DNA of 64,000 nt. Origin: a virus. The stretch lies in IMG/VR virus record IMGVR_UViG_3300044638_001843, positions 5,067 to 69,066 of that record. The stretch is one strand, 5' to 3'. A model generated the notes under the pieces. It ran no database searches. It worked only from the letters and a program-made list of their open reading frames with translations, and was not told the origin of the DNA. Positions 1 to 64,000 of this stretch are shown here, piece after piece (positions within the stretch are counted from its first letter, which is position 1; every line of letters starts with the position of its first letter). Both the position numbers and the translations under genes were made by a program.

Positions 1-1
1 G

Positions 2-2326
2 GAGTATAACCGTGCCGTCGATGAAGGAAAGCCTGAGCAATTACTACTTGAAAGCGCAGTTATTCATCTTACACCTTTCTATCAAAAGTGGATTGACACA
101 TGTTCTAATAACCGCAAGTCGCCTGATTGGTTAGCACCATTACTTTGTGTTGGTGCAGCTAAGATGGCAGACATTACTATTAGAAATGTAATGCGCTTAT
201 TCCTAACTAGGAATACCATCCAAAGCTTTGATGATACAATGGGCATTCCAAGCAATGCACCAGTAGCACAACAAGTAGCTAAGCTTATTGCTGATGATGT
301 TATTAACATTGTATCCTATCAACAAGCAAAGAAGAAGTTCTCAGAAGATTGGAGAAAGCAATCCAAGTTCATTAAGAACTGGACAATCAAGCGGTGCAAA
401 GCATTTACTAAAAAGGTTGGATCTATTCCAAAGCTAAAGGCTAAGGAAAAGGAAGACCTTGGGCATAACATGCTACGCATTGCTCTATCCAGTGATATCC
501 TAGTAAGTAGGGTACATTGGAATGGAAAGAATCGTAAGTCATTACTTGTTTGTTTTGCTCCTTGGATTCTCAAGGAACTAAGCAAGCGACATGAATTACT
601 AGAAGCAGCATGTCTTGTATATCGTCCTATGATCTGCCCACCTATCCAGCACACAGCAAAGGAAGATGGTGGTTTCTTATCTCCCTGGATCCGTAAGAAG
701 ATGATCAAGCGATATCATCCTGTTGGTGCAAACCCAAAGGATTGGGACTCAAGGCCAAGCGAGTTAGTTCTCCGTGGTCTTAATGCCCTCAGCCATACTG
801 AGTGGTCAGTAAACAAACAAGTCTATGATGTAATGAAGACTATGTTTGAGAATGACTACAAGCTTGCTAACCTACCTGCATTTACCTTTAAGGATTATGC
901 ATTCAGTAGGCCATACCCGGAGGGAGGGACAAAGGAAGAGCAAGCTAAGTGGATGCAGGAATCTAATGAAGCGTGGGGTGAGTGGTATAAAGAAGAACAA
1001 GCTAGAAGTAGAATGATTGTAAGACTACAGCTAGCTAAGAAGATGCTAGACTGGGGTTTCTTCTACATGCCATACACACTAGACTTTAGAGGTAGAGCCT
1101 ACTCAGTATGTGAATTGCTATCACCTCAAGGTGTAGACTTTGATCGTGGACTTGTTCACTTTGCTTTACCACGCAAGCAGACACCGCGTGGTTTGTTCTG
1201 GTTGAAGGTACACCTAGCAAACCTATTCGATCAGGATAAGATTCCATTTGAAGATCGTGTTAAATGGGTAGATGATAATGCTGAAATGCTTATTGCAATA
1301 GCAGCTGATCCCTATTCAAACAAGCAATGGATTGATGCTTCAAAGAAAAAGAATAAATCATTCCAACGTCTTGCTGCTATCTTTGAGTTTGCTCGTACCG
1401 ATGGTATGACACAGCTCAATATTCAAATGGATGGTGCAAATAATGGTGGTCAACATTGGTCTGCTATTATGCGTAATAAGAAACTTGCTGTACTTACAAA
1501 CCTAATTGATTCAGAATCTCCTCAAGATTTGTATCAGTTTGTTGCAGATGCCAGTACAGAATACATGAAGCAACACCAAGAAAATAATTGGTATCAGGTA
1601 TTCTTAATTAACTGGGATAATAAACTACCAAGGGCTGTAGCCAAGCGTCCTACTATGTGTGATGCTTATGGTCTTACATTCTATGGTATGCAGAAGTATG
1701 TAAAGCAAGAAGGCCATGTTGATTGGGTTCCAAAGGAATCCAGGGGTGGTGCTGTAGTAGAACTAAGCAGAGCTATTCAAGCTGGCTTGGGAGAAACTAT
1801 GGAGTCACCCAACAAGGGTAAGGAATGGTTGCGATCTGTTGCAGACATTCTAAACAGTATCAATAAACCTTTTGTATGGACAACTCCCAGCGGGTTTGAA
1901 GTACATCATGTGTACAATCAAGTGTTAGAAAGGGTTTCCTATGCCGAACTATTCAACAGGCAGCAGTTGGTATTCTCAACTGTTACGGAAGATCTCGACG
2001 GCAAGGCACAATATCTGGCGATTTCTCCAAACTTTATCCATGCGCTAGATGCAGCTCATATGTTTATGACAATTGGAGAAATGCTTAATCAAGGTATGTC
2101 TGCTTTCTCAATGGTACATGATTCCTTTGGAACATATGCACCTGATGTTGATGAGATGCACTCCATACTAAGAGAACAGTTTGTTAAAATTCATCAGGAG
2201 AATCAGCTTGAAAACCTCAAAGAAGAAATTGAAAAGAAATACAAAATCTTCCTTCCCGACTGTCCACAACCAGACGGAGAGTTCGATGTTTCCGAAGTAC
2301 TCGGATCTAAATATTTCTTTGCCTAA
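2..2326 (+). CDS. T7-like single-subunit DNA-directed RNA polymerase (5'-truncated by window edge)
   Basis: Frame is open from position 2 (EYNRAVDEGKPEQLLLE...). Motifs in canonical order: DFRGRAY...SPQG, motif A QMDGANNGGQH, QDLY, motif B RAVAKRPTMCDAYG, SPNFIHALDAAH, motif C MVHDSFGT, C-terminal YFFA. Confidence 0.97.
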   Translation, partial: EYNRAVDEGKPEQLLLESAVIHLTPFYQKWIDTCSNNRKSPDWLAPLLCVGAAKMADITIRNVMRLFLTRNTIQSFDDTMGIPSNAPVAQQVAKLIADDVINIVSYQQAKKKFSEDWRKQSKFIKNWTIKRCKAFTKKVGSIPKLKAKEKEDLGHNMLRIALSSDILVSRVHWNGKNRKSLLVCFAPWILKELSKRHELLEAACLVYRPMICPPIQHTAKEDGGFLSPWIRKKMIKRYHPVGANPKDWDSRPSELVLRGLNALSHTEWSVNKQVYDVMKTMFENDYKLANLPAFTFKDYAFSRPYPEGGTKEEQAKWMQESNEAWGEWYKEEQARSRMIVRLQLAKKMLDWGFFYMPYTLDFRGRAYSVCELLSPQGVDFDRGLVHFALPRKQTPRGLFWLKVHLANLFDQDKIPFEDRVKWVDDNAEMLIAIAADPYSNKQWIDASKKKNKSFQRLAAIFEFARTDGMTQLNIQMDGANNGGQHWSAIMRNKKLAVLTNLIDSESPQDLYQFVADASTEYMKQHQENNWYQVFLINWDNKLPRAVAKRPTMCDAYGLTFYGMQKYVKQEGHVDWVPKESRGGAVVELSRAIQAGLGETMESPNKGKEWLRSVADILNSINKPFVWTTPSGFEVHHVYNQVLERVSYAELFNRQQLVFSTVTEDLDGKAQYLAISPNFIHALDAAHMFMTIGEMLNQGMSAFSMVHDSFGTYAPDVDEMHSILREQFVKIHQENQLENLKEEIEKKYKIFLPDCPQPDGEFDVSEVLGSKYFFA

Positions 2327-2615
2327 TAATATTACATATCCAACAATCCCTCAGTTAGTTTTAATTAGTTGGATTGATGCAGTAACTATTGGTGGTGAAG
2401 GCTGGCTTGATAGAAACAAGGCTTTGAATTATGCTAAAGATCCCTTGCCTATCATGGTTACAGTAGGTTTTATATTACATGAGGATGCTGATCACTTTGC
2501 AGTAACTAATACTGTAGGTCCAGATGAAACAGCACAAGTTAATAAAATCCCAAAGCGAATGATTGTTGAGATTCAGGATTTAAATTATGGCAGAACAGAA
2601 GAACATAAGACGTAA
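2286..2615 (+). CDS. Hypothetical phage protein (WxDA-type small protein)
   Basis: ATG 2286 preceded by GGAG; VLISWIDA...TVGF...IPKRMI pattern common in small phage proteins; start uncertain. Confidence 0.6.
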   Translation: MFPKYSDLNISLPNNITYPTIPQLVLISWIDAVTIGGEGWLDRNKALNYAKDPLPIMVTVGFILHEDADHFAVTNTVGPDETAQVNKIPKRMIVEIQDLNYGRTEEHKT

Positions 2616-2721
2616 AGATACAAAGGATTTTAATTATGACAAATTCAAAGCCAAGCAAGAAAAGAAACGACGAGAACAAGCCCGTCGTGCTGCGAGACAA
2701 AGGAAAAGTTACCTACAATAA
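2587..2721 (+). CDS. Small basic hypothetical protein (44 aa)
   Basis: MAEQKNIRRKDTKDFNYDKFKAKQEKKRREQARRAARQRKSYLQ, translated by eye; AGGA upstream. Confidence 0.45.
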   Translation: MAEQKNIRRKDTKDFNYDKFKAKQEKKRREQARRAARQRKSYLQ

Positions 2722-2866
2722 GTGGCAGGAACTACACCTCAAGGGAGAGTTTGATGTCTATGCTCCTATCCCCCAAGATGATGGGGGAGAGCCGCTTCCT
2801 CCCCTAGCTGTACAGTGGAAAGAAGATGCTAAAAGGAGATTGAATGCGCACACTCGTAATCGGTGA
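2636..2866 (+). CDS. Hypothetical protein
   Basis: 76-aa ORF with AAGGA upstream; overlaps neighbours. Confidence 0.45.
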   Translation: MTNSKPSKKRNDENKPVVLRDKGKVTYNKWQELHLKGEFDVYAPIPQDDGGEPLPPLAVQWKEDAKRRLNAHTRNR

Positions 2867-3497
2867 CTTACACTGCCCAGCAGTGCATCCGGCTTATCTT
2901 GAATTCTGTAAAGAAATTCAACGTAAGTATAAGACAAACAATACTGTATTCATTGGAGATATAATTGATCACGAAGCAATCTCCATGCATGACAAGAATC
3001 CAGATTTACCTGGACCACTAGAAGAATACAAAGCAGCTCTAGTAAAGGTTAAGGAATGGTACAAAGCATTTCCAAATGCTACTGTATGCGTTGGTAACCA
3101 CGATGCTAGAGTTCATCGTAAATCAAATAAGCATGGTATACCCAGCATGTATCTCAAGTCTTTCTCAGATTTATACAATACTCCTAGATGGAATTGGGTA
3201 TTAGAATCTGAAGTAGATGAAGTATTATATACTCATGGAGATGGCTGGGGTGGTATGTATCCATCGTTCAATGCTGCAAAAGCTAGACTACAATCAGTGG
3301 TTTGTGGTCATCACCATAGCATTGCTAGTATTAACTGGATTCGTGGCCCTAAGACCATGTATTTTGGTATGAATGTTGGGGCCGGAATTGACCAATCAAA
3401 TCCTGTATTCCAATATTCAAAGTCACATCTGAAGAAAGCCATCATCAGTTGTGGAGTAATCATTGATGGCAAACAACCCTATTTGGAGATTTACTAA
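2844..3497 (+). CDS. Calcineurin-like metallophosphoesterase
   Basis: GDLH, GDIID, GNHD, HGD, GHHH motifs; AGGAG RBS. Confidence 0.9.
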   Translation: MRTLVIGDLHCPAVHPAYLEFCKEIQRKYKTNNTVFIGDIIDHEAISMHDKNPDLPGPLEEYKAALVKVKEWYKAFPNATVCVGNHDARVHRKSNKHGIPSMYLKSFSDLYNTPRWNWVLESEVDEVLYTHGDGWGGMYPSFNAAKARLQSVVCGHHHSIASINWIRGPKTMYFGMNVGAGIDQSNPVFQYSKSHLKKAIISCGVIIDGKQPYLEIY

Positions 3498-3673
3498 TGA
3501 GTGAAGTAGAAACAAAGCCAGAACAGGTACGAGCTGTTCCTGTTGATGCTGTAGTTAATTACCTTGCTGACATCTATCGTCAGCTTGATGCAATTAGCTT
3601 CAACATTCGTTCTAATATTAATAACATTGCGCCTAAGCAAGAAGGAGAATCAAGCAATGCCAACGAAGAATAA
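3497..3673 (+). CDS. Hypothetical protein (58 aa)
   Basis: TAATG coupling to upstream gene, GGAG RBS; MSEVETKPEQVRAVPVDAVVNYLADIYRQLD... Confidence 0.6.
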   Translation: MSEVETKPEQVRAVPVDAVVNYLADIYRQLDAISFNIRSNINNIAPKQEGESSNANEE

Positions 3674-4127
3674 GTATGCCAAGCCTTTTGTTACAGGTAA
3701 TGTAACAGTTAAGTGGTCACACCTAATGTCACCAGATGACAAGTTCGGAAATCCAAATCACTCCGTAACTGTTGAGCTTACACCTGAGTTGCAGAAGCAA
3801 CTTCAATCATCTGTTAAGGAACTAGGTGGAAAGAAGATCAATGGCCTAAAGGATGCTGATGGTATCAAGACCATCAAGTTTAAGAATGTCCTCAAGGCAA
3901 AGGAAGGCATCAAGACTTTCCCAGTCATTGGCCCGGATACCAAGCCAACGGAAACCGTACCATTTGGTTCCGATGTAGTCCGTGTCAAGGTAACCCCAGC
4001 CCTGATTGCTCGGGATAATTCTGTTTCGTTCTACATGGAATCAATCCAGTTGATTGAACGAAACTATGCTGGTGCTTCTTCAGAGTTTACCTCTGTTGAA
4101 GAACCTGCTAGTGATATTCCATTCTAA
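3657..4127 (+). CDS. Single-stranded DNA-binding protein (T7 gp2.5-like)
   Basis: AAGGAG RBS; WSHLMSPDDKFG pattern; acidic tail ending EEPASDIPF; syntenic position. Confidence 0.8.
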   Translation: MPTKNKYAKPFVTGNVTVKWSHLMSPDDKFGNPNHSVTVELTPELQKQLQSSVKELGGKKINGLKDADGIKTIKFKNVLKAKEGIKTFPVIGPDTKPTETVPFGSDVVRVKVTPALIARDNSVSFYMESIQLIERNYAGASSEFTSVEEPASDIPF

Positions 4128-4140
4128 TTAGGGACTGCTT

Positions 4141-4542
4141 ATGATGGAGTATAAGTTTCCTGTTAATCCAGTAGCAGCAAGCCGACCAAGAGTTGGCAAG
4201 TTTGGTGCATACTTTACAGGACCTTATAAGAAGTTCCGGCATCTAGCGGCTCAGGTAATAAACCAAGTCCTGGGCCGGAACTTCACTCCTCTGAGCGGTA
4301 AGCTGGCAGTAGATATTAGATGCTATATAACAAGACCTAAAACAACTAAGCTAGAATATCCAAGAGCTGATGTAGATAACTACAGTAAAGCTATTCTAGA
4401 TTCGTTGAATGGTAAATTGTGGGAAGATGATTCTCAGATCTGGGCTTTATTCATTTCAAAACAATGGGCAGAGCCCGGGGAAGAAGGTTACTTTACCGTA
4501 ACATTTGAAAAGATCAAAGATGCACATCGAAAAGTATCGTGA
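4141..4542 (+). CDS. rusA: RusA-family Holliday junction resolvase
   Basis: PVAASRPR, DVDNYSKAILDSLNG, WEDDSQI motifs. Confidence 0.88.
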   Translation: MMEYKFPVNPVAASRPRVGKFGAYFTGPYKKFRHLAAQVINQVLGRNFTPLSGKLAVDIRCYITRPKTTKLEYPRADVDNYSKAILDSLNGKLWEDDSQIWALFISKQWAEPGEEGYFTVTFEKIKDAHRKVS

Positions 4543-4894
4543 TATTGCCTACGCAGAATATCTAAAATGCAATCAACTAAGAAACTATAACCACGTTAGC
4601 ATTGTTGTCCTTGACAATCGTGTACTTGGTGTTGGAACTAACAAGAGAAAGACCCATCCTCTAGCTATGAAGTATGGCTACAGGAACTATGAACTCCATA
4701 GTGAGCTCGATGCACTCTTGAAAGTACCACAACATATGCGTGGTGAAGATCTTAAGTTGATTAACTTTAGGTTTGGTCCAAAGGGAGATATGAAGTTGTC
4801 CAAGCCTTGTGCCAAATGTTTGCCTTGGTGTATCAACACCTTCGCAGAAATTTATTATTCAATCCCCAACGGACTTGTTCAGTTGGAGTATTAG
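4520..4894 (+). CDS. Zinc-dependent cytidine/deoxycytidylate deaminase-fold protein
   Basis: HSELDAL and SKPCAKC match the HxE...PCxxC deaminase signature. Confidence 0.8.
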   Translation: MHIEKYRDIAYAEYLKCNQLRNYNHVSIVVLDNRVLGVGTNKRKTHPLAMKYGYRNYELHSELDALLKVPQHMRGEDLKLINFRFGPKGDMKLSKPCAKCLPWCINTFAEIYYSIPNGLVQLEY

Positions 4895-4907
4895 GTCAGG
4901 AGTAAAT

Positions 4908-5150
4908 ATGCTAGTTGAAATTTTGTTCTCGTTGTGTATAGTTGGTTTTGCTTTATTGCTTGTTCTGATGTATCAAGTAATCAAGCGTATCCGACAGATC
5001 AACAATGAAATTAAGAACGATAGAGATTATGCAGACCAAGATGTTAATGACATCTACAAGCGTATTCTTGAAATCAGAGATGATTTTACTGTTCTCAACA
5101 GTCGCTTCAATTGTATTGAAGATTCAATCAAGAAGAAGAAGCGACGTTAA
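4908..5150 (+). CDS. Hypothetical membrane protein with coiled coil
   Basis: AGGAG RBS; hydrophobic N-terminal helix followed by charged heptads. Confidence 0.65.
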   Translation: MLVEILFSLCIVGFALLLVLMYQVIKRIRQINNEIKNDRDYADQDVNDIYKRILEIRDDFTVLNSRFNCIEDSIKKKKRR

Positions 5151-5173
5151 AGTAGGGGAGTAATCCCCTATGA

Positions 5174-5247
5174 AGAAGGGTGGCTGAAGTAGATAGAGCG
5201 CATGCCTTATAAGCGTGAATATGTGGGTGCAACTCCCGCCCCTTCTA
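5174..5247 (+). tRNA. tRNA-Ile (TAT), atypical T-loop
   Basis: Acceptor AGAAGGG/CCCTTCT + A; anticodon arm CATGC-CT TAT AA-GCGTG; T arm GTGGG-TGCAACT-CCCGC; no encoded CCA. Confidence 0.7.
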
Positions 5248-5297
5248 TTTAGGCCAAGGTGTTCTTGGCCTGTTTTTATCTCATAGGAATTAATGCA

Positions 5298-5852
5298 ATG
5301 CCTAATTGGTGTATGAATGAAGTGCGTATTTCCGGGCCGTACTCGGAAGTACATGAAATACTAACTAAGTGTGGTTACTACAGTAATCAAGAGTTCAAGA
5401 TGAATAGCTTTATCCCAATGCCGGATGAAGTTCGTAATACTGTATCACCCATGCCAAAGACTGAAGAACAAATCCTAGCAGAAGCAAAGAAGTATAACTG
5501 GCTTGTATCAGAAGTTAACGATGCGCTTAGCCGTGCTATTACTTCAGAAGAAGCAGAACGGTACAATGAAAACTACCGTAAGTATGGTGCGCATGATTGG
5601 TATGATTGGGCTATGAAGTACTGGGGTGTCAAGTGGGATCTATCAGATGTTTCTTGGGTTGAGGTTGAACTACCTGATCCAGGAGATGCAAAGTCAACAG
5701 ATGATGCAACCTTTACCATTAACTTTGATACTGCCTGGGGTCCCCCAGATATGTTCTACCATTTCCTTTCTAAGAATTACCCTAACTGCCATATCTCATG
5801 GTTCTACCATGAACCAATGATGGAATTTGCTGGATACCTAAACAATGAATGA
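5298..5852 (+). CDS. MPNWC-type phage protein (DUF1281/YubB ferredoxin-like)
   Basis: MPNWCMN start, DWYDWAMKYWGVKWD, FDTAWGPP, YHEPMMEFAG motifs. Confidence 0.7.
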   Translation: MPNWCMNEVRISGPYSEVHEILTKCGYYSNQEFKMNSFIPMPDEVRNTVSPMPKTEEQILAEAKKYNWLVSEVNDALSRAITSEEAERYNENYRKYGAHDWYDWAMKYWGVKWDLSDVSWVEVELPDPGDAKSTDDATFTINFDTAWGPPDMFYHFLSKNYPNCHISWFYHEPMMEFAGYLNNE

Positions 5853-6273
5853 ACTAATTGCTCAACAGTGGGTTACTGCTCTGCGTAGTGGAGACTATAA
5901 GCAAGGTAAGAGTGTACTACATAATCAAGATACTAACACTTATTGCTGCCTTGGTGTTCTCTGCGACTTGTATGTGCAAGAAAACAACAATAGAGATTCT
6001 TATTGCCAACAGCGTATGCTTAGTGATACCTCAATTGTTACATGCTTTGGTGATTCTACTGGTACTTTGCCAAGCGATGTTCGTATTTGGGCAGGTATTG
6101 GAGATGACAATGGACAGTTTAAGTACAACAAACCCATCCCAGGTCGTGATACTTCATACTTTAGGGATGAAGATACTTGCTTGCTCACCAGTATGAACGA
6201 TGGCGAGTACGGCCACGACTTTACCTTTGAAGAAATTGCAAACATTATTGAAGAACAATGGAGACAGCTATGA
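5845..6273 (+). CDS. Hypothetical phage protein
   Basis: WVTALRSGDYKQG...CCLGVLCD...MNDG...TFEEIA pattern seen in small phage proteins. Confidence 0.7.
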   Translation: MNELIAQQWVTALRSGDYKQGKSVLHNQDTNTYCCLGVLCDLYVQENNNRDSYCQQRMLSDTSIVTCFGDSTGTLPSDVRIWAGIGDDNGQFKYNKPIPGRDTSYFRDEDTCLLTSMNDGEYGHDFTFEEIANIIEEQWRQL

Positions 6274-6506
6274 ACTTCGGTATTGATCCTAATAATCGGG
6301 ATCGCTGTGTTATCCAGGCCCCCTGTGATCTTGCTTATATGCAGAAGCAGCGTGATCTTCTTTGGAAGATCTACTCTGATTCCCTGCTCTCTAGTGATGA
6401 AGATCTTGCTTATCTCCGTACCACTATCGGTTTTCTAGATCACTTTATTCACGGCGTATACTTTGTAGCTGCTGAATATCACACCGCTAACAGGAGTATT
6501 TATTAA
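6270..6506 (+). CDS. Hypothetical protein
   Basis: ATGA overlap with upstream stop; GGAG RBS. Confidence 0.6.
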   Translation: MNFGIDPNNRDRCVIQAPCDLAYMQKQRDLLWKIYSDSLLSSDEDLAYLRTTIGFLDHFIHGVYFVAAEYHTANRSIY

Positions 6507-6848
6507 ATGCTTATTAAGTCAAATGAAAAGTTTGTCAAGAAGTTTAAGATTCCCTTTGTTTATTATCATCTTTGTATATCTTTTAAGTTAAACAACGAAC
6601 AAGATCTTTATGACCCTGTTGATTGGATCATGGGAAAAGATTGTACCTACGGTAAAAATAAGAAACGCGCTAGTGCTTTCAAGAAGTTTAAGCTTCTTGA
6701 ACCCGACACTGGATATAATCTTATGACTCACGAAAGAGATCTTACTTTCTTTCAATTAACAAAAGAACAGATACGGTATCTTGTCAACACTTATAAGAAT
6801 AGTCCATTCCGTATTACTTATCTTGCTTGTGATATAGATGACGAATAA
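6507..6848 (+). CDS. Hypothetical protein
   Basis: 113-aa ORF abutting upstream stop; AGGAG RBS. Confidence 0.6.
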   Translation: MLIKSNEKFVKKFKIPFVYYHLCISFKLNNEQDLYDPVDWIMGKDCTYGKNKKRASAFKKFKLLEPDTGYNLMTHERDLTFFQLTKEQIRYLVNTYKNSPFRITYLACDIDDE

Positions 6849-7071
6849 ATCTAATACATTGGTATCAATGCAATTGTTAGGATTGCGTTTGGCTATCATG
6901 GTACTCAGACCGTTGCTGTATCTGGTAGCAAGTATCACTTGGCGGTTGGATGAGGTATACTACCGAATGAATGAATTGCGCAACCGTCTAAATAAAAAGG
7001 TAGAGCAACACAAAGCAAACAAAGCACTAGATCGCATTGCACAATTCGATCAGGAGAATGGATTACTATGA
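6838..7071 (+). CDS. Hypothetical protein
   Basis: 77-aa ORF tiled between neighbours. Confidence 0.5.
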   Translation: MTNKSNTLVSMQLLGLRLAIMVLRPLLYLVASITWRLDEVYYRMNELRNRLNKKVEQHKANKALDRIAQFDQENGLL

Positions 7072-7256
7072 AACAAGAAACACATCATACAATTTTAGTA
7101 CTACCGGATGGAGAAACTTGGTCTACTATTTCTGGATGTTCTGTTCTTGTTATAACAGACAATCAATTTAAAGACCTATGTGAAGACAGAATTGATGCAA
7201 GAGATTTAATGGCTACTCAAGTAATCTTACTTAGTCATCTTAAAAATCTTGAATAA
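7068..7256 (+). CDS. Hypothetical protein
   Basis: ATGA coupling; 62 aa. Confidence 0.55.
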   Translation: MKQETHHTILVLPDGETWSTISGCSVLVITDNQFKDLCEDRIDARDLMATQVILLSHLKNLE

Positions 7257-7262
7257 TTAAAC

Positions 7263-7331
7263 GAGATGGTAGCCCAAGTAGAGGCAGGTAGACAATACCA
7301 CACAGTGTAGGTTCAAGCCCTACCCATCTCA
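7263..7331 (+). ncRNA. tRNA-like element with aberrant anticodon arm
   Basis: Acceptor GAGATGG/CCATCTC + A, D arm GCC/GGC, T arm GTAGG-TTCAAGC-CCTAC; anticodon arm only GGTA-GACAA-TACC. Confidence 0.65.
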
Positions 7332-7335
7332 ATAT

Positions 7336-7409
7336 ATCTCCATAGCTCAACTGGATAGAGCAACAGCCTTCTAAGCTGTAGGTTGCTGGTTCAAGTCCAG
7401 CTGGGGATG
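7336..7409 (+). tRNA. tRNA-Arg (TCT)
   Basis: Full cloverleaf; ACAGC-CT TCT AA-GCTGT; GCTGG-TTCAAGT-CCAGC. Confidence 0.93.
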
Positions 7410-7410
7410 C

Positions 7411-7492
7411 GGCTCCGTGGCGAAACTGGCATACGCAGTAGACTTAAAATCTGCCGCCGCAAGGCGTGGGGGTTCGATTCCCCCCGGAGTCA
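7411..7492 (+). tRNA. tRNA-Leu (TAA)
   Basis: GGCTCCG/CGGAGTC acceptor; GTAGA-CT TAA AA-TCTGC; long variable arm CGCC-GCAA-GGCG; GGGGG-TTCGATT-CCCCC. Confidence 0.93.
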
Positions 7493-7494
7493 TC

Positions 7495-7567
7495 GCCCTC
7501 TTAGCTCAGTTGGTAGAGCAGTTGACTTTTAATCAATCGGTCGTAGGTTCAAATCCTACAGGGGGCA
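7495..7567 (+). tRNA. tRNA-Lys (TTT)
   Basis: GCCCTCT/AGGGGGC acceptor; GTTGA-CT TTT AA-TCAAT; GTAGG-TTCAAAT-CCTAC. Confidence 0.94.
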
Positions 7568-7586
7568 TTCATTTAGAAAGGTTATT

Positions 7587-9302
7587 ATGGAAACAGAATC
7601 AAAAGTTATTAATCGTAAGCGTTGTCCAGCATGTGCTGCACAGGGTAATGATACATCAGGTAACAATCTTGCTGTCTATGATGACGGCCATAGCTATTGC
7701 TATGCTTGTAAGTTTTATATTAAAGGAACAAAGACTAGTATGGAAACAGTAGTAGAAACTCCAGTTGTAGACACAGCATTTAGGACTGGTCAACCAGTTG
7801 CTTTGCAGCATCGTCGTATTACAGAGAAGACTGCACGACGCTATGGCTACATGACTGGTGTTAATAACAGCGAGATTGAAAACTTTTACAATGCTGAGGG
7901 CCAACTACAAGCCCAGCATATTCGATACAATGGAAAGAACTTTGCGTGGATTGGTAACACCAACAACCTACAGTTCTATGGTCAGCACCTATTCTCTGGT
8001 GGTGGCAAGCGAATCTGCATTACTGAAGGTGCTATTGACTGCCTGACAATGGATCAGGTATTTGAAAACAAGTATCCAGTTGTTTCAATTCCCAATGGTG
8101 TAAACTCAGCAGTCAAGGCTGTAAAGGATAACTATAGTTTCATTTCATCCTTTGAAACCGTTGTCATTTGCTTTGATATGGATGAGGCTGGCCAGAAGGC
8201 AGCGCGTGAGGTAGCAGAGATCCTACCACCCGGCAAGGCATACATCATGTCCCTGCCACGAAAGGATCCTAATGAGATGCTAGTTAATGCAGAGACAGCC
8301 CAGCTACTCCAGGCTTACTGGAATGCCAAGGCTTATTCTCCAGACTCTATCCTGCATGTCAGCCAGGTTGTTTCGGATACAAGCAAGCCATCCTCAGATG
8401 TCTATGAGTATCCTTGGGATTCTCTAACTACCTTTATGATTGGTCAGGATTCCGGTCGGCTTAATCTGTGGACATCAGCCACTGGTCATGGTAAGTCAAC
8501 CATTATCCGTGAGCTAGTCATGGATCATCTTAATCATGGTCGTAATGTTGGTGCTGTATTCCTAGAAGAATCACCAGAGCAAACCGTAGATGACCTTATC
8601 TCACTTAAACTTGGCAAACCTGTTCGCAAGATCATGTCTCAGCGTCAGCTTAATGAACTTAGAAAGAAGAACAACAAACCTACCGTAGATATGGTAGAGG
8701 ATAATCTAACAGATGACGAATACACAACTGCAAAATCAGAGATTGGCAGCAAGGCTCTCTTCCTTTATGATCACATTGGTAATGCGAACATTAGTAACAT
8801 TATCAATCGTCTTGAGTATATGGCTGTTGGTCTTGACTGTCGCATTATCTTTCTTGATCACATTACCCTTCTGGGTAATATGCTACTTAGTGCGGGAACC
8901 GATTACGGTAACGATGAACGACTAGTTCTAGACTCCGTAATGAAGAAGCTTCGTGAATTGGTAGAGCGTACTGGAGTTACTATCCATGTCATTGCTCATA
9001 TCAAGAAGACGGATAAGAATGTAGACGAAGGTGATCGCATTAATCTTAATGACCTTCGTGGCTCTGGCTCACTTGCTCAGATCTCTGACAATGTGTTTGC
9101 ACTAGAGCGTAATGCCCAGCATCCAGATCCACTTATCTGCAATACTACCAACATCCGTGTACTTAAGAACCGTAAGGGTGGTCGTAGAGGTGTCTCTACT
9201 GCTTTGTATTACAACGACCAAACAGCCAAGCTTATTGATGTGCCATTCGTTGTAACACCGGAAGGAGAAATAATTTATCGCCATGACAACATTAGCATTT
9301 GA
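7587..9302 (+). CDS. DNA primase-helicase (T7 gp4-like)
   Basis: Zn finger CPAC...CYAC, TOPRIM TEGAIDC...FDMDEAG, Walker A ATGHGKST, FLDHIT, LRGSGSLAQISD, KNR. Confidence 0.96.
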   Translation: METESKVINRKRCPACAAQGNDTSGNNLAVYDDGHSYCYACKFYIKGTKTSMETVVETPVVDTAFRTGQPVALQHRRITEKTARRYGYMTGVNNSEIENFYNAEGQLQAQHIRYNGKNFAWIGNTNNLQFYGQHLFSGGGKRICITEGAIDCLTMDQVFENKYPVVSIPNGVNSAVKAVKDNYSFISSFETVVICFDMDEAGQKAAREVAEILPPGKAYIMSLPRKDPNEMLVNAETAQLLQAYWNAKAYSPDSILHVSQVVSDTSKPSSDVYEYPWDSLTTFMIGQDSGRLNLWTSATGHGKSTIIRELVMDHLNHGRNVGAVFLEESPEQTVDDLISLKLGKPVRKIMSQRQLNELRKKNNKPTVDMVEDNLTDDEYTTAKSEIGSKALFLYDHIGNANISNIINRLEYMAVGLDCRIIFLDHITLLGNMLLSAGTDYGNDERLVLDSVMKKLRELVERTGVTIHVIAHIKKTDKNVDEGDRINLNDLRGSGSLAQISDNVFALERNAQHPDPLICNTTNIRVLKNRKGGRRGVSTALYYNDQTAKLIDVPFVVTPEGEIIYRHDNISI

Positions 9303-11004
9303 TATTGAAGCAGATGGTCTTAATGAAGTAGTAGCTGGTAAGAAGAAGACCTATCTAAAGGAAGCAACCAAGGTTTGGTGCTTGTCAATTGTAGATGTAG
9401 ACACAAAAGAAAAGTATCTATTTGAGCAGGATAACCTGGAAGAAGGTATCCAAATGCTGCGTGATGCTGATCTTATTGTTGGTCATAATATCTATGGCTT
9501 TGACATTCCTTTGATTGAGAGGTTATTTGGTTCTCTTGATAAGGAACCATTTACACAGGTTCTTGATACACTTATCCTAGCAAGAATGATGTGGCCAGAC
9601 AATCCACCAACCCCAGACCAAAGCAACTCTCTTGCTTCTTGGGGTGAGTTCTTGGGTGAACCTAAGATCAATTATCAATCTGGTTGGGATTGTTATACTC
9701 AAGAAATGGGTACTTACTGTGTTCAAGACTCAGTAGTAACTGCTAAGTTGTTTACATTCCTAACAACACAACCATACTTTAAGACATATTCCAGAGCAAT
9801 CCGCATGGAGCATGTGGTAGCTGACATGATTAAACGTCAGGTTGAGAATGGTTTTGCATTTGATATTGACAAAGCTGAAAACCTTGAGATGGAACTGTTG
9901 ATTGAGAAGTCTCAGATTGAAGATGAAATGCGACGCATCTTTCCTGACAAGGTAATTGAACGCTATTCAGAGAAGACTGGTAAGAGACTGAAGGATAAGA
10001 TTGAAGTATTCAATCCTGGTTCTCGACAACAGATTGCAGAAAGACTAAAGGAAAAGTATGGATGGGAACCTAATGAAACCGATAAGGGTAATCCAAAGGT
10101 TGATCACGATGTCCTATCCCAGCTAGAATATCCTGAAGCTAAGACACTATGCAAATACTTTGACCTTATTAAACTAATGGGTCAGGTATCTGATTGGGTT
10201 TCTCGGGCCAAGCAATCTAGAGATAAGAAGATTCACGGCTATGTAAATACCCTTGGTACTGTAACTGGCCGTATGTCTGCCAAAGAACCTAACATGCAGC
10301 AGGTTCACTCAGACTCCAGAGCACGGGCTTTGTTCCGTCCTCGGGATGGATGGGTTCTTGTAGGCTGTGACCTCAAGGGTCTAGAACTGCGAATGCTTGC
10401 ACACTATCTACACCAGTACGATGGTGGTACTTATTCCAAGGTAGTAGTTGAGGGTGACATCCATACTCACAACCAAACCGCTATGGAACTAGACTCAAGA
10501 AACACAGCTAAGACTGCAATCTATTGTTTCTTATATGGTGGTGGCGATGAGAAGTTTGGTAAGACTGTTGGCTGCACGGCATACAAGGCCAAGCAAATCA
10601 AGAACAAACTTCTATCAAACATCCCTGGACTTAAGAAAGTTATTGATAATTGTCGCTTTGATACTTTGAATGCTGGGTCTGTAAAGCCATTTAACTGGCG
10701 GCCTATTCCAGTACGCAAGGAACACGCAGCTCTCAATACACTACTACAATCCAGCGGAGCACATATTGCCAAAGCATGGGCCTGCGTAGCAGACCATAGA
10801 CTAAAGCTAGAGGTTGGTTCTGATAAGTTTGGTTGGGTTGCTTCTGTACATGACGAACTACAGATTGAATGTCATCCAGACTATGCACATAAGATTGGTA
10901 GCATTCTTTGTGAATCAGCAACCACAGCTGGTGATCTAATGAAGTGCAACTGTGTTATTGAAGCTGAATACAAGATTGGTTCTAACTGGTCGGAGACACA
11001 CTAA
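9283..11004 (+). CDS. Family A DNA polymerase (T7 gp5-like)
   Basis: Exo motifs FDIEADGL, GHNIYGFD, YCVQD; TVTGR, motif A DLKGLELR, motif B RNTAKTAIYCFLYG (Tyr at the T7 Y526-equivalent site), motif C VHDE. Confidence 0.96.
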   Translation: MTTLAFDIEADGLNEVVAGKKKTYLKEATKVWCLSIVDVDTKEKYLFEQDNLEEGIQMLRDADLIVGHNIYGFDIPLIERLFGSLDKEPFTQVLDTLILARMMWPDNPPTPDQSNSLASWGEFLGEPKINYQSGWDCYTQEMGTYCVQDSVVTAKLFTFLTTQPYFKTYSRAIRMEHVVADMIKRQVENGFAFDIDKAENLEMELLIEKSQIEDEMRRIFPDKVIERYSEKTGKRLKDKIEVFNPGSRQQIAERLKEKYGWEPNETDKGNPKVDHDVLSQLEYPEAKTLCKYFDLIKLMGQVSDWVSRAKQSRDKKIHGYVNTLGTVTGRMSAKEPNMQQVHSDSRARALFRPRDGWVLVGCDLKGLELRMLAHYLHQYDGGTYSKVVVEGDIHTHNQTAMELDSRNTAKTAIYCFLYGGGDEKFGKTVGCTAYKAKQIKNKLLSNIPGLKKVIDNCRFDTLNAGSVKPFNWRPIPVRKEHAALNTLLQSSGAHIAKAWACVADHRLKLEVGSDKFGWVASVHDELQIECHPDYAHKIGSILCESATTAGDLMKCNCVIEAEYKIGSNWSETH

Positions 11005-11219
11005 TGACAGATGCAGTTTACTTTATGAGACAAGTAAACGAGTTTATAGCTAGTAATCCAAGACATCCAATTGTTGTTGAATACCACAGAGGTAACATTG
11101 GACTTGGTTTTATAATTCGTAATTGGAAGGAAATACAGAATGAGAATTTTTCAGATAAGTGGCAAGGGCAGAGTTGGGAAAACAACAGTAGCTCAAGAGA
11201 TTCAAAAGAAAGCATTTGA
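11004..11219 (+). CDS. Hypothetical protein
   Basis: TAATG coupling to polymerase stop; GGAG upstream. Confidence 0.5.
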   Translation: MTDAVYFMRQVNEFIASNPRHPIVVEYHRGNIGLGFIIRNWKEIQNENFSDKWQGQSWENNSSSRDSKESI

Positions 11220-11787
11220 AGCTGGTTTTATTCCTGTTATCCTTCCATTTGCTGACTCACTAAAGAAGGCGGCACTAGAATTAGGATACTCAAAGGAATC
11301 TAATCCAGATGAGTATCGTAAGTTCTGCCAAGAACTTGGTGCTGGTAAGCGTAAAGAAGATCCTAATTACTGGATCAATAAAACATTTGAGTCTATTCAA
11401 AACTATATGTTAAAAGAAGTAGATAATCAAATGGAAGATAAAGAGTTCTGGGAATATGTAATTATTCAGGATGATGTAAGATACATGAATGAGATTGCTC
11501 TTGGTAGAGAGCTGGCTGCTATTCAAATCTTTATTGATTCCGGTGGTCGTACACTACCAGAACATGATGCTGAGTGGAGAAACCACGAAAGCGAAGAACT
11601 TGCCAACAAGATTGAAGAATCATTTGGCAATGTTAATAGTGACTATGAAGAGCTATTTGATATTATTCTATTTAATGGATCTACTCTTGCACACCTAAAG
11701 GAAGATATTGATTCTGACTTTGATGCTTGGGTAGAACTTGGTAAACTAGAAATTGAAGAAATGGATTGGTCTGAAGAGGATGAATAA
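11140..11787 (+). CDS. Deoxynucleoside monophosphate kinase-like P-loop protein
   Basis: ISGKGRVGKT P-loop, FADSLK, DDVRYMNE, HESE motifs. Confidence 0.8.
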   Translation: MRIFQISGKGRVGKTTVAQEIQKKAFEAGFIPVILPFADSLKKAALELGYSKESNPDEYRKFCQELGAGKRKEDPNYWINKTFESIQNYMLKEVDNQMEDKEFWEYVIIQDDVRYMNEIALGRELAAIQIFIDSGGRTLPEHDAEWRNHESEELANKIEESFGNVNSDYEELFDIILFNGSTLAHLKEDIDSDFDAWVELGKLEIEEMDWSEEDE

Positions 11788-12574
11788 ACCAAATGAAGCA
11801 ATTCTTGACGGAGATATTCTGGCCTATAGAGCAGCTTTCTGGGCAGACCAGGAAGGCATTGATGCATTGCAGGAAAGAATCGACCAAGACATCCGTAACT
11901 GGACTCCCCCTGGTATGGACAAGGTTTATATTGCTATGTCCTGCCCAAGAGAAAAGAACTACCGAAGGCTTTTCTGGTCTGAGTATAAAAAACATAGAGA
12001 AGATGTCAAGCCACCAGACTCAATGAAGTATGCGCTTGAGTGTATTTATGATACTCAATTAACCACTCGTTGTGTAGATAGGCTAGAGGCAGATGATCTA
12101 ATAGGTATGCTTGTCTCAGAGGGTCGTTGTATTGGTGTTACAGTAGATAAGGATCTTCGTCAGATTCCTGGATGGCACTGGAATCCTGACAAAGAACCAG
12201 AATCAGTTCTGGTTTCACAAGAAGATGCCGATACTTATTTCTATCAGCAATGGATTACCGGAGATTCTACTGATAATATTTGGGGTCTTTGGAAGTTTGG
12301 TCCAGCCAAAGCAAAGAAGGTTCTAGAAAACAATCCCAAAGAAACTTGGGATTCTGTAATTATGGATCTTTATCATAATGAAGACTGGGGCAAAAGACCT
12401 GATAATAAAATTCCAGAAGGTATGACTAGAGAAGAGTTTGCCCTAGCTCAAGCAAGATGCGTTAGGATTCTTAGAAACGGCGATTACAATAAAGAAACCC
12501 AGCAGATTTCTCTTTGGAGTCCTAATAACCTAACTGATAGAAACATTTTAGACTTACAGAAGGAGAAAGAATGA
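11780..12574 (+). CDS. 5'-3' exonuclease (T7 gp6-like)
   Basis: DGDILAY, EADDLIG, DKDLRQIPG, GDSTDNIWG motifs. Confidence 0.93.
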   Translation: MNKPNEAILDGDILAYRAAFWADQEGIDALQERIDQDIRNWTPPGMDKVYIAMSCPREKNYRRLFWSEYKKHREDVKPPDSMKYALECIYDTQLTTRCVDRLEADDLIGMLVSEGRCIGVTVDKDLRQIPGWHWNPDKEPESVLVSQEDADTYFYQQWITGDSTDNIWGLWKFGPAKAKKVLENNPKETWDSVIMDLYHNEDWGKRPDNKIPEGMTREEFALAQARCVRILRNGDYNKETQQISLWSPNNLTDRNILDLQKEKE

Positions 12575-14487
12575 GTAAGATATTTGAAGACTTTGTGGCA
12601 GTAGACAAGTATTGCCGTTGGATACCAGAGATTAACCGTAGAGAATCCTGGGAAGAGGCTGTTAATAGATACTTTGACTACCTAATTAAACGGTTTGATC
12701 TTAATAAGATTCTTCCTATTAGTATGAAGGAAGATCTTAATAAGGCAAGACAGATGATGATAAACCGCGAAGTCTTTGGATCAATGCGTGCTCTTATGAC
12801 TGCTGGTCCAGCTCTAGATAAGGATGATGTCGCTGCTTATAACTGCTGCTATGTTGCCGTTAATTCTGTTGAATCCTTTTCAAACATACTTTATACCTTA
12901 GCTTGTGGTACTGGTGTAGGTTTTTCAGTAGAAGCTGAAGAAGTTAATAACCTACCATCAGTTCCAAAATCAATTACTAAGGTATCAGATTCTATTGTAG
13001 TTGAAGATTCCAGAGAAGGCTGGGCAAATGCCTATAAGTGTTTTATTACAGAGCTGTTTAATGGTAAGCATTTTAATGTAGACGTAAGTAAAATACGGCC
13101 ATCTGGTACTAGACTAAAGACTTTTGGTGGTAGAGCTAGTGGTCCAGAACCATTTGTTAGACTAATTAAGTTTACTGCCAATGTATTTAATAATGCTTGT
13201 GGTCGAAGACTAAAGCCAATTGAAGTACATGATCTTGTTTGCCAGATTGCTGATAGCATTATTAGTGGTGGTGTTCGTAGATCAGCTTTAATTAGCTTAT
13301 CAGATCTCAGCGACTACGAGATGGCCCATGCTAAGAGTGGTCCTTGGTGGGAAAAGAATGGCAGAAGATCACTTGCTAATAACTCTGCTGTATTTGAATC
13401 CAAGCCAGACATGGGAACATTCCTAAAAGAGTGGTCTTCTCTTTATGATTCTCGTTCCGGCGAGCGTGGTATTTGTAATAGAGAATCAATGAAGAACATT
13501 GCAGCTAAGGCTGGTAGAAACCCAGACTATAAGTTTGGAACTAATCCATGTTCTGAAATTATTCTACGACCAAATCAATTCTGTAATCTAAGTACTGTAG
13601 TAGTTAAGCCTAATGACCAAGCTCCACAGCTAATCGAAAAGATTAAGCTAGCTACAATCCTAGGTACTATTCAATCAGCAATGACAAACTTTACTTACTT
13701 CAAGAGTAATGACAACCATGAGTTTGAAAATAACTGCAAGGAAGAAAGATTACTTGGAGTAAGTATGACGGGTATCTTTGACAACAATCTAACTAACGGT
13801 GGTCAAGGTGCTCCTGAATTGAAGAAGCTTCTAGAAGCCCTTAGATTTGTATCACATGGCATCAATAAAGCATGGGCCAGTGTACTACAGATTGAAGAAA
13901 GCAAGTCTATTACATGCATTAAGCCAGAAGGAACCACCTCTTGCGTAGCTGGATCAGCCAGTGGATTACATCCACGATATGATCACTATTATGTAAGAAG
14001 AATTCGTATGGAAAAGAACTCACCTATGGCTAACTTCATGCGTGATTCTGGTATTCCAAATGAACCATGTGTAATGAAACCAGACCATACAGCTGTGTTT
14101 TCATTCCCAATTAAAGCAGACTTTGGTGTAACTCAGAAAGAAGTAAATGCTTTAGGACATCTTAATTTGTGGTTAGCATATCAGCTATGGTACTGCGACC
14201 ACAAACCAAGTGTTACTATTAACTACACAGATAATGATTTCCTGGTTGTTGGTGGTTGGTTGTGGGAAAACTGGAATCTAGTTTCTGGTGTTTCTTTCTT
14301 GCCATCAGAAGATCATGTTTATCAGCAAGCACCATTTGAATCTATTACTCTTGCAGAGTACGAGCAAATGGAAGCATCTATGCCTAAGTCTGTAAACTGG
14401 AGCTTACTATCCAAATATGAATTAGAAGATTCAACAAAAGCTTCACACGCTATGGCATGCACTGCTAATGGCTGTGAACTAACATAA
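12571..14487 (+). CDS. nrdJ: Class II (adenosylcobalamin-dependent) ribonucleotide reductase
   Basis: YNCCY, GTGVGFS, GGRASGP, GGVRRSA, TNPCSEI, CNL, TCIKPEGT, HKPSVT, C-terminal CTANGCEL; no NrdB gene seen. Confidence 0.92.
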   Translation: MSKIFEDFVAVDKYCRWIPEINRRESWEEAVNRYFDYLIKRFDLNKILPISMKEDLNKARQMMINREVFGSMRALMTAGPALDKDDVAAYNCCYVAVNSVESFSNILYTLACGTGVGFSVEAEEVNNLPSVPKSITKVSDSIVVEDSREGWANAYKCFITELFNGKHFNVDVSKIRPSGTRLKTFGGRASGPEPFVRLIKFTANVFNNACGRRLKPIEVHDLVCQIADSIISGGVRRSALISLSDLSDYEMAHAKSGPWWEKNGRRSLANNSAVFESKPDMGTFLKEWSSLYDSRSGERGICNRESMKNIAAKAGRNPDYKFGTNPCSEIILRPNQFCNLSTVVVKPNDQAPQLIEKIKLATILGTIQSAMTNFTYFKSNDNHEFENNCKEERLLGVSMTGIFDNNLTNGGQGAPELKKLLEALRFVSHGINKAWASVLQIEESKSITCIKPEGTTSCVAGSASGLHPRYDHYYVRRIRMEKNSPMANFMRDSGIPNEPCVMKPDHTAVFSFPIKADFGVTQKEVNALGHLNLWLAYQLWYCDHKPSVTINYTDNDFLVVGGWLWENWNLVSGVSFLPSEDHVYQQAPFESITLAEYEQMEASMPKSVNWSLLSKYELEDSTKASHAMACTANGCELT

Positions 14488-14496
14488 GGAGGTTTT

Positions 14497-14727
14497 ATGC
14501 CAACAAGATTTGTAGAGTCTGAATATGATATGGACGAAGTTGTTAAGGAAGCAATCAGTCTAGTCAAACTAACCGACTCAACTCTTGATGTGGGTTTTCA
14601 TAACAAGAAGATGGTAAAAATCTTTTTAGATAATTTCCATCAAGCAATACATGAGAATCATATAGAACCCGGCCCCAAGAATTTTATGCTAAACATATTG
14701 ATAAATGAATCAGATGAACAGACTTGA
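14497..14727 (+). CDS. Hypothetical protein
   Basis: AAGGAGG RBS; 76 aa. Confidence 0.7.
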   Translation: MPTRFVESEYDMDEVVKEAISLVKLTDSTLDVGFHNKKMVKIFLDNFHQAIHENHIEPGPKNFMLNILINESDEQT

Positions 14728-14971
14728 TATTCTTTTATCGCAGTGGAGATTAGGGGTCATTCGTGATCCCGATCTCCGTTTGGCATTGAGTGTTATTAAT
14801 GATTATAGGAATGCAACAAATGAAAGAAAATCTAAGGATATCCAAGGAACTAGTCCAGTACTTGGAGAAAATAATAACTCTTCAGACGAGCGATCTAAAA
14901 CTAAAGGACTACGACAGAGGGGTAAAAAACGGACAGCTGGAAATAGTCCAGAAGATCAAGGTTCTTTATGA
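14705..14971 (+). CDS. Hypothetical protein
   Basis: Overlaps upstream stop; 3' half overlaps next ORF in another frame. Confidence 0.4.
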   Translation: MNQMNRLDILLSQWRLGVIRDPDLRLALSVINDYRNATNERKSKDIQGTSPVLGENNNSSDERSKTKGLRQRGKKRTAGNSPEDQGSL

Positions 14972-14990
14972 AGCTCAAGAAAGGAAGTAA
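14820..14990 (+). CDS. Hypothetical protein (position of T7 gp6.5-like genes)
   Basis: MKENLRISKELVQYLEK...GQLEIVQKIK; AGGA upstream; synteny. Confidence 0.55.
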   Translation: MKENLRISKELVQYLEKIITLQTSDLKLKDYDRGVKNGQLEIVQKIKVLYEAQERK

Positions 14991-14992
14991 CT

Positions 14993-15343
14993 ATGGGTGG
15001 TGGTAAAGGTGGTAGTCGTGGTCCCAGTTGGGAACAGCAAACACAATTTCAAAGAGACATGCAAAGAGAAGCATTAGAAGCACAAAAGCAAATGCAACTT
15101 GAAGCTGAAGAACGACTAAGAGTACAGCGAGAGCAGGAAAAAGAAGAAGAAGCAGAACGTAGACAAGAAGCTGCTCTTGCTAAGGAAGAAGAACTCCGTG
15201 CTCAAGAAGAACAAGAAGCAGCTGTCTTTGCTGAAATGACTGGTCAGGTTGGAGAAGAATCAAACGATGAAGGCATGGGCTTTAATCTAGATGCTCCAAC
15301 AATTGAAAGACCAGAGTACGAACAAGAAACAAGACCAGAATAA
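14993..15343 (+). CDS. Putative virion assembly protein (gp6.7/gp7.3-like position)
   Basis: MGGGKGG start, coiled coil, directly upstream of portal. Confidence 0.6.
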   Translation: MGGGKGGSRGPSWEQQTQFQRDMQREALEAQKQMQLEAEERLRVQREQEKEEEAERRQEAALAKEEELRAQEEQEAAVFAEMTGQVGEESNDEGMGFNLDAPTIERPEYEQETRPE

Positions 15344-15352
15344 GGAGAGTAA

Positions 15353-16957
15353 ATGAAATCCGAAAAGACCATAAAAGATAGGTGGCTTGTCTTACATGCT
15401 AAGAGAGACACCAAGTTAAACAAAGCTAGGGCTTGTTCGGCAATAACAGTTCCCTCTTTATTGCCATACCAGTCTATGTCTCAGCAGGATAATCTATTCC
15501 AGACTTATTCCTCTGTTCAATCCCGTGGAGTTACTTCCTTGGCTAGTAAAATCCTTAGTGTTCTTATACCCCTAAATGATACACCATTCTTTTCATTTGG
15601 GTTAAAAAATGGTAGAGAACCTAGCCCAGAGGTTGCTGAATATCTAGACAAGCTATCCTATCAGGTCTATCGGAAACTAATTTCAAACAACCTAAGAGAA
15701 GCTTCTTACCTTGCCATGCAACATTTAATTGTTGTTGGTGATGTTCTTATTATAATGGAGAACGACTTCTCTTATCGAGTTGTTAGATTAGATCAGTTTG
15801 TTATTCGTAGAGATGTTAACGGTGCTGTAAAAGAGTTTATTTACTTAGAGTTTATTTCACCAAGTAATGAAGAACCAGCTAGTGCATATGACTTTATGGC
15901 TGGCGAAGAACATCAAAGCGGATACAAGACAGTTTATATTCGTGTTTCACAAACAGAAGATAACAACTGGAAAGTAGAAAAAGAACTAGACGGAGAGATA
16001 ATTGATGTAGGTTATTATGATGTACTACCATATGTTATTCTTCGATGGTCAAGTGTAGCTGGTGAGGATTATGGTAGAGCCCATGTAGAAGATATCTATT
16101 CAGATATTAAAACACTAGAGGCTTACACAAGAGCTTTAATTCAAGGCATGGGTGCTGGCTCTACCTTTTTTATGGGTGTTGACCCAGCTGGTATTACAGA
16201 ACTAGATGACCTATCTGTAGCCGTTAACGGTCAATGGGTAGCTGCCCGTAAGAATGAGGTCTTTACTATATCTCCCGGTGACACCATCAATCCACAGTTA
16301 CAGGTTGGCAACGCAGCCGTAGAATCTATGCGTAAGGAGGTAGGGCAAGGCTTCCTACTACAAACCGCATCTATGCCTACGGGTGACAGAGTAACAGCCA
16401 CTGCCGTCCGTGCTGTTGGTAATGAATTGGAAACAATCCTAGGTGGTACATTCTCAGCTATTGCTAGAGACTTTATGGTTCCTGTAGTTAAGAGAACAAT
16501 CTATTTGATGTTGCAGAATAATGAGATTGATCCGGGAATGCGTGAACAGTTTGATGAAACAAACGGTATTCTTAACATTGAAATTTTAACTGGTCTTCAG
16601 TCTCTATCCAGAGAATCTGATCTGACTAAGCTATTACAGATGGGTGAGATGGTAAGAAACCTACCACCAGATGCGGCTAGTTCTTTCAAGTGGGAATCAT
16701 ACGCCAGAGCTTTAATTACCTCGCTTGGATTTGATCCTAGCAACTGGGTAAAGAGCGAAGAAGATATCCGTAAAGAAGAAATGGCAGCCGCTGACCGACA
16801 ACAGCAGATGGAAATGCAGAAGATGTATGCCCAGTCTGCTCTTAATACAGTTAGTGGCGCTGCTCAACAAGATCTTGTACAAAATGGTGGTAAGAATATT
16901 CCACCACAGTTTAGTGAGCAAGCTCTTAAAATTCTAGGTCCAAGCTTAGGAGTATAA
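15353..16957 (+). CDS. Portal (head-tail connector, T7 gp8-like)
   Basis: SRGVTSLASK, PFF, GEDYGRAHVE, RVTATAVR, ELETILGG motifs; 534 aa. Confidence 0.95.
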   Translation: MKSEKTIKDRWLVLHAKRDTKLNKARACSAITVPSLLPYQSMSQQDNLFQTYSSVQSRGVTSLASKILSVLIPLNDTPFFSFGLKNGREPSPEVAEYLDKLSYQVYRKLISNNLREASYLAMQHLIVVGDVLIIMENDFSYRVVRLDQFVIRRDVNGAVKEFIYLEFISPSNEEPASAYDFMAGEEHQSGYKTVYIRVSQTEDNNWKVEKELDGEIIDVGYYDVLPYVILRWSSVAGEDYGRAHVEDIYSDIKTLEAYTRALIQGMGAGSTFFMGVDPAGITELDDLSVAVNGQWVAARKNEVFTISPGDTINPQLQVGNAAVESMRKEVGQGFLLQTASMPTGDRVTATAVRAVGNELETILGGTFSAIARDFMVPVVKRTIYLMLQNNEIDPGMREQFDETNGILNIEILTGLQSLSRESDLTKLLQMGEMVRNLPPDAASSFKWESYARALITSLGFDPSNWVKSEEDIRKEEMAAADRQQQMEMQKMYAQSALNTVSGAAQQDLVQNGGKNIPPQFSEQALKILGPSLGV

Positions 16958-16958
16958 T

Positions 16959-17258
16959 ATGGCTAAGAGAGTAGATAAAAAATCAATGCCTTGTAATAAA
17001 CCAAGACCATCTACATCCCCCGGTAAAAAGAGAATGGTTAAAGCTTGCTCAGGTGGGCAAGAAAAGGTCATTCACTTTGGAGCCAAAGGATATGGACATA
17101 ACTATTCACCCGAAGCAAGGAAGAGTTTTAAAGCTAGACACAACTGCGCTGGTGCAACCAATAAACTTTCTGCCAAGTACTGGGCTTGTAAAAATCTATG
17201 GGCTGGCCCCGGTGGATCTAAACAAAGTTGCCCTAAAGGTAGAAAGTGTAAGGGATGA
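16959..17258 (+). CDS. Basic Cys-containing hypothetical protein
   Basis: AGGAG RBS; IHFGAKG...RKSFKARHNC...SAKYWAC pattern. Confidence 0.7.
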   Translation: MAKRVDKKSMPCNKPRPSTSPGKKRMVKACSGGQEKVIHFGAKGYGHNYSPEARKSFKARHNCAGATNKLSAKYWACKNLWAGPGGSKQSCPKGRKCKG

Positions 17259-18916
17259 GTGACCTAGAAAAAAGAAAACAATCTGCGGTAGCTAGAAGAC
17301 TTGCTGTAAATGTTAATGATACAGTAAGCTTAGTAATTAGTAGTTTAAATAATGATCTTCAATCCTTTAAAACTTTAACAAATACTAATGTATCTTCTAT
17401 TAATTCGCAGCTAAATGTTATTAATCTTGGTTTATCCAAGGTAACAAATACGCTTAATGCTCAGTTTGATATAAGCGATCCTAATAGCTGGGAGTTTAGA
17501 TTACAAAATCTAGAAGCAACCTTCTCTCCGGTGTCTATAAGTGGGACAACCAATGAAGTTACTGTAGATGTACTAGCAGTTAATAGTTATCAAATTGGAT
17601 TACCAGATGATGTTATATTAGAAACCTTGGAAGCTGATGGAATTTCTGTAAAAAGTTTAGGTAAACTAGAGTTATTTAATTTAACTAACTCGGTTCGTGT
17701 GGCCCACTCCTGTCCTTCTGGATTAGCAAATAACCATGAATACATCTGGCCTACAGCTATGGGGTTAGCTAAAGAATCTTTAATGATTCAATCGGTTGTA
17801 AGCCGAGTAGCACAGCTTGTATGGTATTCTCCAGTATTGGTTGATCAAGTAAATACATTTACATTTAAGCAAAGCTTTGATGCTGGTTTAGATGTTACTG
17901 GTTCTATTGATGGTCCCGGTTCTGGTTCTTTAACAATTAGCAATGGTGCTGGTGATGTTGTTATTACATCACCAATTACAACTATTGGTAACGGCGCTAT
18001 TGATTTTACTATTGATGCTGCTTCAGGTACAGTCGATGGCTCAGCGTTTGAATGGCAAACGGGTGATTTATCTACAGGTACTTTAGTAACAACCGGTAAT
18101 ATTACACTTCAGAATGCTGAAAGAATCCAAAACACAACAAATGGCCGGGTAGATATTGCTCCAGCCCCTTCAGCAAGCAGCTTTGGTCTATCCATTGATA
18201 TGACAAGCAAAGGTACAGGAGCCAGACTAACAACCGTAACAGGTACATTAGGCACTACACTAAGTACTGGTGTTTTAGAATCTCTAGTCGAATTCCAAGC
18301 ACCCAAGTTTACCTTGACTACAATAACTCTTAGTTCGTCAGTTGGTGGTGCTTTAGAATATGATGGTCAAGTTACCTATGCAAACACGGCTTCTGGTCGT
18401 GGTGTAATGGTAACTGAGCAAACAAGTATTCTAACATCTTCAAGAAACATCAATAGTGCTACTGGTAACCAGAATATATTTGGTACTCCACAGGATGTTA
18501 TTACATTGGCTGCTAATACTACTTACATGATCCGTGGTTACCTATTCTTAAATATGGGTACAACAACAACTAGACATATAGCATTAAGATTTACTGAAAG
18601 TCTTTCTGCAAATCCACCTACAATTCATTTCTCTACAATAGGCATGCCTTCTACTGGGGGTGCTGCGTCAAGAGCACAAGATATGGCCTATTTTACAACG
18701 CTATCGGGTGGTAATATGACACAAAGCACTATTACTAATGCTAACTACATCGCTTGGATTACTGGTGTAATAACAACTGTAGACTCAGTTACTATTACCC
18801 CACAGATTGCATTCAGTGCTGCACCGGGTAATACTTGTTCTGTAAATAGGGGAACTTTTATTTCATTTATACCCTACGGATCAAACACAATGGCTGCTGT
18901 TGGTCCTTGGAGTTAA
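17255..18916 (+). CDS. Putative virion fibre/structural protein
   Basis: N-terminal coiled coil then Thr/Ser/Gly-rich beta-type sequence; structural module. Confidence 0.6.
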   Translation: MSDLEKRKQSAVARRLAVNVNDTVSLVISSLNNDLQSFKTLTNTNVSSINSQLNVINLGLSKVTNTLNAQFDISDPNSWEFRLQNLEATFSPVSISGTTNEVTVDVLAVNSYQIGLPDDVILETLEADGISVKSLGKLELFNLTNSVRVAHSCPSGLANNHEYIWPTAMGLAKESLMIQSVVSRVAQLVWYSPVLVDQVNTFTFKQSFDAGLDVTGSIDGPGSGSLTISNGAGDVVITSPITTIGNGAIDFTIDAASGTVDGSAFEWQTGDLSTGTLVTTGNITLQNAERIQNTTNGRVDIAPAPSASSFGLSIDMTSKGTGARLTTVTGTLGTTLSTGVLESLVEFQAPKFTLTTITLSSSVGGALEYDGQVTYANTASGRGVMVTEQTSILTSSRNINSATGNQNIFGTPQDVITLAANTTYMIRGYLFLNMGTTTTRHIALRFTESLSANPPTIHFSTIGMPSTGGAASRAQDMAYFTTLSGGNMTQSTITNANYIAWITGVITTVDSVTITPQIAFSAAPGNTCSVNRGTFISFIPYGSNTMAAVGPWS

Positions 18917-18924
18917 GGAGAGTT

Positions 18925-19092
18925 ATGGCTAAGAGAAATTGGATTAAGGGCGCAATTAAAAGACCAGGAGCACTTACTAAGAAAGCCAAGGCTGCTGGCA
19001 AATCTATTACTCAATACTGTAAGAGTGGCAAACTAGACACAAGAACAAAGCGTCAATGCAGCTTGGCTAAAACTCTTAAGTCTTTCAAATAA
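18925..19092 (+). CDS. Small basic protein
   Basis: AAGGAG RBS; MAKRNWIKGAIKRPGAL... Confidence 0.7.
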   Translation: MAKRNWIKGAIKRPGALTKKAKAAGKSITQYCKSGKLDTRTKRQCSLAKTLKSFK

Positions 19093-19122
19093 CCAAGTAG
19101 TTAGAATCTTTAAGGAGATTAT

Positions 19123-19263
19123 ATGCCAAAAGACGCATGCTATAATAAGGTAATGTCTAGGTATAAAGGTAAACATAGCGCATATGCTTCAGGCGCAATG
19201 GTCAAATGCCGTAAGGTAGGGGCCAAAAACTGGGGCAATAAGACCAAGAAAGGAGGAAAGTAA
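19123..19263 (+). CDS. Small basic protein (46 aa)
   Basis: AAGGAG RBS; MPKDACYNKVMSRYKGKHSAYASGAMVKCRKVGAKNWG... Confidence 0.7.
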   Translation: MPKDACYNKVMSRYKGKHSAYASGAMVKCRKVGAKNWGNKTKKGGK

Positions 19264-19264
19264 T

Positions 19265-19372
19265 ATGCCAAAGGTAGGTAAGAAGACATTCCCATACACA
19301 GCTAAGGGCAAGGCCATGGCCAAGACCGCAGCTAAGAAGACCGGGAAGAAGATGACAAAGGGTATGAAGTAA
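19265..19372 (+). CDS. Small basic protein (35 aa)
   Basis: AGGAGG RBS; MPKVGKKTFPYTAKGKAMAKTAAKKTGKKMTKGMK. Confidence 0.7.
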   Translation: MPKVGKKTFPYTAKGKAMAKTAAKKTGKKMTKGMK

Positions 19373-19608
19373 TGGCTGACTTTTCTCAGGAAAAGAAGTA
19401 CGGATTACATGGTTGGTTCAAGCGGAACAATGGTAAGGGCTGGATTAATTGCAAGACTGGTGGCCCCTGTGGTCGGAAATCTGCCAGCTCTGGAGGCTCT
19501 TATCCCGCTTGCCGACCAACCAAAGCACAATGTACCTCCAAGGGTGTCAAGGCTAAGAAAAGCTCTAAGCCAGTACGGTGGGGGTCTTCCAAGAAAGGAA
19601 AGAAGTAA
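19372..19608 (+). CDS. Small basic Cys-containing protein
   Basis: TAATG coupling; GLHGWF...PCGR...YPACRP. Confidence 0.7.
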   Translation: MADFSQEKKYGLHGWFKRNNGKGWINCKTGGPCGRKSASSGGSYPACRPTKAQCTSKGVKAKKSSKPVRWGSSKKGKK

Positions 19609-19682
19609 TGGCTAAGAAGAAATCAAAGAAGTCTGGTAAATCAACAAAGAAGATGTCATGTGGTTGTGGGGGTAAGAAATGA
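19608..19682 (+). CDS. Very small basic peptide (24 aa)
   Basis: TAATG and ATGA coupling on both sides; MAKKKSKKSGKSTKKMSCGCGGKK. Confidence 0.5.
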   Translation: MAKKKSKKSGKSTKKMSCGCGGKK

Positions 19683-19978
19683 TTCCTCCAAATGGAAGCT
19701 TTAAAATAATTAGCAATGCAGCTCTTTCTGCCAAAACTTTAGTTCCTTTAGGAACTACTCATATTATGTTAACAGCAAGCCACTCTGGAAACAGTGATAT
19801 TGGTCATGCTCACCTTGAAATCTATGCAGCATTCAGTGATACAAATCCAACACTAGATAATATTGCTTTACCAACAAATGTATTTATTGCTATCAGTAAT
19901 TTAGTTGCTGGCACTTCCGGTATTAAAGGTGCAGACGCTGATGCTGAAAGCGTAACATTCGCACGAATAATGGGATAA
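19679..19978 (+). CDS. Hypothetical (probable virion) protein
   Basis: 99-aa ORF coupled to upstream gene. Confidence 0.6.
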   Translation: MIPPNGSFKIISNAALSAKTLVPLGTTHIMLTASHSGNSDIGHAHLEIYAAFSDTNPTLDNIALPTNVFIAISNLVAGTSGIKGADADAESVTFARIMG

Positions 19979-19988
19979 AGGAGAACAA

Positions 19989-22900
19989 ATGAATCCACTA
20001 TCATATCCTCAAGTATTAGCTTTAAGCAAGGGTTTAAACTTTTTCTATATTGAAAACAATAACGTAAGCCCTGTATCATTTTCACCAATTAGTAGCCGTA
20101 TACTTTTATCTGATAGTGGTGTTCTTCTTAGAGAAAAGACTTCTATTGTAGAGTTTAAAGCATGGGAGCAGTCTTCATTTATTGGCCGACAAGTATTTGG
20201 TTTAGGAAATCCACCAAAGGTTTTAGGAGAGTACCCCGCTGTCTATGGAATTAAAAAGTGTAATGATAGTTCTATTAGAAATATACTAAAGTTTAGTTAC
20301 TTTGATTACTTCGGTGATCCTGGATTTTTTAATAGACCTACATCAGAACAGGGTTTCTTTTTCAATACCGAAGAAGGCGAGCTTGCCCCAGAACCTTGGA
20401 TGCAGGTCGAAAAAAACTATGTTAACTCAGATCATATAGTTGGTGTTTATGCGTTTACAGACACACTAAATAATATTAAACCTTTTAATTCCGAAGGAAT
20501 TCCAACAAATACTTCAGAATTAGATTATCACTGTATTGCTATCCTTGCTTTAGGTAATAGAGAACGAGCCACAGAAGATGATGGATTCTTTGTAAATGTT
20601 GTAGGTGGTGGTGATAACTGGCTACTCCAAAAAGCTAATGGAACTATTGACTCAATTGGTGTTAGAAGCAACGAGTGTGATAGTTTTATTTTTGACCCCT
20701 TCAATGGACCAGTCTTTCCATCTGGTAGATTAAATAATATTAATGAAGACTATGAAGATGTAAAACCAGCTAACTATAGTGCAAGAATTACTTCCATGGA
20801 ACCTTATGGTATTTGGCTACCAAATTCGGTTGCTCCCAATACTCCAATTACTTTAGATAGTTTAAGTTGGATTTTTGCTGGAGGTCCAGAAGAAGCCCAA
20901 ATATTTAGAGCACTAGATGCAGATGTTTATACAAATGCTATTCAAAGATGTGATGATGAATTCTCTATTGATAACGTATATCCTTTCTATCCTTACTCTA
21001 AAACAACTGGCACAAATAACGAAAAATTTAATGATTTAGGTGGATTAGAAAGTACATTAATAATACTTAAAAATACTACAACAGACTACTGGGAACAAGG
21101 TTTAGCTGGAACCATGATAACAAGCGGTCAAGGTGGATTTAGAACAGACAGAAAATCAGCAAATCAAGTATTATTAAATTCGTTATCTACAAAAAATAAA
21201 GAGTTAAGTTTAGGTTATACTAGTAATCAAGAAGGCGGTGCATCTCCATATGAACTAGTTGATACACAAAGACGAGCTGCTGCTTCTCCAGCTGGTGGCT
21301 TTGGCAGTATTAAACCAATTGAATTTTATAAAGCACCATATTTTGACTTTGTTACAAATGAAGTTAAAGGATCCAGCAAACAAAGAATAAGTTGTGGTTT
21401 CTTTTCTGCTCTCCATATTACTCCTTCTGGTTTAATAGATGCCCCACAAAACGCATATTCAACAACAGATGCTTCACCATTTTCTTTAGATATTACTTTA
21501 CTAGTTAGAAATACTTATAATAACCGTGAAATAAATATACAAAATCCAAACCTAGTAGATAAGAGTTCAGCTACAGCTACTGATTTAGGATTTGCTAGTG
21601 GTTCTTTTAGTTCTACTATTAATGCAGCTATTGCTGGAGAAGACATAAAAAAGGTATGTGGATATCAAGATGAAATTGCTTTCATAAATTCAGGAAATGC
21701 ACTACACTATGCTGGATTTAATACTAATTTAGCGAGTGTTATTAATGGTGATGAGGTTGTTGATGTTGCTCTAAATAAAAATACAAACGCTAGTTCACGA
21801 AGATGGTTAGTAAAAATTATTTCAAGTGGTGGCGTTGAAGTTATTGATGGGGTTACTGGCCCAAGTCAAATAGGTGATTTAGTAGCAAACAAACCACAAC
21901 CTTCAACTGCCAAGGGTGGATTTGTAAGTGTTGATGCTGGATTTGATCATGCTATAGTTTTAAGAGAAGATGGGGCTGCCTTTGCCTGGGGTAATAATAC
22001 ATTTGGTCAGACCAGTGTACCTGCTGGATTATTCTTCCGGGAAGTAAAAGCACATGGTAACTATAGCTGTGGCATTACCACAGATAATACATTAAAGGTT
22101 TGGGGATCTTTGCAAGCAACAATTAGTGACGTAAGAAACTGTTGGGTAAGTGAATCCTTTATTGTAGTAGAGAAGTATCAATTTGCCTTTGCATCTACCT
22201 ATACTGTAGTAGGAGATGCACCAGCATTTGTTACTTCTTTTTTAAACAACTACAATTTTAATCCTCGTATAAGAAAACTTGCTGTTACACCTACTTATTT
22301 AATAGCCGAAAACTCAGAAAAAGAAAATTATATTGTAACAGCCGGTTCAAATACAAATGGAATTCTTACTGTACCAAGTACATCTTTATTTCAAGATTTA
22401 AGATTATTGCATGCAGCTAAAAACTATTCTTTAGTTGTTGGTGAAACAGGAATTAAAGCACCACTAAAAGAAGTTTATACAAAAGATACCGATGAAGATG
22501 GTATTGATGATGTTACAGTTGATTATGTGTCAATACATCAAGCAAGTGATGTAGCCCTTGTAACTTTAGATTCTAACGGATCTGTCAGAATTTTATATGT
22601 AGATTTAAATGCAATTGGTTCAAATACTACTATCGGATGGAATGGTTTAGCTTACTTTGGTAAGGATGAATTAATACCATTTTTAACTAGAGATGACGGA
22701 ACAATTCCAAGTATTGACAATGAAGGATTTGTTAAAGTTGTAGCAGCAGGAGGATATGGTAGAAGACCTTGCGTTGTTTGGTTATTACATGAAACTGGTA
22801 GTCTATATGGATTAGAGTTAACATCTTCTGTTAAATATGATTCTTTTAATCAGCTATATAAAACTAATCCACTAGAAGTAAACTTTGGAAAACCAAACAA

Positions 22901-23888
22901 CGGTATTGATTTATCTACTCAATACTCTGTTTGCTATCCAAATAATACCTTTCAACCTAATGCTACTGGTGGATCTAGATTGTTTATCAAGCACGCTTTA
23001 AACAAGATTCCAAAAGATTCCAGTGGTAATAGATTCCCGGTTATAGATATCTTTGGAAGTTATGCAACTTATGGTGGTTGTGTTTGTGCTAATACCAAAT
23101 ATACTGGAACTGAATCTGAAGAAATTCCATATCAAGAACCAGAAATTGTTTTCTTCCCTCCTGTTGGTTGTGGTTGGGGGCAGTTACAAGAAGATATGTT
23201 ATCAAAAATTCAACAAAGAAAAGCTGTATTTAGTTCTACTGGTAATGCTACATATATTGATAATCCTAATTTTAATAGAGAACTATACAATGAAGTTTTT
23301 GGTATTGTAGACGAATCAAAAGGACCAACAACAATAACGTATGCTCCACCAAGAAATGTATTTTATGCTAGAGCTCCCCGTAGTGCTTCTACTGCTGCGG
23401 CATCAGTTACTGTTGGCTCTGGTTTATGTGTTTTAGGTAGTAATGGTAATGTAACATTCTTAGGTACAACTAAAGCATTTGTAAACTATGATGCTCCAAG
23501 TAATCTAAGTACATTTAATTCAGATCTAACTTCTAAAGGATTTACTAAAACTAATTCTTCATTTTCCCCATCGCTATTAAGTACTATTTTCAATAGATTT
23601 ACACCTGATGTTGGTGTAAGTAGATTAAAGTTTCCAAAACCAGAGTATGCAAACTCTTTAGAAGAGTTTAATACTCCAGTTGATTTTGATATTGATACTG
23701 GTGTAGCTGGTGGTGGTGCTATTATTATCCCTGGTTTAGATTTTTCTCTTTCTCCTCCAGGATCACAGATATTCTTCTTAGATCGTGAAACAACACAAGC
23801 ACAAGATTTTAACTTAGACAGTTCTGTAGGTTCAGTCGAAAAACAACTACACAATACTGGTTTAAAACTTATTAAAAAAATAAAGTGA
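19989..23888 (+). CDS. Large virion protein with RCC1/BLIP-II-like repeats
   Basis: AAGGAG RBS; VSVDAGFDHAIVLREDGAAFAWGNNTFGQ and degenerate copies. Confidence 0.75.
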   Translation: MNPLSYPQVLALSKGLNFFYIENNNVSPVSFSPISSRILLSDSGVLLREKTSIVEFKAWEQSSFIGRQVFGLGNPPKVLGEYPAVYGIKKCNDSSIRNILKFSYFDYFGDPGFFNRPTSEQGFFFNTEEGELAPEPWMQVEKNYVNSDHIVGVYAFTDTLNNIKPFNSEGIPTNTSELDYHCIAILALGNRERATEDDGFFVNVVGGGDNWLLQKANGTIDSIGVRSNECDSFIFDPFNGPVFPSGRLNNINEDYEDVKPANYSARITSMEPYGIWLPNSVAPNTPITLDSLSWIFAGGPEEAQIFRALDADVYTNAIQRCDDEFSIDNVYPFYPYSKTTGTNNEKFNDLGGLESTLIILKNTTTDYWEQGLAGTMITSGQGGFRTDRKSANQVLLNSLSTKNKELSLGYTSNQEGGASPYELVDTQRRAAASPAGGFGSIKPIEFYKAPYFDFVTNEVKGSSKQRISCGFFSALHITPSGLIDAPQNAYSTTDASPFSLDITLLVRNTYNNREINIQNPNLVDKSSATATDLGFASGSFSSTINAAIAGEDIKKVCGYQDEIAFINSGNALHYAGFNTNLASVINGDEVVDVALNKNTNASSRRWLVKIISSGGVEVIDGVTGPSQIGDLVANKPQPSTAKGGFVSVDAGFDHAIVLREDGAAFAWGNNTFGQTSVPAGLFFREVKAHGNYSCGITTDNTLKVWGSLQATISDVRNCWVSESFIVVEKYQFAFASTYTVVGDAPAFVTSFLNNYNFNPRIRKLAVTPTYLIAENSEKENYIVTAGSNTNGILTVPSTSLFQDLRLLHAAKNYSLVVGETGIKAPLKEVYTKDTDEDGIDDVTVDYVSIHQASDVALVTLDSNGSVRILYVDLNAIGSNTTIGWNGLAYFGKDELIPFLTRDDGTIPSIDNEGFVKVVAAGGYGRRPCVVWLLHETGSLYGLELTSSVKYDSFNQLYKTNPLEVNFGKPNNGIDLSTQYSVCYPNNTFQPNATGGSRLFIKHALNKIPKDSSGNRFPVIDIFGSYATYGGCVCANTKYTGTESEEIPYQEPEIVFFPPVGCGWGQLQEDMLSKIQQRKAVFSSTGNATYIDNPNFNRELYNEVFGIVDESKGPTTITYAPPRNVFYARAPRSASTAAASVTVGSGLCVLGSNGNVTFLGTTKAFVNYDAPSNLSTFNSDLTSKGFTKTNSSFSPSLLSTIFNRFTPDVGVSRLKFPKPEYANSLEEFNTPVDFDIDTGVAGGGAIIIPGLDFSLSPPGSQIFFLDRETTQAQDFNLDSSVGSVEKQLHNTGLKLIKKIK

Positions 23889-23895
23889 GGTTAAC

Positions 23896-25245
23896 ATGAC
23901 AATTACTTATCAACAACAACTTGCATTGCGTCGTGGTTTGTTTTTAGACACAACTACAAACCAGTTAATTACCTTTGATCCTGTAGTAGCTAATACTCAA
24001 GGACTTGCAGATATTGATAGAACTGAATTAGTTGAAATTAGTATACCAATTGATTCTGAAGGATCAAATGAAACCGTTAATTCTGTATTTTCTATTTCTC
24101 CCCCCGGAGAAAGTGTAAACATTTTAGAAGATGGCAAAACAGTTACTGATATTGCTGTATGGCAAACTGTAACAGGGGCTGTTGGATCTAAGTATATTTG
24201 GCCAAGAAATATTCAGTCAGCCGAAGAAGCCCCACAAGTTGGTGATAAAGTATCTTCTTTTGCTACTGTAGTAGATAGTATGTATGCTAACAATACAGTT
24301 ATAGAAGAAATTAATCCAACCATGACTTTTACAATTAAGGATATTGTTATTGTAGGTGGAAGTGCAGAAGCACTAGAGGTTTGGGTATTAGCTACTCCAG
24401 ACCAAGGTGATATTAAATTTCCTATTTCGGGCTCATGGGCTAATGTTCCCATTGCTCAAAAATTTACATTTACTCTTGCAAGTAACATAGATATTGGTTT
24501 ATCATTTTTGGGTGTAATTGGACAAGCATTTAATAGTAAATTAAAAGAAATTTTAGGTTACACTAACTTTACTCCTTCGGATCATACTCAGTGTACTATA
24601 ACTAACTTTATTAAAGATTTATTTTCTAGTGATTATTCTATAGATACTTATACTGTAAATAGTATACCAAGTTATGTAGTAGCAAATGGAAGAGTTGGTA
24701 TTAATATTGGTAATGCAACAATAGACTCTCCAACACCAGAGGTTTCTGGAGCACTTACATTTAGATTTTATTTAGAAAAAGAAACTATGTTATGCTTTGC
24801 TGAAGGAGCTGATTTACCTGAAAATCCAACTATAGGACTTGCAGGCATATTATGGACAGATGTATCTATTGAAAAATGGAACACACCTAATCCCCCTGGA
24901 AAAATTCTTTTCCATGATTCTTTTAGTCTTGGTATTCTTCCCTCTACAATTACATTTGTACCAAATACTGGTGATGGTTCTAATGATGACGAATCTGCAA
25001 ATCCATCTTCAACTCTAGGATCACATTTACTTTGTTATAAATTAAACAACCCTTTAGTAAGTTTTACATCAGCTGGATCTACTTTTAGTAAATCTGATAT
25101 TACTAGGGTTTCATTTGGTTCAACAACAAGTACAGCGCAAACCGCCTATGTTGGTGATTCAATTAATAAGGATAGTTTATTAGATAATTGGGAAAATGGT
25201 TACCACAGAGCTGGTATGATTTTACAAAATAAACTTAAGAAATAA
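23896..25245 (+). CDS. Hypothetical virion protein
   Basis: GAGG RBS; 449 aa, beta-rich; termini resemble those of the upstream protein. Confidence 0.65.
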   Translation: MTITYQQQLALRRGLFLDTTTNQLITFDPVVANTQGLADIDRTELVEISIPIDSEGSNETVNSVFSISPPGESVNILEDGKTVTDIAVWQTVTGAVGSKYIWPRNIQSAEEAPQVGDKVSSFATVVDSMYANNTVIEEINPTMTFTIKDIVIVGGSAEALEVWVLATPDQGDIKFPISGSWANVPIAQKFTFTLASNIDIGLSFLGVIGQAFNSKLKEILGYTNFTPSDHTQCTITNFIKDLFSSDYSIDTYTVNSIPSYVVANGRVGINIGNATIDSPTPEVSGALTFRFYLEKETMLCFAEGADLPENPTIGLAGILWTDVSIEKWNTPNPPGKILFHDSFSLGILPSTITFVPNTGDGSNDDESANPSSTLGSHLLCYKLNNPLVSFTSAGSTFSKSDITRVSFGSTTSTAQTAYVGDSINKDSLLDNWENGYHRAGMILQNKLKK

Positions 25246-25254
25246 GGAGTATTT

Positions 25255-25482
25255 ATGGGTGCAAGAAAGAAAAAGAAAGCCGCTGCTGCTGGTCCTGGTC
25301 CTCAAGGAGTCGGTAAACCATCTCTAATAGAATCATTAAAAAAGATTAAAGTAGAAAGAACCGAAGTTCCTAAGAAATCTATGGCTACTAGAAAAGCAGA
25401 AATGAATGCTAGTAGGGCAGAATCAAAGAGCATTAGGAAAAAGAACATGGCAAAGAAATCTACAGGAGTAAACCCACAATGA
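25255..25482 (+). CDS. Small basic protein
   Basis: AAGGAG RBS; Lys-rich. Confidence 0.65.
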   Translation: MGARKKKKAAAAGPGPQGVGKPSLIESLKKIKVERTEVPKKSMATRKAEMNASRAESKSIRKKNMAKKSTGVNPQ

Positions 25483-25697
25483 TGAGTAATCCTGGAAGAA
25501 AAGAAGCTATGGGTAAAGAACCAGCTAGAAAGGGTGGTAAGACCCGCCCTAATATGCAAAGCAACCAAGGCCCAGGAACTAGCGAATCTACTGGTAAGTT
25601 TCAACTTCTCAGTGGGTTATCTGGAAGTGTTAATAACAAACCAAAGAAAAAGGTTTCAAAAAACCCAACTCCAAATATAAAGATGGGTTATAAATGA
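25479..25697 (+). CDS. Small basic protein
   Basis: ATGA coupling; AGGAG upstream. Confidence 0.6.
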   Translation: MMSNPGRKEAMGKEPARKGGKTRPNMQSNQGPGTSESTGKFQLLSGLSGSVNNKPKKKVSKNPTPNIKMGYK

Positions 25698-25798
25698 AAC
25701 CTAAAGTTAATGTAGATTATATCAAAACACGGACTGGTCCTAAGCCAGATACTAAGAAACCTCAACCAAAAATCAAACCTAAGACTGGTCGTAAGTGA
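25694..25798 (+). CDS. Small basic protein (34 aa)
   Basis: ATGA coupling; MKPKVNVDYIKTRTGPKPDTKKPQPKIKPKTGRK. Confidence 0.5.
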   Translation: MKPKVNVDYIKTRTGPKPDTKKPQPKIKPKTGRK

Positions 25799-25824
25799 TC
25801 AATAATCTTAGTAAGGAGAGATAA

Positions 25825-26760
25825 ATGTTAGAACAAAACAATGCTGAACAATCTCAGCCTGTCGAGACTCAGCCAGAATTAGTTAATACCACTCCAGCTG
25901 AAGATCCAGTTACAACACATGAACGTGCTATGTTTAACAAGTATGTTCAGGATCAGGGTCAGAAGATCCCATCTAACTTCAAGGATGCGGATGCGTGGTT
26001 TAACAGCCTGTTAGAAGCCCGTAAAGGCTTTACACAGGCAAGGCAGGAAGTAGCTGCCCTGAAGAAGCAGTACAATGAGAATGGCGTTAGCAACCCTGCT
26101 TACCAGCCATCAGGTGTAGTCGATCAGGTTCAAGAAGAACCTAAGTCAGAAGACCTTTCTGGAATACCAGAAGATCTCAAAATCACAATGCAAGATGCTT
26201 CCAAGCCTCCTGTAAATTCTCGGATTAGTACAGAAGATTGGGCTAAGTGGGGTAAAGAAATTGACTCTACTGGTTCCGTAAGTGCTACTACCCGTAAGGA
26301 AATTAAGGATAAGATGGGAGCTGATGATGTGATTATTGAACAAATGATCCGTGGTCGTAAGGCATTAGCCAAACAATCATGGGACGATGCAGCTTCGGTT
26401 GTAGGCGGAGGAGACAACCTAAAGCGATTGTTCAAGTGGGCGCAAACCAATCTTTCTAAGGAAGAGGTTGATGCCACAAACCGTGCCTTGCAGACCAATG
26501 CATACAGAAATGTTTTGCTAGGCTTAAAGGCTAGATTTGAATCTGAAACTACACCAGCAAAGCCAGCAAGTAAGGAACCACAGGCTTTGCAGAACAGGGT
26601 TAATCCCTCCCAGGTTCCACAACAAGTGCAAGTATTTAAGAATATGGCAGAACAAAAAGCTGCTGTAGCTGACCCCCGTTATCGTACTGATGCTAATTTC
26701 AGACGGGCCGTTGAGCAAATGCTTATTAATACTTCACGGTATGGGTTTAGAAATCGTTAA
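25825..26760 (+). CDS. Capsid scaffolding protein (T7 gp9-like)
   Basis: Upstream of MCP; VGGGDNLKRLFKWAQTNLS and DPRYRTDANFRRAVE motifs. Confidence 0.85.
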   Translation: MLEQNNAEQSQPVETQPELVNTTPAEDPVTTHERAMFNKYVQDQGQKIPSNFKDADAWFNSLLEARKGFTQARQEVAALKKQYNENGVSNPAYQPSGVVDQVQEEPKSEDLSGIPEDLKITMQDASKPPVNSRISTEDWAKWGKEIDSTGSVSATTRKEIKDKMGADDVIIEQMIRGRKALAKQSWDDAASVVGGGDNLKRLFKWAQTNLSKEEVDATNRALQTNAYRNVLLGLKARFESETTPAKPASKEPQALQNRVNPSQVPQQVQVFKNMAEQKAAVADPRYRTDANFRRAVEQMLINTSRYGFRNR

Positions 26761-26849
26761 CTCCGTATAATCCAATGGACACGGAATAACTAATGGTTTC
26801 TCCTATGTATATTTATTATGAGAGAAACTTTAATTAAGGAGAAACAACT

Positions 26850-28172
26850 ATGCCAATTAACGGCGACGATTTAGGTACAATTTTCCCAGTAGGTACTGAT
26901 GTAGGCAACTGGCCAAACGGTGGTACAGCACCCTCAACTACTTCTATTCCAGTTACTAGTGGTGCATCTGATCCAAACTACTGGCTTCCTATTTGGAGCG
27001 GTGAGGTTATTCACGCTTATGACCAGTACAACATCTTTGAGCCAATGGTTGTAACTGAAACCATTGAATCAGGTACTACCAAGCGTTTCCCAATTACTGG
27101 GACCGTTGGTCACAAGGGTGTATGGGAAGCAGGCGAAGAACTACTAGGTGATACTGGTATTTCAACCCCAGGTTGGTTCGATATCTCACTCGATCAGCGT
27201 CCTATGTGCGCTTTCTTTGAGCTTGATGATATCCACCTCATGCTTACTCAGTGGGACTACAGAGCTGAACTAGCCCGTCAGGCTGGTCTTGCTCTAGCTA
27301 ATGTCCGTGACAAGCAGATTGCTTGCATGATTGCTCAGGGCGCATTTGCTTCCAACCGCAATCCATTCGGTACTGGTTATGCTGGTATGAACAACAGCAG
27401 CAACCTTATCCTACCACCCGATGCAGTATTCAATGCTCTCGGCAACACCAAGTGTGATCCAGATGCAGTAGTTGCAAAGGAAAAGAGAACCAATGCAGCA
27501 CTAGCCCTACTTGAATACCTAGAGCGGTACATGGTTCACTTACAGGAGATCGACGTTATGGGTGGTGAAGTTTACTGTGCAGTAACTCCACAGGCTTTCC
27601 ATGACATTCGCGCTCTTGGTATTGCTCGTAACGTCGGTGATCTAGTTGGCGGTGCTGGCCGTCCATTCTTCGGTGGCGTTGCCGAAGCTGGTGGTCTTGG
27701 TGCTCCACTAAACACTGGCATGTTTGGTCTAAGTGATACCCTTGAGTATATGGGTGTTAAGATCATTAAGAGCAACCACCTTGGCCAGCTTGACCACACT
27801 TGGGTAAACACCGCTGGTGTTGCAACCCCCAAGACAATTGGTGTTACTGGCATTGGTGCTGTTGGTGATGAAATTGGCATTGTAACCGATCTTGGTGATG
27901 CTAAGTATAACTTTAACTTTGCTCAAACAACTGGTGTTTCTGCCACAGTAACCCCAGGTACACTATCATCCGGTGATACTGTATCGCCTGTTAAGGCTCT
28001 CGTATGGCAGAAGAATGCTGTATGCTCAATGCGCCTACAGGGCATGAAGGTTGAGACTGTTAAGGATGTCCGTAGAGGTACATTCTTTACCGTTAGCAGC
28101 ATCATGGGTGGCGCAGGTATCCTACGCCCAGAACTCTGCGGCGCAATCCAGGGTACTTACACTGTTGCTTAA
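26850..28172 (+). CDS. Major capsid protein (T7 gp10-like)
   Basis: Strong RBS; WSGEVIHAY, TIESGTTKRFP, RAELARQAGLALA, GAGILRPE; followed by terminator. Confidence 0.92.
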   Translation: MPINGDDLGTIFPVGTDVGNWPNGGTAPSTTSIPVTSGASDPNYWLPIWSGEVIHAYDQYNIFEPMVVTETIESGTTKRFPITGTVGHKGVWEAGEELLGDTGISTPGWFDISLDQRPMCAFFELDDIHLMLTQWDYRAELARQAGLALANVRDKQIACMIAQGAFASNRNPFGTGYAGMNNSSNLILPPDAVFNALGNTKCDPDAVVAKEKRTNAALALLEYLERYMVHLQEIDVMGGEVYCAVTPQAFHDIRALGIARNVGDLVGGAGRPFFGGVAEAGGLGAPLNTGMFGLSDTLEYMGVKIIKSNHLGQLDHTWVNTAGVATPKTIGVTGIGAVGDEIGIVTDLGDAKYNFNFAQTTGVSATVTPGTLSSGDTVSPVKALVWQKNAVCSMRLQGMKVETVKDVRRGTFFTVSSIMGGAGILRPELCGAIQGTYTVA

Positions 28173-28194
28173 TCTAGCGTTTAGCTAATAACTC

Positions 28195-28231
28195 ATGCCT
28201 AGGGAGTCGAAAGATTCCCTAGGTATTTTTT
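28195..28231 (+). terminator. Intrinsic terminator after capsid gene (T-phi-like)
   Basis: ATGCCTAGGGAGTC-GAAA-GATTCCCTAGGTAT followed by a T run. Confidence 0.85.
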
Positions 28232-28245
28232 CTAAAGGAGGATTT

Positions 28246-28407
28246 ATGAAACCATATAATCCAATTCAACAATCGTCTAGAGGACTTGGCGATTCCGTAG
28301 CTAAGGTTTTTAAAAAACTAGGTATAGATAAGAAGCCTGGTTGTGGCTGCGAGAAGAGACAAGAAATGCTGAATAAGTTAGTACCCTATAAGAAAGGATC
28401 AAAGTAA
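28246..28407 (+). CDS. Small hypothetical protein (GLGD...CGC)
   Basis: AGGAGG RBS; RGLGDSVAK...GCGCEKRQEMLN. Confidence 0.7.
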   Translation: MKPYNPIQQSSRGLGDSVAKVFKKLGIDKKPGCGCEKRQEMLNKLVPYKKGSK

Positions 28408-29075
28408 TGGGTTTGTATTCGTATACGGATGCTATAAACCATATGTTACTTGCTTCCGGTGAGCATCTGGTTAGTGATATTGAAACTGAGTCAGGCGTAG
28501 ATACAAGTGTAGCTCAGTTTATACTTAACCAAGCCATCAAGTCTGCAACAATGAGGGGTATAGCAAATAATAGGTTTGTAGATACATATGAGCCTGAAGT
28601 CGATGGTAAAATTCTTTTGCCAGCTAATGCTTGCTATGCCCAAGTTGTCGAGCCGTTGTTTGATTCTACGACGGGGGAGGTGATCCATACTACTATTAAG
28701 TCCAATCCACCTCGGCTTTTCAACATTACCAAGCAGACAGATGTATTTGACAAGGCTTTAAAGGTCGAAGTAATTGTTCTACTAGGTGATCCTTCTAGCA
28801 TATCCAATCCTTATGGATGGAATGATATTGATTCTCCATTGCAGCGCGGTATAATGGAAACCGCAGCAAGAGAATATCAAGCAGTAACTCAGGGTGATCC
28901 GAATGTAGATCAGTACTTAGCTAGCAGAGAGCAATTCCATGTAGCTAGAGGTAGAGCTTCTGATATCTCAAAGAAGCGTCGAAGTATATTTGGTGGTGAT
29001 CCAGGAACTAAAGCAGCTGTAGATCGCCGTGGTATACTAAGTAACGATCCTTACTTTACAAGAACGAGGTTTTAA
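28407..29075 (+). CDS. Tail tubular protein A (T7 gp11-like)
   Basis: DAINHMLLASGE N-terminal motif; size and synteny. Confidence 0.85.
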   Translation: MGLYSYTDAINHMLLASGEHLVSDIETESGVDTSVAQFILNQAIKSATMRGIANNRFVDTYEPEVDGKILLPANACYAQVVEPLFDSTTGEVIHTTIKSNPPRLFNITKQTDVFDKALKVEVIVLLGDPSSISNPYGWNDIDSPLQRGIMETAAREYQAVTQGDPNVDQYLASREQFHVARGRASDISKKRRSIFGGDPGTKAAVDRRGILSNDPYFTRTRF

Positions 29076-29078
29076 TTT

Positions 29079-31964
29079 ATGCCGTTTATCAGACTTCCTA
29101 TTAATTCACTTAGCGGTGGTGTTGGCAGACAAGCACCAACAAAACGATTGCTTTCAGAAGCACAAAACATTGATAACTGTCTGGTTACACTAGAGAAGTC
29201 TGTTGAAAAACGGCCACCACTTACTAAAGTTAGTTGTGAATCTGGTTCACCATACCTAGGTCAAACAGAGAATTCTCCGCTTAGCGTAAAGAATTCAACA
29301 CCGCTTACTAACTTCTTGGATCCTCTTGACCCAAATCAAGATGGTCCTTTAACAAACTTTAATACTGATAATTTGTTTTTCCATTTCTTGGATATAGATG
29401 GATTTAATCGTTATTGTATTATTATTAATAGAGCTGCTTATAAGTTTGATCCCGTTGCTGTAAATAGTTTTCACTATGAACCTGCTGGATTTGGTGTAGC
29501 TATTGATATTAAGTTAGATGATTTTATTTCTGTTTATAGAATTGAACCAACCGAGTGGATTAAGGAAACAGTAGACAATAGCGCAGGAATAAATAATACA
29601 AGTGGATTTAACCGAAGTGTATTTGAGTACTTAACATTTGGTAATAAAACTGGTCTTGCTTCTTATAAAATGGCAAACCAAGAAATTCAAATATCAAGCT
29701 CTACTCCGATGAAAGATACATTTGGTGCTATTGATTATGATGTTGGTATTATTCTATGGAATAAACTAGTTCCATTGGATTTTATGCCTAACAATGCAAG
29801 CTTAGAATCTAGTGGTGTTGGTTTTAAAAGCCCCAGTTTTTATTCAAACATTCCTAACAATGAATATATTCACTCTGGAGATGTAATTAATTATAAGATT
29901 TCTGCTAGGCCACCTGCTTACAATGGTGCAAATGTTGCAGAACCAGCCATCCAAGAAGATATATTAGGTTCATTTGATATTAATGGTGATTTTATTGAGA
30001 ATCCTTTTTATTGGGATAATGTTAGAGATGATATTATATTTGAAGTAGATGCATCAAATGAGTTATATGAAGAAGTTGAAAAAGGACAAAGTAGAGAAAA
30101 CTTTGGTAACATACCACAGATAGTTTCTTTAGGTTCAGATAATAATATATCTCAAGCAGTCAAGGACCCAAACGGCTGGCAGGCTGTAAGAATGTTCCAC
30201 CATTATTTAGATAATCCACGGAATATTCCTATTCCATTGGTTGATGGTATTGAAGTAATTGACTGGACTAAAGATCACTATCATAGAACATCACCACTTC
30301 CTCAAGAAGACCGTGATGGAGAAACAAGTTACTGGGGATTTGGTAAGGTGTTCAATGCTAGAAGCCCATACCTTACATTCCCCGCTGGTTTCTATAGAGC
30401 AACCAGATATAAGAAGAATCCTTACTTTGAGCGTGTAAGATCTGAAGGTCCAAATACAGTATTTGATCACAGAAGATTCCCCTTAATTATTTATAAGGAT
30501 ACCGCTACAGATGGACAGTGGCGTGTCAAGCACTTACCTTTATTCCCACGACGATCTGGAACATCCTTAAATAATCCAGGTCCATCCTGTGTTAATAAAA
30601 AAGAAAAGATTCAGTCTATGGCTATTTGGAAAAATAGATTATGGTTTGCTACTAATAATAATCTATTAGCTAGTAAAACTAATTCTTTCTTTAACTTTTG
30701 GATTGATGATGTTAATAACATAACAGAGACAGATCCTATTGATATTCAAGCAAGCGTTGGATCCTACAACAAGCTAAGTCATATTGTACCATATCAGAAT
30801 ATCATGCTTGCCCTTAGCTCTGGATCTACTCAGTTTGAAGTTCGTGGTGGATCTTTAGATACCAACATATCTGCATTTAATGTAGAGTTTAGACCTACAT
30901 CTTACTTCAGTACTTCCAAGCTAGTTGCTCCCCAAAAGATGGCAACAAGTATTTTCTTTATGGATAATGGGAAAAGCTATCTTTATGTTTCTGGTGGATC
31001 AATGGGAGATGAGTATTCAACCAGTCAAGATGTAAGCTTCCATTGTAGGGGATACTTGCCAGATGCTATCTCAGCAATTACTGCAAGCTCAGCTACAAAT
31101 TCTATATTTGCCGTAGACAGTGCAAATAAAAATGAAATATATGTTCATACCTTTAGAGTTAATAATAATGCAATAGCTCAAAATGCATTCCATAGGTGGA
31201 TTCTATCTGAAAATGATAAGGTTGTTGCTATGAATACTTATGAAAAGGATATGTACATTATTTCTAGAAGACAGACTTCAAGCCTAAGTCCATCTGAAGG
31301 ATTGGCTGTTTACTATGTATCCTTAGAGTCTGTTCCAGTAACCACACCCATGATAGATTGGTTACAGAAGATTGAATCACCAAGTATTTTCTATGATTCA
31401 ATTTCTGAAGAATCTACAATTACCTTACCCGTATATGACCCATTAATTGATTATGTAGTCCTTCACGAAGATTGGGGTAATGATGCCTATAATGCCTATG
31501 AGGTTACAGAAAACTTTGCTGATCCTATTACTGGTCAAACCAAAATCAAGGTTACTGGTGATATATCAGAAAACGCCGTTTGGATAGGTAGATCTTATTT
31601 AATGAATGTTGAGCTATCTCCACTGATTGCTAGATCATCAGATGATTCTTCATCTGTTAGCGAAGGTGTGTTAAATATTAAGAGACTGACAACTAGGCAC
31701 TTTAATACAGGTAACTATGATGTTATAATTGCAAGGAAGAATAGAGCTCAGTCTGTTACAACCTTCAATCCATTGGATCTTAATAATCCTTTAACACCAA
31801 TAGGTAATCTAAAGATATCAGAAGTTGGGGAGCACTTTACTAAGGTTCTTGCGTTCTCAGAAAACCTCAGTATTTTTATACAATCACCCTACCCAACACC
31901 ATGTAATATAACAAATATCGAAGTACTTGGTACATTTAGACCAAGAAATACCAGTATTGAATAA
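29079..31964 (+). CDS. Tail tubular protein B (T7 gp12-like nozzle)
   Basis: INSLSGGVGRQ, KRPP, WKNRLWF, DPIDI, QNAFHRW motifs. Confidence 0.88.
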   Translation: MPFIRLPINSLSGGVGRQAPTKRLLSEAQNIDNCLVTLEKSVEKRPPLTKVSCESGSPYLGQTENSPLSVKNSTPLTNFLDPLDPNQDGPLTNFNTDNLFFHFLDIDGFNRYCIIINRAAYKFDPVAVNSFHYEPAGFGVAIDIKLDDFISVYRIEPTEWIKETVDNSAGINNTSGFNRSVFEYLTFGNKTGLASYKMANQEIQISSSTPMKDTFGAIDYDVGIILWNKLVPLDFMPNNASLESSGVGFKSPSFYSNIPNNEYIHSGDVINYKISARPPAYNGANVAEPAIQEDILGSFDINGDFIENPFYWDNVRDDIIFEVDASNELYEEVEKGQSRENFGNIPQIVSLGSDNNISQAVKDPNGWQAVRMFHHYLDNPRNIPIPLVDGIEVIDWTKDHYHRTSPLPQEDRDGETSYWGFGKVFNARSPYLTFPAGFYRATRYKKNPYFERVRSEGPNTVFDHRRFPLIIYKDTATDGQWRVKHLPLFPRRSGTSLNNPGPSCVNKKEKIQSMAIWKNRLWFATNNNLLASKTNSFFNFWIDDVNNITETDPIDIQASVGSYNKLSHIVPYQNIMLALSSGSTQFEVRGGSLDTNISAFNVEFRPTSYFSTSKLVAPQKMATSIFFMDNGKSYLYVSGGSMGDEYSTSQDVSFHCRGYLPDAISAITASSATNSIFAVDSANKNEIYVHTFRVNNNAIAQNAFHRWILSENDKVVAMNTYEKDMYIISRRQTSSLSPSEGLAVYYVSLESVPVTTPMIDWLQKIESPSIFYDSISEESTITLPVYDPLIDYVVLHEDWGNDAYNAYEVTENFADPITGQTKIKVTGDISENAVWIGRSYLMNVELSPLIARSSDDSSSVSEGVLNIKRLTTRHFNTGNYDVIIARKNRAQSVTTFNPLDLNNPLTPIGNLKISEVGEHFTKVLAFSENLSIFIQSPYPTPCNITNIEVLGTFRPRNTSIE

Positions 31965-31973
31965 GGAGAAACA

Positions 31974-34900
31974 ATGCCCTGCTACAGTTACAGTGACGGT
32001 AATCCCGTATTTTATGCCGACAACATAGAAAAAGTTTATTCAGCTAGTGGAGCAACTTACTCCTTTTCAGACATCAACTGGATTTGTGAGTTTCCTGTTA
32101 CTTCCCAGCTAAAGGTTTATACTAGAGCTTCTGCTGGAGCTGAAGAGACTCAGTTAATTGAAAATACAGACTATGTTTTTGATGTAGACAATAACAATAT
32201 TGTTTTCAATACTGCTCCAACATCAGGTCAGGTTGTTATTAGAAGAAGTACACCATCTGATAGAATGCTATTTAGGTTTGTAGATGGTGCTAAGCTTACA
32301 GCAGAGCAGCTTAACACTTCTTTCCACCAACTTTTGTTTGCCATACAGGAAAAAGAATTTGCAAGCGATAAGATTTCATACTTTTCAACTGGTGGTCTTA
32401 CTGTAGAAGGTGGTGTTAGTCCTTTAGTTTTCGATTTAGATAGTATTGCTATTGGTGATACTTTAATATGGCAGGGTGATAAGTTTGTTCCTGGTTCCAG
32501 TGGTGGCGGTGGTGGAAGCAGTACATTCCTTCCAGTCCTTACAGCTCCAATTGAAGCTGGTAGTATCTTGGTTGTAAGTGGAACTCCTTTGCAATGGCGC
32601 AATGTTGTTCCTACAGTAGATATTACAGTAGATAATCTTATCTTTAAGGATCGTGTATTCTATAAGAATAGAACTATTGGTAATGACTTATCATATACTT
32701 CTGATTCTACAAGTATTAATGTTAGCAGTAAATCTTTCTTAACAAGATTTAAGTCTGCTTCACCAGGATTACAGTGGGTTCTTTTAGATGCTCCTACTGG
32801 ATACCATTTAGTTAAGACACTAATACCAGCGGGGCAAGACCATCAAGACCCAGAAGAATGGTTTAACTGGGTACAAGAAACTTTAGATGATATTGCAATT
32901 GATAGTGGTAACCCAACCAAGATGAAATTCTATTGGAATATTGGGTTAAACCGTCAGGATTATAAATCAGATGCCTCAGCTGTAGAAGTAAATACAGATG
33001 GCATATGGAAAAACACTAGAAATAATCCTTTAAACTGCCAGAATACTCAATTCTGGGATCACCCATGTGAGCTTTACTCTCCTTATGGATATGTTCACTA
33101 TAAGTTATTTGGCGATCCAGCAAATGCTCCGTTTACCACAAACGAAACCCAATGGATATCTTCTATCGTAGAGAGTATTGATGGCACAATCACTGATCTT
33201 TTAGGAGTACAGTATACAGGAGTTACAACCTGGAGATATGATAGCCCCTGGTCTTATGGTTTAGCTAGAACAAAGGCTGGTTTAATACAACTAGACCCCA
33301 CTGATTTTGATTTGGATGATCCTAATAATACCACTTTAGATCATCATTCAAAGGTTTACGGTTACGGTATTAAGGCTTTTTATCTAAGCATTCCACAATG
33401 CACCACCTCTACACTTAAGTTACCAGTATTCTTATCTGGAACAGATGATTACTTCCATTTAGATGAAACTGAAGGTGGTGTGGCTGAGAGTACAGTAGTT
33501 GATGCTATTAATGCTTTAGGTTCTTCTTGGTCACCGAGTGATCCACAAACAAATTTGGCTGTAGGCACACCAAGAACATATTGTGATTTTTATTTACTTG
33601 GGTTACGCGATTTAGCTTTTGCCGGATCTAGATTATTATATCAATTTAATAACGATGTAGACTTAGAAACTAAACGGGCTAGAGATACATTAAGTAGATA
33701 CTATAAAGCAGGCGCAATAAAGGCAGATTATTCTGGTTGGAATACTTTAACTACTTCTTTCTTTGGTGAAACTGGATTTAAAAGACTAGAAATACCTAGT
33801 GAAGATATTAAACCAATTACCTTTAAGATTCCAGAGCAAATAATTTACTACAATGAAATTGCACTGGCACTTGGAATGAGTCCTTCTTCAACAACTGTTG
33901 ATGATTGTAAGAAAAATGTTAGATTCCAGGGTCTTTCAAGAAACTATATTACAATCTATGACGATCCATCTCCTAGTGCGCAACAATACAATGATGTTAG
34001 GGGAAAAAGATATACTTCAGCTACACTGGCTGAATCGCCCAGTAATGGTTTGGTTGATGCTGGTGGTTACTACTTTAAAGCAGATAGTTTTTGGGAAGAT
34101 TGGTGTACGGAGTGGTCTGAAGACATTTTGCCTAATCCACTCCATGTAAGAAATGTAACAAATAATTTTTATAATGAAGCCTGTATTGATTGGTTTGTAA
34201 CAGAAACAAACCTAAGTTCTCTTACTGGAATTTCTGTCACTAGTCCAAGTACTAATTCTTATTATAATACCTGGAATACAATGCCCACCCTATCTAATAT
34301 ATCTGCTACAGCTGGGCAGTTATCAAATATAAAGGGTAAATACTTTGTACCCTGGTTATATAGACCAAATGAATTACATGTTGATGCTGCTACAGCCCCA
34401 CCAACAAGTGGATTTCATATTAATGATGATAAAGGATACCAAGGAACACACCTTTTAAACATTGACGCTAACTGTTTATTCTCACAGGCTTCTAACTTTA
34501 TTCCAGACCCTGTAGATGAGTATGTATTTAGAATTGTTTCTAAGGGTGAAATAGCTTCTTTGGTTAGGGATCCATCTAAAGATGTATTAAACAGTGCTGT
34601 TGTTTTAGAGTGGGGTCTTAACAATCAACCAACATCTGGAACAACCCAAGTACTTACTAATATTGAAGATATATTTGCAGATTCTTCTGATATCGAAGCT
34701 CTTAGAGCATCTTCAAGATATGATTATTCTAAGTTAAAAGTATATATTAAAAATGAACAAATAGAGAATCATGGTGGTACTTTTAGATATGTTATAACTC
34801 TTGCTATTCAAACACCAAGAATTAAATCAATTGGTTATTCAAAAGTATTTAGAAGATTTACATCACAGAATTTAAGTTTAGATTACCCAAATTGGGATGA

Positions 34901-35258
34901 TAATGGAACTGATTCTGAAAAAGATGGTGGTCCCTGGAACTTTAGTTTAATAGACTTTAGGAATACATCTACAAGTACTGGCAATGCACTTTATACTGAA
35001 GGTTCTTTTGATGCTGATACTGTATCTTTTGGAGAAGGTACAATGGATTCAGTTGAAGGTAATTTAGGAACTACTAGAATTTCTTCAATTGCTCCTATGA
35101 TTTCTGGTAGAAATGAATGTGCAGTTAAGTTTACAAGAGCTGGTATTCCTGGTAATCTATGGATTAGATTGTCTGTACTTACATCAGATGCTTGTGAGCC
35201 ATTGCTTGTTGGATTAGATCCAGACAATCTTAACTTTAGTGAGTTTACAGAGGAGTAA
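31974..35258 (+). CDS. Tail fibre/spike with T7 gp17-like N-terminal adaptor
   Basis: FNTAPTSGQVVIRRST...FVDGAKLTAEQLN...QLLFAIQE. Confidence 0.85.
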   Translation: MPCYSYSDGNPVFYADNIEKVYSASGATYSFSDINWICEFPVTSQLKVYTRASAGAEETQLIENTDYVFDVDNNNIVFNTAPTSGQVVIRRSTPSDRMLFRFVDGAKLTAEQLNTSFHQLLFAIQEKEFASDKISYFSTGGLTVEGGVSPLVFDLDSIAIGDTLIWQGDKFVPGSSGGGGGSSTFLPVLTAPIEAGSILVVSGTPLQWRNVVPTVDITVDNLIFKDRVFYKNRTIGNDLSYTSDSTSINVSSKSFLTRFKSASPGLQWVLLDAPTGYHLVKTLIPAGQDHQDPEEWFNWVQETLDDIAIDSGNPTKMKFYWNIGLNRQDYKSDASAVEVNTDGIWKNTRNNPLNCQNTQFWDHPCELYSPYGYVHYKLFGDPANAPFTTNETQWISSIVESIDGTITDLLGVQYTGVTTWRYDSPWSYGLARTKAGLIQLDPTDFDLDDPNNTTLDHHSKVYGYGIKAFYLSIPQCTTSTLKLPVFLSGTDDYFHLDETEGGVAESTVVDAINALGSSWSPSDPQTNLAVGTPRTYCDFYLLGLRDLAFAGSRLLYQFNNDVDLETKRARDTLSRYYKAGAIKADYSGWNTLTTSFFGETGFKRLEIPSEDIKPITFKIPEQIIYYNEIALALGMSPSSTTVDDCKKNVRFQGLSRNYITIYDDPSPSAQQYNDVRGKRYTSATLAESPSNGLVDAGGYYFKADSFWEDWCTEWSEDILPNPLHVRNVTNNFYNEACIDWFVTETNLSSLTGISVTSPSTNSYYNTWNTMPTLSNISATAGQLSNIKGKYFVPWLYRPNELHVDAATAPPTSGFHINDDKGYQGTHLLNIDANCLFSQASNFIPDPVDEYVFRIVSKGEIASLVRDPSKDVLNSAVVLEWGLNNQPTSGTTQVLTNIEDIFADSSDIEALRASSRYDYSKLKVYIKNEQIENHGGTFRYVITLAIQTPRIKSIGYSKVFRRFTSQNLSLDYPNWDDNGTDSEKDGGPWNFSLIDFRNTSTSTGNALYTEGSFDADTVSFGEGTMDSVEGNLGTTRISSIAPMISGRNECAVKFTRAGIPGNLWIRLSVLTSDACEPLLVGLDPDNLNFSEFTEE

Positions 35259-35262
35259 TAAT

Positions 35263-35526
35263 ATGAAAGACGAAAAACCAAATGTTTCATCAGTAATTCA
35301 GTGGATTCAATTGGTAGTTCTTAGTGTTGGTGTTGGTGGATTCTTTGTTGATATTGGTAAACGAACACAACAACTTGACAAGCAGAATCAAGATTTATTA
35401 GAACTAAAGGTTATTGTCCAAGATCTAGTCAAAGCCCAGATTCAAATTTCATCTAATGATGCTACACATAAAGCCATGTTAGATGATCTTAAATCACGGG
35501 TTGTAGAACTAGAAAGAAGGCGATAA
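35263..35526 (+). CDS. Membrane-anchored coiled-coil protein (possible lysis protein)
   Basis: AGGAG RBS; one N-terminal hydrophobic helix plus coiled coil. Confidence 0.55.
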   Translation: MKDEKPNVSSVIQWIQLVVLSVGVGGFFVDIGKRTQQLDKQNQDLLELKVIVQDLVKAQIQISSNDATHKAMLDDLKSRVVELERRR

Positions 35527-36071
35527 TGAATAGACTAATACTACTTTTTTGTTTATTATTTACTGTAGGCTGTAAATCACCTACTGCTCAGATTGCTAAG
35601 GATGCTAATCAAGTATCTAGTTTAGCTCAATCTTCTAAAGAAAGGTTTGTTAGGATTGATGAAGCCACAAAAACCGAGGTTATAGATGTTGCGTCGATTC
35701 AGTCAGAATGTTCTGACGGGATCAATGAACAAGATACTATAGTTGGTTTAACAAAGTCTACATTAGTTGCGTTAACTAAAGTAGAAGACGAGGTTCCTTG
35801 GTGGGCTAGTTTATTATCTTATATAATGGTAGCACTTAGTATCCTAGCTATATGCTTTATACTATGGTATACTGGGTTAGGAACATTACTTAAGAGTATA
35901 TTCTATTCTTTAGGTTTATTTATTCCTAAAGCTAAACTAGAGCAGGCAGAGCTAGCTAAGAAAACGCTAGACGAGTCTGATCCAGTTACCCCTAGGGAGA
36001 TGGTTGCTGCACTACGGGCATCTGATAAAGCCTTTGATGCAGCTTACACTAAATTAAGTAAGGAGAAATAA
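35526..36071 (+). CDS. Lipoprotein with C-terminal TM segment (possible unimolecular spanin)
   Basis: Signal MNRLILLFCLLFTVG-C; hydrophobic WWASLLSYIMVALSILAICFILW near C-terminus. Confidence 0.55.
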   Translation: MNRLILLFCLLFTVGCKSPTAQIAKDANQVSSLAQSSKERFVRIDEATKTEVIDVASIQSECSDGINEQDTIVGLTKSTLVALTKVEDEVPWWASLLSYIMVALSILAICFILWYTGLGTLLKSIFYSLGLFIPKAKLEQAELAKKTLDESDPVTPREMVAALRASDKAFDAAYTKLSKEK

Positions 36072-36072
36072 C

Positions 36073-36174
36073 ATGGAATCATTTTTAGGTAGTCTTTGGT
36101 TTGCTGGTATGACATTAGTTGTTGGCTATGTCCTTGGTCACATCTTCCCAATCAGCAAGTTTGGTAGCAAGTAA
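36073..36174 (+). CDS. Small membrane peptide (33 aa)
   Basis: AAGGAG RBS; MESFLGSLWFAGMTLVVGYVLGHIFPISKFGSK. Confidence 0.55.
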   Translation: MESFLGSLWFAGMTLVVGYVLGHIFPISKFGSK

Positions 36175-36175
36175 T

Positions 36176-36397
36176 ATGAAAGATCAACTTAGCAAGCTCC
36201 AGGAACTGCTAATTAGCCGTTTAATTGCTGACTTTGGCGATGAGGCTAAGTGTACTCCTGGTTTTTATACCGTAGTTCGCGGTATCCTTAGTGATCATAA
36301 GGATCAGGTCAATAAGATTCCTAGCGAGTCTATTGAAGCCGTAGAACTAGCCATGAAAAACGCAGCACCATTCAAAATGAATAAGGCTGCTTACTGA
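36176..36397 (+). CDS. Terminase small subunit (T7 gp18-like), putative
   Basis: Size, helical character and position immediately upstream of large terminase. Confidence 0.6.
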   Translation: MKDQLSKLQELLISRLIADFGDEAKCTPGFYTVVRGILSDHKDQVNKIPSESIEAVELAMKNAAPFKMNKAAY

Positions 36398-36409
36398 TAG
36401 GAGATAAGG

Positions 36410-38074
36410 ATGCGTGTTCCCCAGGAAGTAATTGACGATTTTAGAAATCACTTATACTTTTGTTTTAAACATCTTGGACTGGGAGAACCAACACGAATCC
36501 AATATGAGTTAGCCAGACAAATACAAGAGGGTCCCGATGATCAGATTATTGCGGCAGGCCGTGGTACTGGTAAATCTACCATTACTGCTTGCTTGGCTAG
36601 TTGGGAATGGTTAAAGAATCCCAACTGCACCTTCCTTGTATTGTCCAATACTCAGGGCAAAGCCATTGACTTTGTTTCTCAGGCTAGAAAAATTCTATCT
36701 GTTGTTCCTTATTGTGTACATCTAATCCCCGGAGATACAGATAAGGACAATGCCCTTGGTTTTAATGTAGCCATTAGAACCAAGTTTACACAGGACTTGA
36801 GTTGTGCTGCCCGAGGTATTACAGGGCAGATTACAGGTCTTCACGCTGATCGTATTATCCTAGATGATATTGAGATTGCGGGTAAGAATGAGACTCCCAT
36901 TGGTAAGGAGAACTTACTCAAGAAGTTAAATGAACTTGAATCTATACGCAATAAGCCATCTAGGGTTATTTTCCTAGGAACACCCCATTATCAGGACTCT
37001 ATTTACAATGTCCTTAAGGGTTCTTACCCCATGATTAAGTACCCAGCAGAAATGCCAAATACAACCGTACCCCATGAAGTCGAGGACGTGGCTCCCTGGG
37101 TCCTAGACTTGGATATAGAGCCAGGGGACGCTACACAGCCAGAGAGGTTCGACCGAACCGAGCTAGCCGCCAGACAGGCTAAAATGGGGCCTAGTGCCTA
37201 TGCCCTCCAGTACCGTCTAATTACAAGCCTAGCTGATGCTGATAGATACCCACTTAAGTTACGGGACCTACTAGTTATAGATATAGACCCGGAAGTAGGG
37301 CCTGATAGATTGGTATGGCAGGGGCAGAATGGATTACAGGGTATGCCTATGTTTGGAATTTCGGGTGACTTAATTCCAGAGCCAATGCATGTGTCTAGTT
37401 CGTATATGCCGTGGCAGCATATGCATCTAACCATAGATCCTTCCGGTAGAGGCACAGATCAAACCGGAGTTTGTATAGCCTCTGTTCTAAGTGGTATGAT
37501 ATTTGTACATGAGCTTCTTGGAATAGAAGGTGGGTACAGTGATGCTACTTTATTAAAGATTGCAAAGCTAGTAAAGGAATATAAAATACCATTAGTTCGT
37601 GTTGAGTCTAACTTTGGTGATGGCTTGTTTACTAAGGTATTAATTCCATTTTTAATAGAGCACTGTGGTAAGGTTGGAGTAGAAGAATTCAAAGTAACTG
37701 GACAAAAGGAACTAAGAATCATAGAAACTCTTGAACCTGTCATGGCTATGCATAGATTAGTTATAGCCCGAAAGGCAATTAAAGATGAACAAAACCAAAT
37801 CCAACTTACAAGGTTGCATCGGGGTCGTGGTGCTTTACGCCATGATGACCGTGTTGATGCTTTATCTGCTGCTGTAGATTTTTATAAAAGCCATATGTCA
37901 ATGGATACTGAAAAAACAGCCAAGGATTTAGAAAAGAAAGCTTGGCAAAAGAGAGTAAAGAATTGGGCTGAGAACTTTAGAGCTGGTGACTATTATCCTA
38001 ATAGCGGAGCTACTAAATTAATTGCAACCAATCATAAACCTAAAAAGAAAGGTAAAAGTCAATGGGGATGGTAA
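36410..38074 (+). CDS. Terminase large subunit (T7 gp19-like)
   Basis: AGRGTGKS Walker A, ITGQITG, ILDDIE, LGTP, IDPSGRG, ESNFGDG, HDDRVDAL. Confidence 0.96.
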   Translation: MRVPQEVIDDFRNHLYFCFKHLGLGEPTRIQYELARQIQEGPDDQIIAAGRGTGKSTITACLASWEWLKNPNCTFLVLSNTQGKAIDFVSQARKILSVVPYCVHLIPGDTDKDNALGFNVAIRTKFTQDLSCAARGITGQITGLHADRIILDDIEIAGKNETPIGKENLLKKLNELESIRNKPSRVIFLGTPHYQDSIYNVLKGSYPMIKYPAEMPNTTVPHEVEDVAPWVLDLDIEPGDATQPERFDRTELAARQAKMGPSAYALQYRLITSLADADRYPLKLRDLLVIDIDPEVGPDRLVWQGQNGLQGMPMFGISGDLIPEPMHVSSSYMPWQHMHLTIDPSGRGTDQTGVCIASVLSGMIFVHELLGIEGGYSDATLLKIAKLVKEYKIPLVRVESNFGDGLFTKVLIPFLIEHCGKVGVEEFKVTGQKELRIIETLEPVMAMHRLVIARKAIKDEQNQIQLTRLHRGRGALRHDDRVDALSAAVDFYKSHMSMDTEKTAKDLEKKAWQKRVKNWAENFRAGDYYPNSGATKLIATNHKPKKKGKSQWGW

Positions 38075-38841
38075 AAGAATTTATTGCTTCAGTGTTGTTT
38101 ATTTCTATTATTTCACTTGTTAATTATTTATTCCCTTCAGAAAATCTTTGCTTCTTGCCTATTGCCCTTGGAGCTATGTCATTAGCTCAGGGTGTTATGG
38201 GTGGTATGGCAGCAAGTGCAAAAGCAGAAAGAGAAAATGAAGAAGCCCTAGCTAAATGGGGTGCAGCAACTGTACAGAAAGCTTGGAATAATTCTAAAGC
38301 TCAGCTAGAAGCCGTACAGCAGTTTGAAAACCAACTTAAAAAGAATAGACAAATATCCGAAACAGCTTTTGCTTATAACTATGATGCAATGGGTGCTGCA
38401 AAAGTTGCTAATACAATGAAGCAAGAACAAACATATAATCTTGCAGCCGCTCAAAGAGCCGCTTTAACTTCTTCTGTTGGTGCTAGAGGTTTAGCTGCTA
38501 AATCAGGATCTACTACAGCTATGTTAATGGCTCAAGCCAAGTCTTTGATGGAAGAAAATGGTAGACAAGAAATGGAATTTGCCCAGCAAGTTAAGAATAT
38601 CAATACCCAAACCAAGAATATGTTGAACAATCGAACAGAGAATGTATTTATTGCTGACTTCCAGGGTTATGATGCAGCTCCACAGCTACAGGATACTGGT
38701 TCTCCATTAGTTGCTGGCATTATGTCTGGTGTTTCTGGAGCATTTGGTGGTATGTTAACTGGTGCAAACCTTTCTAATGCTATGGGTAGTGGTGGTATAG
38801 GTGGATTGTTTGGTATGAGTGGTGGTATTTTAGGAACATAA
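38062..38841 (+). CDS. Internal virion protein (gp14-like)
   Basis: Ala/Gln-rich helical protein with Gly-rich hydrophobic termini; precedes large internal proteins; start uncertain. Confidence 0.65.
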   Translation: MGMVKEFIASVLFISIISLVNYLFPSENLCFLPIALGAMSLAQGVMGGMAASAKAERENEEALAKWGAATVQKAWNNSKAQLEAVQQFENQLKKNRQISETAFAYNYDAMGAAKVANTMKQEQTYNLAAAQRAALTSSVGARGLAAKSGSTTAMLMAQAKSLMEENGRQEMEFAQQVKNINTQTKNMLNNRTENVFIADFQGYDAAPQLQDTGSPLVAGIMSGVSGAFGGMLTGANLSNAMGSGGIGGLFGMSGGILGT

Positions 38842-38856
38842 ACCTGGAGGTTAATA

Positions 38857-41800
38857 ATGGCTATAGATCCTAACATTTTAAAAATTGGCGGTAACCGTGG
38901 TTTGAATTTAAATGTAACTCCAGGCTCTGTTGCAGAACCCGGTAGAACAATTGGAGGTAGATTCCAGGTAGGTGCGCCCCAAACAGCTGTTGGTCCTAGC
39001 GGAGATGAAGCTTTATATGCTAATCTTTCTATTATTGCTGGTGGTGTTGTAGACTCAGCCCAGAATATTGCACAACTTGCCGAGTTTAACAATAATGTTA
39101 GCTGGCAAGATTGGTACGCTGATAGTTGGGAAGGTGATAAAAGCAAAAGAAGAGCAATACTTGATAATACAGAATTAAATTCAGAAGAAAAAAGAAATCA
39201 ATTAATTAAGTTATTAGATGAAGCTCCCAGCAATGGTGCAAATAAAGCAAGAAAAGCACAACTTTATGGTGATTGGTTAGACCAAGATCCAGATTCAACA
39301 GGAATTTTTCAATCAGCCTATACTACCTTTCAACAAGAAACACTAACACTATCACCAGAAGATAGACTTAGACAATTTGAAACTACTTTTGGATACGAAT
39401 TATCTTATGGAAATGAACAAGCTGTTTCTGCCAGACTAGGATATGAAAGAGATGTATTAAATTTTAATAATGAGAATGCCATTACACAGGGTAAGCTAGC
39501 TTTAGAAAGAAATAGCGGATATGTAAATGATGTTTTAGATGCTATGCTTTCAGAAGAACTTGGTGATAACATACCAATGCAAGAACTTAGAAGACAAGCA
39601 GAAGCCGAAGGATCATTACCACAGTTTGAACAAACCCTCGGTCAGGCTCAGTTAATCAGAGAAAATCGAGCATCAGCAGATGTTATTCAAAGTGTTTTAT
39701 TAAGCAATCTTAATATTAACTCAAGCTCTGAAATCTTTTCTCCGTTTGATCAAACAATGTCTAACTTGATTACAGCTAAATCAACTCAATTGTCAAGAGA
39801 GTATGGTTTAAAAATGGCTAAAGCTACTGCGGTTCAGGAGGAAACAAATAAAGCTTATACTAGAATGTCATTTAGCCAGACTCCATTAAATGTAGATCCT
39901 AGTAAAAATGGAGCTGAAATAGCAGCTTTACTTGCAACCATAAATCAACTAGATGGCAAAGATCGCAACGAAGCAATGGCAGCATTAATAAGTTCATTAG
40001 TAACAACCTCAGAAGCAAACAGATTTAATTATAATCAAGCAATAACATTTAGCACTGATTTATTTATTAAGGTTTGGGAAACGGCAACACCATCTCAAAG
40101 AAGAATATTAAGCCAAATGGGTTTTGTTCCCACACCACCAGCAATTTCTCCTGAAGATTTAAAAAAGATATACGATCAACCAAGTTTTGCATCAACCAAT
40201 AGAGATAAGATTGAGCTTGCTGTTACTGGTGTTTTATCTTCTAATGATAGATTTGCAAAGGGTGTTTCCGAACAACTAACTGCTGCTACTGCTCCATTTG
40301 AAACATTGCAAATTGAAGGTCCTCAATCAGCTTATGGTTTAGCTGTTGCTTTAGATGCTACGGTTAAACAACTTGGTATGAGTGGCAATTCTCCAGCATT
40401 TTTAAGACTAGAAGCTTTGCGATCTAGTAATACAAGCAATAGACTACGGGGTGAAAATGGATTGCAAATCTGGACACTTGGTTTAGGATTACCTCCAGAA
40501 GACTATGAACTATTTATTGCAGCTAATACCGATGGTGTTGCTAGAACACCAGAAATGAATGCTGTCATTACTAAGTATGGAAAACTTCCTTCTTTAACAG
40601 AAGAAATGAAAGCTATATCAGACTCTGTATCCAAAGGTGATAAGCTAACTCAAAGTTTAAATAAAAAAATAAATGAAACCATAGATAGTGTTGTAAAAGC
40701 TGTAGCAAAAACGGGAGGACCTACTGTTACTGGTGTGTTTGACAAAAACCATTTTAAAGATTTAACTACAGCAGCCAATAATTTTCCTGAAAGATCGGGA
40801 GTTGTAGATAGGCTTGTACATGATAATCCTGCTTTAGGTTCAATTGCACAAAAAACTGTAGAAGCTGCTAGTAAATTTACTTATGGTAAAACAATAGGTA
40901 ATAATCAGTATAGTTTTGAAATACCTCAAGCAGCTAATGGAATTCCCTTACCAAAACAACTAACTGAAAGACTAAAAGAAATAGCGGATCTGCGGCAAAA
41001 AGAATTAGATGCCTTATTAAAAGAATCTCCAATTGCATACAAAGCTAAACTAAATGATATTAGGGCTGAACTCAATACGTTGGCTGTTCAAGAAATGGTA
41101 TTAATGGAAGCTTCTAACAATCCGTCTATAGTAGGAAACAAACCAGAAGAGTTAGCATCACAGCAAGCTGCATTAAGGCAAGTGGTAGAGACTACATTAA
41201 GAACTCAAGATGAGTATGCTGCTCTATTTAGATCAAGTAACATAAGTCCAAAAGAACCCTTTTTATCGCCTATCATGGGTGATAACGATGTTGCAACAAT
41301 TCAATTAGTTGATGGAGCAGGTAATACAAATACAGAAAACTATTCAAGACTTGTGTATAGAGTAACTAATGGAACGTCTGATAGCAATTCACAGTTTTTA
41401 CCAACATTACAAAAAGCATTTACAGCTTTGGGTTCTAATAATGGTAACGCTCAATTAACAATGGAAACATCAAAACAAGAAATGATGTATTTATTTGCGG
41501 TTGCAGATGGCATTGCAGCAAAAGCTACTATTGAGTCTAAAGGTGATCCTTATGTTATGTTACAAAGAGTACAAACTAGAATTAATCAACTCTTAGTAGG
41601 ATCTGATTTAAGTTCATATAGACCAACTCTTAGAAAACTAGTAGAACTTAAGTTAGCTGACAATCCAGAGTTTGGTAAAACAAATGGTGTTAGGTTTATT
41701 CCTAGTGATCCAAATGATACATTTGCTAGATTAACTGGCACAGCTAAAAAAACTTTAACAGATAAAATGACAGCAGAGCAGAGCAGGCTTGATAGAGTAT

Positions 41801-43215
41801 CTAAGTATTTATTTAAATCTTTAATGCTTCATACGGAAGATAACATAAGAGGTAAGGGAATGGATCTTACCAAGCTACCACAATCAACTTCATGGGGAGG
41901 GTCTGGTACGCAAGATTTTATTACTAATGCTGGTTTGTTAGCTCCATTTAATGTTAGAACACTTATAAACGATGAAGCATCTATTAGTATACGAGATGAT
42001 GGCAATGCTGTCTTGGGATATTGGGAACAATCTGGATGGAAAATTCCAGGTAATTCAGAAACAGAAAAACAAACATCTATTGTAGTAGCATTAGCTAATG
42101 CTTCTGGTATGCCTGTTAATGTTGATAAAGATGGTATTGTATCGTTGTATATGACAACCTATGATGATAGTAGAAATCTAAGTTTAGTAGAATTAACAAA
42201 TGATAACTTTGGATTCATTGTAGAAACCTTAACAGGATCTCTTTCTACTAATAGGGACTTTACTAATTTCTTAGAAGCTCACCGTACCGTTGAACCAAAT
42301 AGCACAAACCTAGTAGAAGTTCTATCAACTTGGCAAGACTATGATTCTTTCTTTGGTAGTAGTAGAGGAAATATCGTAATTCCAAACTATAGAAGTTATG
42401 AGGTTGGTTCTTGGAAGACTTTAAACTGGGGAACAGACCCAGCAATGGTAGCGGAATCAGGTAATATAATTATTCCAGCAGAGCACGAAAAATATAGAAT
42501 GCCTATGCTAGCTGTTCCAGATTCAATTCAAGCTGTTCCTGGTTCTTTTACTGAATCCAATACTATTGAAGAAAATAGAGAGGGTAATCTTCTTTTTGAT
42601 GATGAGCGTTATATTCCAGGCATGCGCGGCAAGGAATCTACCTATGCTACTATCTGGCTATTTGGAGAACGCTCTAAAAATAGATTAAGTGAAGCCGCCT
42701 TTAAAGAAGATTTAACAAAAATTATTACTTCAGCTTTAAGTGGCCGGGAACTTAATCCGTCAACTATAGCTAAAATTAATGATTCCGCTAGTAGACTTGC
42801 TGGTGGTTCAGATGCAAGATCAAAAACAAATGCTATGGTTTTAATGGCTGCTAATGATATTTTAGGTAGTGGGTTTAAAATACTACCAGATGATTTATTT
42901 GCTGTAGGTAATGGCATATTTAGTGATACTGCATCAAACAGAGATACATCAACATTTAAAATTAACTTTGGTAAAGATGCTAAAGTTACACAACTAGTTT
43001 CAACAGAAGATGGAACACCATTTCCAGTTAATTATAGGATTCCCTTTGATCCTAGTATGTTTCCTGTAGAACTAACTGGTTCTTTTGCTAGCCAAATTCA
43101 ATTATCAAATATGCAAAGACAACTTGATTTCATTAGAGAAAACTTTATCCACGACCGCGGCCATCCTAATTATGGCCATCCTTGGATTCACTTTAAGGGA
43201 GACAGTAATAAATGA
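38857..43215 (+). CDS. Large internal virion protein (gp15-like position)
   Basis: GGAGG RBS; 1452 aa, mostly helical; synteny. Confidence 0.65.
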   Translation: MAIDPNILKIGGNRGLNLNVTPGSVAEPGRTIGGRFQVGAPQTAVGPSGDEALYANLSIIAGGVVDSAQNIAQLAEFNNNVSWQDWYADSWEGDKSKRRAILDNTELNSEEKRNQLIKLLDEAPSNGANKARKAQLYGDWLDQDPDSTGIFQSAYTTFQQETLTLSPEDRLRQFETTFGYELSYGNEQAVSARLGYERDVLNFNNENAITQGKLALERNSGYVNDVLDAMLSEELGDNIPMQELRRQAEAEGSLPQFEQTLGQAQLIRENRASADVIQSVLLSNLNINSSSEIFSPFDQTMSNLITAKSTQLSREYGLKMAKATAVQEETNKAYTRMSFSQTPLNVDPSKNGAEIAALLATINQLDGKDRNEAMAALISSLVTTSEANRFNYNQAITFSTDLFIKVWETATPSQRRILSQMGFVPTPPAISPEDLKKIYDQPSFASTNRDKIELAVTGVLSSNDRFAKGVSEQLTAATAPFETLQIEGPQSAYGLAVALDATVKQLGMSGNSPAFLRLEALRSSNTSNRLRGENGLQIWTLGLGLPPEDYELFIAANTDGVARTPEMNAVITKYGKLPSLTEEMKAISDSVSKGDKLTQSLNKKINETIDSVVKAVAKTGGPTVTGVFDKNHFKDLTTAANNFPERSGVVDRLVHDNPALGSIAQKTVEAASKFTYGKTIGNNQYSFEIPQAANGIPLPKQLTERLKEIADLRQKELDALLKESPIAYKAKLNDIRAELNTLAVQEMVLMEASNNPSIVGNKPEELASQQAALRQVVETTLRTQDEYAALFRSSNISPKEPFLSPIMGDNDVATIQLVDGAGNTNTENYSRLVYRVTNGTSDSNSQFLPTLQKAFTALGSNNGNAQLTMETSKQEMMYLFAVADGIAAKATIESKGDPYVMLQRVQTRINQLLVGSDLSSYRPTLRKLVELKLADNPEFGKTNGVRFIPSDPNDTFARLTGTAKKTLTDKMTAEQSRLDRVSKYLFKSLMLHTEDNIRGKGMDLTKLPQSTSWGGSGTQDFITNAGLLAPFNVRTLINDEASISIRDDGNAVLGYWEQSGWKIPGNSETEKQTSIVVALANASGMPVNVDKDGIVSLYMTTYDDSRNLSLVELTNDNFGFIVETLTGSLSTNRDFTNFLEAHRTVEPNSTNLVEVLSTWQDYDSFFGSSRGNIVIPNYRSYEVGSWKTLNWGTDPAMVAESGNIIIPAEHEKYRMPMLAVPDSIQAVPGSFTESNTIEENREGNLLFDDERYIPGMRGKESTYATIWLFGERSKNRLSEAAFKEDLTKIITSALSGRELNPSTIAKINDSASRLAGGSDARSKTNAMVLMAANDILGSGFKILPDDLFAVGNGIFSDTASNRDTSTFKINFGKDAKVTQLVSTEDGTPFPVNYRIPFDPSMFPVELTGSFASQIQLSNMQRQLDFIRENFIHDRGHPNYGHPWIHFKGDSNK

Positions 43216-45968
43216 ACCAGTACAACTTATTAGGTGAGTCCTTTAATCCTAAAGATTTTTCTTCTTTACTTATACCAGTAGTTAAGGATGAAGACAATGA
43301 ATTAGTAAGAGCAGATATGAAAGCATACAACGAATACTCTAATGATATTCAGTTGTACGATTATATTAACTCTTATATAAAAGAGTCTTACATTAAACCA
43401 GTAGATGAAAGTGCAGAAGAAGAAAAGAAGAAGCAAGCAGCTAAAGAGTGGCAATCTTCTTTAGGTAGAGATCCTAGTTCTACAGATCAACTTACAGATG
43501 AAGCTACAGTTAGAAGCAGAGAATTAAATAACATAGGTCCACTTGTATTTAGAGACAACGGTACTGGTAAATTATTATTCGGTCAGCCAGCAAGAGATGA
43601 ACTACAGTGGACGGTATCACAGGGTAGGGATAATGTAGAAGGTATCTTTGGGTTTGAGAACACAGCCCTTGGTCAGGTTGCTTTGCGAATGATGGGTTCT
43701 GAGTTTAATACAGATTCTTTCTATGAAGAATTAAACAAGCTTAACATGTCATTAGATCCAGAAAAAAGAAAGCAAACATTAGAAAGATTAAAGGGAATGG
43801 CAGGGTGGGCTGAGTATGGTGCTCTTGCTAACTGGGTTCAGTTTCTTCCTGGCGTAGATCCAGAGGATCGGTTTAATGCATCGGAAGAAGTATTAAATGT
43901 ATTTGGGTATAAAGGATTTAATGCATTTGGAAGAAACTATTATTCGTCTGATCCATTTGATTTAGCCGCTAACCTTCCATCTAATCCTAACTGGAACTAT
44001 AACAAAGCATGGGAAGCTTTTACTACAACAAACCCAGGCGCAGCAGCCTGGTTTGAAACAAATGGATTTAATGTTCAATCTAGATTAAAGAATACTAGAC
44101 ATGAATTAGATTTCTTTTATGAACTAAATGAATTTATTGATACAAATGCTTTCCAACGTATTATGTCATCAGATGTAGAACAAATGAGTTCTACTGGATA
44201 TGCTTGGAAGACAACAGTATTACCCCTAATTAGAGATTCGTTTGCTTCAGTAGATGCTCCTCTAGATATTGCAGTAACTGTTGGCCTTGGTACTTTAACT
44301 GCTGGTACTAGTACGGCTGCTTTGGTTGGAGCAAGAACAGCATTAATGGCTGGTAAAATTGGATCCACAAGTTTAAAAACATTGAATGCAGTCCAGCGAT
44401 TTAGGAAGGGTGCTGAAATTGTTACTTCTTGGTTACCTCATAATATAGCGGGTAGGTTTGCTAAAAACGCTACATCAATAACTGGTAAAACTGCTAGCTA
44501 TGTCGGAACCAGTGTTGGTAATGGTATTATTACTGGTGCTTGGTATAATATAAATAACCAGTTAAATAATATGGATAATGATGATACATATCGCTGGAGT
44601 ACAGAAAACCTAGCTCACGATATTGCATTAGAAATAGTTGGTGAACTTGGATTGGGTGGTGCAGCCACTATGGCACAGGCTGGTGTCTTTAAGCTAGGTG
44701 GTTTAATAGACAAAGGCACTGGATCTTATATTGGTAAAGCAGCCAAGAAGCAATTTGAAAAGCTTCCAACAGAACTAAAAGAAGTACTAAAAGCTTCTGC
44801 ATCTTTAGGTAGAGTTGGTAACATGGGCGATATGAATAACTATGAATTACAATTATATACTGATTCAGTTGTTATGATGTATGCTATGCGTACTGCTGGT
44901 GTTATTGACCCAAAAAATCCAACCCTAAACTTTAGAACAGCAGCTGCTTGGGGTGTAGCTACTAGTAGACTAAGTGCAGAAAAAGCCAACACCACCTTGA
45001 AAACAGCCAAAGAAGAGTTTGCTAGAAAGAAAAAAGAACTGCAAGATAGTGGGTCTACTGAAGTATTAACAGATGAAGATCAAGATATGTATGTATCTAA
45101 TATGTTATTATCTGCTATGCTTAGTGATTCTAGAGTTAATCCAGATACACAGGAAAGAATCTTTAATCTCTGGAACAGCATTGAACGTGAGCAATTTAAT
45201 CGTGAGTTTAGAAGTACTCCAGAAATTGAAACCAAACAAAAAGAAATATCAGACTTAGAAGATCAAAAACTAGATCTTGTAGAACAACTAGCCAAAAGAT
45301 CAAAAAAGATTTCTCAAGTAGAAAAAGATATTCTTCAAGTAGAAATAGATGATAGGACTGCTAAGATTGCTATTAAAACTTCAGAACTAGAAACATTACA
45401 GAGTTCAGTTAAGACAGTAGAAAACATGTCAGCAGAAGAGTTAGCTACAAAGCTTTACGAATGGCGTAAAGGTAAAAGAGAAAGAGTTAAAACTTTATTG
45501 GGTTTAATCAATCCATCAGCAACTGTAGCTGCAACAACTGAACTACTATCTCCCGAAGAAATGCAACAAGTTGCTACTGACTTAGGTGCTTCAGCTCCAG
45601 AAGTAATACAAGCAATGGCAGAATCTGAAGTAGAGTCCGGCCTTCCCCGTGATCTTGGTGTGGCCACAGCTGGGGCTTTAAGCGTTGCTGCGGCTTCTGT
45701 TAGCCAACCAGCAGCACCAGCAATGGAAGCCGCTCCCGTGGCTGAAGTAGTTCCAGAAGTTGAAGCTGCCCCCGTAACAGAAGCAGCTCCAATAACAGAA
45801 GAAGCTGCTGAAATTGTAACAGCTGAACCTGCTGTAGCACCTTCAACCGAGGTTATAGAAGCTACCCCAGAAGCCGTACTTACTGAGATTATTGGTAGAC
45901 TAAAGAGTATTGATAGAGTATATCTATTCAATAATATATTACAAAAATACAAAGACGTATGTAAATAA
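43212..45968 (+). CDS. Internal virion protein with hydrophobic Gly/Ala segments, coiled coil and EAAP-rich tail
   Basis: 918 aa; IAVTVGLGTLTAGTSTAALVG segment; C-terminal EAAPV-type repeats. Confidence 0.65.
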   Translation: MNQYNLLGESFNPKDFSSLLIPVVKDEDNELVRADMKAYNEYSNDIQLYDYINSYIKESYIKPVDESAEEEKKKQAAKEWQSSLGRDPSSTDQLTDEATVRSRELNNIGPLVFRDNGTGKLLFGQPARDELQWTVSQGRDNVEGIFGFENTALGQVALRMMGSEFNTDSFYEELNKLNMSLDPEKRKQTLERLKGMAGWAEYGALANWVQFLPGVDPEDRFNASEEVLNVFGYKGFNAFGRNYYSSDPFDLAANLPSNPNWNYNKAWEAFTTTNPGAAAWFETNGFNVQSRLKNTRHELDFFYELNEFIDTNAFQRIMSSDVEQMSSTGYAWKTTVLPLIRDSFASVDAPLDIAVTVGLGTLTAGTSTAALVGARTALMAGKIGSTSLKTLNAVQRFRKGAEIVTSWLPHNIAGRFAKNATSITGKTASYVGTSVGNGIITGAWYNINNQLNNMDNDDTYRWSTENLAHDIALEIVGELGLGGAATMAQAGVFKLGGLIDKGTGSYIGKAAKKQFEKLPTELKEVLKASASLGRVGNMGDMNNYELQLYTDSVVMMYAMRTAGVIDPKNPTLNFRTAAAWGVATSRLSAEKANTTLKTAKEEFARKKKELQDSGSTEVLTDEDQDMYVSNMLLSAMLSDSRVNPDTQERIFNLWNSIEREQFNREFRSTPEIETKQKEISDLEDQKLDLVEQLAKRSKKISQVEKDILQVEIDDRTAKIAIKTSELETLQSSVKTVENMSAEELATKLYEWRKGKRERVKTLLGLINPSATVAATTELLSPEEMQQVATDLGASAPEVIQAMAESEVESGLPRDLGVATAGALSVAAASVSQPAAPAMEAAPVAEVVPEVEAAPVTEAAPITEEAAEIVTAEPAVAPSTEVIEATPEAVLTEIIGRLKSIDRVYLFNNILQKYKDVCK

Positions 45969-45979
45969 GGAGAATACAA

Positions 45980-48900
45980 ATGGGCAAATGCAGCGAAGAG
46001 GTTTTAAACAAGATACGAGAAGAACTAAAGTCAAGTGGTGCAGAACCTGAAACAATTAATACTGTTGTTTCTTTATTTGAAAAGTCTGTTGAAACCGATG
46101 CATCTGCCGACTTGGTATCAAAAACCCTCACTAATTCTTTATTTACAACTTCAGATATTGAGAAGCTTAATAAACTAATTTCAAAGTTTAGAAGAGCTAA
46201 GGGTGATATAACTAAAGTTACTAATGACGATCTGTCTGAATTTACTTTCTTATGGTCTAAGTGGCAAGCTTACATGGAAGGTAAAGTACTTATTGCCGAG
46301 GGATTCAAAACAAAGGAAACTCTAGAACTAAAGAAAAAACTAAGAAAGCTAGAAAGTAAGTTCCTTAGTGAAGGTAAAATTAAAGAAGCAAGAACACTTA
46401 ATAGATTAATTAGAAAAATAGAAGCAACCGAAAAGCAGAATAGAAATGCTGGTAGATTTATTAGGAACATAGAGTTTGAAGGTAGACTAGAAAAAACTAA
46501 AGCTTTACTTAATGCTGTTAATGCGTCTTATGAATTTGAGGCTTCAAACAATGAGACAATTAAAAAACTAAACAATACTAGATTTGCTTTAGTTGGTGAG
46601 CTTCAAAGAGAAACAGACCCAGAAAAGAAAAAAGAAATTCAAAAAAAGATTGATGAGAATGTCAAAGAAACTACCACAAAAACAAATGAAATCTTATTAA
46701 GTAAGGCATTTAGAAAGCAACAGAAAGCAGACTCAACTGGTCAAATATCTCTATATGAAGCAGTTAAAGAACTTAGTTCTGAGATTGATAAGAACTCATC
46801 TACATACCGCCTTGCTCTAAATGAACTGATTGATTCTCGTAATACCCTAGAACATGATAAGCAATTGTTTGAATTAGCCAAACAGGGTATTCAGGTGCTT
46901 AATACAAGTAAGGCTTTGTTGGATGCTATTAGAAAAGAAAAGGGCGGCAAAGTTACTGTAGCAGAACTAAAAGCAGTAATCGGAGATTTGGGTGTTTCCA
47001 TTGATCAATTAATTATTGATACCCACAATAAAGTTAATCCAAAAGAAAAAGCAAAGTCTTTAAAGGGAAGTACTGAACTAGATAACAATACACTATCTTC
47101 TATCTTTAATACATTAGCTAATCTAGCAATAGATCAGGCTTTTTCAAATGGCATTGCTTTAGGTTTTGAGTTTTCACCAGAAGATCAAATGTTAGCAGAT
47201 AATCTAAAAGCAGCTAGTAATAACATGGATATTGAAAACGAAGACCAGGTAAATAACGATACTGTTATGCCAAAGGCTAGAACAGCCAGCAAAGCTAAGG
47301 AAGAAACCCTTAGTACTAGAGAACAAAAAATTAAAGAGTTTAAAGAAGGCACTGACTTTAAGAAGCTTTATGTAATGTTAAAGCAAGCCTTAGAGCGTGT
47401 AGAAACACTGAGAAAACTACCACAGTTCTCAGAGCATATATCAAGAGATATGGTTTTAGCAGCCCTAGGACCACAGTTACACCTACTAAATCCAGACATT
47501 TATTTTAGTAGTGCTGTTGTAACTGCAACATCTGTAGCACGACTAACAGCTCCGGCTCTATCTAGCTTGCCTGTACCGCCAGCATTAGAAAAAGCTTTTG
47601 CTAATTTAGGTATGGATCCAAGAGCAATTAAGGGTTTACCTGAAGTAGCAAACCCAGATGAATACGCAAGAAACTGGGATAGAGTTATTTCATTTGATAT
47701 TGAAACAAAGGGTGATGAGATCTTTATGATTTCTATTAGACACTCAGCAACAGAAGAAAGACTTGATCCTTCTATTGAACAGCTTGTTTCAAATCCAGCC
47801 AAAGGTTCTATTGGTAACTTTACTGCTTATTCAAAAGAAGATCTACTGCGATTCTTACGATCTTTAGAATTAATGCAAAATATGGGATGGAAGGTTGCTG
47901 GATTTAATAATGTTGGATTTGATTTAGCTTCTATAGCTAAATCTATTGGTACAGAAGAAGCATCAAATCTAGCCGCTCGGGTTGCTTTAAGATCATATGA
48001 TATGTACGCTTGGATTAAGATGCAATATGGAGCTACTGTTAATTTAGACAACCTTGCAACAGCAACACTTGGTCGAGGAAAGATTAAAGGCGTAACTGGC
48101 ACAAGTGTAGTAGATCTTTTACTTGCAGCAAAAACAGAAGAAGAAACTTCAAAGGCACTAGAGTATTCTAGAAACGACTCTGATTTAGTATTTGAGATTA
48201 TTGAAAACCTAAGATCAAACCCATCACGAAACCTTACTGTTAATGTAAACAATGTAGATAAGAGTACTGTAAATTTAAGTTTAAGTAATCCACTTCAAAC
48301 ATGGCAACTAGCTATTTTTCACAGTAATACAAATAGTAACTTTAATGGATTCTTTTTAGAATACAATGCAGCAGGAGTACAACCAGCAATAAATAACTTT
48401 GTTGGTGAATCTAGTAATGCTGAAAGAACATCTAGACTGCTATTTAATACAGAAGCAGTTAGAGATCAGTTGCTATTGCATATGTCTTTATCTTTAAGAG
48501 CAGATCCAGATACAGCTGTAGTTGGAGAAACTTTAATTAAAGAAGCCGAAAGACTTACTAAAAAAGAACAAGAAGTTCTTGTTACTCAGATGAAGTTAAT
48601 GAGAACACATAGGCAAGCTGGTATTGAAGCAAAGAAAGCTTTACTTGGTTCTGATGGAGAACCAAAGTTTATTCTTTCAATCATTGAAGGTGAACCAAAA
48701 TATATTGAAGCAACTACCAGTACAACAGCTGAGTCTCAGTATGAAGCAGCAGTAATTGAAGCATTTAATCAGTTTTACTTAGATATGGCAGGGGATAGAG
48801 TACCAGCCGATCAGATAGTTTCTCGGATGAATGAAAAGATTGTTGAGTATGGATTTAGAGAAAAGACTGGATCAGAAACCCAAGCAGACTACATTAAAGC

Positions 48901-51900
48901 TTTTATTAACGAAGTAATCTTGCCATCAGTTAAAGCAAAAGCTATAACAGACTTTGGTAATGGTAATACTGATTATGCTCCTGCTTGGAATGTTGGATAT
49001 GCTATAGCTCAGATTGCAATGGGTAGACGAGATGGTATTATGGATTCTAGATTTATTGAAGAGCAAGCATTTGTTACTCCACTATCTACAATGAATGACC
49101 TGGAAAACAATGCAAAGAATCTATCTGAGTCTATAAAAGTTAGACAACCACATAGAAAAAATGTATCTATGTTTGCCCCAATATCCCTTAAGCAATATGA
49201 AGAAGTATACAATGACTGGGCTTTACGGCAAAGAATAAACCATATTCTAAACGGTGATAGATACAAAGGATTGTCAGAAGAAGAACTACGAAAGAAACTA
49301 GCCGACATTCGTGGGGCTGAGTATATGCGTAGAGTTTCTGTATTAGCTAAGTCAACAACAATAATTCCCGATATTACCCCCACGGTAAATAACAGACAGT
49401 TATTTAATGAGCTTCCAACAATTGAAGATACACTAGATAGAACTCTAGAAACCTTACTAGACTTACCAGCAATTGGTGTTGCTGTAGTACATGACTCTGT
49501 ATTTTTAAGAACAAAAGTAGTTGTAGATAATGATGGTAAGAGTTTAAAATTCTCCAGACTAGAAGCATCACCTGGTGCTTGGTCTGCACGATCAATTATC
49601 AACGGTCAGCTTGTAGCCCAGTTAGGTTGGTATCAAACATATGGTATTACTGATGGTGCTATTAAAACATCGCTTGAAGAAACAGCTAAGGGTATTCAAG
49701 CTGGTAAACTGCAATTAAAGAATATAGATTATTTTGACTTTGACTTTAATGGTGTTCACCACATGTTAATGTTAATGTTGGCTTATAATATTCCAAACGA
49801 CGTAGGTACTAGAGGTGTAGCAAACCTTATAAAAAATCTAAATCTTTCTGAATGGTGGTCAACTGTAGATGCCAACAAGGATGACTTTTATACTCAAGTA
49901 TCTCTTCAAGTCCAGAAGAATATTGCAGAGCAGTATGTTAAACTATCTGAAAGAAAACAAACAGCACCGCTAACTAAAGATGAACAAGCTAAGTTTGATT
50001 CATTAGAAAAGTGGAATGCTATTTTAAACAGCATGGACGAAACAGGATCCAAGAGAACTTTTAGAGATTTCTTTAAGGCTGCTGTATTACCTCGTTTGTA
50101 TCAGGGCGGTATTCCTAGTATTTCACAAGCTCTATTTGAAAAAACTCAAGATCCAGAGTTTAAAGAAACATTCCCATCTATTGTTATTAACAATGCTGAT
50201 ATTGGTTTTTTGTTAAAGGATGCTGAGTTTAGCGGCGTTATTGGATTAATTAAGTTAATAGACGAAACAATAAATATTTCTGTCGATGGTAGAACTAAAC
50301 TAAAACAACAACTAGATGAGTGGAACCAAAAACTTTTCTACAAAGATGGTGTACAAAGACATCATGCAGTTCTTAAGGAAATGGGAAAGTCAACCGATTT
50401 TGGTCGCGGTATCATTGATGATACAACACTAACTAATCTTATCAATCTTCGTATTGATGCGGCTGCAAGAATGTTGGTAAAACCTAGTGATATTATGCAG
50501 TTTGGATCTTTAGAGTCAGCTATTAATAATAAGAAACAACGTCTAGCTAAACTGTGGGCTGACCGAATTAACGCGGGTCGAGAGTATGTAAGAACTAAGG
50601 GTGGTACTCTTACAACCCGTGGAGAATATATTAAGCTAGCTGAGATTATGGGTAGAGATCCCCAAGCTTGGAAAGACTTACCGTTACTGGCTGCTATAAA
50701 CACTGCTAATAGAACACCACTTAAGATTAGAGAAGAAGCTATTAGAGAAGCCACAGAAGAGTTTGGTGTTAATGTAAATGACTATCTTGGTAATTCTGGT
50801 AACTATCTTTTCTTCCAGAGTTTAGCCAGAGACTTGGCTGGTGGTCGTATGTACACAACACCATCCGGTATTTCATACCAGGGTCCTTCTTATTCTCAAG
50901 TCGCTACTCCAGCTCCTTTTGATCCAGCCGATGTAGACACTACAGCTTTATGGGAAATTGACGAGTTTTCTTTTGCTAGACTAGCAAGAGAAAATCCAGA
51001 AGAAGCCCGTAGATACATTACTCAATTAGTCCTACAGCAATATGAATTACGGTTGGCTACTGAGTATATGGCTAATGACTATAACGATAAAACTCTAGAG
51101 ACACCCGAAAGATTCCTAGAAGATTGGTCGCGCATTAGTAAAAAGGAAAGAGAATTCTATGCCAGACGGCGTAGTATAGAAACCCTAAGAACAGCTCAGG
51201 CAGAGGCTCAGATTGAATCCGTTGTTACACCCGGTGGTGCAAGACCTAACGCCAAGAACTGGATTAAAGAAGCTCGTAAGCGCGGCTTGCTATTAGAGCA
51301 GGGATTAAGATATCTTGCTTCTCCATCCCGAGTTATTGGGGATACCAGTAAAGCATTTGAAGAGTCTAATCAAAAAATGGGTATATTTGCATTTAGACCC
51401 AAGACTGCCGATATTGATATTACAGATCTACCTATTTACGCTTTAGCAGAATTAGCTATTGAACGCCGTATTGATAAAGAAAATGAAAACTGGGTAAGAG
51501 CAAGTAAGAAGAATAAAGCACCAAGTTCTGTAACAGATATTATTCCAGAACAGGCTATAGGGTACACTCATACAGTAAACCCAGAATCTTTACCATATGT
51601 TCCAAGAGAACTTATGTCACTGGGTTTACTTACTAATCTAACAGATGTATCAACTAAACTTGCCGTTGAGCAAGCTAGAATTCAAAGCAGACTTTATAGG
51701 TTTGCAAAGCAAAATGGATTAATGCATCTCTTACCGCGCGGTAGAGAAAACTGGGCTGCTGTTCATTTCATTAGAATGGCTCATGTCCGAGGTGGTTACC
51801 CACTACTAAGAAAACTTGGTAAGGTTTATAATGCAGATGAAAATACTTTAGTATCTGAATATAACTTAGGTGTATCAAAGTTCTTAACATCCATGTTTGA

Positions 51901-54900
51901 TATTATTGAGTATCAACACAATACAATGGATAAGGATGTAACACAGTTAGACTTTAATTACTTTGGTGGGTTTAATCCAAAGATGTTTAAGGGTATGCGT
52001 GGAAGTCCAACATACTACAATCTTCTTACAATGTTGTCTGATGCATCAGAACAACTAGGAAGTCTTAAGTATGGTCTTACTGTTTCATCAAGAACTAGAG
52101 TAGCAGGACCCGACTCGCAACCTATTGACGAAAACACAAGAACACTACCGGTAACCGTACAAGCTATGGATGCTGTTAACCTTGTGTTTATTCTTTACAA
52201 CTTAACAAAAGTAAAACAAGTAGCTACTGAATTAGTTAAAGCTAGAAATATTGCTGGTGTTGAATTTGATCCTGCTGGACAAGTAATACCTGAATCAATC
52301 CCAGCAAACGCAGCAGTTACATTGCTACCAGAAATTCTAAGTAGACCAGAGTTTACAGAAGCTGACATAAGATCCGTAGGGCTATATGTACTTTATAATG
52401 AGTATCAAAATACTGCTGAGCTTGTTGTTGATAAACCCACGGCTAATACAATGGATATTCAAACAGCCATTGGTCCAGTCCCACAAGTAAATGTTAATGA
52501 TAGTAAAACAAAGTATGCGTTCACACCAGAAATGTTAAACTCATTGTTACTTGCTTTAAGAAACTCTGTTGTACTAAACCAGGCTGAACTTGCTTATGCT
52601 ACTAATAAATCAATTGGTGAAAAGAAGTCAAACCTAGAGCGTGGCAATCTACAAAGAACATTAGAATATTACAATGGGGCTAGAGAACTAAAAGCCGATG
52701 AAGCTACAGTTTTCTCGGCTCTCCATGCTGGACTATCTCCACTGTATACTTTAGATGGTGGTATGTATGATGCCCGATATAATGTTCAGTATGAAATTTT
52801 AGATTCTATTAGATACTTAGCCAAAGAAAACTTTAATTTAATTTCTACTAAGTATTTAGATAGTCGATCTACACCGTTTACTGTAAAAGCATATGAACTA
52901 GCTTTGCTTATGCCACTTCAAAGAGCTATAGCAATTGCTGAAAATAACAATCTTAAGTCTGCTTTAAATACTATTAACAGTACTTTAAATAATAATCCAC
53001 AAGAGATTAGACAGCTATTACCAATTATTTCTTTGGCTATATCAAAGCCAACAATGGAACTAAATGCTATTAAAGCTCTTGTTGATTATACATTCAGTAG
53101 AGAAGGTATTTCAAAAGCCAAAGTTGATGCCCTAACTAGTGATATTCAGATTCTTTTAAATGTAGTTAGAAGCATTACAGATCCACAGTCTAATGAGTTC
53201 TATACACCAGTTAGAGCTTTCTTACAGCGGCTAGATGTACCAACTGATAAACTAAATGAACTAGATGCTACTGTTCAGTTTATTGCTTATCAGGAAGAAA
53301 GAGGTAAGAAACTAAACGCAGAACAACAGAATAAAGTTAGACTAGCCGTTTCTCACTCTATTAAAAACTTACAAGAAGATTCTCAATTAAGTCTTTCATT
53401 CTATGGAACTGGACCAAAAGAATCAGCTAATAAGTTTGGGAATGAAACAATATTCTTGTCTACATTTGTAAATTCAGGTGAACAACTAAATAATCAAATT
53501 AAGTCTTTAGGATTGGATGCACTAACAGAACAGATGTATAGAGCTATGATTGGATTTATTTTACATAAGCATCCAGAACTTGAAGGTCACTTGACTATTA
53601 GCATAGATGATGTTGAAGGAAATAGATTAGCTAAAATCCGTAAGGTTAATGATGTATTTAATATTGTCTTTGCTAAGTCTCCAAACACAATTAAAGCAGC
53701 AGTTGCTGGTAAAACAACTGAACAAGCTATTGAAGTAATAGCACATGAGCTATCCCATATTGCTTTAAACTATTCTAAGATTAGAGATAGAATTGGTTAT
53801 GAAGAAGCAATTGAAAGCTTAATGACAGACACCGGGCAAGAAGCAATAGAAAAAATGGTTACTAATGCTTTTGCTGGTGGGGTGCTAACTAGAAATGAAA
53901 TCACTAAACTAGTTTCTTACTATCAACAAAACTTGGAAGAAGCTTTGGTTATGTGGGGAAGCCAAATGCTTATTACAAGAGCAATGGGTAAAGATCGTGT
54001 TGAGCTAAAGGCTATAGAGGAAGAAAACAATATAGCTAGTAAGGTTAATTCTTGGTGGAAGAGAACCTTTAAATCTATTGAATACTTTGTAAATAATCTA
54101 GTTACATTCTTAGATGAAATGACTGGTAGTAGATTTGTTGGTGTATCAGACAAAGTAAACAGAGTCTTTAATGGATTCTTTGATGCTACTTCAGATCTTA
54201 GAATGGAAGACAAAGCCGTATACGATGATGTACTTGAAGAAAGTTTTATTATCTCAAATGCGGATGTATATTATAATCCTGGTTCAACATCTACTGAACG
54301 TACTGCTTATCTTGAAGAGCAAGAAAGAAATCAGAATCAGTACAGAAGATTAACCCAAGAGCTTAGTACACTGGATCCAAACTCAGCAGAATATGCAAGA
54401 GTTAAAAGAGAACTAGACTCTATTAGAGATAAGTGGCAAAATAATGTAGACCACTTAGGTATCTCTGATGAACTATACTATGATACATTAACTAGACTAC
54501 GCAACAGAAATGATGTTGTAGGTCGTGAATTTGATTATGCAGAAACAACAGAAGAAGAGATTGTACTAGCAGATCACATTATTAGAAAGCTGTCAGAGGT
54601 TCGTGGCAAGCGTGTCGATAGCCCAGGTACAGCTGCGTATCTAGCTAGACAAATGATGAATCTATTCTCAGGCACTGTGTCTATGCAAGACGATGGACAT
54701 GCAAGAAATAGATTAATCCAAACACTACAGAAGATTTCTACTTCTGTTTATCTTGTAACTGGTAATCAATCTGGCCAAACCTATAACTCTGCTTTTGGTA
54801 TTATTGTATCACTAGCGCACTTAATTGATGCCGAAGCACAAACAGTAGATTCATACTTTGAAGGTAACGGCGGATTAGATGGTATTAAACAAAACCAATA

Positions 54901-57900
54901 CCAAGTAAATCTATTGGTTAATCAAGTATCTTCTGTTTATAACCAAATTGTTTCAGAGTTTTCTTCAGCAATCCCAGTACCAGGCGCAACTAATAGATCT
55001 GGAGATATTATCCTAGAGTCATTTAGTTACCTAGCCAGTGGTAAGATTGATCCTTCATTTAATGAAAAGGAACAAGCTGCTATCCGTAGACTTGGAGATA
55101 CATATCGTAAGTCTTCAGAACTATTACATGGAATAATTACAGATGCTAATCTAAAAGATAGATCAAGACCATTCCATGATAGCTACCTTGCATTCAAGTT
55201 AGATATTGATCAGTTTAGAGAAGAAAAGAATAAAGCTGGTTATCAAACAAGAAGAACGCAGTTTATTCAATCTGTATCTTCTTTAATCAAAGCAAAACAA
55301 CTTTCACAGTTACAAGATCTTGATAGAGTACATCCGGTTACATTTATGTTGACTTCCGGGTTACCAACACTTAAGACATCTAACTCATCAGACATGTCTT
55401 CAGAACAAGAGTTTATTAGCTTTATTGAAAGAAACGCAAGTGGATCTACAAATCCAAATTCAGTAGAGGCTATTATATTTAACTCTATTCTTTCTTATGC
55501 TGCTCAGGTTAAAGAAGGATCTGTTGATTTAGCAACTAAAAAGGATCTCATTAGATCAGGTGCAACTGTTGGAAACTCGGTTGCATTGAAAGATTTAAAG
55601 AAAGGCTACAAGGCTTTACTAGAAGCAAGCACTAGTAGAACAGCTACTGTAACTGGATTGCTTACAGCACATACATCAGGTATTACCCCAGAACAAGTAA
55701 AGATAATCCAGAATGCAATAAAGAATACCATTACTTCTGATATTGGCAATCCACCCAATATGAAAGCAAAGCTTCAAGCTATGCGTTCTGAGAGATTCCC
55801 AATTAAGATCAAAGAAGAAAGAAATATCTTTAGTGCATCTACAAATACAATTCCAGAACTACTGGCAATAGACTTCTTAAATACTATTGGTTCTTCTGCT
55901 GCTATTACTTATAAGGATGACATCAACCTAACAATAGATGATATCTTTGGTGATAACTTTACTGAAGTACTTGGCGTAGAGGAAATGAGATCTATTCGTA
56001 GTGGCTTCTCCAGAGACATAAGATCTATTATTAAATCAATTGGATCTGGTTTAGGTCAGCAAGCTGTATCAAGTTCATTGATTTACAAGATGACTGGGGT
56101 ACAAGGGTATGATGTTCTTAAACTAATTAGGACTCTAAAGGCATATGTCGATGGAGCCAATAGACCAACTGGATCTCATATATCACAGGGTCAGTTTGAA
56201 AGAACCGAACAAGGTGTAAGAGCTAAACCCCTATCACAAGCAGAAGTCAAGTTACTTAGTGATGCCTTAACAGTATTGGAGCACAAGTATCAGTATATGT
56301 GGAACATGCGTTCTGCTGTATCTGGTGATGCCATTGGTAAGAATGCAATTAAGTTTACAACACAAGCTGCCCACCTAATTTGGGGTGGTAACCAGATTGC
56401 CGCTGGTATTCTTGTAGACTCTTCAGCAGCAGCCGTTGGTGCTATGATGCTAGGCGGTGCTGGTGGTGTACTTGGTTTCTATGGCAGATACATTGGAGAT
56501 GTCCTTAGATTAAGCTTTGGTGCATTTAGTGATGGATGGAAACAAACCCAGGTTCGTGGTGACTTTGCCGACTTTGCAGAAATACTTTGGGATACTAATA
56601 GTAACTTTGTTGAGTCATGGGAAAAGTTATATGGTGAAGTAGACTTTACTAGAAAAACCGGAAGACTGGCTAGTAGATTCTTAAGCTTTAACCAAGCACT
56701 AAATATGTCAACATCTATCTCTGCAAGAACAGCTTTGGCTAAAACTGCATTAGTACAACTCAATAGACAACTAAATACTAACAACCTAGAAGAAGTAAGA
56801 CGTATGCTTATTGATGGTGAATTGGAATCTGGTAACTATAGAGGATATGTAACTCTGATGAAAAAGCTAAAGAACAACGGCTTTAGAAAACTATCTTCAC
56901 CTGAAACAATTCTACGAATGAAAGCTGCTGGTATGTTTGAGGTTGGGGTTATCGAAAGCCTTAAGTTCTTAAAGCAATCAGGACCAATTAGTATTTCTCA
57001 GTATATGGACAAAATCCTAGATCTTGATAAAGATTTTAGCGTTAATGTAGATGGTGTTACCGTAAATAAACAAATGCTAATACAAGCTGTAGGAGCTATT
57101 GAAAAGTTCCAAGACTTGGCAGTTAAACAATCATTAATATCTTCTTCAGCTTTTGATGGTATAACAGATGATTCTCCACTAAGCAAGTTCTTAAGCTTGT
57201 ATAGATCATATTCAATTCTATTTGCTGGTCAGATGTTACTACGCAACAGTGCCAGAATGTCTACATCAAAGATGGCTGGACTCATGTTGGTATATACCAT
57301 TACCGATATTATGTATCAGACTATGCTTGCAGCAGCCAGCGGGTTCCTTGCTGGGGATGAGATTGAAAGATTACTAAGGGGTGAACCATCTGAAAAGGTA
57401 ATTAAACTTATTGCTAAAGCAGCAGTAAGAAACCCCATGTTTACTTTACAGGGCAACTTCTTGTTGGATACTACCTTGTTCTTGGCAGATACAGTTGCTG
57501 GTAACAAGGGATTAGAACCAGAGATTGCACCGCTAGGTGTTACTGCTATGGTACGATTACTAAAGAACCTAGCAACCAATACCAATACCTTTATCAATGC
57601 ACAGTCAGATGAAGAAAGAATTAAGTCAGCTTACAATGGTGGATTATATTTACTACCAATACTAAATCAAGCTTGGTTTAAAACTTTAATTAATCAGGGC
57701 TTAGCTACAGAAGCAAAGAAACAAACAATGGGTTCCTTTGATTCTGGAAGACGCAATAGTGAAGGTAGACCCATGAATACAGCATTTGCTACAGCTTATG
57801 CTGAATACGAAAACATGCAACTACCTACGCCAAACAATATAGCACAGGCTATACTTAAGTCATTGTATCAAACTGAAATGAATAACAAACTTCAGCAATA

Positions 57901-58087
57901 CATGCATCAGTTTAAAAAGAAACAAATGCCAAACCTAGGTCTAACAGCTCCAGAAACTCCAGTACCAGAGAAGCCAGTAGAAACAACTTCTACCAGCGAA
58001 GTCATGGTTGGACCTAAGCCAAGCACTGGTTCATCTCTACAAAAGGAAGCAACAACACCAATTAAAGCTCCAGACTCACTGAAGTAA
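45980..58087 (+). CDS. Giant virion protein, putative virion RNA polymerase with DEDDy exonuclease domain and HEXXH motif
   Basis: 4035 aa, AAGGAG RBS. FDIET/GFNNVGFD/YSRND; VVHDS; FDFDFNGVHH...DVGTRGVANL...DDFY; RDFFKAAVLPRLYQG; RDLAGGRMY...SYQG; HELSH. Confidence 0.75.
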   Translation: MGKCSEEVLNKIREELKSSGAEPETINTVVSLFEKSVETDASADLVSKTLTNSLFTTSDIEKLNKLISKFRRAKGDITKVTNDDLSEFTFLWSKWQAYMEGKVLIAEGFKTKETLELKKKLRKLESKFLSEGKIKEARTLNRLIRKIEATEKQNRNAGRFIRNIEFEGRLEKTKALLNAVNASYEFEASNNETIKKLNNTRFALVGELQRETDPEKKKEIQKKIDENVKETTTKTNEILLSKAFRKQQKADSTGQISLYEAVKELSSEIDKNSSTYRLALNELIDSRNTLEHDKQLFELAKQGIQVLNTSKALLDAIRKEKGGKVTVAELKAVIGDLGVSIDQLIIDTHNKVNPKEKAKSLKGSTELDNNTLSSIFNTLANLAIDQAFSNGIALGFEFSPEDQMLADNLKAASNNMDIENEDQVNNDTVMPKARTASKAKEETLSTREQKIKEFKEGTDFKKLYVMLKQALERVETLRKLPQFSEHISRDMVLAALGPQLHLLNPDIYFSSAVVTATSVARLTAPALSSLPVPPALEKAFANLGMDPRAIKGLPEVANPDEYARNWDRVISFDIETKGDEIFMISIRHSATEERLDPSIEQLVSNPAKGSIGNFTAYSKEDLLRFLRSLELMQNMGWKVAGFNNVGFDLASIAKSIGTEEASNLAARVALRSYDMYAWIKMQYGATVNLDNLATATLGRGKIKGVTGTSVVDLLLAAKTEEETSKALEYSRNDSDLVFEIIENLRSNPSRNLTVNVNNVDKSTVNLSLSNPLQTWQLAIFHSNTNSNFNGFFLEYNAAGVQPAINNFVGESSNAERTSRLLFNTEAVRDQLLLHMSLSLRADPDTAVVGETLIKEAERLTKKEQEVLVTQMKLMRTHRQAGIEAKKALLGSDGEPKFILSIIEGEPKYIEATTSTTAESQYEAAVIEAFNQFYLDMAGDRVPADQIVSRMNEKIVEYGFREKTGSETQADYIKAFINEVILPSVKAKAITDFGNGNTDYAPAWNVGYAIAQIAMGRRDGIMDSRFIEEQAFVTPLSTMNDLENNAKNLSESIKVRQPHRKNVSMFAPISLKQYEEVYNDWALRQRINHILNGDRYKGLSEEELRKKLADIRGAEYMRRVSVLAKSTTIIPDITPTVNNRQLFNELPTIEDTLDRTLETLLDLPAIGVAVVHDSVFLRTKVVVDNDGKSLKFSRLEASPGAWSARSIINGQLVAQLGWYQTYGITDGAIKTSLEETAKGIQAGKLQLKNIDYFDFDFNGVHHMLMLMLAYNIPNDVGTRGVANLIKNLNLSEWWSTVDANKDDFYTQVSLQVQKNIAEQYVKLSERKQTAPLTKDEQAKFDSLEKWNAILNSMDETGSKRTFRDFFKAAVLPRLYQGGIPSISQALFEKTQDPEFKETFPSIVINNADIGFLLKDAEFSGVIGLIKLIDETINISVDGRTKLKQQLDEWNQKLFYKDGVQRHHAVLKEMGKSTDFGRGIIDDTTLTNLINLRIDAAARMLVKPSDIMQFGSLESAINNKKQRLAKLWADRINAGREYVRTKGGTLTTRGEYIKLAEIMGRDPQAWKDLPLLAAINTANRTPLKIREEAIREATEEFGVNVNDYLGNSGNYLFFQSLARDLAGGRMYTTPSGISYQGPSYSQVATPAPFDPADVDTTALWEIDEFSFARLARENPEEARRYITQLVLQQYELRLATEYMANDYNDKTLETPERFLEDWSRISKKEREFYARRRSIETLRTAQAEAQIESVVTPGGARPNAKNWIKEARKRGLLLEQGLRYLASPSRVIGDTSKAFEESNQKMGIFAFRPKTADIDITDLPIYALAELAIERRIDKENENWVRASKKNKAPSSVTDIIPEQAIGYTHTVNPESLPYVPRELMSLGLLTNLTDVSTKLAVEQARIQSRLYRFAKQNGLMHLLPRGRENWAAVHFIRMAHVRGGYPLLRKLGKVYNADENTLVSEYNLGVSKFLTSMFDIIEYQHNTMDKDVTQLDFNYFGGFNPKMFKGMRGSPTYYNLLTMLSDASEQLGSLKYGLTVSSRTRVAGPDSQPIDENTRTLPVTVQAMDAVNLVFILYNLTKVKQVATELVKARNIAGVEFDPAGQVIPESIPANAAVTLLPEILSRPEFTEADIRSVGLYVLYNEYQNTAELVVDKPTANTMDIQTAIGPVPQVNVNDSKTKYAFTPEMLNSLLLALRNSVVLNQAELAYATNKSIGEKKSNLERGNLQRTLEYYNGARELKADEATVFSALHAGLSPLYTLDGGMYDARYNVQYEILDSIRYLAKENFNLISTKYLDSRSTPFTVKAYELALLMPLQRAIAIAENNNLKSALNTINSTLNNNPQEIRQLLPIISLAISKPTMELNAIKALVDYTFSREGISKAKVDALTSDIQILLNVVRSITDPQSNEFYTPVRAFLQRLDVPTDKLNELDATVQFIAYQEERGKKLNAEQQNKVRLAVSHSIKNLQEDSQLSLSFYGTGPKESANKFGNETIFLSTFVNSGEQLNNQIKSLGLDALTEQMYRAMIGFILHKHPELEGHLTISIDDVEGNRLAKIRKVNDVFNIVFAKSPNTIKAAVAGKTTEQAIEVIAHELSHIALNYSKIRDRIGYEEAIESLMTDTGQEAIEKMVTNAFAGGVLTRNEITKLVSYYQQNLEEALVMWGSQMLITRAMGKDRVELKAIEEENNIASKVNSWWKRTFKSIEYFVNNLVTFLDEMTGSRFVGVSDKVNRVFNGFFDATSDLRMEDKAVYDDVLEESFIISNADVYYNPGSTSTERTAYLEEQERNQNQYRRLTQELSTLDPNSAEYARVKRELDSIRDKWQNNVDHLGISDELYYDTLTRLRNRNDVVGREFDYAETTEEEIVLADHIIRKLSEVRGKRVDSPGTAAYLARQMMNLFSGTVSMQDDGHARNRLIQTLQKISTSVYLVTGNQSGQTYNSAFGIIVSLAHLIDAEAQTVDSYFEGNGGLDGIKQNQYQVNLLVNQVSSVYNQIVSEFSSAIPVPGATNRSGDIILESFSYLASGKIDPSFNEKEQAAIRRLGDTYRKSSELLHGIITDANLKDRSRPFHDSYLAFKLDIDQFREEKNKAGYQTRRTQFIQSVSSLIKAKQLSQLQDLDRVHPVTFMLTSGLPTLKTSNSSDMSSEQEFISFIERNASGSTNPNSVEAIIFNSILSYAAQVKEGSVDLATKKDLIRSGATVGNSVALKDLKKGYKALLEASTSRTATVTGLLTAHTSGITPEQVKIIQNAIKNTITSDIGNPPNMKAKLQAMRSERFPIKIKEERNIFSASTNTIPELLAIDFLNTIGSSAAITYKDDINLTIDDIFGDNFTEVLGVEEMRSIRSGFSRDIRSIIKSIGSGLGQQAVSSSLIYKMTGVQGYDVLKLIRTLKAYVDGANRPTGSHISQGQFERTEQGVRAKPLSQAEVKLLSDALTVLEHKYQYMWNMRSAVSGDAIGKNAIKFTTQAAHLIWGGNQIAAGILVDSSAAAVGAMMLGGAGGVLGFYGRYIGDVLRLSFGAFSDGWKQTQVRGDFADFAEILWDTNSNFVESWEKLYGEVDFTRKTGRLASRFLSFNQALNMSTSISARTALAKTALVQLNRQLNTNNLEEVRRMLIDGELESGNYRGYVTLMKKLKNNGFRKLSSPETILRMKAAGMFEVGVIESLKFLKQSGPISISQYMDKILDLDKDFSVNVDGVTVNKQMLIQAVGAIEKFQDLAVKQSLISSSAFDGITDDSPLSKFLSLYRSYSILFAGQMLLRNSARMSTSKMAGLMLVYTITDIMYQTMLAAASGFLAGDEIERLLRGEPSEKVIKLIAKAAVRNPMFTLQGNFLLDTTLFLADTVAGNKGLEPEIAPLGVTAMVRLLKNLATNTNTFINAQSDEERIKSAYNGGLYLLPILNQAWFKTLINQGLATEAKKQTMGSFDSGRRNSEGRPMNTAFATAYAEYENMQLPTPNNIAQAILKSLYQTEMNNKLQQYMHQFKKKQMPNLGLTAPETPVPEKPVETTSTSEVMVGPKPSTGSSLQKEATTPIKAPDSLK

Positions 58088-58170
58088 ATCGACTTAGGGG
58101 TCAGAAATTTCTGAGGGGTTAGGTAAGGAATTAGAGGGTGGATATCCCCCTCTATCCCCCCCAATCAAAC

Positions 58171-58210
58171 AAAGCAACCAGAGAACTAATAATTCTCTGG
58201 TTGTTTTTTT
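58171..58210 (+). terminator. Intrinsic terminator after the giant gene
   Basis: AAAGCAACCAGAGAA-loop-TTCTCTGGTTGTTTTTTT. Confidence 0.8.
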
Positions 58211-58286
58211 CCCAGGTAGATTCCCTACCTATCCCTATCACTGGGGTTCAGTGAATCTAGGTCCTATAGACCAGAAAGATTAGGGG

Positions 58287-58430
58287 ATGCAAACCTACAA
58301 GTTTGAAATCCTGCATAGCACACGCGGACGGGTTACCGTTACAGTCAAGGCTCATAGCCTTGAGAAGGCGTGGATGCGCCTTTACGTCAAGCACACGCCA
58401 GTCCACATTGTTCGATGGTGGCAGTGCTGA
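58287..58430 (+). CDS. Small early protein (47 aa)
   Basis: MQTYKFEILHSTRGRVTVTVKAHSLEKAWMRLYVKHTPVHIVRWWQC; stop abuts the first hairpin repeat. Confidence 0.55.
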   Translation: MQTYKFEILHSTRGRVTVTVKAHSLEKAWMRLYVKHTPVHIVRWWQC

Positions 58431-58471
58431 GAAATTCCCCCAGGTTAATCCCTGGGGGATTTCTTTATGGG
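58431..58471 (+). promoter_or_regulatory. Hairpin + TTATGGG element, copy 1
   Basis: GAAATTCCCCCAGG-TTAATC-CCTGGGGGATTTC-TTTATGGG. Confidence 0.7.
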
Positions 58472-58535
58472 TAGCATATGCTGCCTCTGTTAGGCCCCTA
58501 CAGTCTTAGGGGTTGTCTTGCAAAGGAATAAGAAG

Positions 58536-58742
58536 ATGGATATTCTTATCACTCGATTCCTGACAAACGAGGAAACCGTTTTGTACTCAGTAGAAAATGA
58601 CGGTTACACCGTTCCCCGCGAGATGTTCGCTCTTTCCCCAAAGGAAAGCAATTTGTGGACGTGGAAGGAAGTTTGCCACTACGTTTGGTACTGGTCTCAC
58701 GAAACCAATGTCACTGTCACCGTCCGCTACAAGAAAGGGTAA
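58536..58742 (+). CDS. Small early hypothetical protein
   Basis: AAGGA upstream; MDILITRFLTNEETV... Confidence 0.6.
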   Translation: MDILITRFLTNEETVLYSVENDGYTVPREMFALSPKESNLWTWKEVCHYVWYWSHETNVTVTVRYKKG

Positions 58743-58780
58743 GTCGTTTTCGGGTAAGATGTGATTAATGGCTTGCCCGA

Positions 58781-58819
58781 AGCATCCCCCGGAGAAATCC
58801 GGGGGGTGTTTTTTATGGG
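58781..58819 (+). promoter_or_regulatory. Hairpin + TTATGGG element, copy 2
   Basis: AGCATCCCCCGGA-GAAA-TCCGGGGGGTGTT-TTTTATGGG. Confidence 0.7.
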
Positions 58820-58913
58820 TTGAATGTAACCCAAGCCCTACTGTTGGGCAAGCTCATGGCTAGAGCTATATAAGTCAAGCCCTAACTCCTTCTTATAGAG
58901 AGGAAACCACCCA

Positions 58914-60791
58914 ATGAACATTCCATTCTTGGGTAAGGGTGAGTATACCGTTCACGACCTGGTGACGCTCATCCAGCCGGATGCGGTCCTTGCGGGGATC
59001 GACCCGGCATCGTTCTCAGTTGTTGGCGGCATCATTGGTAAGATGCTGTCAACGGGAGCTTACAAGATGCACTGCGAGGTTGTTCGTGGTGGATCTCAGG
59101 TGTTCAAGGCTTGGACGCTTCGGCGGCAGGCTGAGGACATCCTGAAGCTCATGCCTGAGTGTCGCAGCTGGTCTAGCCACGCAAGTGGCATGGCCGCAAT
59201 GGACAAGGTTACCTGGGTGCGCGATGAGCGCATGTTCAACCTGGCCATTGATGCTGCCTGTCTGCTGGGCAAGAAGCCCTATGAGGTGGTTCACAACGGT
59301 CGTTCAAATACCGTGATTGAACCTGTGTTCCTCATGGAGTACTTGGCTAAGTGGCAGATCGAAAACTTGGCCAAGCTTCCTTCGGGAAGCGAGATCAAGT
59401 TCTGGCACTCGGCAGATCGTCGTGGCGGTCGCTTCTATGCGTACAACCGCGACGGACTGGTTTTGCCTACGATGTACGATGGAGATGTGTGCGCTCTCTA
59501 TCGGCTGGCAGAAGGCAACCCTGTCACCAAGGAAGACATTGAGCTGTGGTCTACCCTGGTCGAGAAGGAGTACGGTGTCACGCGGGAAGAGATGTGCCGC
59601 GTGGCAACTGATCGTGAGTTTGCTCTGGGTTTGTTTTCCAACCCAATCGGCAAGCTGAAGTCAGTTGGAAGTAAAAAGCGGAATGTGCTGCGGTTCATCC
59701 AAAACTGCTACCACATCAGTGACGCTCTTGCATCCGGCGTGTCTCATGGGCATATTGGATATGATGCCCATGCTCAGGGTCCGGTGGCTACCTCCTTGGC
59801 CATCGGTGGGAGCCGTACCTGTCACGATGTGATGATGGGTCGGAAGGTCTACGAAGGCATTACGGAGTGCCTTGGCATCGTTCCGTCGGAGGTTGAGTCG
59901 TTTGTTCGTTCCCGTGAGTGGGCAAAGAATGTTCTCACGGTGACGAACTACACCGGGCGTGTGTTGGGCCAGGTGTTCCTCTACGGGATGGGCGGAGAGC
60001 TGGAGGACGAGGATGGTTCTGTCCTCGCTCCGTTCAACCTTGCAAATGCTGTGATCAAGGTTGACAAGCTCCGCTCTGGTCTGGAGCTGATCAAGGACTG
60101 GCCCCAGTCCAAGATCAAGGAACTGGCAGCATCTGTTTCTGCCATGTCGGTGAACGCGGCCCTTCGCTACGACAGCAAGCTGTTCAAGTTTGGTGACCTG
60201 TGGTTGGCTCACCAGAAGGCGAAGGAGGAGGTGTTCTCATACACCTACGGTGGGATTACGTTCCCTCACTTCAAGATCGCACCCGCGCTCTCATGGTTCC
60301 CGGTTGATGAGGCTACCAAGATGCGGGATCTGCCTCAGATCTCCGTGTCCCTGCCTCATTCGGTGCTGGATCTGTGCAAGAAGAACGGGTGGCCTACGCG
60401 CTTCCAGCCGCGTATGGCTCCGTTCACCAAGGGCTTCACTGATGACAACGGGCCTGTTGTGCCGTGGTCAGACAGCGGAGAACCCAATCGGGTTGATACC
60501 CCGAACGGGTCCTTGGTGGCAGTTACCACTTGTCAGGATGGCAATGTCCTGACTAACACCATCAATGAGATGGGTGGACAGGTGGCGACCACGCGGCACG
60601 ATGCGATCACTGTTCGCATTGGTCCAGCCCTGAGAACGGTGCAGGAAGTGTACACTCGTCATATGTACCGCGAGTGTGTTGGCAACTACCGTCAGGTCCT
60701 TCGGGAAGAGTTGGGCAAGTTGTTCCCCAACATCACTGAGGATGTGTCGGAAGAGCAGTTTGTTCTTGCCGCCAAGAACATCTTCCGCTGA
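58914..60791 (+). CDS. Highly divergent T7-type single-subunit RNA polymerase (625 aa)
   Basis: FWHSADRRGGRFY; motif A IGYDAHAQG; motif B REWAKNVLTVTNYTG (R-x3-K-x7-Y); TCQDGNVL; motif C TRHDAI; canonical order; GAGGA RBS. Confidence 0.72.
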   Translation: MNIPFLGKGEYTVHDLVTLIQPDAVLAGIDPASFSVVGGIIGKMLSTGAYKMHCEVVRGGSQVFKAWTLRRQAEDILKLMPECRSWSSHASGMAAMDKVTWVRDERMFNLAIDAACLLGKKPYEVVHNGRSNTVIEPVFLMEYLAKWQIENLAKLPSGSEIKFWHSADRRGGRFYAYNRDGLVLPTMYDGDVCALYRLAEGNPVTKEDIELWSTLVEKEYGVTREEMCRVATDREFALGLFSNPIGKLKSVGSKKRNVLRFIQNCYHISDALASGVSHGHIGYDAHAQGPVATSLAIGGSRTCHDVMMGRKVYEGITECLGIVPSEVESFVRSREWAKNVLTVTNYTGRVLGQVFLYGMGGELEDEDGSVLAPFNLANAVIKVDKLRSGLELIKDWPQSKIKELAASVSAMSVNAALRYDSKLFKFGDLWLAHQKAKEEVFSYTYGGITFPHFKIAPALSWFPVDEATKMRDLPQISVSLPHSVLDLCKKNGWPTRFQPRMAPFTKGFTDDNGPVVPWSDSGEPNRVDTPNGSLVAVTTCQDGNVLTNTINEMGGQVATTRHDAITVRIGPALRTVQEVYTRHMYRECVGNYRQVLREELGKLFPNITEDVSEEQFVLAAKNIFR

Positions 60792-60805
60792 ACTCACCCG
60801 CAACT

Positions 60806-60843
60806 TCCCCCCTAGGTAATCCCTAGGGGGGATTTCTTATGGG
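60806..60843 (+). promoter_or_regulatory. Hairpin + TTATGGG element, copy 3
   Basis: TCCCCCCTAGG-TAATC-CCTAGGGGGGA-TTTCTTATGGG. Confidence 0.7.
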
Positions 60844-60867
60844 CATATTGCCCAGAAAGGTTTTGCC

Positions 60868-61176
60868 ATGTTAAAGAAACTGTGGAATCGGTTCCGTCAG
60901 CAAGACAAGTTGGATGCAACCAAGAAGGATCTGGAACTCGCAAATGATGAATTGCACCGGGTCGAGTCGCTGTGCTACATGCTTCACCACACTTTGCTTT
61001 ACTCAATTGCCTATCCTGAGTGCGAAGGCATTGATGACATGGTGGTGGCAGCAGATGGAAAGCTCGACAAGGCAAAGGAAGTGATTGCCTCTCACATTTC
61101 AGAGTGCATGAACTACAGCTCGTTCCATTTCGGGAATCCCCACACTGGTGATGGGTTCCCGCCAGATCACCTCTGA
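60868..61176 (+). CDS. Early hypothetical protein
   Basis: AAAGG upstream; 102 aa bounded by hairpin elements. Confidence 0.65.
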   Translation: MLKKLWNRFRQQDKLDATKKDLELANDELHRVESLCYMLHHTLLYSIAYPECEGIDDMVVAADGKLDKAKEVIASHISECMNYSSFHFGNPHTGDGFPPDHL

Positions 61177-61193
61177 CCCAAACCCGGGTCATT

Positions 61194-61231
61194 TCCCCCT
61201 AGGATAAAACCTAGGGGGATTTCTTTATGGG
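61194..61231 (+). promoter_or_regulatory. Hairpin + TTATGGG element, copy 4
   Basis: TCCCCCTAGG-ATAAAA-CCTAGGGGGA-TTTCTTTATGGG. Confidence 0.7.
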
Positions 61232-61288
61232 AAAGTTTATCTAGGTTTGTATCCCAATAACCTTAAACCTAGTATATGGAGATGTCAT

Positions 61289-61813
61289 ATGACAACTTCA
61301 CAGTTTGTGCTTGGCTCAGTCGAGTTCGTCCCTACCAAGGGTTCCGCCCCCATGTTCTTCAGCACGGGGGAGCACGCCTATCGGGTGTGGACCAACTCCA
61401 CCAGCTGGCGCGTGGACGTTCGGGGACACCGCACGAAGTTCACCCACCTGGACATCATCCAGATGGGGTTCGGTGTCAAGATCCACCAGGAGATGCAGAC
61501 CCGCTACGGAGCGGATCTGGACGGTTGGGTGTACCTCAGCAATGGGGTTACAATTAGCCGTGACCCTAGCGGGTCTACTCCGCCCTGGGTGGCCGAAGGC
61601 AAGTTGGTGCTTCGGTCGAGGTTCTTTCTGGCTCCGTGCCGGGAACGAAACCTGACTGCCTGCCTGCGAGAATGGGGTCAGACCCCCGCAGAAGCAGAGA
61701 GCTACTGGAACTCGGCTTGGAACAAGCGTGCCGTGGAACTGGAGTACCCGGCTCACCGCATCGTTCCCTCCAAGAACGGGCATCGCATGCCAGAATTCAC
61801 TGTTCTGGTCTGA
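61289..61813 (+). CDS. Early hypothetical protein
   Basis: GGAG RBS; MTTSQFVLGSVEFVP...; bounded by hairpin elements. Confidence 0.65.
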   Translation: MTTSQFVLGSVEFVPTKGSAPMFFSTGEHAYRVWTNSTSWRVDVRGHRTKFTHLDIIQMGFGVKIHQEMQTRYGADLDGWVYLSNGVTISRDPSGSTPPWVAEGKLVLRSRFFLAPCRERNLTACLREWGQTPAEAESYWNSAWNKRAVELEYPAHRIVPSKNGHRMPEFTVLV

Positions 61814-61828
61814 TGCTCCGTTCTCCCT

Positions 61829-61864
61829 ACCCCCTAGGTAATACCTGGGGGGTTTTCTATTTGG
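61829..61864 (+). promoter_or_regulatory. Hairpin element, copy 5 (variant tail)
   Basis: ACCCCCTAGG-TAATA-CCTGGGGGGT-TTTCTATTTGG. Confidence 0.6.
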
Positions 61865-61879
61865 TTATTATTACCCCCT

Positions 61880-62130
61880 GGTAACCTGTACCTACCCATC
61901 CGTACCCTTGAGTACCCCAAGTAGTACCTAGATGTTAACTAGTTCTACAGTAGGGGGCCTACGGTTTGTACCTAGATGGTGGGTAGCCTGAGTACCTGGG
62001 CCTACGCTAAGGGGCCTAGGATGCCCTAGGAAGCCACGGAATACCTAAAAGGCCCTGTGGTAGCCCCAAATCTACCCGGCTTCTAATGGGATTTACCGAA
62101 ATTTACCCATGAACCTGGGTGTACCTGCTT
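61880..62130. repeat. Non-coding tract with dispersed GTACCY and CCTAG/CCTA repeats
   Basis: About seven GTACC(T/C) copies and several CCTA(G) words in about 250 nt with no credible ORF. Confidence 0.55.
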
Positions 62131-62264
62131 TTTTCCCACAAATACCCTAAAGCTCGCGCCACACTTCGTGTGTCGTGGGTGAAAACGCAAGTTTTCGTTG
62201 TCTGGGTTGGCTTTGGTTGTGCTTGTTGCATACCCCTAACCATCCCCAATACAAGGAGGCATCT

Positions 62265-62525
62265 ATGACGGATGCAGAACTGAAGGTCCGACAGGAGGCC
62301 CTGGCTTCCCTCGGAATCACCACCTCCGTGACTGAGCACTTCGCCAAGGCGGAAGCTCGCCAAGCTCGGCGCGAGGCCCTGTCGGAACAGGACAGGCTCA
62401 AGCTCAAGCTCAACGGCTTGGTTGGAGGAGTCATCTTGAATCCCAAGGCTACGGAGGCCACAATCTCCGCAGCTGTGGCCAAGGCGACGGTGATCCAGAA
62501 CCAACTGGCTGAACTGGAACAGTAA
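62265..62525 (+). CDS. Early hypothetical helical protein
   Basis: AAGGAGG RBS; MTDAELKVRQEALASLG... Confidence 0.75.
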   Translation: MTDAELKVRQEALASLGITTSVTEHFAKAEARQARREALSEQDRLKLKLNGLVGGVILNPKATEATISAAVAKATVIQNQLAELEQ

Positions 62526-62569
62526 ATCCAGATCCCCCCACCCCTGGGGAAACCTACGGGTGGCGATTT

Positions 62570-63265
62570 CTAGTACCCCAAACGGGGTATAACGGTGGCT
62601 GCAACCACCATAGAACCGCAAGCAACCTCTCCCAGGCGGTATATAAATAGGGGGACACATAATAACCGCTGGTTTCCTTGCAGGGAATACAGCTATGGAA
62701 AGCCTATGTCACAGGCAAGTACTTACGGTTAAGGTTATTGGCCTAGGTAGAGGATAACCTAGTTAAAACCTCACAAACTTCACGGCGGAGCCGTTGCAAC
62801 GGTGGCCGCAATAGGATACTGGGTAGGCCGCAACCTATCCAGTAAACGCCCCGGCAAGGGTGTAGCAGGAGTTGTCTACCCTGTGGTAATATTATTAGCA
62901 CGATCCGTTTAGACTCGGATCATAGGAATAATGGTAATCCAGGACTTATTCCAACGCAAACGACTGGGTACTCGACTATGCGAGTATAAATAGAAATTAG
63001 GCATAGTGCGGCTACGGTTTTGTTGCGCAACAAACTGTAGCGTCTTGGTTTACTAACAGTCCCACAAAGCTGGGTAGGCTATGTCAGGTAAAGTGAACAG
63101 TCCTGACCGCTTGTTCAAACTGTTACCCTACTATAGTAGGCTGACCCCGATATAAAGCAAATAAGGGGTAGTAATAACCTAGGCTAAGGACCTAACCCAC
63201 CCTGGCTTAGAGCAAGCTAATAGGGTTACTAGGCAGTCTATGGGGAAACCTGTAGACTGTCTTTC
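62570..63265 (+). ncRNA. Candidate large structured non-coding RNA (about 700 nt)
   Basis: No credible + strand ORF; more than a dozen consecutive hairpins, many with G-U pairs and GCAA-containing loops; ends in terminator-like hairpin. Confidence 0.6.
63231..63264 (+). terminator. Terminator-like hairpin closing the structured tract
   Basis: AGGCAGTCTATGGG-GAAA-CCTGTAGACTGTCT-TT; short U tract. Confidence 0.55.
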
Positions 63266-63448
63266 CGGCAGTCAAATAAAGATGTGCATTAAGAAAGGTC
63301 CCCTTTGGAAAACTGGGATGTACTTGCAGACTGGGAAGCCTTAATGGATTCCTATCTATCCGACGAATAATGTTTGTTTACCTAACTGTGTTGCTATCTT
63401 TGCTAGGGATAGCTACACTAATCCATGTACTAGCAGAGGTGATAACTT

Positions 63449-63703
63449 ATGTCAGAAAGTCAAGCCGTAATCCCTAACATTCGTGTTGATGTGTGGAAGG
63501 TTAATTCAGATAATCCTAAGTCGCCCCAACTTAATGGATATGTCACAATTAATGGAACCAGGTATCCTATTTCACTGTGGGCTAATACTTCAGATAACCC
63601 AAAGGCTCCGGCCTTCAAGGGTAAGCTGAGTAAGCCAAGTCCAAAGGAAGTTACCTTTGTTCCTGTGACCCCTGTTTCTGTTCCTGATCCACTCCCGTTC
63701 TGA
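63449..63703 (+). CDS. Small putative ssDNA-binding protein (DUF736-like) with SSB-type tail
   Basis: GAGGT RBS; duplicated W-x3-SDNPK(S/A)P-x3-G unit; ends PDPLPF. Confidence 0.6.
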   Translation: MSESQAVIPNIRVDVWKVNSDNPKSPQLNGYVTINGTRYPISLWANTSDNPKAPAFKGKLSKPSPKEVTFVPVTPVSVPDPLPF

Positions 63704-63713
63704 CGAACTATCC

Positions 63714-63746
63714 GGGTAGCCTAGGTTAATCCCTAGGCTACCTCTT
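63714..63746 (+). promoter_or_regulatory. Hairpin related to the early repeat
   Basis: GGTAGCCTAGG-TTAATC-CCTAGGCTACC; same TTAATC loop as copy 1. Confidence 0.55.
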
Positions 63747-63829
63747 TAACCTAGCATATAGCTAGGGCTTTAAACCTAGGTATTATTATTACTATAGTAT
63801 TAATATTACCTAGGTATACCTAGGAGTAT

Positions 63830-64000
63830 ATGGCAATGTATAATTCGTACACTGAGGTGATCAAAGAAGTAACTAAGGAATTGGGTATCAAGGTTATTGC
63901 CCATACCTATGAAGGAGAGTACCAAATTACCAACTGTTATCTCCTATCAAATGGAGATAAGTATGCCCTTCTTTGGGTATACCAAGGCACTTGTGCCTTG
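63830..64000 (+). CDS. Hypothetical protein (3'-truncated)
   Basis: AGGAG RBS; MAMYNSYTEVIKEVTKELG... open to window end. Confidence 0.6.
   Translation, partial: MAMYNSYTEVIKEVTKELGIKVIAHTYEGEYQITNCYLLSNGDKYALLWVYQGTCAL

Follow-up and report, generated by a model that had tools for sequence, protein, structure and literature searches.

Repeated hairpin units as probable boundaries of small gene cassettes in a GC-rich island of accessory genes from an uncultured T7-like podovirus

The closest described counterparts of the hairpin units analyzed here are the PeSL (promoter-early stem-loop) cassettes of T4-type phages, as characterized in two reports (Arbiol et al. 2010, PMC2839356; Comeau et al. 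2014, PMC4122927). According to these accounts, a PeSL is a composite motif conserved between genes, and its G/C-run stem-loop acts as a terminator or attenuator. PeSLs occur between the ORFans of a hyperplastic region, and it is at these motifs that related phages differ by indels and replacements, for which homologous exchange inside the motif has been proposed; the units of the present locus resemble PeSLs in each of these respects. Hairpins also occur in the promoters of the N4 virion RNA polymerase (RNAP), which, as summarized in PMC4496689, are conserved from -17 to +1, with a GC-rich heptamer centred at -11 and flanking inverted repeats, and form a hairpin whose loop spans bases -9 to -11 and whose stem has no more than 7 bp, with a single-stranded junction at -5/-4. 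The LUZ100 promoter motif, as described in PMC10134795, is 17 bp long and unlike that of T7.

The present locus belongs to an uncultured phage whose genome is that of a T7-like podovirus and not N4-like. We analyzed a 64,000-nt stretch (hereafter the window; positions 5,067 to 69,066 of IMG/VR record IMGVR_UViG_3300044638_001843) and compared it with 13 further loci, giving a set of 14; the duplicates L005, L023, L033 and L037 were excluded beforehand. Five C-run/G-run hairpins with T tracts lie in the same orientation in a GC-rich island (GC ~0.55 versus 0.35-0.42), which also encodes a protein, RNAP2, with the fold of a single-subunit RNA polymerase in its predicted structure (Table 1). The anatomy of these units, their common orientation and their restriction to the island can be read directly from the sequence. 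We consider that they are probably composite boundaries of small gene cassettes in this accessory island.

Table 1. Features of the locus in window coordinates. MFE and z are from RNA folding; for units 1-5, the folded stretches take in the leader hairpin.
Feature	Position	Strand	Sequence and remarks	Stem and loop	Leader hairpin	MFE (kcal/mol)	z	PWM score
Classical terminator	58175..58210	+	3' of the 4035-aa ORF; T7	stem CAACCAGAGAA, loop 7 nt		-26.7	-7.42	
Cassette gene, 47 aa	58287..58430	+	no known family (no Pfam/PHROG match)					
Unit 1	58436..58471	+	hairpin TCCCCCAGG/CCTGGGGGA + TTTCTTTAT + GGG	58436-58459, perfect, 9 bp, loop TTAATC	58469-58486	-31.7	-4.98	29.8
Cassette gene, 68 aa	58536..58742	+	no known family (no Pfam/PHROG match)					
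Unit 2	58786..58819	+	hairpin CCCCCGGA/TCCGGGGG + GTGTTTTTTAT + GGG	58786-58805, perfect, 8 bp, loop GAAA	58817-58832	-30.0	-6.11	28.3
RNAP2, 625 aa	58914..60791	+	single-subunit RNA polymerase fold; conserved core gene of the island					
Unit 3	60806..60843	+	hairpin TCCCCCCTAGG/CCTAGGGGGGA + TTTCTTAT + GGG	60806-60832, perfect, 11 bp, loop TAATC	60841-60853	-31.9	-4.84	23.6
Cassette gene, 102 aa	60868..61176	+	between units 3 and 4; no known family (no Pfam/PHROG match)					
Unit 4	61194..61231	+	hairpin TCCCCCTAGG/CCTAGGGGGA + TTTCTTTAT + GGG	61194-61219, perfect, 10 bp, loop ATAAAA		-24.9	-2.15	29.8
Conserved island gene, 174 aa	61289..61813	+	no known family (no Pfam/PHROG match)					
Unit 5, last of the island	61829..61866	+	imperfect hairpin + TTTTCTATTTGG	61829-61853, 11 paired positions only with G-T allowed		-20.6	-1.89	16.6
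Degenerate irregular hairpin	62529..62572	+	with GATTTCTAG, 3' of the 86-aa gene 62265-62525; weak	62529-62556		-19.5	-1.77	
Related double hairpin	63715..63766	+	outside the GC island; GGTAGCCTAGG stem, TCTTTAA, then CCTAGCATATAGCTAGG hairpin	63715-63742, 11-bp stem		-31.8	-5.16	

The original prediction had pointed to five C-run/G-run hairpins, and all five are present, four of them perfect and the last (61829) imperfect. Three of its start positions are exact, whereas those given as 58431 and 58781 precede the stems by 5 nt; the loops proved A/T-rich rather than A-rich. As predicted, units 1-4 run into a TTATGGG tail (in order, TTTCTTTATGGG, GTGTTTTTTATGGG, TTTCTTATGGG and TTTCTTTATGGG; TTTTCTATTTGG in unit 5), and each hairpin follows closely on the stop codon of the gene that precedes it in Table 1, at distances of 5, 43, 14, 17 and 15 nt. 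Of two related hairpins that had been proposed downstream, 63715-63742 is real, and its double hairpin has a variant copy at genome 509-538, whereas 62529-62556 proved irregular and weak. The terminator part of that reading agrees with the sequence: a strong GC stem with a U tract stands in a single orientation just past each stop codon, and the minus-strand flanks of the hairpins are not T-rich. The label "early" for the island genes is an assumption. On the downstream side, a ribosome-binding site (AGAAAGG) and then ATG lie just 3' of the leader hairpin, and some cassette leaders are only 27-31 nt long (e.g., 60841-60867). Unit 5 is followed by ~400 nt without a gene, and its counterparts in L004 and L034 terminate in TTTCTATTAGG.

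The left edge of the island is the classical terminator, which is followed by CCCA and then by a leader hairpin starting with GG. Its 11-bp stem and loop recur in the window, L003, L004, L030 (as a 12-bp stem), L031 and L034. The first cassette is preceded by a terminator of a different type, which lacks TAT and in L034 directly abuts the ribosome-binding site. The capsid gene of this phage also has an intrinsic terminator 3' of it, near 28198.

RNAP2 was modeled with AF2 (pLDDT 83.7, pTM 0.82), and the top Foldseek matches of the model were mitochondrial and T7 RNAPs (E 2.7e-9). Its alignment with T7 RNAP 8dh4_M (VIA) covers 442 residues (Z 19.4, rmsd 4.6). Lys338, Tyr346 and His562-Asp563 are invariant and Asp284 is retained in at least 90% of the sequences, while the N-terminal region is much shortened.

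When we scanned for perfect stems of 8 bp or more that contain 6 or more G/C and have 5 or more T within the following 10 nt, the plus strand of 58204-62600 contained 4 units, whereas 300 simulated islands (first-order Markov) gave a mean of 0.003 and never more than 1; the same criteria returned none on the minus strand of the island and none on either strand of window positions 1-58000. Among the repeat families of the window, the units make up the top two, D1 and D2. TTATGGG by itself is not enriched (10 observed versus 9.84 expected), and its 6 copies away from the four units are all within ORFs. Besides the ribosome-binding site, no shared upstream motif was found. A consensus scan for sigma-70-type -35/-10 promoters gave no promoter-like site at any unit, and by sequence reading what lies 17 bp upstream of -10-like hexamers is G-run or stem.

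Across the 14 loci, we counted 38 distinct hairpin and T-tail units, 30 of which have a C-run 5' arm, with stems of 8-12 bp, loops of 3-7 nt and 7-12 nt from stem end to GG. Conservation of the motif in related genomes had been named as a check on the original prediction, and the joint does recur: TATGG follows within 16 nt in 24 of the 30 C-run units. These 24 are not independent, since many are related by descent or gene conversion. In 22 of them, the MFE hairpin of the leader begins at the first G of the GG. When the 24 non-independent units are aligned on the GG, T-3, A-2, T-1, G+1, G+2, G-13 and G-14 are invariant in all, and positions -5 to +3 and -12 to -15 are conserved in register, while -6 to -11 vary with the length of the T tract. 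The original prediction had remarked that the conserved sequence past the T tract is surplus to a terminator; the invariance of TAT/GG and of whole stems does go beyond what a generic terminator requires.

The genes around the units differ between relatives, and the breakpoints of insertions, deletions and replacements fall in the units. The number of C-run units 5' of the RNAP2 gene is 2 in the window, 3 in L003, 2 in L031, 1 in L004, 5 in L030 and 6 in L034. The 102-aa gene occurs only in the window; in L003, L004, L031, L032 and L034, it is absent and the hairpin of unit 3 is fused straight to the leader of the 174-aa gene, whose homologues share 97% identity in L003 and 51% in L004. Contigs of runs X1 and X2 (the RNA-library data are assembled contigs) carry this same joint, from 60836 to 61225, with 7 letters fitting both sides, and further joints at units from 58255 to 61193, 58531 to 61194, 58811 to 58464 and 61231 to 58285. 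A copy of the 47-aa gene lies behind another leader in L031/L032, and by eye a short ORF 3' of a unit in L003 and L030 resembles this gene in size and sequence, although BLASTP (E<=1e-5) paired none.

The two halves of a unit follow different genes: the hairpin type goes with the upstream gene and the leader type with the downstream gene. The CCCCCGGA/GAAA hairpin leads into the RNAP2 leader in the window but into a GGGTAGCATATGCTACC leader in L030, and the 3' end of the 68-aa gene together with its hairpin is 93% identical to L030 4298-4387. The 11-bp stem of unit 3 also stands 3' of the RNAP2 gene in L003, L004, L030, L031, L032 and L034, and the stem TCCCCCCTAGG is identical behind RNAP2 genes of 32-62% identity. 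Between L030 and the window, the giant ORF upstream shows 65-73% nucleotide identity and RNAP2 32% amino acid identity, while the units show 82-93%; in this comparison, the units are better conserved than the genes. The C-terminus of the giant protein is 40% identical between the phages compared. These patterns show that cassettes have been gained, lost and re-paired between related phages, with crossovers within the shared G-run/T-run/TATGG patch, which may serve as the homology for recombination.

In the reading that we favor, each unit is made of three parts. The upstream cassette contributes a 3' module, in which a perfect C-run/G-run stem of 8-11 bp encloses a short A/T-rich loop and leads into a U-rich tract; this module would act as a one-directional intrinsic terminator or attenuator and shield the 3' end of the message, and judged from their sequence, the hairpins probably terminate or attenuate transcription in vivo. 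The invariant TAT/GG is the joint between the modules. The next cassette contributes a 5' module, a small hairpin extending from the GG to just before the ribosome-binding site and ATG. A 5' end at the GG could stem from re-initiation by a phage single-subunit RNAP, from endonucleolytic processing of a read-through transcript, or from neither. In the distant relatives L028, L036 and L040, the double-hairpin layout is the same but TTTC, TTTT or AAAG without TAT separates the hairpins, and termination therefore cannot be all that the layout does across the family.

Since efficient terminators would leave cassettes with 27-31-nt leaders promoterless, the units must be leaky or also promoters. The latter is conceivable but not the likelier course: the G-run 3' arm, T tract and TAT would together make up a duplex promoter of 18 nt (-15 to +3) with a start at GGG, used by RNAP2 or by the 812-aa T7-like enzyme, and each cassette would be its own transcription unit. 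These leaders are too short to leave room for a bacterial promoter, and the invariance of TAT/GG, the leader hairpins at the GG and the fold of RNAP2 speak for a start at GGG, as does the register of G-13 and G-14. T7-type transcripts typically show an AT-rich stretch, then a GG start and a 5' stem-loop, and the units have this layout. Across the 69-kb genome, a PWM of -15 to +3 reaches a score >=12 at the five units of the island alone, beside the gene with the RNAP fold; no copy precedes any backbone gene of that genome, including the replication and structural genes. The 673-aa N4 RNAPII, itself a minimal enzyme, gets by on a minimal AT-rich promoter of -7 to +2, as described in PMC4496689. 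On the other hand, T7-type promoter-polymerase pairs are usually specific, yet the units of L030 are nearly those of the window while the RNAP2 proteins are widely diverged. The variable stem-to-GG spacing, the TAT-less terminator before the first cassette, which in L034 runs into the ribosome-binding site, and the absence of TAT in the distant relatives also speak against promoters. A more specific form of this idea, in which the island is a self-contained transcription module, RNAP2 starts at the GG of each unit and the easily melted T-rich stretch beside the perfect palindrome is a compact promoter overlapping the terminator, is somewhat more doubtful still.

Processing is a less probable origin of the joint. 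A host or phage endonuclease would cut read-through polycistronic RNA in the single-stranded U-rich linker between the hairpins, leaving a 3' hairpin on the upstream message and a 5' hairpin on the downstream one; the joint would be functionally analogous to the RNase III sites that separate the early genes of T7. What all lineages retain, including those without a U tract, is the double hairpin and its short single-stranded linker, and read-through must happen at least where the terminator abuts the ribosome-binding site in L034. RNase E-type enzymes prefer A/U-rich single strands, which suits the linker, whereas RNase III needs longer stems than the units have; except through stem stability, processing leaves the invariant GG unexplained.

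The N4 analogy of the original prediction, taken here as palindromes extruded as DNA hairpins and bound by a virion RNAP domain of the 4035-aa protein, is very improbable: the palindromes are perfect and the giant ORF does lie 5' of the island, but stems, loops and variable spacing depart from the short fixed N4 geometry, the genome is T7-like, and sequence and profile searches with the giant ORF gave no support for a virion RNAP (neither Pfam, PHROG, PDB sequences nor the Atlas gave a lead, and its profile did not resemble that of RNAP2). Equally improbable are integron attC-like sites with a dedicated recombinase, which would suit cassettes of one ORF plus one palindromic site in variable arrays, but a Pfam scan of 50 ORFs returned neither integrase nor recombinase families, the palindromes themselves are perfect and bear T tracts, and the crossovers lie in shared sequence, fitting homologous exchange.

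As cassette boundaries, the units would provide a short conserved stop/start joint that lets diverged phages (RNAP2 32% identical) swap small accessory genes. If the island is a transcription module, any cassette placed between two units would be insulated and expressed at once, and a T7-like phage would possess a second polymerase-promoter system, private to it, and, as in N4, a programme with three polymerases. Should the joint double as a promoter, the range of known phage transcription strategies would widen, and together with an orthogonal minimal polymerase the joint would offer synthetic biology a very compact terminator-promoter part.

Compared with known systems, the units differ from integron attC sites, whose palindromes are imperfect, in their perfect palindromes and in the lack of any adjacent integrase in the Pfam scan of 50 ORFs. 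They share with the N4 virion-RNAP promoters, as these are summarized in the source cited above, an inverted repeat adjoining a possible start site, but the stem size, loop size, start distance and fixed register are unmatched. Like T7-type promoters (e.g., the 17-bp LUZ100 motif, PMC10134795) and the N4 RNAPII promoter (PMC4496689), they have an AT-rich stretch right before a G, and their 18-nt block from -15 to +3 is conserved in register apart from -6 to -11; unlike T7-type promoters, they are absent before replication and structural genes, and the same units occur in lineages with very different RNAP2. With intrinsic terminators, including the T7-like post-capsid terminator, they share a GC-rich stem and U tract just 3' of the stop on the coding strand, but a generic terminator requires no conserved stem sequence, TAT/GG or abutting leader hairpin. 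PeSLs, as their reports describe them, have a strong sigma-70-type -35/-10 promoter, which these units lack; here a T tract and the invariant TAT/GG come after the stem-loop, and the phage that hosts the units is a T7-like podovirus. The principle of mobile regulatory cassettes, known in T4-like myoviruses, would be extended to a T7-like podovirus lineage, with a joint that has no bacterial promoter and adjoins a previously undescribed RNA polymerase gene.

All five C-run/G-run hairpins of the original prediction are present in the island, a GC-rich stretch at ~58.1‒62.6 kb (G+C 0.48‒0.56, against 0.33‒0.44 in the rest of the genome). This jump in composition is found in every relative fetched, even at 32‒38% protein identity. 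Each hairpin starts 5‒43 nt past a stop codon and is followed by a T-rich tract, which TTATGGG closes in four of the five, as had been claimed. Their occurrence is far beyond chance: a search for stems of at least 8 bp with at least 6 G/C and at least 5 T in the next 10 nt found four sites on the plus strand in 58204‒62600, and none on the minus strand or on either strand of window positions 1‒58000, against a mean of 0.003 in 300 Markov simulations. The units also form the two top repeat families of the window. TTATGGG alone is not enriched (10 copies observed, 9.84 expected), and the other six copies all lie within ORFs. RNA folding upheld one of the two additional hairpins proposed as related and showed the other to be weak.

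Positions of the hairpin units and of other features (window coordinates unless marked genome)
Feature	Position	Strand	Description
Unit 1 hairpin	58436‒58459	+	perfect stem, 9 bp
Unit 2 hairpin	58786‒58805	+	perfect stem, 8 bp
Unit 3 hairpin	60806‒60832	+	perfect stem, 11 bp
Unit 4 hairpin	61194‒61219	+	perfect stem, 10 bp
Unit 5 hairpin	61829‒61853	+	stem requires a G-T pair
Related hairpin	63715‒63742	+	strong
Related hairpin	62529‒62556	+	weak
tRNA genes (four)	5174‒5247 and 7336‒7567	+	Ile-TAT, Arg-TCT, Leu-TAA, Lys-TTT
Capsid-gene hairpin	28198‒28235	+	CCTAGG core and T tract, directly 3′ of the capsid gene
Giant ORF	45980‒58087	+	4035 aa
25-nt element	58086‒58110	+	single copy, overlapping the giant ORF stop codon
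Terminator	58175‒58210		strong, ~90 nt downstream of the 25-nt element
TTGGGC-N17-TATATA block	58844‒58872		upstream of the RNAP2 gene
RNAP2 ORF	58914‒60791	+	625 aa
102-aa gene	60868‒61176		
GTACC[CT] array	61888‒62121	+	seven copies in 235 nt, non-coding, 3′ of the last unit
Pistol ribozyme (RF02679)	62970‒63022	+	43 bits, gathering score 34.5, E 1.5e-5
CCTAG[TC]ATAT leaders	61268, 63750; genome 546, 4774 (window −4521, −293)		near-palindromic, four intergenic sites
Record-end overlap	genome 1‒794 and 68206‒69066 (window 63140‒64000)		

The units are intrinsic terminators by the sequence definition. As RNA, units 1‒3 fold at −30 to −32 kcal/mol (z −4.8 to −6.1); units 4 and 5 are less distinct (z −2.15 and −1.89). 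The hairpin is followed by the T tract, an invariant TAT, GG(G) and a second, smaller leader hairpin that has its first base at that GG (GGGTAGCATATGCTGCC, GGGTTGAATGTAACCC, GGGCATATTGCCC). The end of the leader hairpin adjoins a ribosome-binding site (AGAAAGG), and an ATG follows.

This layout recurs in the relatives. We compared 14 loci (the window and 13 others, the duplicates L005, L023, L033 and L037 being left out), which hold 38 distinct units of hairpin and T tail. A C-run 5′ arm is found in 30 of them, and 24 of these 30 carry TATGG within 16 nt. The six that lack it are of the terminal TTTCTATTAGG type (L004, L034), TTTACATTGGG and TTTCTTTTATAACC (L030), and TTTCAGTTAGG (the L028 and L035 groups). 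The predicted leader hairpin begins at the first G in 22 of the 24 units, four of these being weak 4-bp long-range pairings. When the 24 units are aligned on GG, positions −3 to +2 and −13/−14 are invariant and positions −6 to −11 variable. Across the 69-kb genome, a weight matrix over −15 to +3 gave scores of at least 12 at the five island units (29.8, 29.8, 28.3, 23.6 and 16.6) and nowhere else (next best 11.1, 10.2 and 9.3). With a shorter matrix (−9 to +3), the lowest training score was reached at eight genome sites, four of which are the TATGG units and the others 16165 and 30953 on the plus strand and 46629 and 26302 on the minus strand. An exact scan of viral contigs for the 18-nt motif gave 23 loci, and only two contigs are relatives. 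The remaining 21 are single matches, mostly unrelated G-run hairpin terminators that end in TTTATGGG by chance, and this result was therefore forced by the search pattern. A nucleotide search of 57500‒64000 found no match in 50,697 GenBank phage records.

The gene content around the units changes from one relative to another. The genes for the 625-, 174- and 86-aa proteins are conserved and the small genes between the units vary; Pfam and PHROGs gave no family for seven ORFs of the island and its flanks. The number of C-run units that precede the 625-aa gene is two in the window, three in L003, two in L031 (with other content), one in L004, five in L030 and six in L034. The 102-aa gene occurs in the window only, and the unit 3 hairpin is joined straight to the leader of the 174-aa gene in L003, L004, L031, L032 and L034. 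This joint, 60836->61225, is also found in contigs of the public sequencing runs X1 and X2, where seven letters fit both sides, and further joints in these contigs start or end at units. Since the hairpin type goes with the upstream gene and the leader type with the downstream gene, the crossovers lie within the G-run/T-run/TATGG patch that both sides share. Conservation is higher in the units than in the genes: the L030 units are 82‒93% identical to those of the window, whereas protein identity is 32% for the 625-aa protein and 40% for the giant protein's C-terminus, and the giant ORF is 65‒73% identical in nucleotides. The 11-bp stem 3′ of the 625-aa gene is identical in the window, L003, L004, L030, L031, L032 and L034, and its loop and T tract vary. 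From this comparison of sequences, we consider that the units are probably composite terminator-leader junctions, which bound gene cassettes and mobilise them.

A promoter within the units, with transcription starting at GGG as originally predicted, seems possible but rather doubtful. The conserved −15 to +3 block and the G start followed by a 5′ stem-loop are consistent with it; the leaders are just 27‒31 nt long, so that a bacterial promoter would not fit, and a consensus scan lists no sigma-70-like site at any unit, so that this promoter type was dropped as a candidate. However, no copy stands ahead of any backbone gene, and the spacing from stem end to GG varies: 7 nt (two units), 8 (three), 9 (ten), 10 (one), 11 (seven) and 12 (one). 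The first cassette is preceded by a different terminator (a CAACCAGAGAA stem, T7, CCCA, then GG), and in L034 this terminator abuts the ribosome-binding site; read-through must therefore occur there. Moreover, nearly the same units occur with an RNAP2 only 32% identical in L030, whereas promoter-polymerase pairs of T7-like phages are usually specific (LUZ100, PMC10134795). Distant relatives keep the double hairpin with TTTC, TTTT or AAAG instead of the T tract and TAT, which also speaks against the promoter. Termination alone therefore cannot explain the layout family-wide, and the persistence of the double hairpin keeps alive its reading as a processing site. The N4-style mechanism to which the units had been likened is unlikely, their geometry differing from that of the N4 promoters described in PMC4496689.

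Three other candidates were rejected: the ATG of TATGG as a start codon (no ribosome-binding site; short, unalike ORFs, which in the window have 2, 5, 8 and 11 codons at the four units, counted by eye), an RNase III site (stems too short for the enzyme), and integron-like attC sites (no integrase family among the 50 ORFs scanned). All six RNA-library runs found are assembled contigs, and the four compared (X1, X2, X5 and X6) hold neither starts nor ends nor strand information; two of them, X1 and X2, probably derive from DNA. In the RNA runs X5 and X6, short contigs match parts of the island and 62840‒63265, which is not proof of transcription, and the uncovered parts carry no meaning.

The RNAP2 protein within the island has no Pfam, PHROG or PDB-sequence family, and phmmer and profile searches against PDB sequences gave chance-level matches only. 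Among 1.84 billion representatives, it has nine matches, six of them full-length at 32‒38% identity; a word-indexed homologue search, with the sequence or a profile, returned two clusters, and tblastn against the 50,697 GenBank phage records found no match. A model from a 10-sequence alignment reached pLDDT 83.7 and pTM 0.82 (pLDDT 30.5 from three sequences). Foldseek matched it to single-subunit RNAPs (E 2.7e-9), and in VIA it aligned with T7 RNAP over 442 residues (Z 19.4, rmsd 4.6), against Z 13 for family-A DNA polymerases. K338, Y346 and H562-D563 are invariant in the family and D284 nearly so; judged by their spacing, these residues are the counterparts of T7 motifs B, C and A. By its modelled fold, RNAP2 is thus a very divergent single-subunit RNA polymerase, and the phage, which also encodes a T7-type RNAP (PF00940, E 1.7e-83), has two such genes. 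Since motif A lies ~250 residues closer to the N-terminus than in T7, the promoter-handling N-terminal region appears much reduced, as in N4 RNAPII (described in PMC4496689). Comparison of the RNAP2 family by hhalign with the phage's own T7-like RNAP or with the giant ORF gave nothing. The giant ORF, which has no detectable family or solved relative, showed no sign of a polymerase in Pfam, PHROGs, PDB sequences, the RNAP2 profile or the ESM Atlas, where residues 1000‒2999 gave no usable match.

The record is 69,066 bp long, the window being bases 5067‒69066, and its ends overlap imperfectly; it is therefore a permuted, essentially complete genome. The two overlapping copies are near-identical at their flanks, but a small gene within them is strongly diverged, as though the assembler had met two alleles of a variable gene and failed to close the circle. 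All genes lie on one strand, and the gene set is that of a T7-like podovirus, with primase-helicase, family-A DNA polymerase, exonuclease, ribonucleotide reductase, portal, scaffold, capsid, tail tube, nozzle, fibre and terminase. The closest terminase and portal matches in 50,697 phage records are only 30‒38% identical. After these come ORFs of 259, 1452, 918 and 4035 aa, none with a family; their position makes it probable that they encode ejection proteins or other internal proteins of the virion. The CCTAGG core of the capsid-gene hairpin is common to several island hairpins, and the late terminator of T7-like phages usually lies directly after the capsid gene.

Several other elements were noted. 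The Pistol self-cleaving ribozyme sits in an ORF-free stretch of ~900 nt; L004 and L028 share its 41-nt core, and the X1 and X2 contigs diverge on either side of it. The 25-nt element, whose core is common to the window, L003, L004, L028, L030 and L036 and which L040 has in a weaker version, may function as a promoter, a packaging signal or a small RNA. The TTGGGC-N17-TATATA block, kept in the window, L003, L031, L004 and L034, is a weak match to consensus outside the list of the promoter scan and a lead only. GTACC/ACCC-rich arrays occupy the equivalent place after the last unit in relatives, and the repeats may bind protein, for instance at an origin or close to one end of the genome. One CCTAG[TC]ATAT leader is directly upstream of the T7-like RNAP gene; these sequences resemble the cassette leader hairpin GGTAGCATATGCTACC and could act as operators or leaders.

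Among known systems, the units fall outside the definitions of N4 hairpin promoters and integron attC sites. In journals open without subscription, we found no literature on terminator stem-loop gene cassettes with recombination in T7-like phages, and the portions available of work on single-subunit RNAPs or two RNA polymerases in such phages describe no such units. The system that comes closest is the PeSL of T4-type phages. PMC2839356 and PMC4122927 present PeSLs as conserved motifs that combine terminator and promoter, carry a G/C-run stem-loop, lie on either side of ORFans and mediate modular shuffling. Like PeSLs, the units have a stem-loop, sit among ORFans and coincide with breakpoints. 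However, they lack the sigma-70 promoter that defines PeSLs, and they reside in a T7-like podovirus beside a putative novel RNAP gene.

Follow-up and report, generated by a model that had tools for sequence, protein, structure and literature searches.

Known single-subunit RNAPs

T7-like phages serve as the standard example of a single phage RNA polymerase (RNAP) taking over from the host enzyme, and T7 RNAP carries about 420 residues before its T/DxxGR block. The account in PMC4496689 describes N4 RNAPII (gp15 and gp16; PDB 6dt7) as a minimal enzyme of 673 aa in which the N-terminal domain and the thumb are truncated, an early gene product that is used for the transcription class that follows and depends on gp1 and gp2 as cofactors; the same account presents mitochondrial RNAPs as factor-dependent and unable to open promoters alone.

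The window (the whole stretch of 64,000 nucleotides that we analysed) comes from a lake-water T7-like phage with two RNAPs. One is a canonical T7-type RNAP, of which the C-terminal 774 of 812 aa are encoded at 2..2326 (+ strand; Pfam RNA_pol, 2.2e-83). The other is compact, a 625-aa ORF with an ATG start at 58914..60791 (+ strand). Based on the ORF, the AF2 model, fold matches, the hhalign alignment to type I and dN/dS, its product is type II (the local allele) of the second, compact RNAP of this clade. Compared with T7-type RNAPs (PF00940; PDB 1cez, 1s76 and 8dh5), its best matches, it has the same order of T/DxxGR and motifs A, B and C and keeps the Lys, the Tyr, the His and both Asp, but it has no Pfam match, a longer T/DxxGR block, a variable motif-B Arg and a winged-helix-like N-terminus, and only 167 residues precede its T/DxxGR block versus 398 in the phage's own T7-type RNAP. 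Its total size is close to that of N4 RNAPII; however, N4 RNAPII is a heterodimer split after the T/DxxGR block whereas the compact RNAP is one polypeptide, and the phage backbone is T7-like, unlike that of N4. A tblastn search of the whole record (a sequence search) found no homologues of N4 gp1 and gp2 (best E 0.028 and 0.75). N4-like virion RNAPs sit in virion proteins of more than 3000 aa while the compact RNAP is free-standing, and it is far shorter than the mitochondrial RNAPs (yeast Rpo41 and human POLRMT), which have large N-terminal extensions.

Motifs and active site of the compact RNAP

We read conservation from a 9-sequence family alignment and its 5-sequence subset, counting invariance where a sequence covers the position. 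The first-pass annotation had placed the polymerase motifs in canonical order with about 165 aa ahead of the first, and this agrees with what we see. The T/DxxGR-like block DRRGGRFY (aa 168-175; 59415..59438, + strand) is one residue longer than the canonical block, follows the pattern D-x-R-x-G-R-x-Y, and aligns with DxRGR of type I and of T7-type RNAPs. This RNAP-specific block is present across the family, with R170 and R173 in 8/8 sequences and D168 in 7/8; the first G of its GGR is found in 6/8. Motif A, YDAHAQG (aa 283-289; 59760..59780, + strand), carries the catalytic Asp284 on a strand (residues 280-285 of the model); Asp284 is kept in 8/8 type II sequences covering the position, and in the hhalign alignment it falls on the motif-A Asp that is invariant in type I.

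Motif B, the O-helix, is REWAKNVLTVTNYTG (aa 334-348; 59913..59957, + strand), with Lys338 and Tyr346 and a helix at residues 334-346 of the model. Part of the R-x3-K-x7-Y-T-G element proposed earlier holds in the family, as K338, Y346 and T347 are invariant. The two ends of the element vary: R334, whose T7 RNAP counterpart we take to be the conserved R627, four residues before the motif-B lysine, is R in 4/9 sequences and K in 1/9, and the canonical motif-B Gly is replaced by Thr-[G/S/A], so that the G of Y-T-G is G in 2/9. Type I compact RNAPs likewise lack the motif-B Arg. The pre-motif C CQDGNVL (aa 540-546, nt 60531) and motif C RHDA (aa 561-564, nt 60594) together span 60531..60605 (+ strand). 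R561, H562 and D563 are invariant (H562 and D563 in 9/9 type II sequences); His562 and Asp563 lie at the turn of a predicted beta-hairpin (strands 557-561 and 564-568 in the AF2 model), and RHDA aligns with IHDS of type I such that the catalytic D, H and D match invariant type I residues. In the model, the active-site residues D284, K338, Y346, H562 and D563 are thus on the expected strand, helix and hairpin. An aromatic residue near the C-terminus is kept in both type II enzymes and T7-type RNAPs. Rather than varying freely among homologues, the catalytic residues are fixed, while the residues singled out in the first-pass annotation as peculiar are variable, and the latter are therefore not features of the family.

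Fold and N-terminal region

The AF2 model of the compact RNAP was predicted from 9 sequences, with pLDDT 84.3 and pTM 0.83. Foldseek gave 73 PDB matches at E<=1e-3 with T7 and mitochondrial RNAPs on top; with the T7 match and the profile alignment to type I given below, this shows that the order of the motifs is not a chance resemblance. The best structural match is the T7 RNAP elongation complex (Z 19.6, rmsd 3.8, 432 residues aligned); T7-type structures span Z 15.8-19.6 with 430-476 residues aligned, and mitochondrial RNAPs Z 15-17.5. The two N4 polymerases were not among the best 50 structural matches first listed and surfaced only in a wide search, which gave the same order, with T7 and mitochondrial RNAPs above family-A DNA polymerases and the N4 enzymes. 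The N4 virion RNAP (mini-vRNAP 3q0a; gp50 9pnq), a member of the same superfamily, scores Z 10.6-11.5 over 443-454 residues, below the T7 and mitochondrial enzymes. The compact RNAP is also closer to T7 and mitochondrial RNAPs (Z 15-19.6) than to gp16 of N4 RNAPII (6dt7_B; Z 11.9, 302 residues aligned), a comparison that is not strict because the gp16 chain is much shorter. We rejected a family A DNA polymerase identity: apicoplast PolA (Z about 13) and the Klenow fragment (Z 10.7) rank below the RNAPs with only about 300 residues aligned, and the right-hand fold is nearest T7 and mitochondrial RNAPs, with the RNAP-specific T/DxxGR block present.

The structural alignments start at model residue 67-72 or so versus T7 residue 264-274 or so, and the type I profile aligns to T7-type RNAP only from T7-type residue 295 on. 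The T7 N-terminal promoter-binding domain (about 300 aa) is absent from the compact RNAP, and the earlier description of a compact, very divergent RNAP without most of this domain is borne out by these alignments. The region that stands in its place (residues 1-84; 58914..59165, + strand) resembles a winged helix in the model, which we treat as a lead based on structural matches and model secondary structure: among the 50 matches listed, 21 align only model residues from 1-7 to 73-92, and these are mostly winged-helix DNA-binding domains (Z 4.3-5.1, rmsd 2.1-3.8). Since the T7 domain is missing, promoters are probably found and opened by the enzyme's own N-terminal DNA-binding domain or by a partner protein.

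Sequence homology and selection

Direct sequence searches with the compact RNAP returned little. There was no Pfam family at E<=1, no PHROG match, no PDB sequence match (phmmer and profile search) and no tblastn hit in 50,697 phage records, and a PF00940 scan of the whole record found only the 812-aa T7-type RNAP. A word-indexed protein search, using the single protein or a profile, recovered only two close relatives, and a metagenome scan only four near relatives more. Comparison with the phage's own T7-type RNAP by hhalign gave nothing for the single sequence and a probability of 0.5% for the profile. The type II family does match type I, the 586-713-aa ORFs at the same position in related phages (hhalign probability 99.25%, E 5.3e-20), and type I in turn matches T7-type RNAPs (probability 100%, E 1.1e-44), with 7/10 of the type I ORFs tested matching Pfam RNA_pol (PF00940). 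By this chain of profile alignments, type II is linked to the phage's own T7-type RNAP via the type I compact RNAPs.

The compact RNAP is under purifying selection (dN/dS 0.08-0.19 at dS of about 0.1). As in the window, the ORF is uninterrupted in each of the 8 full-length homologues, full length being kept in all type II family members. Identity between compact RNAPs falls to 32-38% in phages whose T7-type RNAPs are at least 83% identical.

The first-pass annotation had also proposed that the compact RNAP shares ancestry with a giant virion protein of 4035 aa (45980..58087, + strand), directly upstream of the GC-rich island described below and with a putative polymerase domain. Profile comparison does not support this. 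The giant segment (aa 1064-2249) aligns to the compact family over 36 columns with an hhalign probability of 0.4% (E 0.15) and to T7-type RNAPs with 0.3% (E 0.23), its profile search against PDB returned nothing, and its AF2 model, from 4 sequences, has a pLDDT of 32.9. A weak lead comes from the ESM Atlas (score 0.85 to a cluster with RNA_pol in 36% of its members). The GGR and Y-x-G residues that the two proteins were said to share vary within both families. Special ancestry is unsupported; instead, the compact family is tied to the compact RNAPs found at its own position in related phages (E 5e-20).

Distribution, gene order and allele exchange

The clade consists of uncultured 65-70-kb aquatic T7-like podoviruses in which the compact RNAP gene lies about 6.5-8.5 kb upstream of the canonical RNAP gene. 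It was found upstream of the canonical one in 23/24 related loci with at least 8.77 kb of upstream sequence, in the order giant protein, compact RNAP, small genes, T7-type RNAP; the gene heads the early region, in line with its earlier naming as an early RNAP. In a quick IQ-TREE result, type II is interleaved with the commoner type I among close relatives, which implies module exchange. Very different compact RNAP alleles are found between near-identical flanks in close relatives, and these point to strong diversifying pressure on what is probably the first enzyme made by the phage.

A GC-rich island around the compact RNAP gene

The compact RNAP gene lies in a GC-rich island (58200..63100; GC 0.47-0.61 versus 0.34-0.42 elsewhere), the genes of which have GC3 of 0.59-0.73 versus 0.23-0.39 for other genes. 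We rejected an assembly chimera as the origin of this block, which is at the same place in 5/5 related loci and in many further loci. Codon usage follows the same division: the compact RNAP uses 0/29 ATA, 1/36 AGA, 0/54 TTA and 1/35 AAA, as compared to 49/261, 149/214, 133/414 and 139/271 in the giant-protein gene. The phage tRNAs are Ile-TAT, Arg-TCT, Leu-TAA and Lys-TTT; by avoiding the four AT-rich codons that these read, the compact RNAP should be translatable at once by the host tRNA pool.

Other ORFs of the island (all + strand) include a 174-aa ORF at 61289..61813 (188 aa from a TTG at 61247), conserved beside type II RNAPs in related loci, and, at the island border, an 84-aa repeat protein ending in DPLPF (63449..63703), homologues of which (10 ORFs in 8 related loci) occur beside both RNAP types. 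An hhalign comparison of the ORFs after type II with those after type I RNAPs gave a probability of 4.5% (E 0.0089), which may serve as a lead. In 57.9-64.0 kb we found 2 sigma-70-like sites versus 5.2 expected, none of them upstream of the compact RNAP gene, and neither repeated k-mers nor the one pattern used revealed a convincing T7-type promoter. Short contigs of the compact RNAP gene are present in RNA libraries of two studies, which is weak evidence because DNA carry-over is not excluded; the mapping used assembled contigs, and island stretches without contigs carry no meaning.

Hairpin elements

Repeat and hairpin analysis identified six elements (+ strand): a hairpin followed by TTTCTTTATGGG ahead of the first island ORF (58436..58470), a copy about 100 nt upstream of the compact RNAP start (58786..58818), a third 15 nt past its stop (60806..60842), a fourth at 61194..61230, a fifth with a variant tail (61829..61865), and a sixth, variant copy at the AT-rich border of the island (63715..63755). 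They recall the PeSL (promoter-early stem-loop) cassettes of T4-type phages, repeated stem-loops that are described by Arbiol et al. 2010 (PMC2839356) as parting small early genes, and at which, in the same description, related phages gain, lose or swap genes. A 102-aa cassette ORF between two of the elements (60868..61176, + strand) is missing in the close variants X10, where the span 60836-61225 is skipped, and L002, and the number of upstream hairpin cassettes differs between related phages. Unlike PeSL units, the island units show no sigma-70-type promoter.

Could these hairpins be the promoters of the island, read in the manner of N4? Either the compact RNAP or the giant protein, once injected, would start at extruded or single-stranded bipartite hairpins, with transcripts beginning at the following GGG. 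The elements are confined to the island, compensatory stem changes across lineages preserve pairing, and next comes another small hairpin, with GG at its start, at a short, constant spacing. One element precedes the first island ORF, with nothing upstream to terminate, and the first hairpin of L045 and L049 has no T-run, which makes it a poor intrinsic terminator; hairpin promoters are used by the N4 virion RNAP according to PMC4496689. However, the element sequence tracks the phage backbone and not the RNAP allele: the compact RNAP of L006 is 32% identical, yet its hairpin sequences are the same as those of the window, and L005 and L007, which are type II, carry hairpins similar to those in the type I loci L032 and L051. 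With no such co-variation, we rejected compact-RNAP-specific promoters that co-evolve with the enzyme. The tail TTTCTTTAT in the window's lineage is compatible with an ordinary intrinsic terminator, the distance from a stop codon to the element behind it is 15-18 nt in each case, and L024 and L037 (type I) have no such elements around the RNAP gene. Nor are there ends at the elements in the RNA-library contigs, assembled sequences whose starts and ends are not readable as transcript boundaries. On balance we consider an N4-style reading of the hairpins unlikely.

Alternative roles

A main function in genome entry by transcription, or in R-loop or primer synthesis at an origin close to the end of the genome, would suit a gene at the probable leading end, beside a 140-200-nt non-coding block that adjoins it and is almost invariant across lineages. 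T7-type phages internalise their DNA by transcription, which gives a precedent. Against this, the phage encodes a T7 gp4-type primase-helicase of its own, and its record was assembled as a wrap-around; transcription-driven entry would, moreover, still make the compact RNAP an early transcriptase. We regard entry or priming as its main function as distinctly unlikely.

Non-coding sequence makes up about 1.6 kb of the island and includes a pistol ribozyme (62970-63022; 43 bits against a gathering score of 34.5), and the deepest RNA-library contigs in two studies lie at 62836-63000 (depth 39 and 51 versus 2-5 on genes). An enzyme dedicated to the structured non-coding RNAs of the island, including the pistol-ribozyme unit, would be in keeping with both, but contig depth is an unreliable guide to expression and no promoter links the compact RNAP to these RNAs, which leaves such a dedication very improbable. 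That the protein is an inactive polymerase relic, a decoy or a structural protein, as its extreme sequence turnover and the loss of the motif-B arginine might suggest, is hardly credible given its invariant catalytic aspartates, K338, Y346 and H562, its dN/dS and the full length kept in all family members.

Role and significance

The fold, homology, intact active site, purifying selection, position, composition and clade-wide presence described above are best explained by a competent DNA-dependent RNAP of the T7/mitochondrial superfamily, which is probably made early and relays transcription to the next gene block. The most likely role of the compact RNAP is that of an early transcriptase in a multi-polymerase cascade. 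The enzyme would consist of the thumb, palm and fingers of the T7/mitochondrial single-subunit superfamily, with the T7 promoter-binding domain replaced by a domain of about 80 residues, possibly a winged helix. Made among the first proteins, it would transcribe the next block, consisting of early genes that are richer in AT and, probably, of the T7-type RNAP gene, and would act as a relay between early and later transcription like N4 RNAPII, perhaps with cofactors of its own. A more elaborate scheme, which we offer tentatively and hold to be doubtful as a whole, is a relay of three polymerases, in which the injected 4035-aa protein, through a polymerase domain, would transcribe the island, the compact winged-helix-bearing RNAP the early genes including the T7-type RNAP gene, and the T7-type RNAP the late RNAs; in this scheme, targeting by host defences would account for the compact RNAP as a hypervariable, exchangeable module.

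A full-text literature search found no paper describing such a second compact RNAP. Neither Pfam nor a direct comparison of profiles with T7-type RNAPs detects type II, which thus enlarges the sequence space known for single-subunit RNAPs. Compact RNAPs, with a polymerase core of about 540 residues and a small, possibly DNA-binding N-terminal domain, are candidates for compact orthogonal transcription tools. For the phages themselves, the finding means that a widespread uncultured aquatic clade encodes, upstream of its canonical RNAP, a further and much smaller one.

Identification of the compact RNAP

All five RNAP motifs that the first-pass annotation had read in the 625-aa ORF at 58914-60791 (+) were verified, in position and in order. 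Sequence searches alone would have left this ORF an orphan: the protein matched no family in Pfam or PHROG, no PDB sequence and none of 50,697 phage records, and profile comparison with the phage's own RNAP gave no significant match. Searching 1.84 billion representatives exhaustively with HMMER retrieved nine proteins (six full-length, with 32–38% identity, and three fragments), and a word-indexed search added two further relatives (96% and 62%); we call this family type II. When we tested for free variation of the motifs among homologues, the catalytic residues were instead invariant, with D284, K338, Y346, T347, R561, H562 and D563 unchanged wherever the sequences cover them (the T7 RNAP residue numbers are D537, R627, K631, Y639, H811 and D812). 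Compared with the canon, the T/DxxGR block carries one extra residue, and the arginine that stands four positions ahead of the motif-B lysine is conserved neither in type II nor in type I, the commoner compact RNAP family at the same position in relatives; both departures are real.

Predicted structure

The AlphaFold2 model of the compact RNAP, built from a 9-sequence alignment, is confident (pLDDT 84.3, pTM 0.83) and places the catalytic residues on a strand (280-285), a helix (334-346) and a beta-hairpin (557-568), each as expected. The Foldseek search against PDB returned T7 RNAP and mitochondrial RNAPs as best matches (E 1.6e-9; 73 matches at E<=1e-3), and against viral models (BFVD) T7-like phage RNAPs. 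By VIA-align the closest structural match is the T7 elongation complex, with 432 residues aligned between model 67-624 and T7 264-882 (Z 19.6, rmsd 3.8), followed by mitochondrial RNAPs (Z 15-17.5) and, below these, apicoplast DNA polymerase (Z ~13, ~300 aligned). A wide search independent of Foldseek gave the same ranking, with N4 RNAPII gp16 (Z 11.9) and N4 vRNAP (Z 10.6-11.5) scoring lower than T7 RNAP. Polymerase similarity, on which the original reading depended, is thus found in the predicted model, and it is strongest to T7 and mitochondrial RNAPs.

Among the 50 matches listed in the wide search, 21 align only the N-terminus of the compact RNAP (from residues 1-7 to 73-92), mostly to winged-helix DNA-binding domains (among them cullin WHB, Fur/PerR, MecI/BlaI, RTP, MukF, ORC, histone H5), with Z of 4.3-5.1 and rmsd of 2.1-3.8. 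We treat a winged-helix-like N-terminus as a lead from the model, because the Z scores are modest and the domain is seen only within the whole-protein model. If true, a small DNA-binding domain would occupy the place of the T7 RNAP promoter-binding domain.

Compact RNAPs in related loci

Using the phage's T7-type RNAP family as bait, we collected 80 related loci, of which 24 have at least 8.77 kb upstream of the T7-type RNAP gene. In 23 of these 24 an upstream ORF (cut at the locus edge in three loci) matches the type II (3 loci) or type I (20 loci) profile; the sole locus without one, the IMG/VR contig L055 (T7-type RNAP 74% identical), also lacks a GC-rich island. Three further loci, whose flanks are shorter, also contain type I. 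We derived the type I profile from 16 of these ORFs; it independently matches L033, L037, L065, L081, L086, L091 and L093 (E 5e-09 to 9e-172). ORFs of type I span 586-713 aa and are GC-rich (0.50-0.58), and 7 of 10 tested pass Pfam RNA_pol (E 2.5e-12 to 7.7e-48). Using hhalign, type II aligns with type I over 436 columns (probability 99.25%, E 5.3e-20), pairing D284 with the invariant motif-A Asp, K338 and Y346 with the motif-B Lys and Tyr, and H562-D563 with the IHDS of type I. Type I in turn matches T7-type RNAPs (E 1.1e-44), aligning only from T7-type residue 295 on. Structure and transitive homology therefore both identify the compact RNAP as a single-subunit RNAP that lacks the N-terminal domain of T7 RNAP; the proposed absence of this domain agrees with both alignments, which begin at residue 295 of the T7-type RNAPs (for type I) and at T7 residue 264 (for the model).

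Among four close variants of the compact RNAP, dN/dS is 0.08-0.19 at dS ~0.1 (a fifth pair had too few changes to judge). The second, compact RNAP is real and probably active. It represents a new type, invisible to Pfam, and its arrangement is clade-wide; we found no description in the literature of a clade-wide second compact RNAP.

The giant protein

The giant protein (4035 aa, gene 45980-58087, +) had been read as a virion RNAP sharing ancestry with the compact RNAP. The inference of specific common ancestry is rejected, as the supposedly shared residues vary within both families. The conserved core of the giant protein (aa 1064-2249) has invariant HD, D..F.G.H and K-x7-Y..G blocks and a block resembling the T/DxxGR context of T7-type RNAPs, in non-canonical order. 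Since this order is non-canonical and no polymerase test on the core was significant, we cannot confirm a virion RNAP in the giant protein. The whole protein has no Pfam match. By eye, aa ~570-740 (47680-48210), upstream of the core, contain DIET, NNVGFD and YSRND blocks like those of DEDD 3'-5' exonucleases.

Genome layout

The virus record, of which the window is bases 5067-69066, is 69,066 bp long and rated complete. All large genes of the window are on the + strand in T7-like order: the T7-type RNAP (Pfam RNA_pol 2.2e-83), primase-helicase, family-A DNA polymerase, ribonucleotide reductase, portal, capsid and terminase, then a block of three very large proteins with the 4035-aa one last. 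The 1452-aa and 918-aa proteins preceding the giant gene (38857-45968) have no detectable match in G003, a complete relative. Between the giant gene and the compact RNAP ORF lie 826 non-coding bases. A related contig that spans the record's junction has the gene order giant protein, compact ORF, small genes, T7-type RNAP, which puts the compact ORF at the head of the early region, with the canonical RNAP gene following ~7.3 kb downstream. The first bases of the record recur in its last 860 bases, with a divergent middle, and the assembly therefore wraps around; it is a mixture of two strains, with a true genome of ~68.2 kb (for comparison, a 99% relative has 68,287 bp).

At 58088-58250, the 140-200 bases past the giant gene stop, including a hairpin (58175-58203) and its T-run, hardly vary across four lineages that have only 32-62% identity in the flanking proteins. 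Possible readings of this block are a genome end, a packaging signal, a strong terminator or an RNA.

The GC-rich island

GC content is 0.47-0.61 over ~58.2-63.1 kb and 0.34-0.42 in the rest of the genome, and the step recurs in all five loci with a type II relative as well as in many of those with type I. Island genes have a GC3 of 0.59-0.73, as against 0.23-0.39 elsewhere. ATA, AGA, TTA and AAA are nearly unused by the compact RNAP and heavily used by late genes, and the phage tRNAs (5174-5247 and 7336-7567; Ile-TAT, Arg-TCT, Leu-TAA, Lys-TTT) correspond to exactly these four codons. This pattern fits island genes needing translation before the phage tRNAs exist, a partial account of the bias, because GC is also high in the island's non-coding parts.

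Of the island genes, the most widespread encodes an 84-aa protein (63449-63703) that carries two W-x-N-x3-NPK-x-P repeats and terminates in DPLPF; it matches no Pfam family, and its homologues number 10 ORFs across 8 related loci, next to RNAPs of either type (two copies in L032). The end of the record (63141-64000) and its start (L004 1-660) have high identity except in the middle, which encodes two different versions of this protein. The ORFs after type II (61289-61813) and type I RNAPs (L045 2853-3488 and relatives) have in common [ST]EA-x3-[FW]-x3-WN and an H near the C-terminus, with an hhalign probability of only 4.5% (E 0.0089).

Six island copies of a repeated element consist of a GC-rich hairpin, TTTCTT(T)ATGGG and, as a rule, another small hairpin; relatives have bipartite units of the same kind, with different sequences and pairing kept. 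Hairpin sequence tracks the phage backbone, not the RNAP allele, and therefore we do not read the elements as promoters specific to the compact RNAP; they may be terminators, promoters or processing sites. A 102-aa ORF between two of the elements is missing from the 99% relative L002 and from a contig of sequencing run X10, the deletion (60836-61225) reaching exactly from one element to the next; L002 and L006 carry additional cassettes ahead of the RNAP gene instead. Gene exchange at these elements resembles the PeSL cassettes known from T4-type phages (PMC2839356).

Island DNA was found in the 24 runs listed (21 studies; lake, fresh and waste water), nine of which contain half or more of the sampled island words; one run may come from the sample in which the virus was recorded. 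Two studies have RNA libraries with short contigs from the compact RNAP gene (depth 2-3.4), a weak sign of its transcription. The island also has a pistol ribozyme (Rfam match 62970-63022). In two studies, RNA-library contigs run from 62836-62840 to 62998-63000, ending within this match, and reach depths of 39 and 51, more than anywhere else on the island; this fits an abundant ~163-nt RNA released by ribozyme cleavage.

Exchange of the early RNAP

Between G003 and the phage, core genes are 67-91% identical (T7-type RNAP 83%), the compact RNAP 35% and the giant protein 21%, and the two other large internal proteins have no match. In the crown group of a quick T7-type RNAP tree, carriers of type II interleave with carriers of type I, and well-supported branches imply at least two changes of compact RNAP type. 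L006 shares 88.8% nucleotide identity with a 99% relative of the phage over the 818-base stretch that closely follows the giant gene, whereas its compact RNAP is only 32% identical, with no nucleotide match. We infer that the compact RNAP serves as an early relay polymerase. Given the conserved flank beside a divergent RNAP in L006 and the interleaved types, this early RNAP is an exchangeable, highly variable module.

What the first reader, a model, noticed from the sequence alone, without database searches (positions are those of the whole stretch)
62570..63265. About 700-nt hairpin-dense tract: candidate novel large phage ncRNA
Seen: back-to-back stems including TACCCC/GGGGTA, GGTGG-CTGCAA-CCACC, TACTGGGTAGG-CCGCAA-CCTATCCAGTA, ACGCCC-CGGCAA-GGGTGT, GATCCG/CGGATC, GGAATAA/TTATTCC, TACTCG/CGAGTA, GCTACGGTTT...AAACTGTAGC and GTCAGG/CCTGAC. 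The loop TGAACA of the last can pair with downstream TGTTCA (possible pseudoknot). Frequent G-T pairs suggest selection on + strand RNA structure, and recurring GCAA loops suggest tertiary contacts. Established: large phage-associated ncRNAs such as GOLLD and ROOL are of similar size. I cannot assign this one to a family.
Basis: partly seen in the sequence, partly recalled or inferred. Interest (0 to 1): 0.8.

Follow-up and report, generated by a model that had tools for sequence, protein, structure and literature searches.

The report
Pistol ribozyme in phage RNA island
This 700-base gene-free stretch of a freshwater phage is not one giant new RNA: it is a chain of folded RNA modules around a known self-cutting "pistol" ribozyme, which should cut free an uncatalogued RNA with two pseudoknots.

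Summary
The hairpins are real. By coordinates, 131 pairs in 21 helices give 122 Watson-Crick, 9 G-U and 0 mismatches. Rfam finds one known family, a pistol self-cleaving ribozyme at 62970-63047 (43.0 bits, gathering 34.5).

Relatives in IMG/VR show a mosaic, not one large RNA. Modules are deleted, replaced, reordered or split by a 636-nt two-ORF insert.

Three modules covary:
- An H-type pseudoknot, "PK-a", at 62615-62655: 77 of 77 cells paired, 6 of 11 pairs doubly changed.
- A three-hairpin block.
- The RNA downstream of the pistol cut, with two pseudoknots and a closing hairpin: 93% paired, 23 of 44 pairs doubly changed in relatives.

PK-a lies beside a pistol in 11 of 12 phage contigs. Contigs from three RNA libraries carry the tract.

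Folding energy is not informative, because a coding control scores the same. Pistol stem P2 is weak here. Cleavage and function are untested.

This scan noted similar pistol-released pseudoknotted RNAs before on other DNA (e1-6032517, e1-5900536). I found none in print.

The parts
62265..62525 (+). Upstream flank: an 86-aa ORF. Its relatives precede the RNA island in related phages.
   Evidence: (2 homologues). No Pfam or PHROG hit.
62538..62573 (+). T1: hairpin CCACCC..GGGTGG with an inner TGGG-GAAA-CCTA top, followed by the tail CGATTTCTAG. It is a terminator-like or end-protecting hairpin of the same style as those after the early genes.
   Evidence: 10 of 10 pairs. The 37-nt motif is nearly identical in L003, L004 and L012. 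The terminator scan did not flag it.
62574..62609 (+). Two small hairpins: TACCCC/GGGGTA, and GGTGG/CCACC with loop CTGCAA.
   Evidence: Present in L004 and not conserved in L003.
62615..62655 (+). PK-a: an H-type pseudoknot. S1 is 62615-62619 with 62636-62640. S2 is 62628-62633 with 62650-62655. Loops AAGCAACC and ATATAAATA are conserved.
   Evidence: 11 pairs, 77 of 77 cells paired, 6 pairs changed on both sides; slid controls 35-57% paired with 0-1 such pairs; copies that keep both stems occur in phage contigs only.
62656..62790 (+). Variable spacer. It is replaced or interrupted in relatives, and the two-ORF insert of L004 sits at its 3' end.
   Evidence: table 5.
62791..62883 (+). Three-hairpin block: palindromic hairpin 62791-62802, hairpin 1 at 62817-62844 (loop CCGCAA), hairpin 2 at 62846-62863 (loop CGGCAA), hairpin 3 at 62866-62883.
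   Evidence: hairpin 1 has 4 of 11 pairs changed on both sides, and 98.7% of cells are paired. Hairpin 2 does not vary, and L004 lacks its 3' arm. Hairpin 3 is CAGG/CCTG here and CAATGG/CCATTG in L003, read by eye.
62902..62952 (+). Two hairpins: GATCCG/CGGATC and GGAATAA/TTATTCC.
   Evidence: Poorly conserved in L003.
62970..63047 (+). Pistol self-cleaving ribozyme. P1 is 62970-62985. The linker ATAAATA follows. The P2 5' strand is 62993-62996. TTAGG is 62997-63001. The pseudoknot strand 63002-63007 pairs with P1 loop 62975-62980. GCG is 63008-63010. P3 is 63011-63041. The junction is G63042-U63043, with the predicted cut between them. The P2 3' strand is 63044-63047.
   Evidence: Rfam RF02679: 43.0 bits against a gathering score of 34.5. 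Rfam's own alignment ends at 63022 and skips the long hairpin. P3 and the cut site are my reading, backed by P3 hairpins of 7 different sequences at this place in relatives. P2 has only 2 of 4 pairs.
63043..63266 (+). Predicted 3' cleavage product, about 224 nt. H_A is 63083-63107. Pseudoknot 1 is 63094-63100 with 63111-63117. There are two extra hairpins. H_B is 63183-63210. Pseudoknot 2 is 63193-63198 with 63223-63228. The closing hairpin T2 is 63232-63261 (GAAA loop) with tail TTTCC.
   Evidence: window. (relatives): 44 pairs, 93.1% paired, 23 pairs changed on both sides. Model R1 matches 63134-63264 at 30.1 bits, E 6e-6. Contig start 1-126 is 99% identical to 63140-63265, while the next 450 nt diverge.
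63305..63370 (+). Downstream flank: a small conserved ORF (LENWDVLADWEALMDSYLSDE), followed by the SSB-like ORF at 63449-63703.
   Evidence: Relatives. PHROG SSB families match only at E 0.05-0.06.

Best explanation
The tract is a + strand, non-coding RNA island of a freshwater T7-like podovirus. It lies between the GC-rich gene block that ends with the 86-aa ORF and the small-ORF/SSB-like genes. It is a string of separable RNA modules: an end hairpin (T1), a phage-specific H-type pseudoknot (PK-a), a three-hairpin block, a pistol self-cleaving ribozyme, and a domain of about 224 nt with two pseudoknots that ends in a second end hairpin (T2).

Proposed mechanism: the region is transcribed from upstream. 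The pistol folds (P1, a 6-bp pseudoknot and P3) and cuts between G63042 and U63043. This leaves an upstream piece with a 2',3'-cyclic phosphate. It also releases the double-pseudoknot RNA with a 5'-OH, closed at its 3' end by T2, as a discrete stable small RNA.

Shown here: the sequence features, the Rfam match, covariation of the helices, the recurrent pistol/PK-a/3'-domain association, and presence in RNA libraries.

Inferred: transcription from upstream, the cleavage itself, stability of the products, and any action in trans. The target of the released RNA is unknown.
For: 1. Pistol match.
- RF02679 scores 43.0 bits against a gathering score of 34.5. It is the only Rfam family in the tract.
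- The P1 loop ACTATG is exactly complementary to CATAGT at 63002-63007.
- In relatives, both sides of this pairing change together: ACTAGA/TCTAGT in L020, L021 and L024, and ACTAGG/CCTAGT in L033.
- The GCG and TTAGG core letters align to conserved Rfam columns.
- P3 is a hairpin of 7 different sequences at the same place.
- Pistols were found in 10 of 15 related loci, scoring up to 60.7 bits.

2. The 3' domain.
- Model R1, built from L019, L015, L018 and L033, finds the L003 type at 64-66 bits and the window at 30.1 bits.
- On A9, with the two pseudoknots added by me (they were not in the model): 93.1% of 304 cells paired, 23 of 44 pairs changed on both sides. Slid controls give 24-42% paired and 0-6 such pairs.
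- Pseudoknot 2: 3 of 5 pairs changed on both sides, 100% paired. Pseudoknot 1: 1 of 7, 98% paired.
- The window carries its own stem sequences and a co-ordinated one-base shortening of both pseudoknot-1 strands.

3. PK-a.
- Covariation as.
- 11 of the 12 phage contigs with PK-a also hold a pistol in the same locus.

4. Strand. There are 9 G-U pairs and 0 mismatches in 131 pairs on the + strand.

5. RNA libraries. Contigs from three RNA libraries of three studies carry the tract:
- X19: 62567-62773, 62770-62865, 62836-62998, 63008-63164.
- X20: 62840-63000 and 63061-63265. The latter contig ends 2 nt past 63265.
- X21: 62794-62962 and 63064-63236.

6. Literature. Pistols often lie near phage genes and their biological role is open (PMC4604425 and PMC6765202, passages read).
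Against: - Pistol stem P2 is weak. Only 2 of 4 canonical pairs form in the window, and 2 pairs are flagged in L019. Only L024 has a full P2. Published work says P2 is one of three stems, and that the 2-nt junction is strictly kept (PMC4604425).
- Rfam's own alignment of the window puts the junction at 63017-63018, inside the hairpin arm. The cut site 63042/63043 is my reading.
- One RNA-library contig (X19, 63008-63164) runs across the predicted cut, so uncut RNA or DNA is present.
- The contigs give no strand and no ends. RNA libraries can contain DNA.
- The terminator scan did not flag T1 or T2, because their T-runs are short.
- Covariation rests on few lineages, about 3-5. Cells count sequences, not events. 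A9 was fitted to the model's nested helices.
- Model R1 aligned only the H_B-to-T2 half of the window (63134-63264). H_A and pseudoknot 1 in the window are my manual assignment.
- Folding energy is no better than in a coding control. The 3' product alone gives z = -2.40, with 4 of 200 shuffles as good.
- Function in trans is pure inference.
Confidence: 0.55

Rival explanations
1. Cis-only punctuation. The modules exist only to cut, end and protect a long early transcript at an operon boundary, like the RNase III sites between T7 early genes. The folded pieces are by-products with no role of their own.
For: - Hairpin-plus-TTTCT elements follow each gene of the GC-rich block at 58436, 60806, 61194 and 61829. 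T1 and T2 are of the same style.
- In L018 and L033 the pistol starts within about 50 nt, or 0 nt, of a stop codon. In L017 it precedes a small ORF.
- The modules are dispensable and shuffled.
- Reviews propose processing of polycistronic transcripts as a role for bacterial ribozymes (PMC6765202, passage).
Against: - The 3' domain keeps two pseudoknots and conserved loop sequences across lineages that share little else. That is more than an end-protecting hairpin needs.
- Contig positions 1-126 are 99% identical to 63140-63265, while the adjacent coding DNA diverges.
Confidence: 0.2
2. A 5' leader or attenuator. The double-pseudoknot domain plus T2 acts as a ligand- or protein-sensing switch that controls read-through into the small-ORF/SSB-like genes.
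For: - The domain ends in a terminator-like hairpin directly upstream of co-oriented genes in the window, L003, L004, L013 and L016.
- Pseudoknots with conserved loops are typical of riboswitch aptamers (general knowledge).
Against: - In L015, L019 and L033 the same domain is followed by more non-coding RNA modules (PK-a and others), not by those genes.
- The 3' strand of pseudoknot 2 does not overlap the T2 stem, so no alternative pairing is evident.
- No Rfam riboswitch matched.
Confidence: 0.1
3. One large (about 700 nt) ornate ncRNA of the GOLLD/ROOL kind.
For: - The size and the density of hairpins fit.
- GNRA-type loops recur.
- RNA-library contigs tile 62567-63265.
- The same inter-gene position holds 0.7-1 kb of non-coding sequence in relatives.
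Against: - A two-ORF insert splits it in L004. Modules are deleted (L016, L004 hairpin 2), replaced (variant) and reordered (PK-a upstream in 4 contigs, downstream in 7).
- The long-range pairs of the minimum-free-energy fold span the insert site and the replaced segments.
- The embedded ribozyme would cut the RNA in two.
- No Rfam large-RNA family matched.
Confidence: 0.08
4. DNA-level signals, such as a replication origin, genome end or packaging site, or hairpin promoters for a virion RNA polymerase, rather than RNA.
For: - The assembly breaks here: contig 1-800 is a diverged copy of 63140-64000.
- Earlier notes suggest N4-like polymerases in this phage (e1-6171872, e1-6171873, unchecked).
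- Some stems are perfect palindromes, for example 62791-62802.
Against: - 9 G-U pairs would be A-C mismatches on the other strand.
- Two interleaved pseudoknots covary.
- A bona fide ribozyme motif is present on the + strand.
- The PK-a 14-mer has no other close copy in the window: 1 site at 2 mismatches and 6 at 3. The 20-mer has none at 3 mismatches or fewer. So it is not a repeated promoter.
- The end overlap looks like strain mixing in a circularly permuted assembly.
Confidence: 0.05

Closest known systems
Pistol self-cleaving ribozyme (Rfam RF02679; Harris et al. 2015, PMC4604425; review PMC6154101)
   Same: - P1 hairpin.
- A 6-bp pseudoknot between the P1 loop and the strand before P3.
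- The ATAAATA linker, a purine plus G before the pseudoknot strand, and GCG after it.
- A P3 hairpin, then a 2-nt GU junction.
- A score above Rfam's gathering threshold.
- A phage context.
   Different: - P2 is reduced to 2 of 4 pairs here, and to about 1 pair in the L019 lineage.
- P3 is long (31 nt), and Rfam's alignment skips it.
- It is embedded in a larger conserved RNA context.
- Activity is untested.
GOLLD and ROOL large ornate RNAs (PMC5737381, passages read; PMC12286853, search listing only)
   Same: Phage-associated, several hundred nucleotides of non-coding structured sequence. Some relatives lie near tRNA genes (L032, L017).
   Different: No Rfam match. There is no conserved global architecture: the modules are separable and reordered. 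It contains a self-cleaving ribozyme.
Theta (HDV-like) ribozymes next to phage tRNAs (PMC10879173, search listing and abstract start only)
   Same: A small self-cleaving ribozyme in a phage, placed directly beside a structured RNA whose end it would define.
   Different: A different ribozyme class. Here the ribozyme lies 5' of the released RNA, and that RNA is not a tRNA (ARAGORN finds none in the tract).
RNase III processing hairpins between T7 early genes
   Same: Structured inter-gene RNA elements that punctuate an early polycistronic transcript of a T7-like phage.
   Different: Here the cut would be made by the RNA itself. The neighbouring elements are pseudoknots with conserved loops, not simple long hairpins.
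H-type pseudoknot aptamers such as preQ1-I and SAM-II (recalled)
   Same: PK-a has two interleaved short stems and an A/U-rich third loop that could lie in the groove of stem 1.
   Different: Loop 1 is long (8-9 nt) and conserved. No Rfam riboswitch matched. It is not placed before a gene in the window.

Membership tests
Pistol ribozyme (RF02679) | Score at or above Rfam's gathering threshold | tested here: met
   43.0 bits against 34.5, E 2e-06 on the tract alone.
Pistol ribozyme (RF02679) | P1 hairpin, and a 6-bp pseudoknot between its loop and the P2-P3 joining strand | tested here: met
   P1 has 5 of 5 pairs and the pseudoknot 6 of 6. Both change in a compensatory way in L020, L021, L024 and L033.
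Pistol ribozyme (RF02679) | Highly conserved core nucleotides: the linker, the purine-32/G33 equivalents, and the G40-C41-G42 equivalents | tested here: met
   Upper-case consensus columns ATAAA.A, TTA.G and GCG are matched in the cmscan alignment. The mapping to env25 numbering follows review passages (PMC6154101) and my own counting.
Pistol ribozyme (RF02679) | P3 hairpin followed by a junction of exactly 2 nt (usually GU) that holds the cut site | tested here: met
   P3 is 63011-63041 with 13 pairs, then G63042-U63043. Relatives have P3 hairpins of 7 different sequences, followed by GU or, in the L003 type, GA. Rfam's own alignment of the window chose a different GU at 63017-63018.
Pistol ribozyme (RF02679) | P2 helix formed by the strand after the linker and the strand after the junction | tested here: not met
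   GAAA against CTTG gives 2 of 4 pairs. L019 has 2 flagged pairs. L024 has 4 of 4. An alternative 8-bp pairing, 62994-63001 with 63044-63051, would bury core nucleotides (read by eye).
Pistol ribozyme (RF02679) | Mg2+-dependent self-cleavage giving 2',3'-cyclic phosphate and 5'-OH ends | not testable with these tools
   Only contigs were available and none shows ends. One RNA-library contig spans the site.
GOLLD / ROOL / other catalogued large ncRNAs | Match to the family covariance model | tested here: not met
   No match at E up to 10 on the tract, on 61700-64000, or at gathering threshold on the window.
Intrinsic (factor-independent) terminator, for T1 and T2 | GC-rich hairpin followed by a run of U | tested here: inconclusive
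   The hairpins are present. The tails CGATTTCTAG and TTTCC fall short of the scan's 5-T rule, so neither was flagged. Equivalent hairpins in L003, L018 and L019 are followed by TTTT to TTTTTT.

The most novel reading that the evidence does not exclude
The island holds two RNA families that are not in Rfam 15 and are physically coupled to a pistol ribozyme.

(a) The double-pseudoknot RNA is matured by the ribozyme and acts in trans during early infection. It could, for instance, be a decoy or cofactor for a host or phage RNA-binding protein or polymerase. That would give pistol ribozymes their first defined biological job.

(b) PK-a is about 41 nt, with covarying stems and invariant loops. It is found only in phage contigs and is almost always near a pistol. 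It could itself be a new small catalytic or ligand-binding RNA.
Probability: 0.25. Interest if true: 0.8.

Novelty: new variant of a known kind. Interest (0 to 1): 0.6.

Why it matters
Pistol ribozymes were found by bioinformatics in 2015. According to the reviews read here, they still have no established biological role.

In this phage group, a pistol sits at a fixed place in front of a conserved RNA with two pseudoknots and next to a second conserved pseudoknot. That turns the open question "what are phage ribozymes for?" into concrete experiments:
- Does the cut at 63042/63043 make the 5' end of a stable small RNA?
- What does that RNA bind?

The finding also adds two candidate RNA families (PK-a and the 3' domain) to an under-explored group of freshwater T7-like phages. 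It is a caution, too: dense hairpins and a strong folding z-score alone do not mark an RNA gene in this genome.

Tried and rejected
**Folding energy.** Rejected as evidence. The tract gives z = -4.70 and -4.66 on its two strands. A coding control gives -4.56.

**Known large RNAs, riboswitches and other ribozymes.** No Rfam match apart from pistol.

**tRNA or tmRNA.** None in the tract.

**Coding.** The longest + strand ORF is 45 aa. Indels between relatives are not multiples of three. L004 does restore that ORF's frame by a +2 and a +1 indel, which I take as chance.

**PK-a as a repeated phage promoter.** Rejected. The 20-mer has no other copy at 3 mismatches or fewer. The 14-mer has one site at 2 mismatches, at 45957. 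Its stems covary.

**PK-a in cellular genomes.** The pattern gave 31 hits in genome contigs, below my rough chance expectation of about 100. Only 1 of the 31 (L051) keeps both stems. I read these as chance.

**L006.** Found with an 18-mer; it is a chance match inside a gene.

**Closest phage records.** No blastn or tblastn match in the phage collection.

**86-aa ORF in metagenome contigs.** Nothing found. The second scan gave only short contigs, and L012 holds a partial tract.

**The look-up of encoding contigs.** Closed, so P0001 and P0002 could not be placed.

**MAFFT alignment of the pseudoknot-1 region.** It misaligned the stems. It was replaced by a manual check and a model-based alignment.

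**A long-range P2 between 62993-62996 and the T2 tail.** Considered and dropped. A U-rich tail pairs trivially with a purine run, and the pairing would break the 2-nt junction rule.

**GAAA-tetraloop receptor motifs.** Looked for by eye; none is exact.

**Parts without cover in RNA libraries.** In X19, X20 and X21, no contig covered 61800-62170 or 63280-64000. I mention it only here.

**RNA contigs stopping at one place.** X19 and X20 contigs stop at 62998 and 63000. This coincides with the edge of the pistol core shared by many phages plus a 31-letter word, so I read it as assembly-graph branching, not an RNA end.

**Papers not seen.** Weinberg et al. 2015 is not held. Supplements of the 2015 and 2017 motif papers were not seen and may list these motifs as uncharacterised candidates.

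**"Not in print".** This rests on the searches only.
Full report
**Setting.**
- The window is bases 5067-69066 of a 69,066-base IMG/VR virus record.
- Pfam identifies a T7-like podovirus: T7-type RNA polymerase, primase-helicase, family A DNA polymerase, class II ribonucleotide reductase, portal, nozzle, T7 tail-fibre N-domain and T7 terminase. All genes are on the + strand.
- The stretch is held by lake and freshwater metagenomes.
- The finding lies at the 3' edge of a GC-rich block: 0.48-0.56 GC at 58-63 kb against 0.33-0.44 elsewhere.
- It sits between an 86-aa ORF (62265-62525) on one side and a small ORF (63305-63370) plus an SSB-like ORF (63449-63703) on the other.
- The contig's first 800 bases are a diverged copy of 63140-64000. 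Positions 1-126 are 99% identical to 63140-63265. I read this as a circularly permuted assembly of mixed strains.

**The observation.**
Checked by coordinates, 21 helices with 131 pairs give 122 Watson-Crick, 9 G-U and no mismatch.
- The tract has no + strand ORF above 45 aa.
- RNAfold gives z = -4.70 (+) and -4.66 (-). A coding stretch of the same block gives -4.56.

**What is known in it.**
- Rfam finds one family, the pistol ribozyme (RF02679), at 43.0 bits against a gathering score of 34.5. It is found on the whole window, on 61700-64000 and on the tract alone.
- The P1 loop (62975-62980) is perfectly complementary to 63002-63007, which is the class-defining pseudoknot.
- GCG follows. Then comes the 2-nt junction G63042-U63043, where pistols cut (PMC4604425 and PMC6154101, passages read).
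- Rfam's own alignment skipped the long hairpin and ended at 63022. My placement of P3 rests on relatives, where a hairpin of 7 different sequences always follows GCG and is followed by GU or, in the L003 type, GA.
- P2 is the weak point. It has 2 of 4 pairs here and is largely unpaired in the L019 lineage. It is complete only in L024.

**Relatives.**
- Protein- and pattern-based scans found the same inter-gene region in IMG/VR contigs. L004 is 99% identical in the 625-aa neighbour protein, and L003 is 62% identical. L012 is partial.
- A pistol-core pattern found eight contigs: those of L003 and L004, plus L013 and L015-L019.
- A PK-a pattern gave 19 stretches. Of these, 16 have distinct cores.
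- Rfam at gathering threshold found pistols in 10 of 15 such loci. L020, L021, L024 and L033, which had been fetched only through the PK-a pattern, are among them.

**Not one RNA.**
- L004 has a 636-nt insert with two small ORFs at about 62773-62790 and lacks the 3' arm of hairpin 62846-62863.
- L016 lacks PK-a exactly.
- A 5.6-kb variant contig, probably DNA, replaces 62569-62743 and 63062-63159.
- L003 shares only patches with the window.
- PK-a lies 355-991 nt upstream of the pistol in 4 contigs (the window's own, L004, L003, L013). It lies 237-507 nt downstream in 7 contigs (L015, L018, L019, L020, L021, L024, L033).

**Modules with covariation.**

*PK-a (62615-62655).*
- Two interleaved stems. 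All 77 cells are paired, and 6 of 11 pairs are changed on both sides. Slid controls give 35-57% paired with 0-1 such pairs.
- Copies that keep both stems occur in 12 phage contigs, 11 of which also hold a pistol. Of 31 pattern hits in 185,579 species genomes, only one keeps both stems, which is chance level.

*Three-hairpin block.*
- Hairpin 1 has 4 of 11 pairs changed on both sides.

*The domain after the pistol cut.*
- I built a covariance model from four relatives. It finds the L003 lineage at 64-66 bits and the window's 63134-63264 at 30.1 bits.
- I added the two pseudoknots, which the model did not contain. With them, 93.1% of 304 cells pair, and 23 of 44 pairs change on both sides. Slid controls give 24-42% paired and 0-6 such pairs.
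- Pseudoknot 2 changes from AACCC/GGGTT to AGGTC/GACCT. Pseudoknot 1 changes from ATGAAAC/GTTTCAT to TTGAAAC/GTTTCAA.
- The window has its own H_A stem, TGAACAG/TTGTTCA with one base fewer on both strands, and TAACCC/GGGTTA.

*Caveats.* The lineages are few, cells count sequences and not events, and A9 leans towards the model's nested helices.

**RNA evidence.**
- Only assembled contigs could be laid. Three RNA libraries from three studies carry pieces covering 62567-63265. One contig ends 2 nt after 63265, and one spans the predicted cut.
- Strand, ends and levels cannot be read from contigs, and DNA carry-over cannot be excluded.
- A 1,848-nt contig at depth 201 carries PK-a in another phage's context.

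**Mechanism proposed.**
- Transcription enters from the GC-rich gene block, whose genes are each followed by a hairpin plus TTTCT.
- The pistol cuts at 63042/63043.
- The downstream double-pseudoknot RNA of about 224 nt, closed by T2, is released with a 5'-OH. The upstream piece, which holds PK-a and the three-hairpin block, ends in a cyclic phosphate.
- I put 0.55 on this ribozyme-matured small RNA reading, 0.2 on purely cis punctuation, 0.1 on a leader or attenuator, 0.08 on one large RNA and 0.05 on DNA-level signals.

**Novelty.**
- The pistol itself is a known family.
- The PK-a motif, the double-pseudoknot domain and their coupling to a pistol match nothing in Rfam 15. I found no paper describing them.
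- The reviews read state that the biological role of such ribozymes is open (PMC6765202).
- Weinberg 2015 and all supplements were not available to me.
- Earlier AI notes of this scan describe like arrangements on other genomes (e1-6032517, e1-5900536, e1-5993037, e1-5778435). They agree with my reading but are not independent evidence.

Noticed in passing
window 63140-64000 and L002 1-800: The start of the contig is a diverged copy of its end. It is 99% identical over 126 nt, then diverges across the small ORF and the SSB-like gene, then is near-identical again. This probably reflects strain mixing in a circularly permuted assembly, not true terminal repeats.
   Followed up: partly
L004 9482-10116: A 636-nt insert inside the RNA island carries two small ORFs: a 59-aa hydrophobic protein and a 110-aa protein of unknown function.
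   Followed up: no
window 58914-60791: The 625-aa ORF has no Pfam, PHROG or PDB sequence match. By eye it carries T7-RNAP-like motifs (K..Y.G and RHDA). Relatives at 62-99% identity occur in a few lake contigs only.
   Followed up: partly
window 61830-62130: A non-coding stretch rich in short TACC/GTACC-type repeats lies between the 188-aa and 86-aa ORFs. It could be a protein-binding array.
   Followed up: no
window 58436, 60806, 61194, 61829: Four GC-rich hairpins, each followed by TTTCT(T)TATG, sit after the genes of the GC-rich block. T1 and T2 of the tract resemble them.
   Followed up: partly
L018 about 3644-3689; L020 about 625-661; L021, L024 equivalents: A second pseudoknot type (CCGCC .. 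GGCGG-TATATAAATA ..) has a variable, covarying second stem: GAGA/TCTC, AAGG/CCTT, ATAG/CTAT. It sits 25-40 nt upstream of pistol P1 in relatives and is not present in the window. It was seen by eye only.
   Followed up: no
L022, L025, L026, L027: A PK-a-like variant with a shifted first stem (ATCC/GGAT) and second stem GCTGG/CTAGC. No pistol was found in these loci.
   Followed up: no
L017 (oriented 277-980): Here the pistol is followed by a small hydrophobic ORF instead of the double-pseudoknot domain. A tRNA T-arm-like sequence and five tRNA genes lie further on.
   Followed up: no
L032 1695-1853 (- strand): A partial 3'-domain match (31 bits) directly precedes PK-a, and three tRNA genes follow on the same strand. 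No pistol lies within the 2.5 kb held.
   Followed up: no
window 63715-63830: A palindrome-rich, AT-rich segment (CCTAGG repeats) is almost identical in the window, the contig start, L004 and L003, while the neighbouring genes diverge. It may be a promoter or operator region.
   Followed up: no
window 45957-45970: The best other match to the PK-a loop-3 14-mer (2 mismatches) lies 10-23 nt upstream of the start of the 4035-aa ORF. It may be chance in AT-rich DNA.
   Followed up: no
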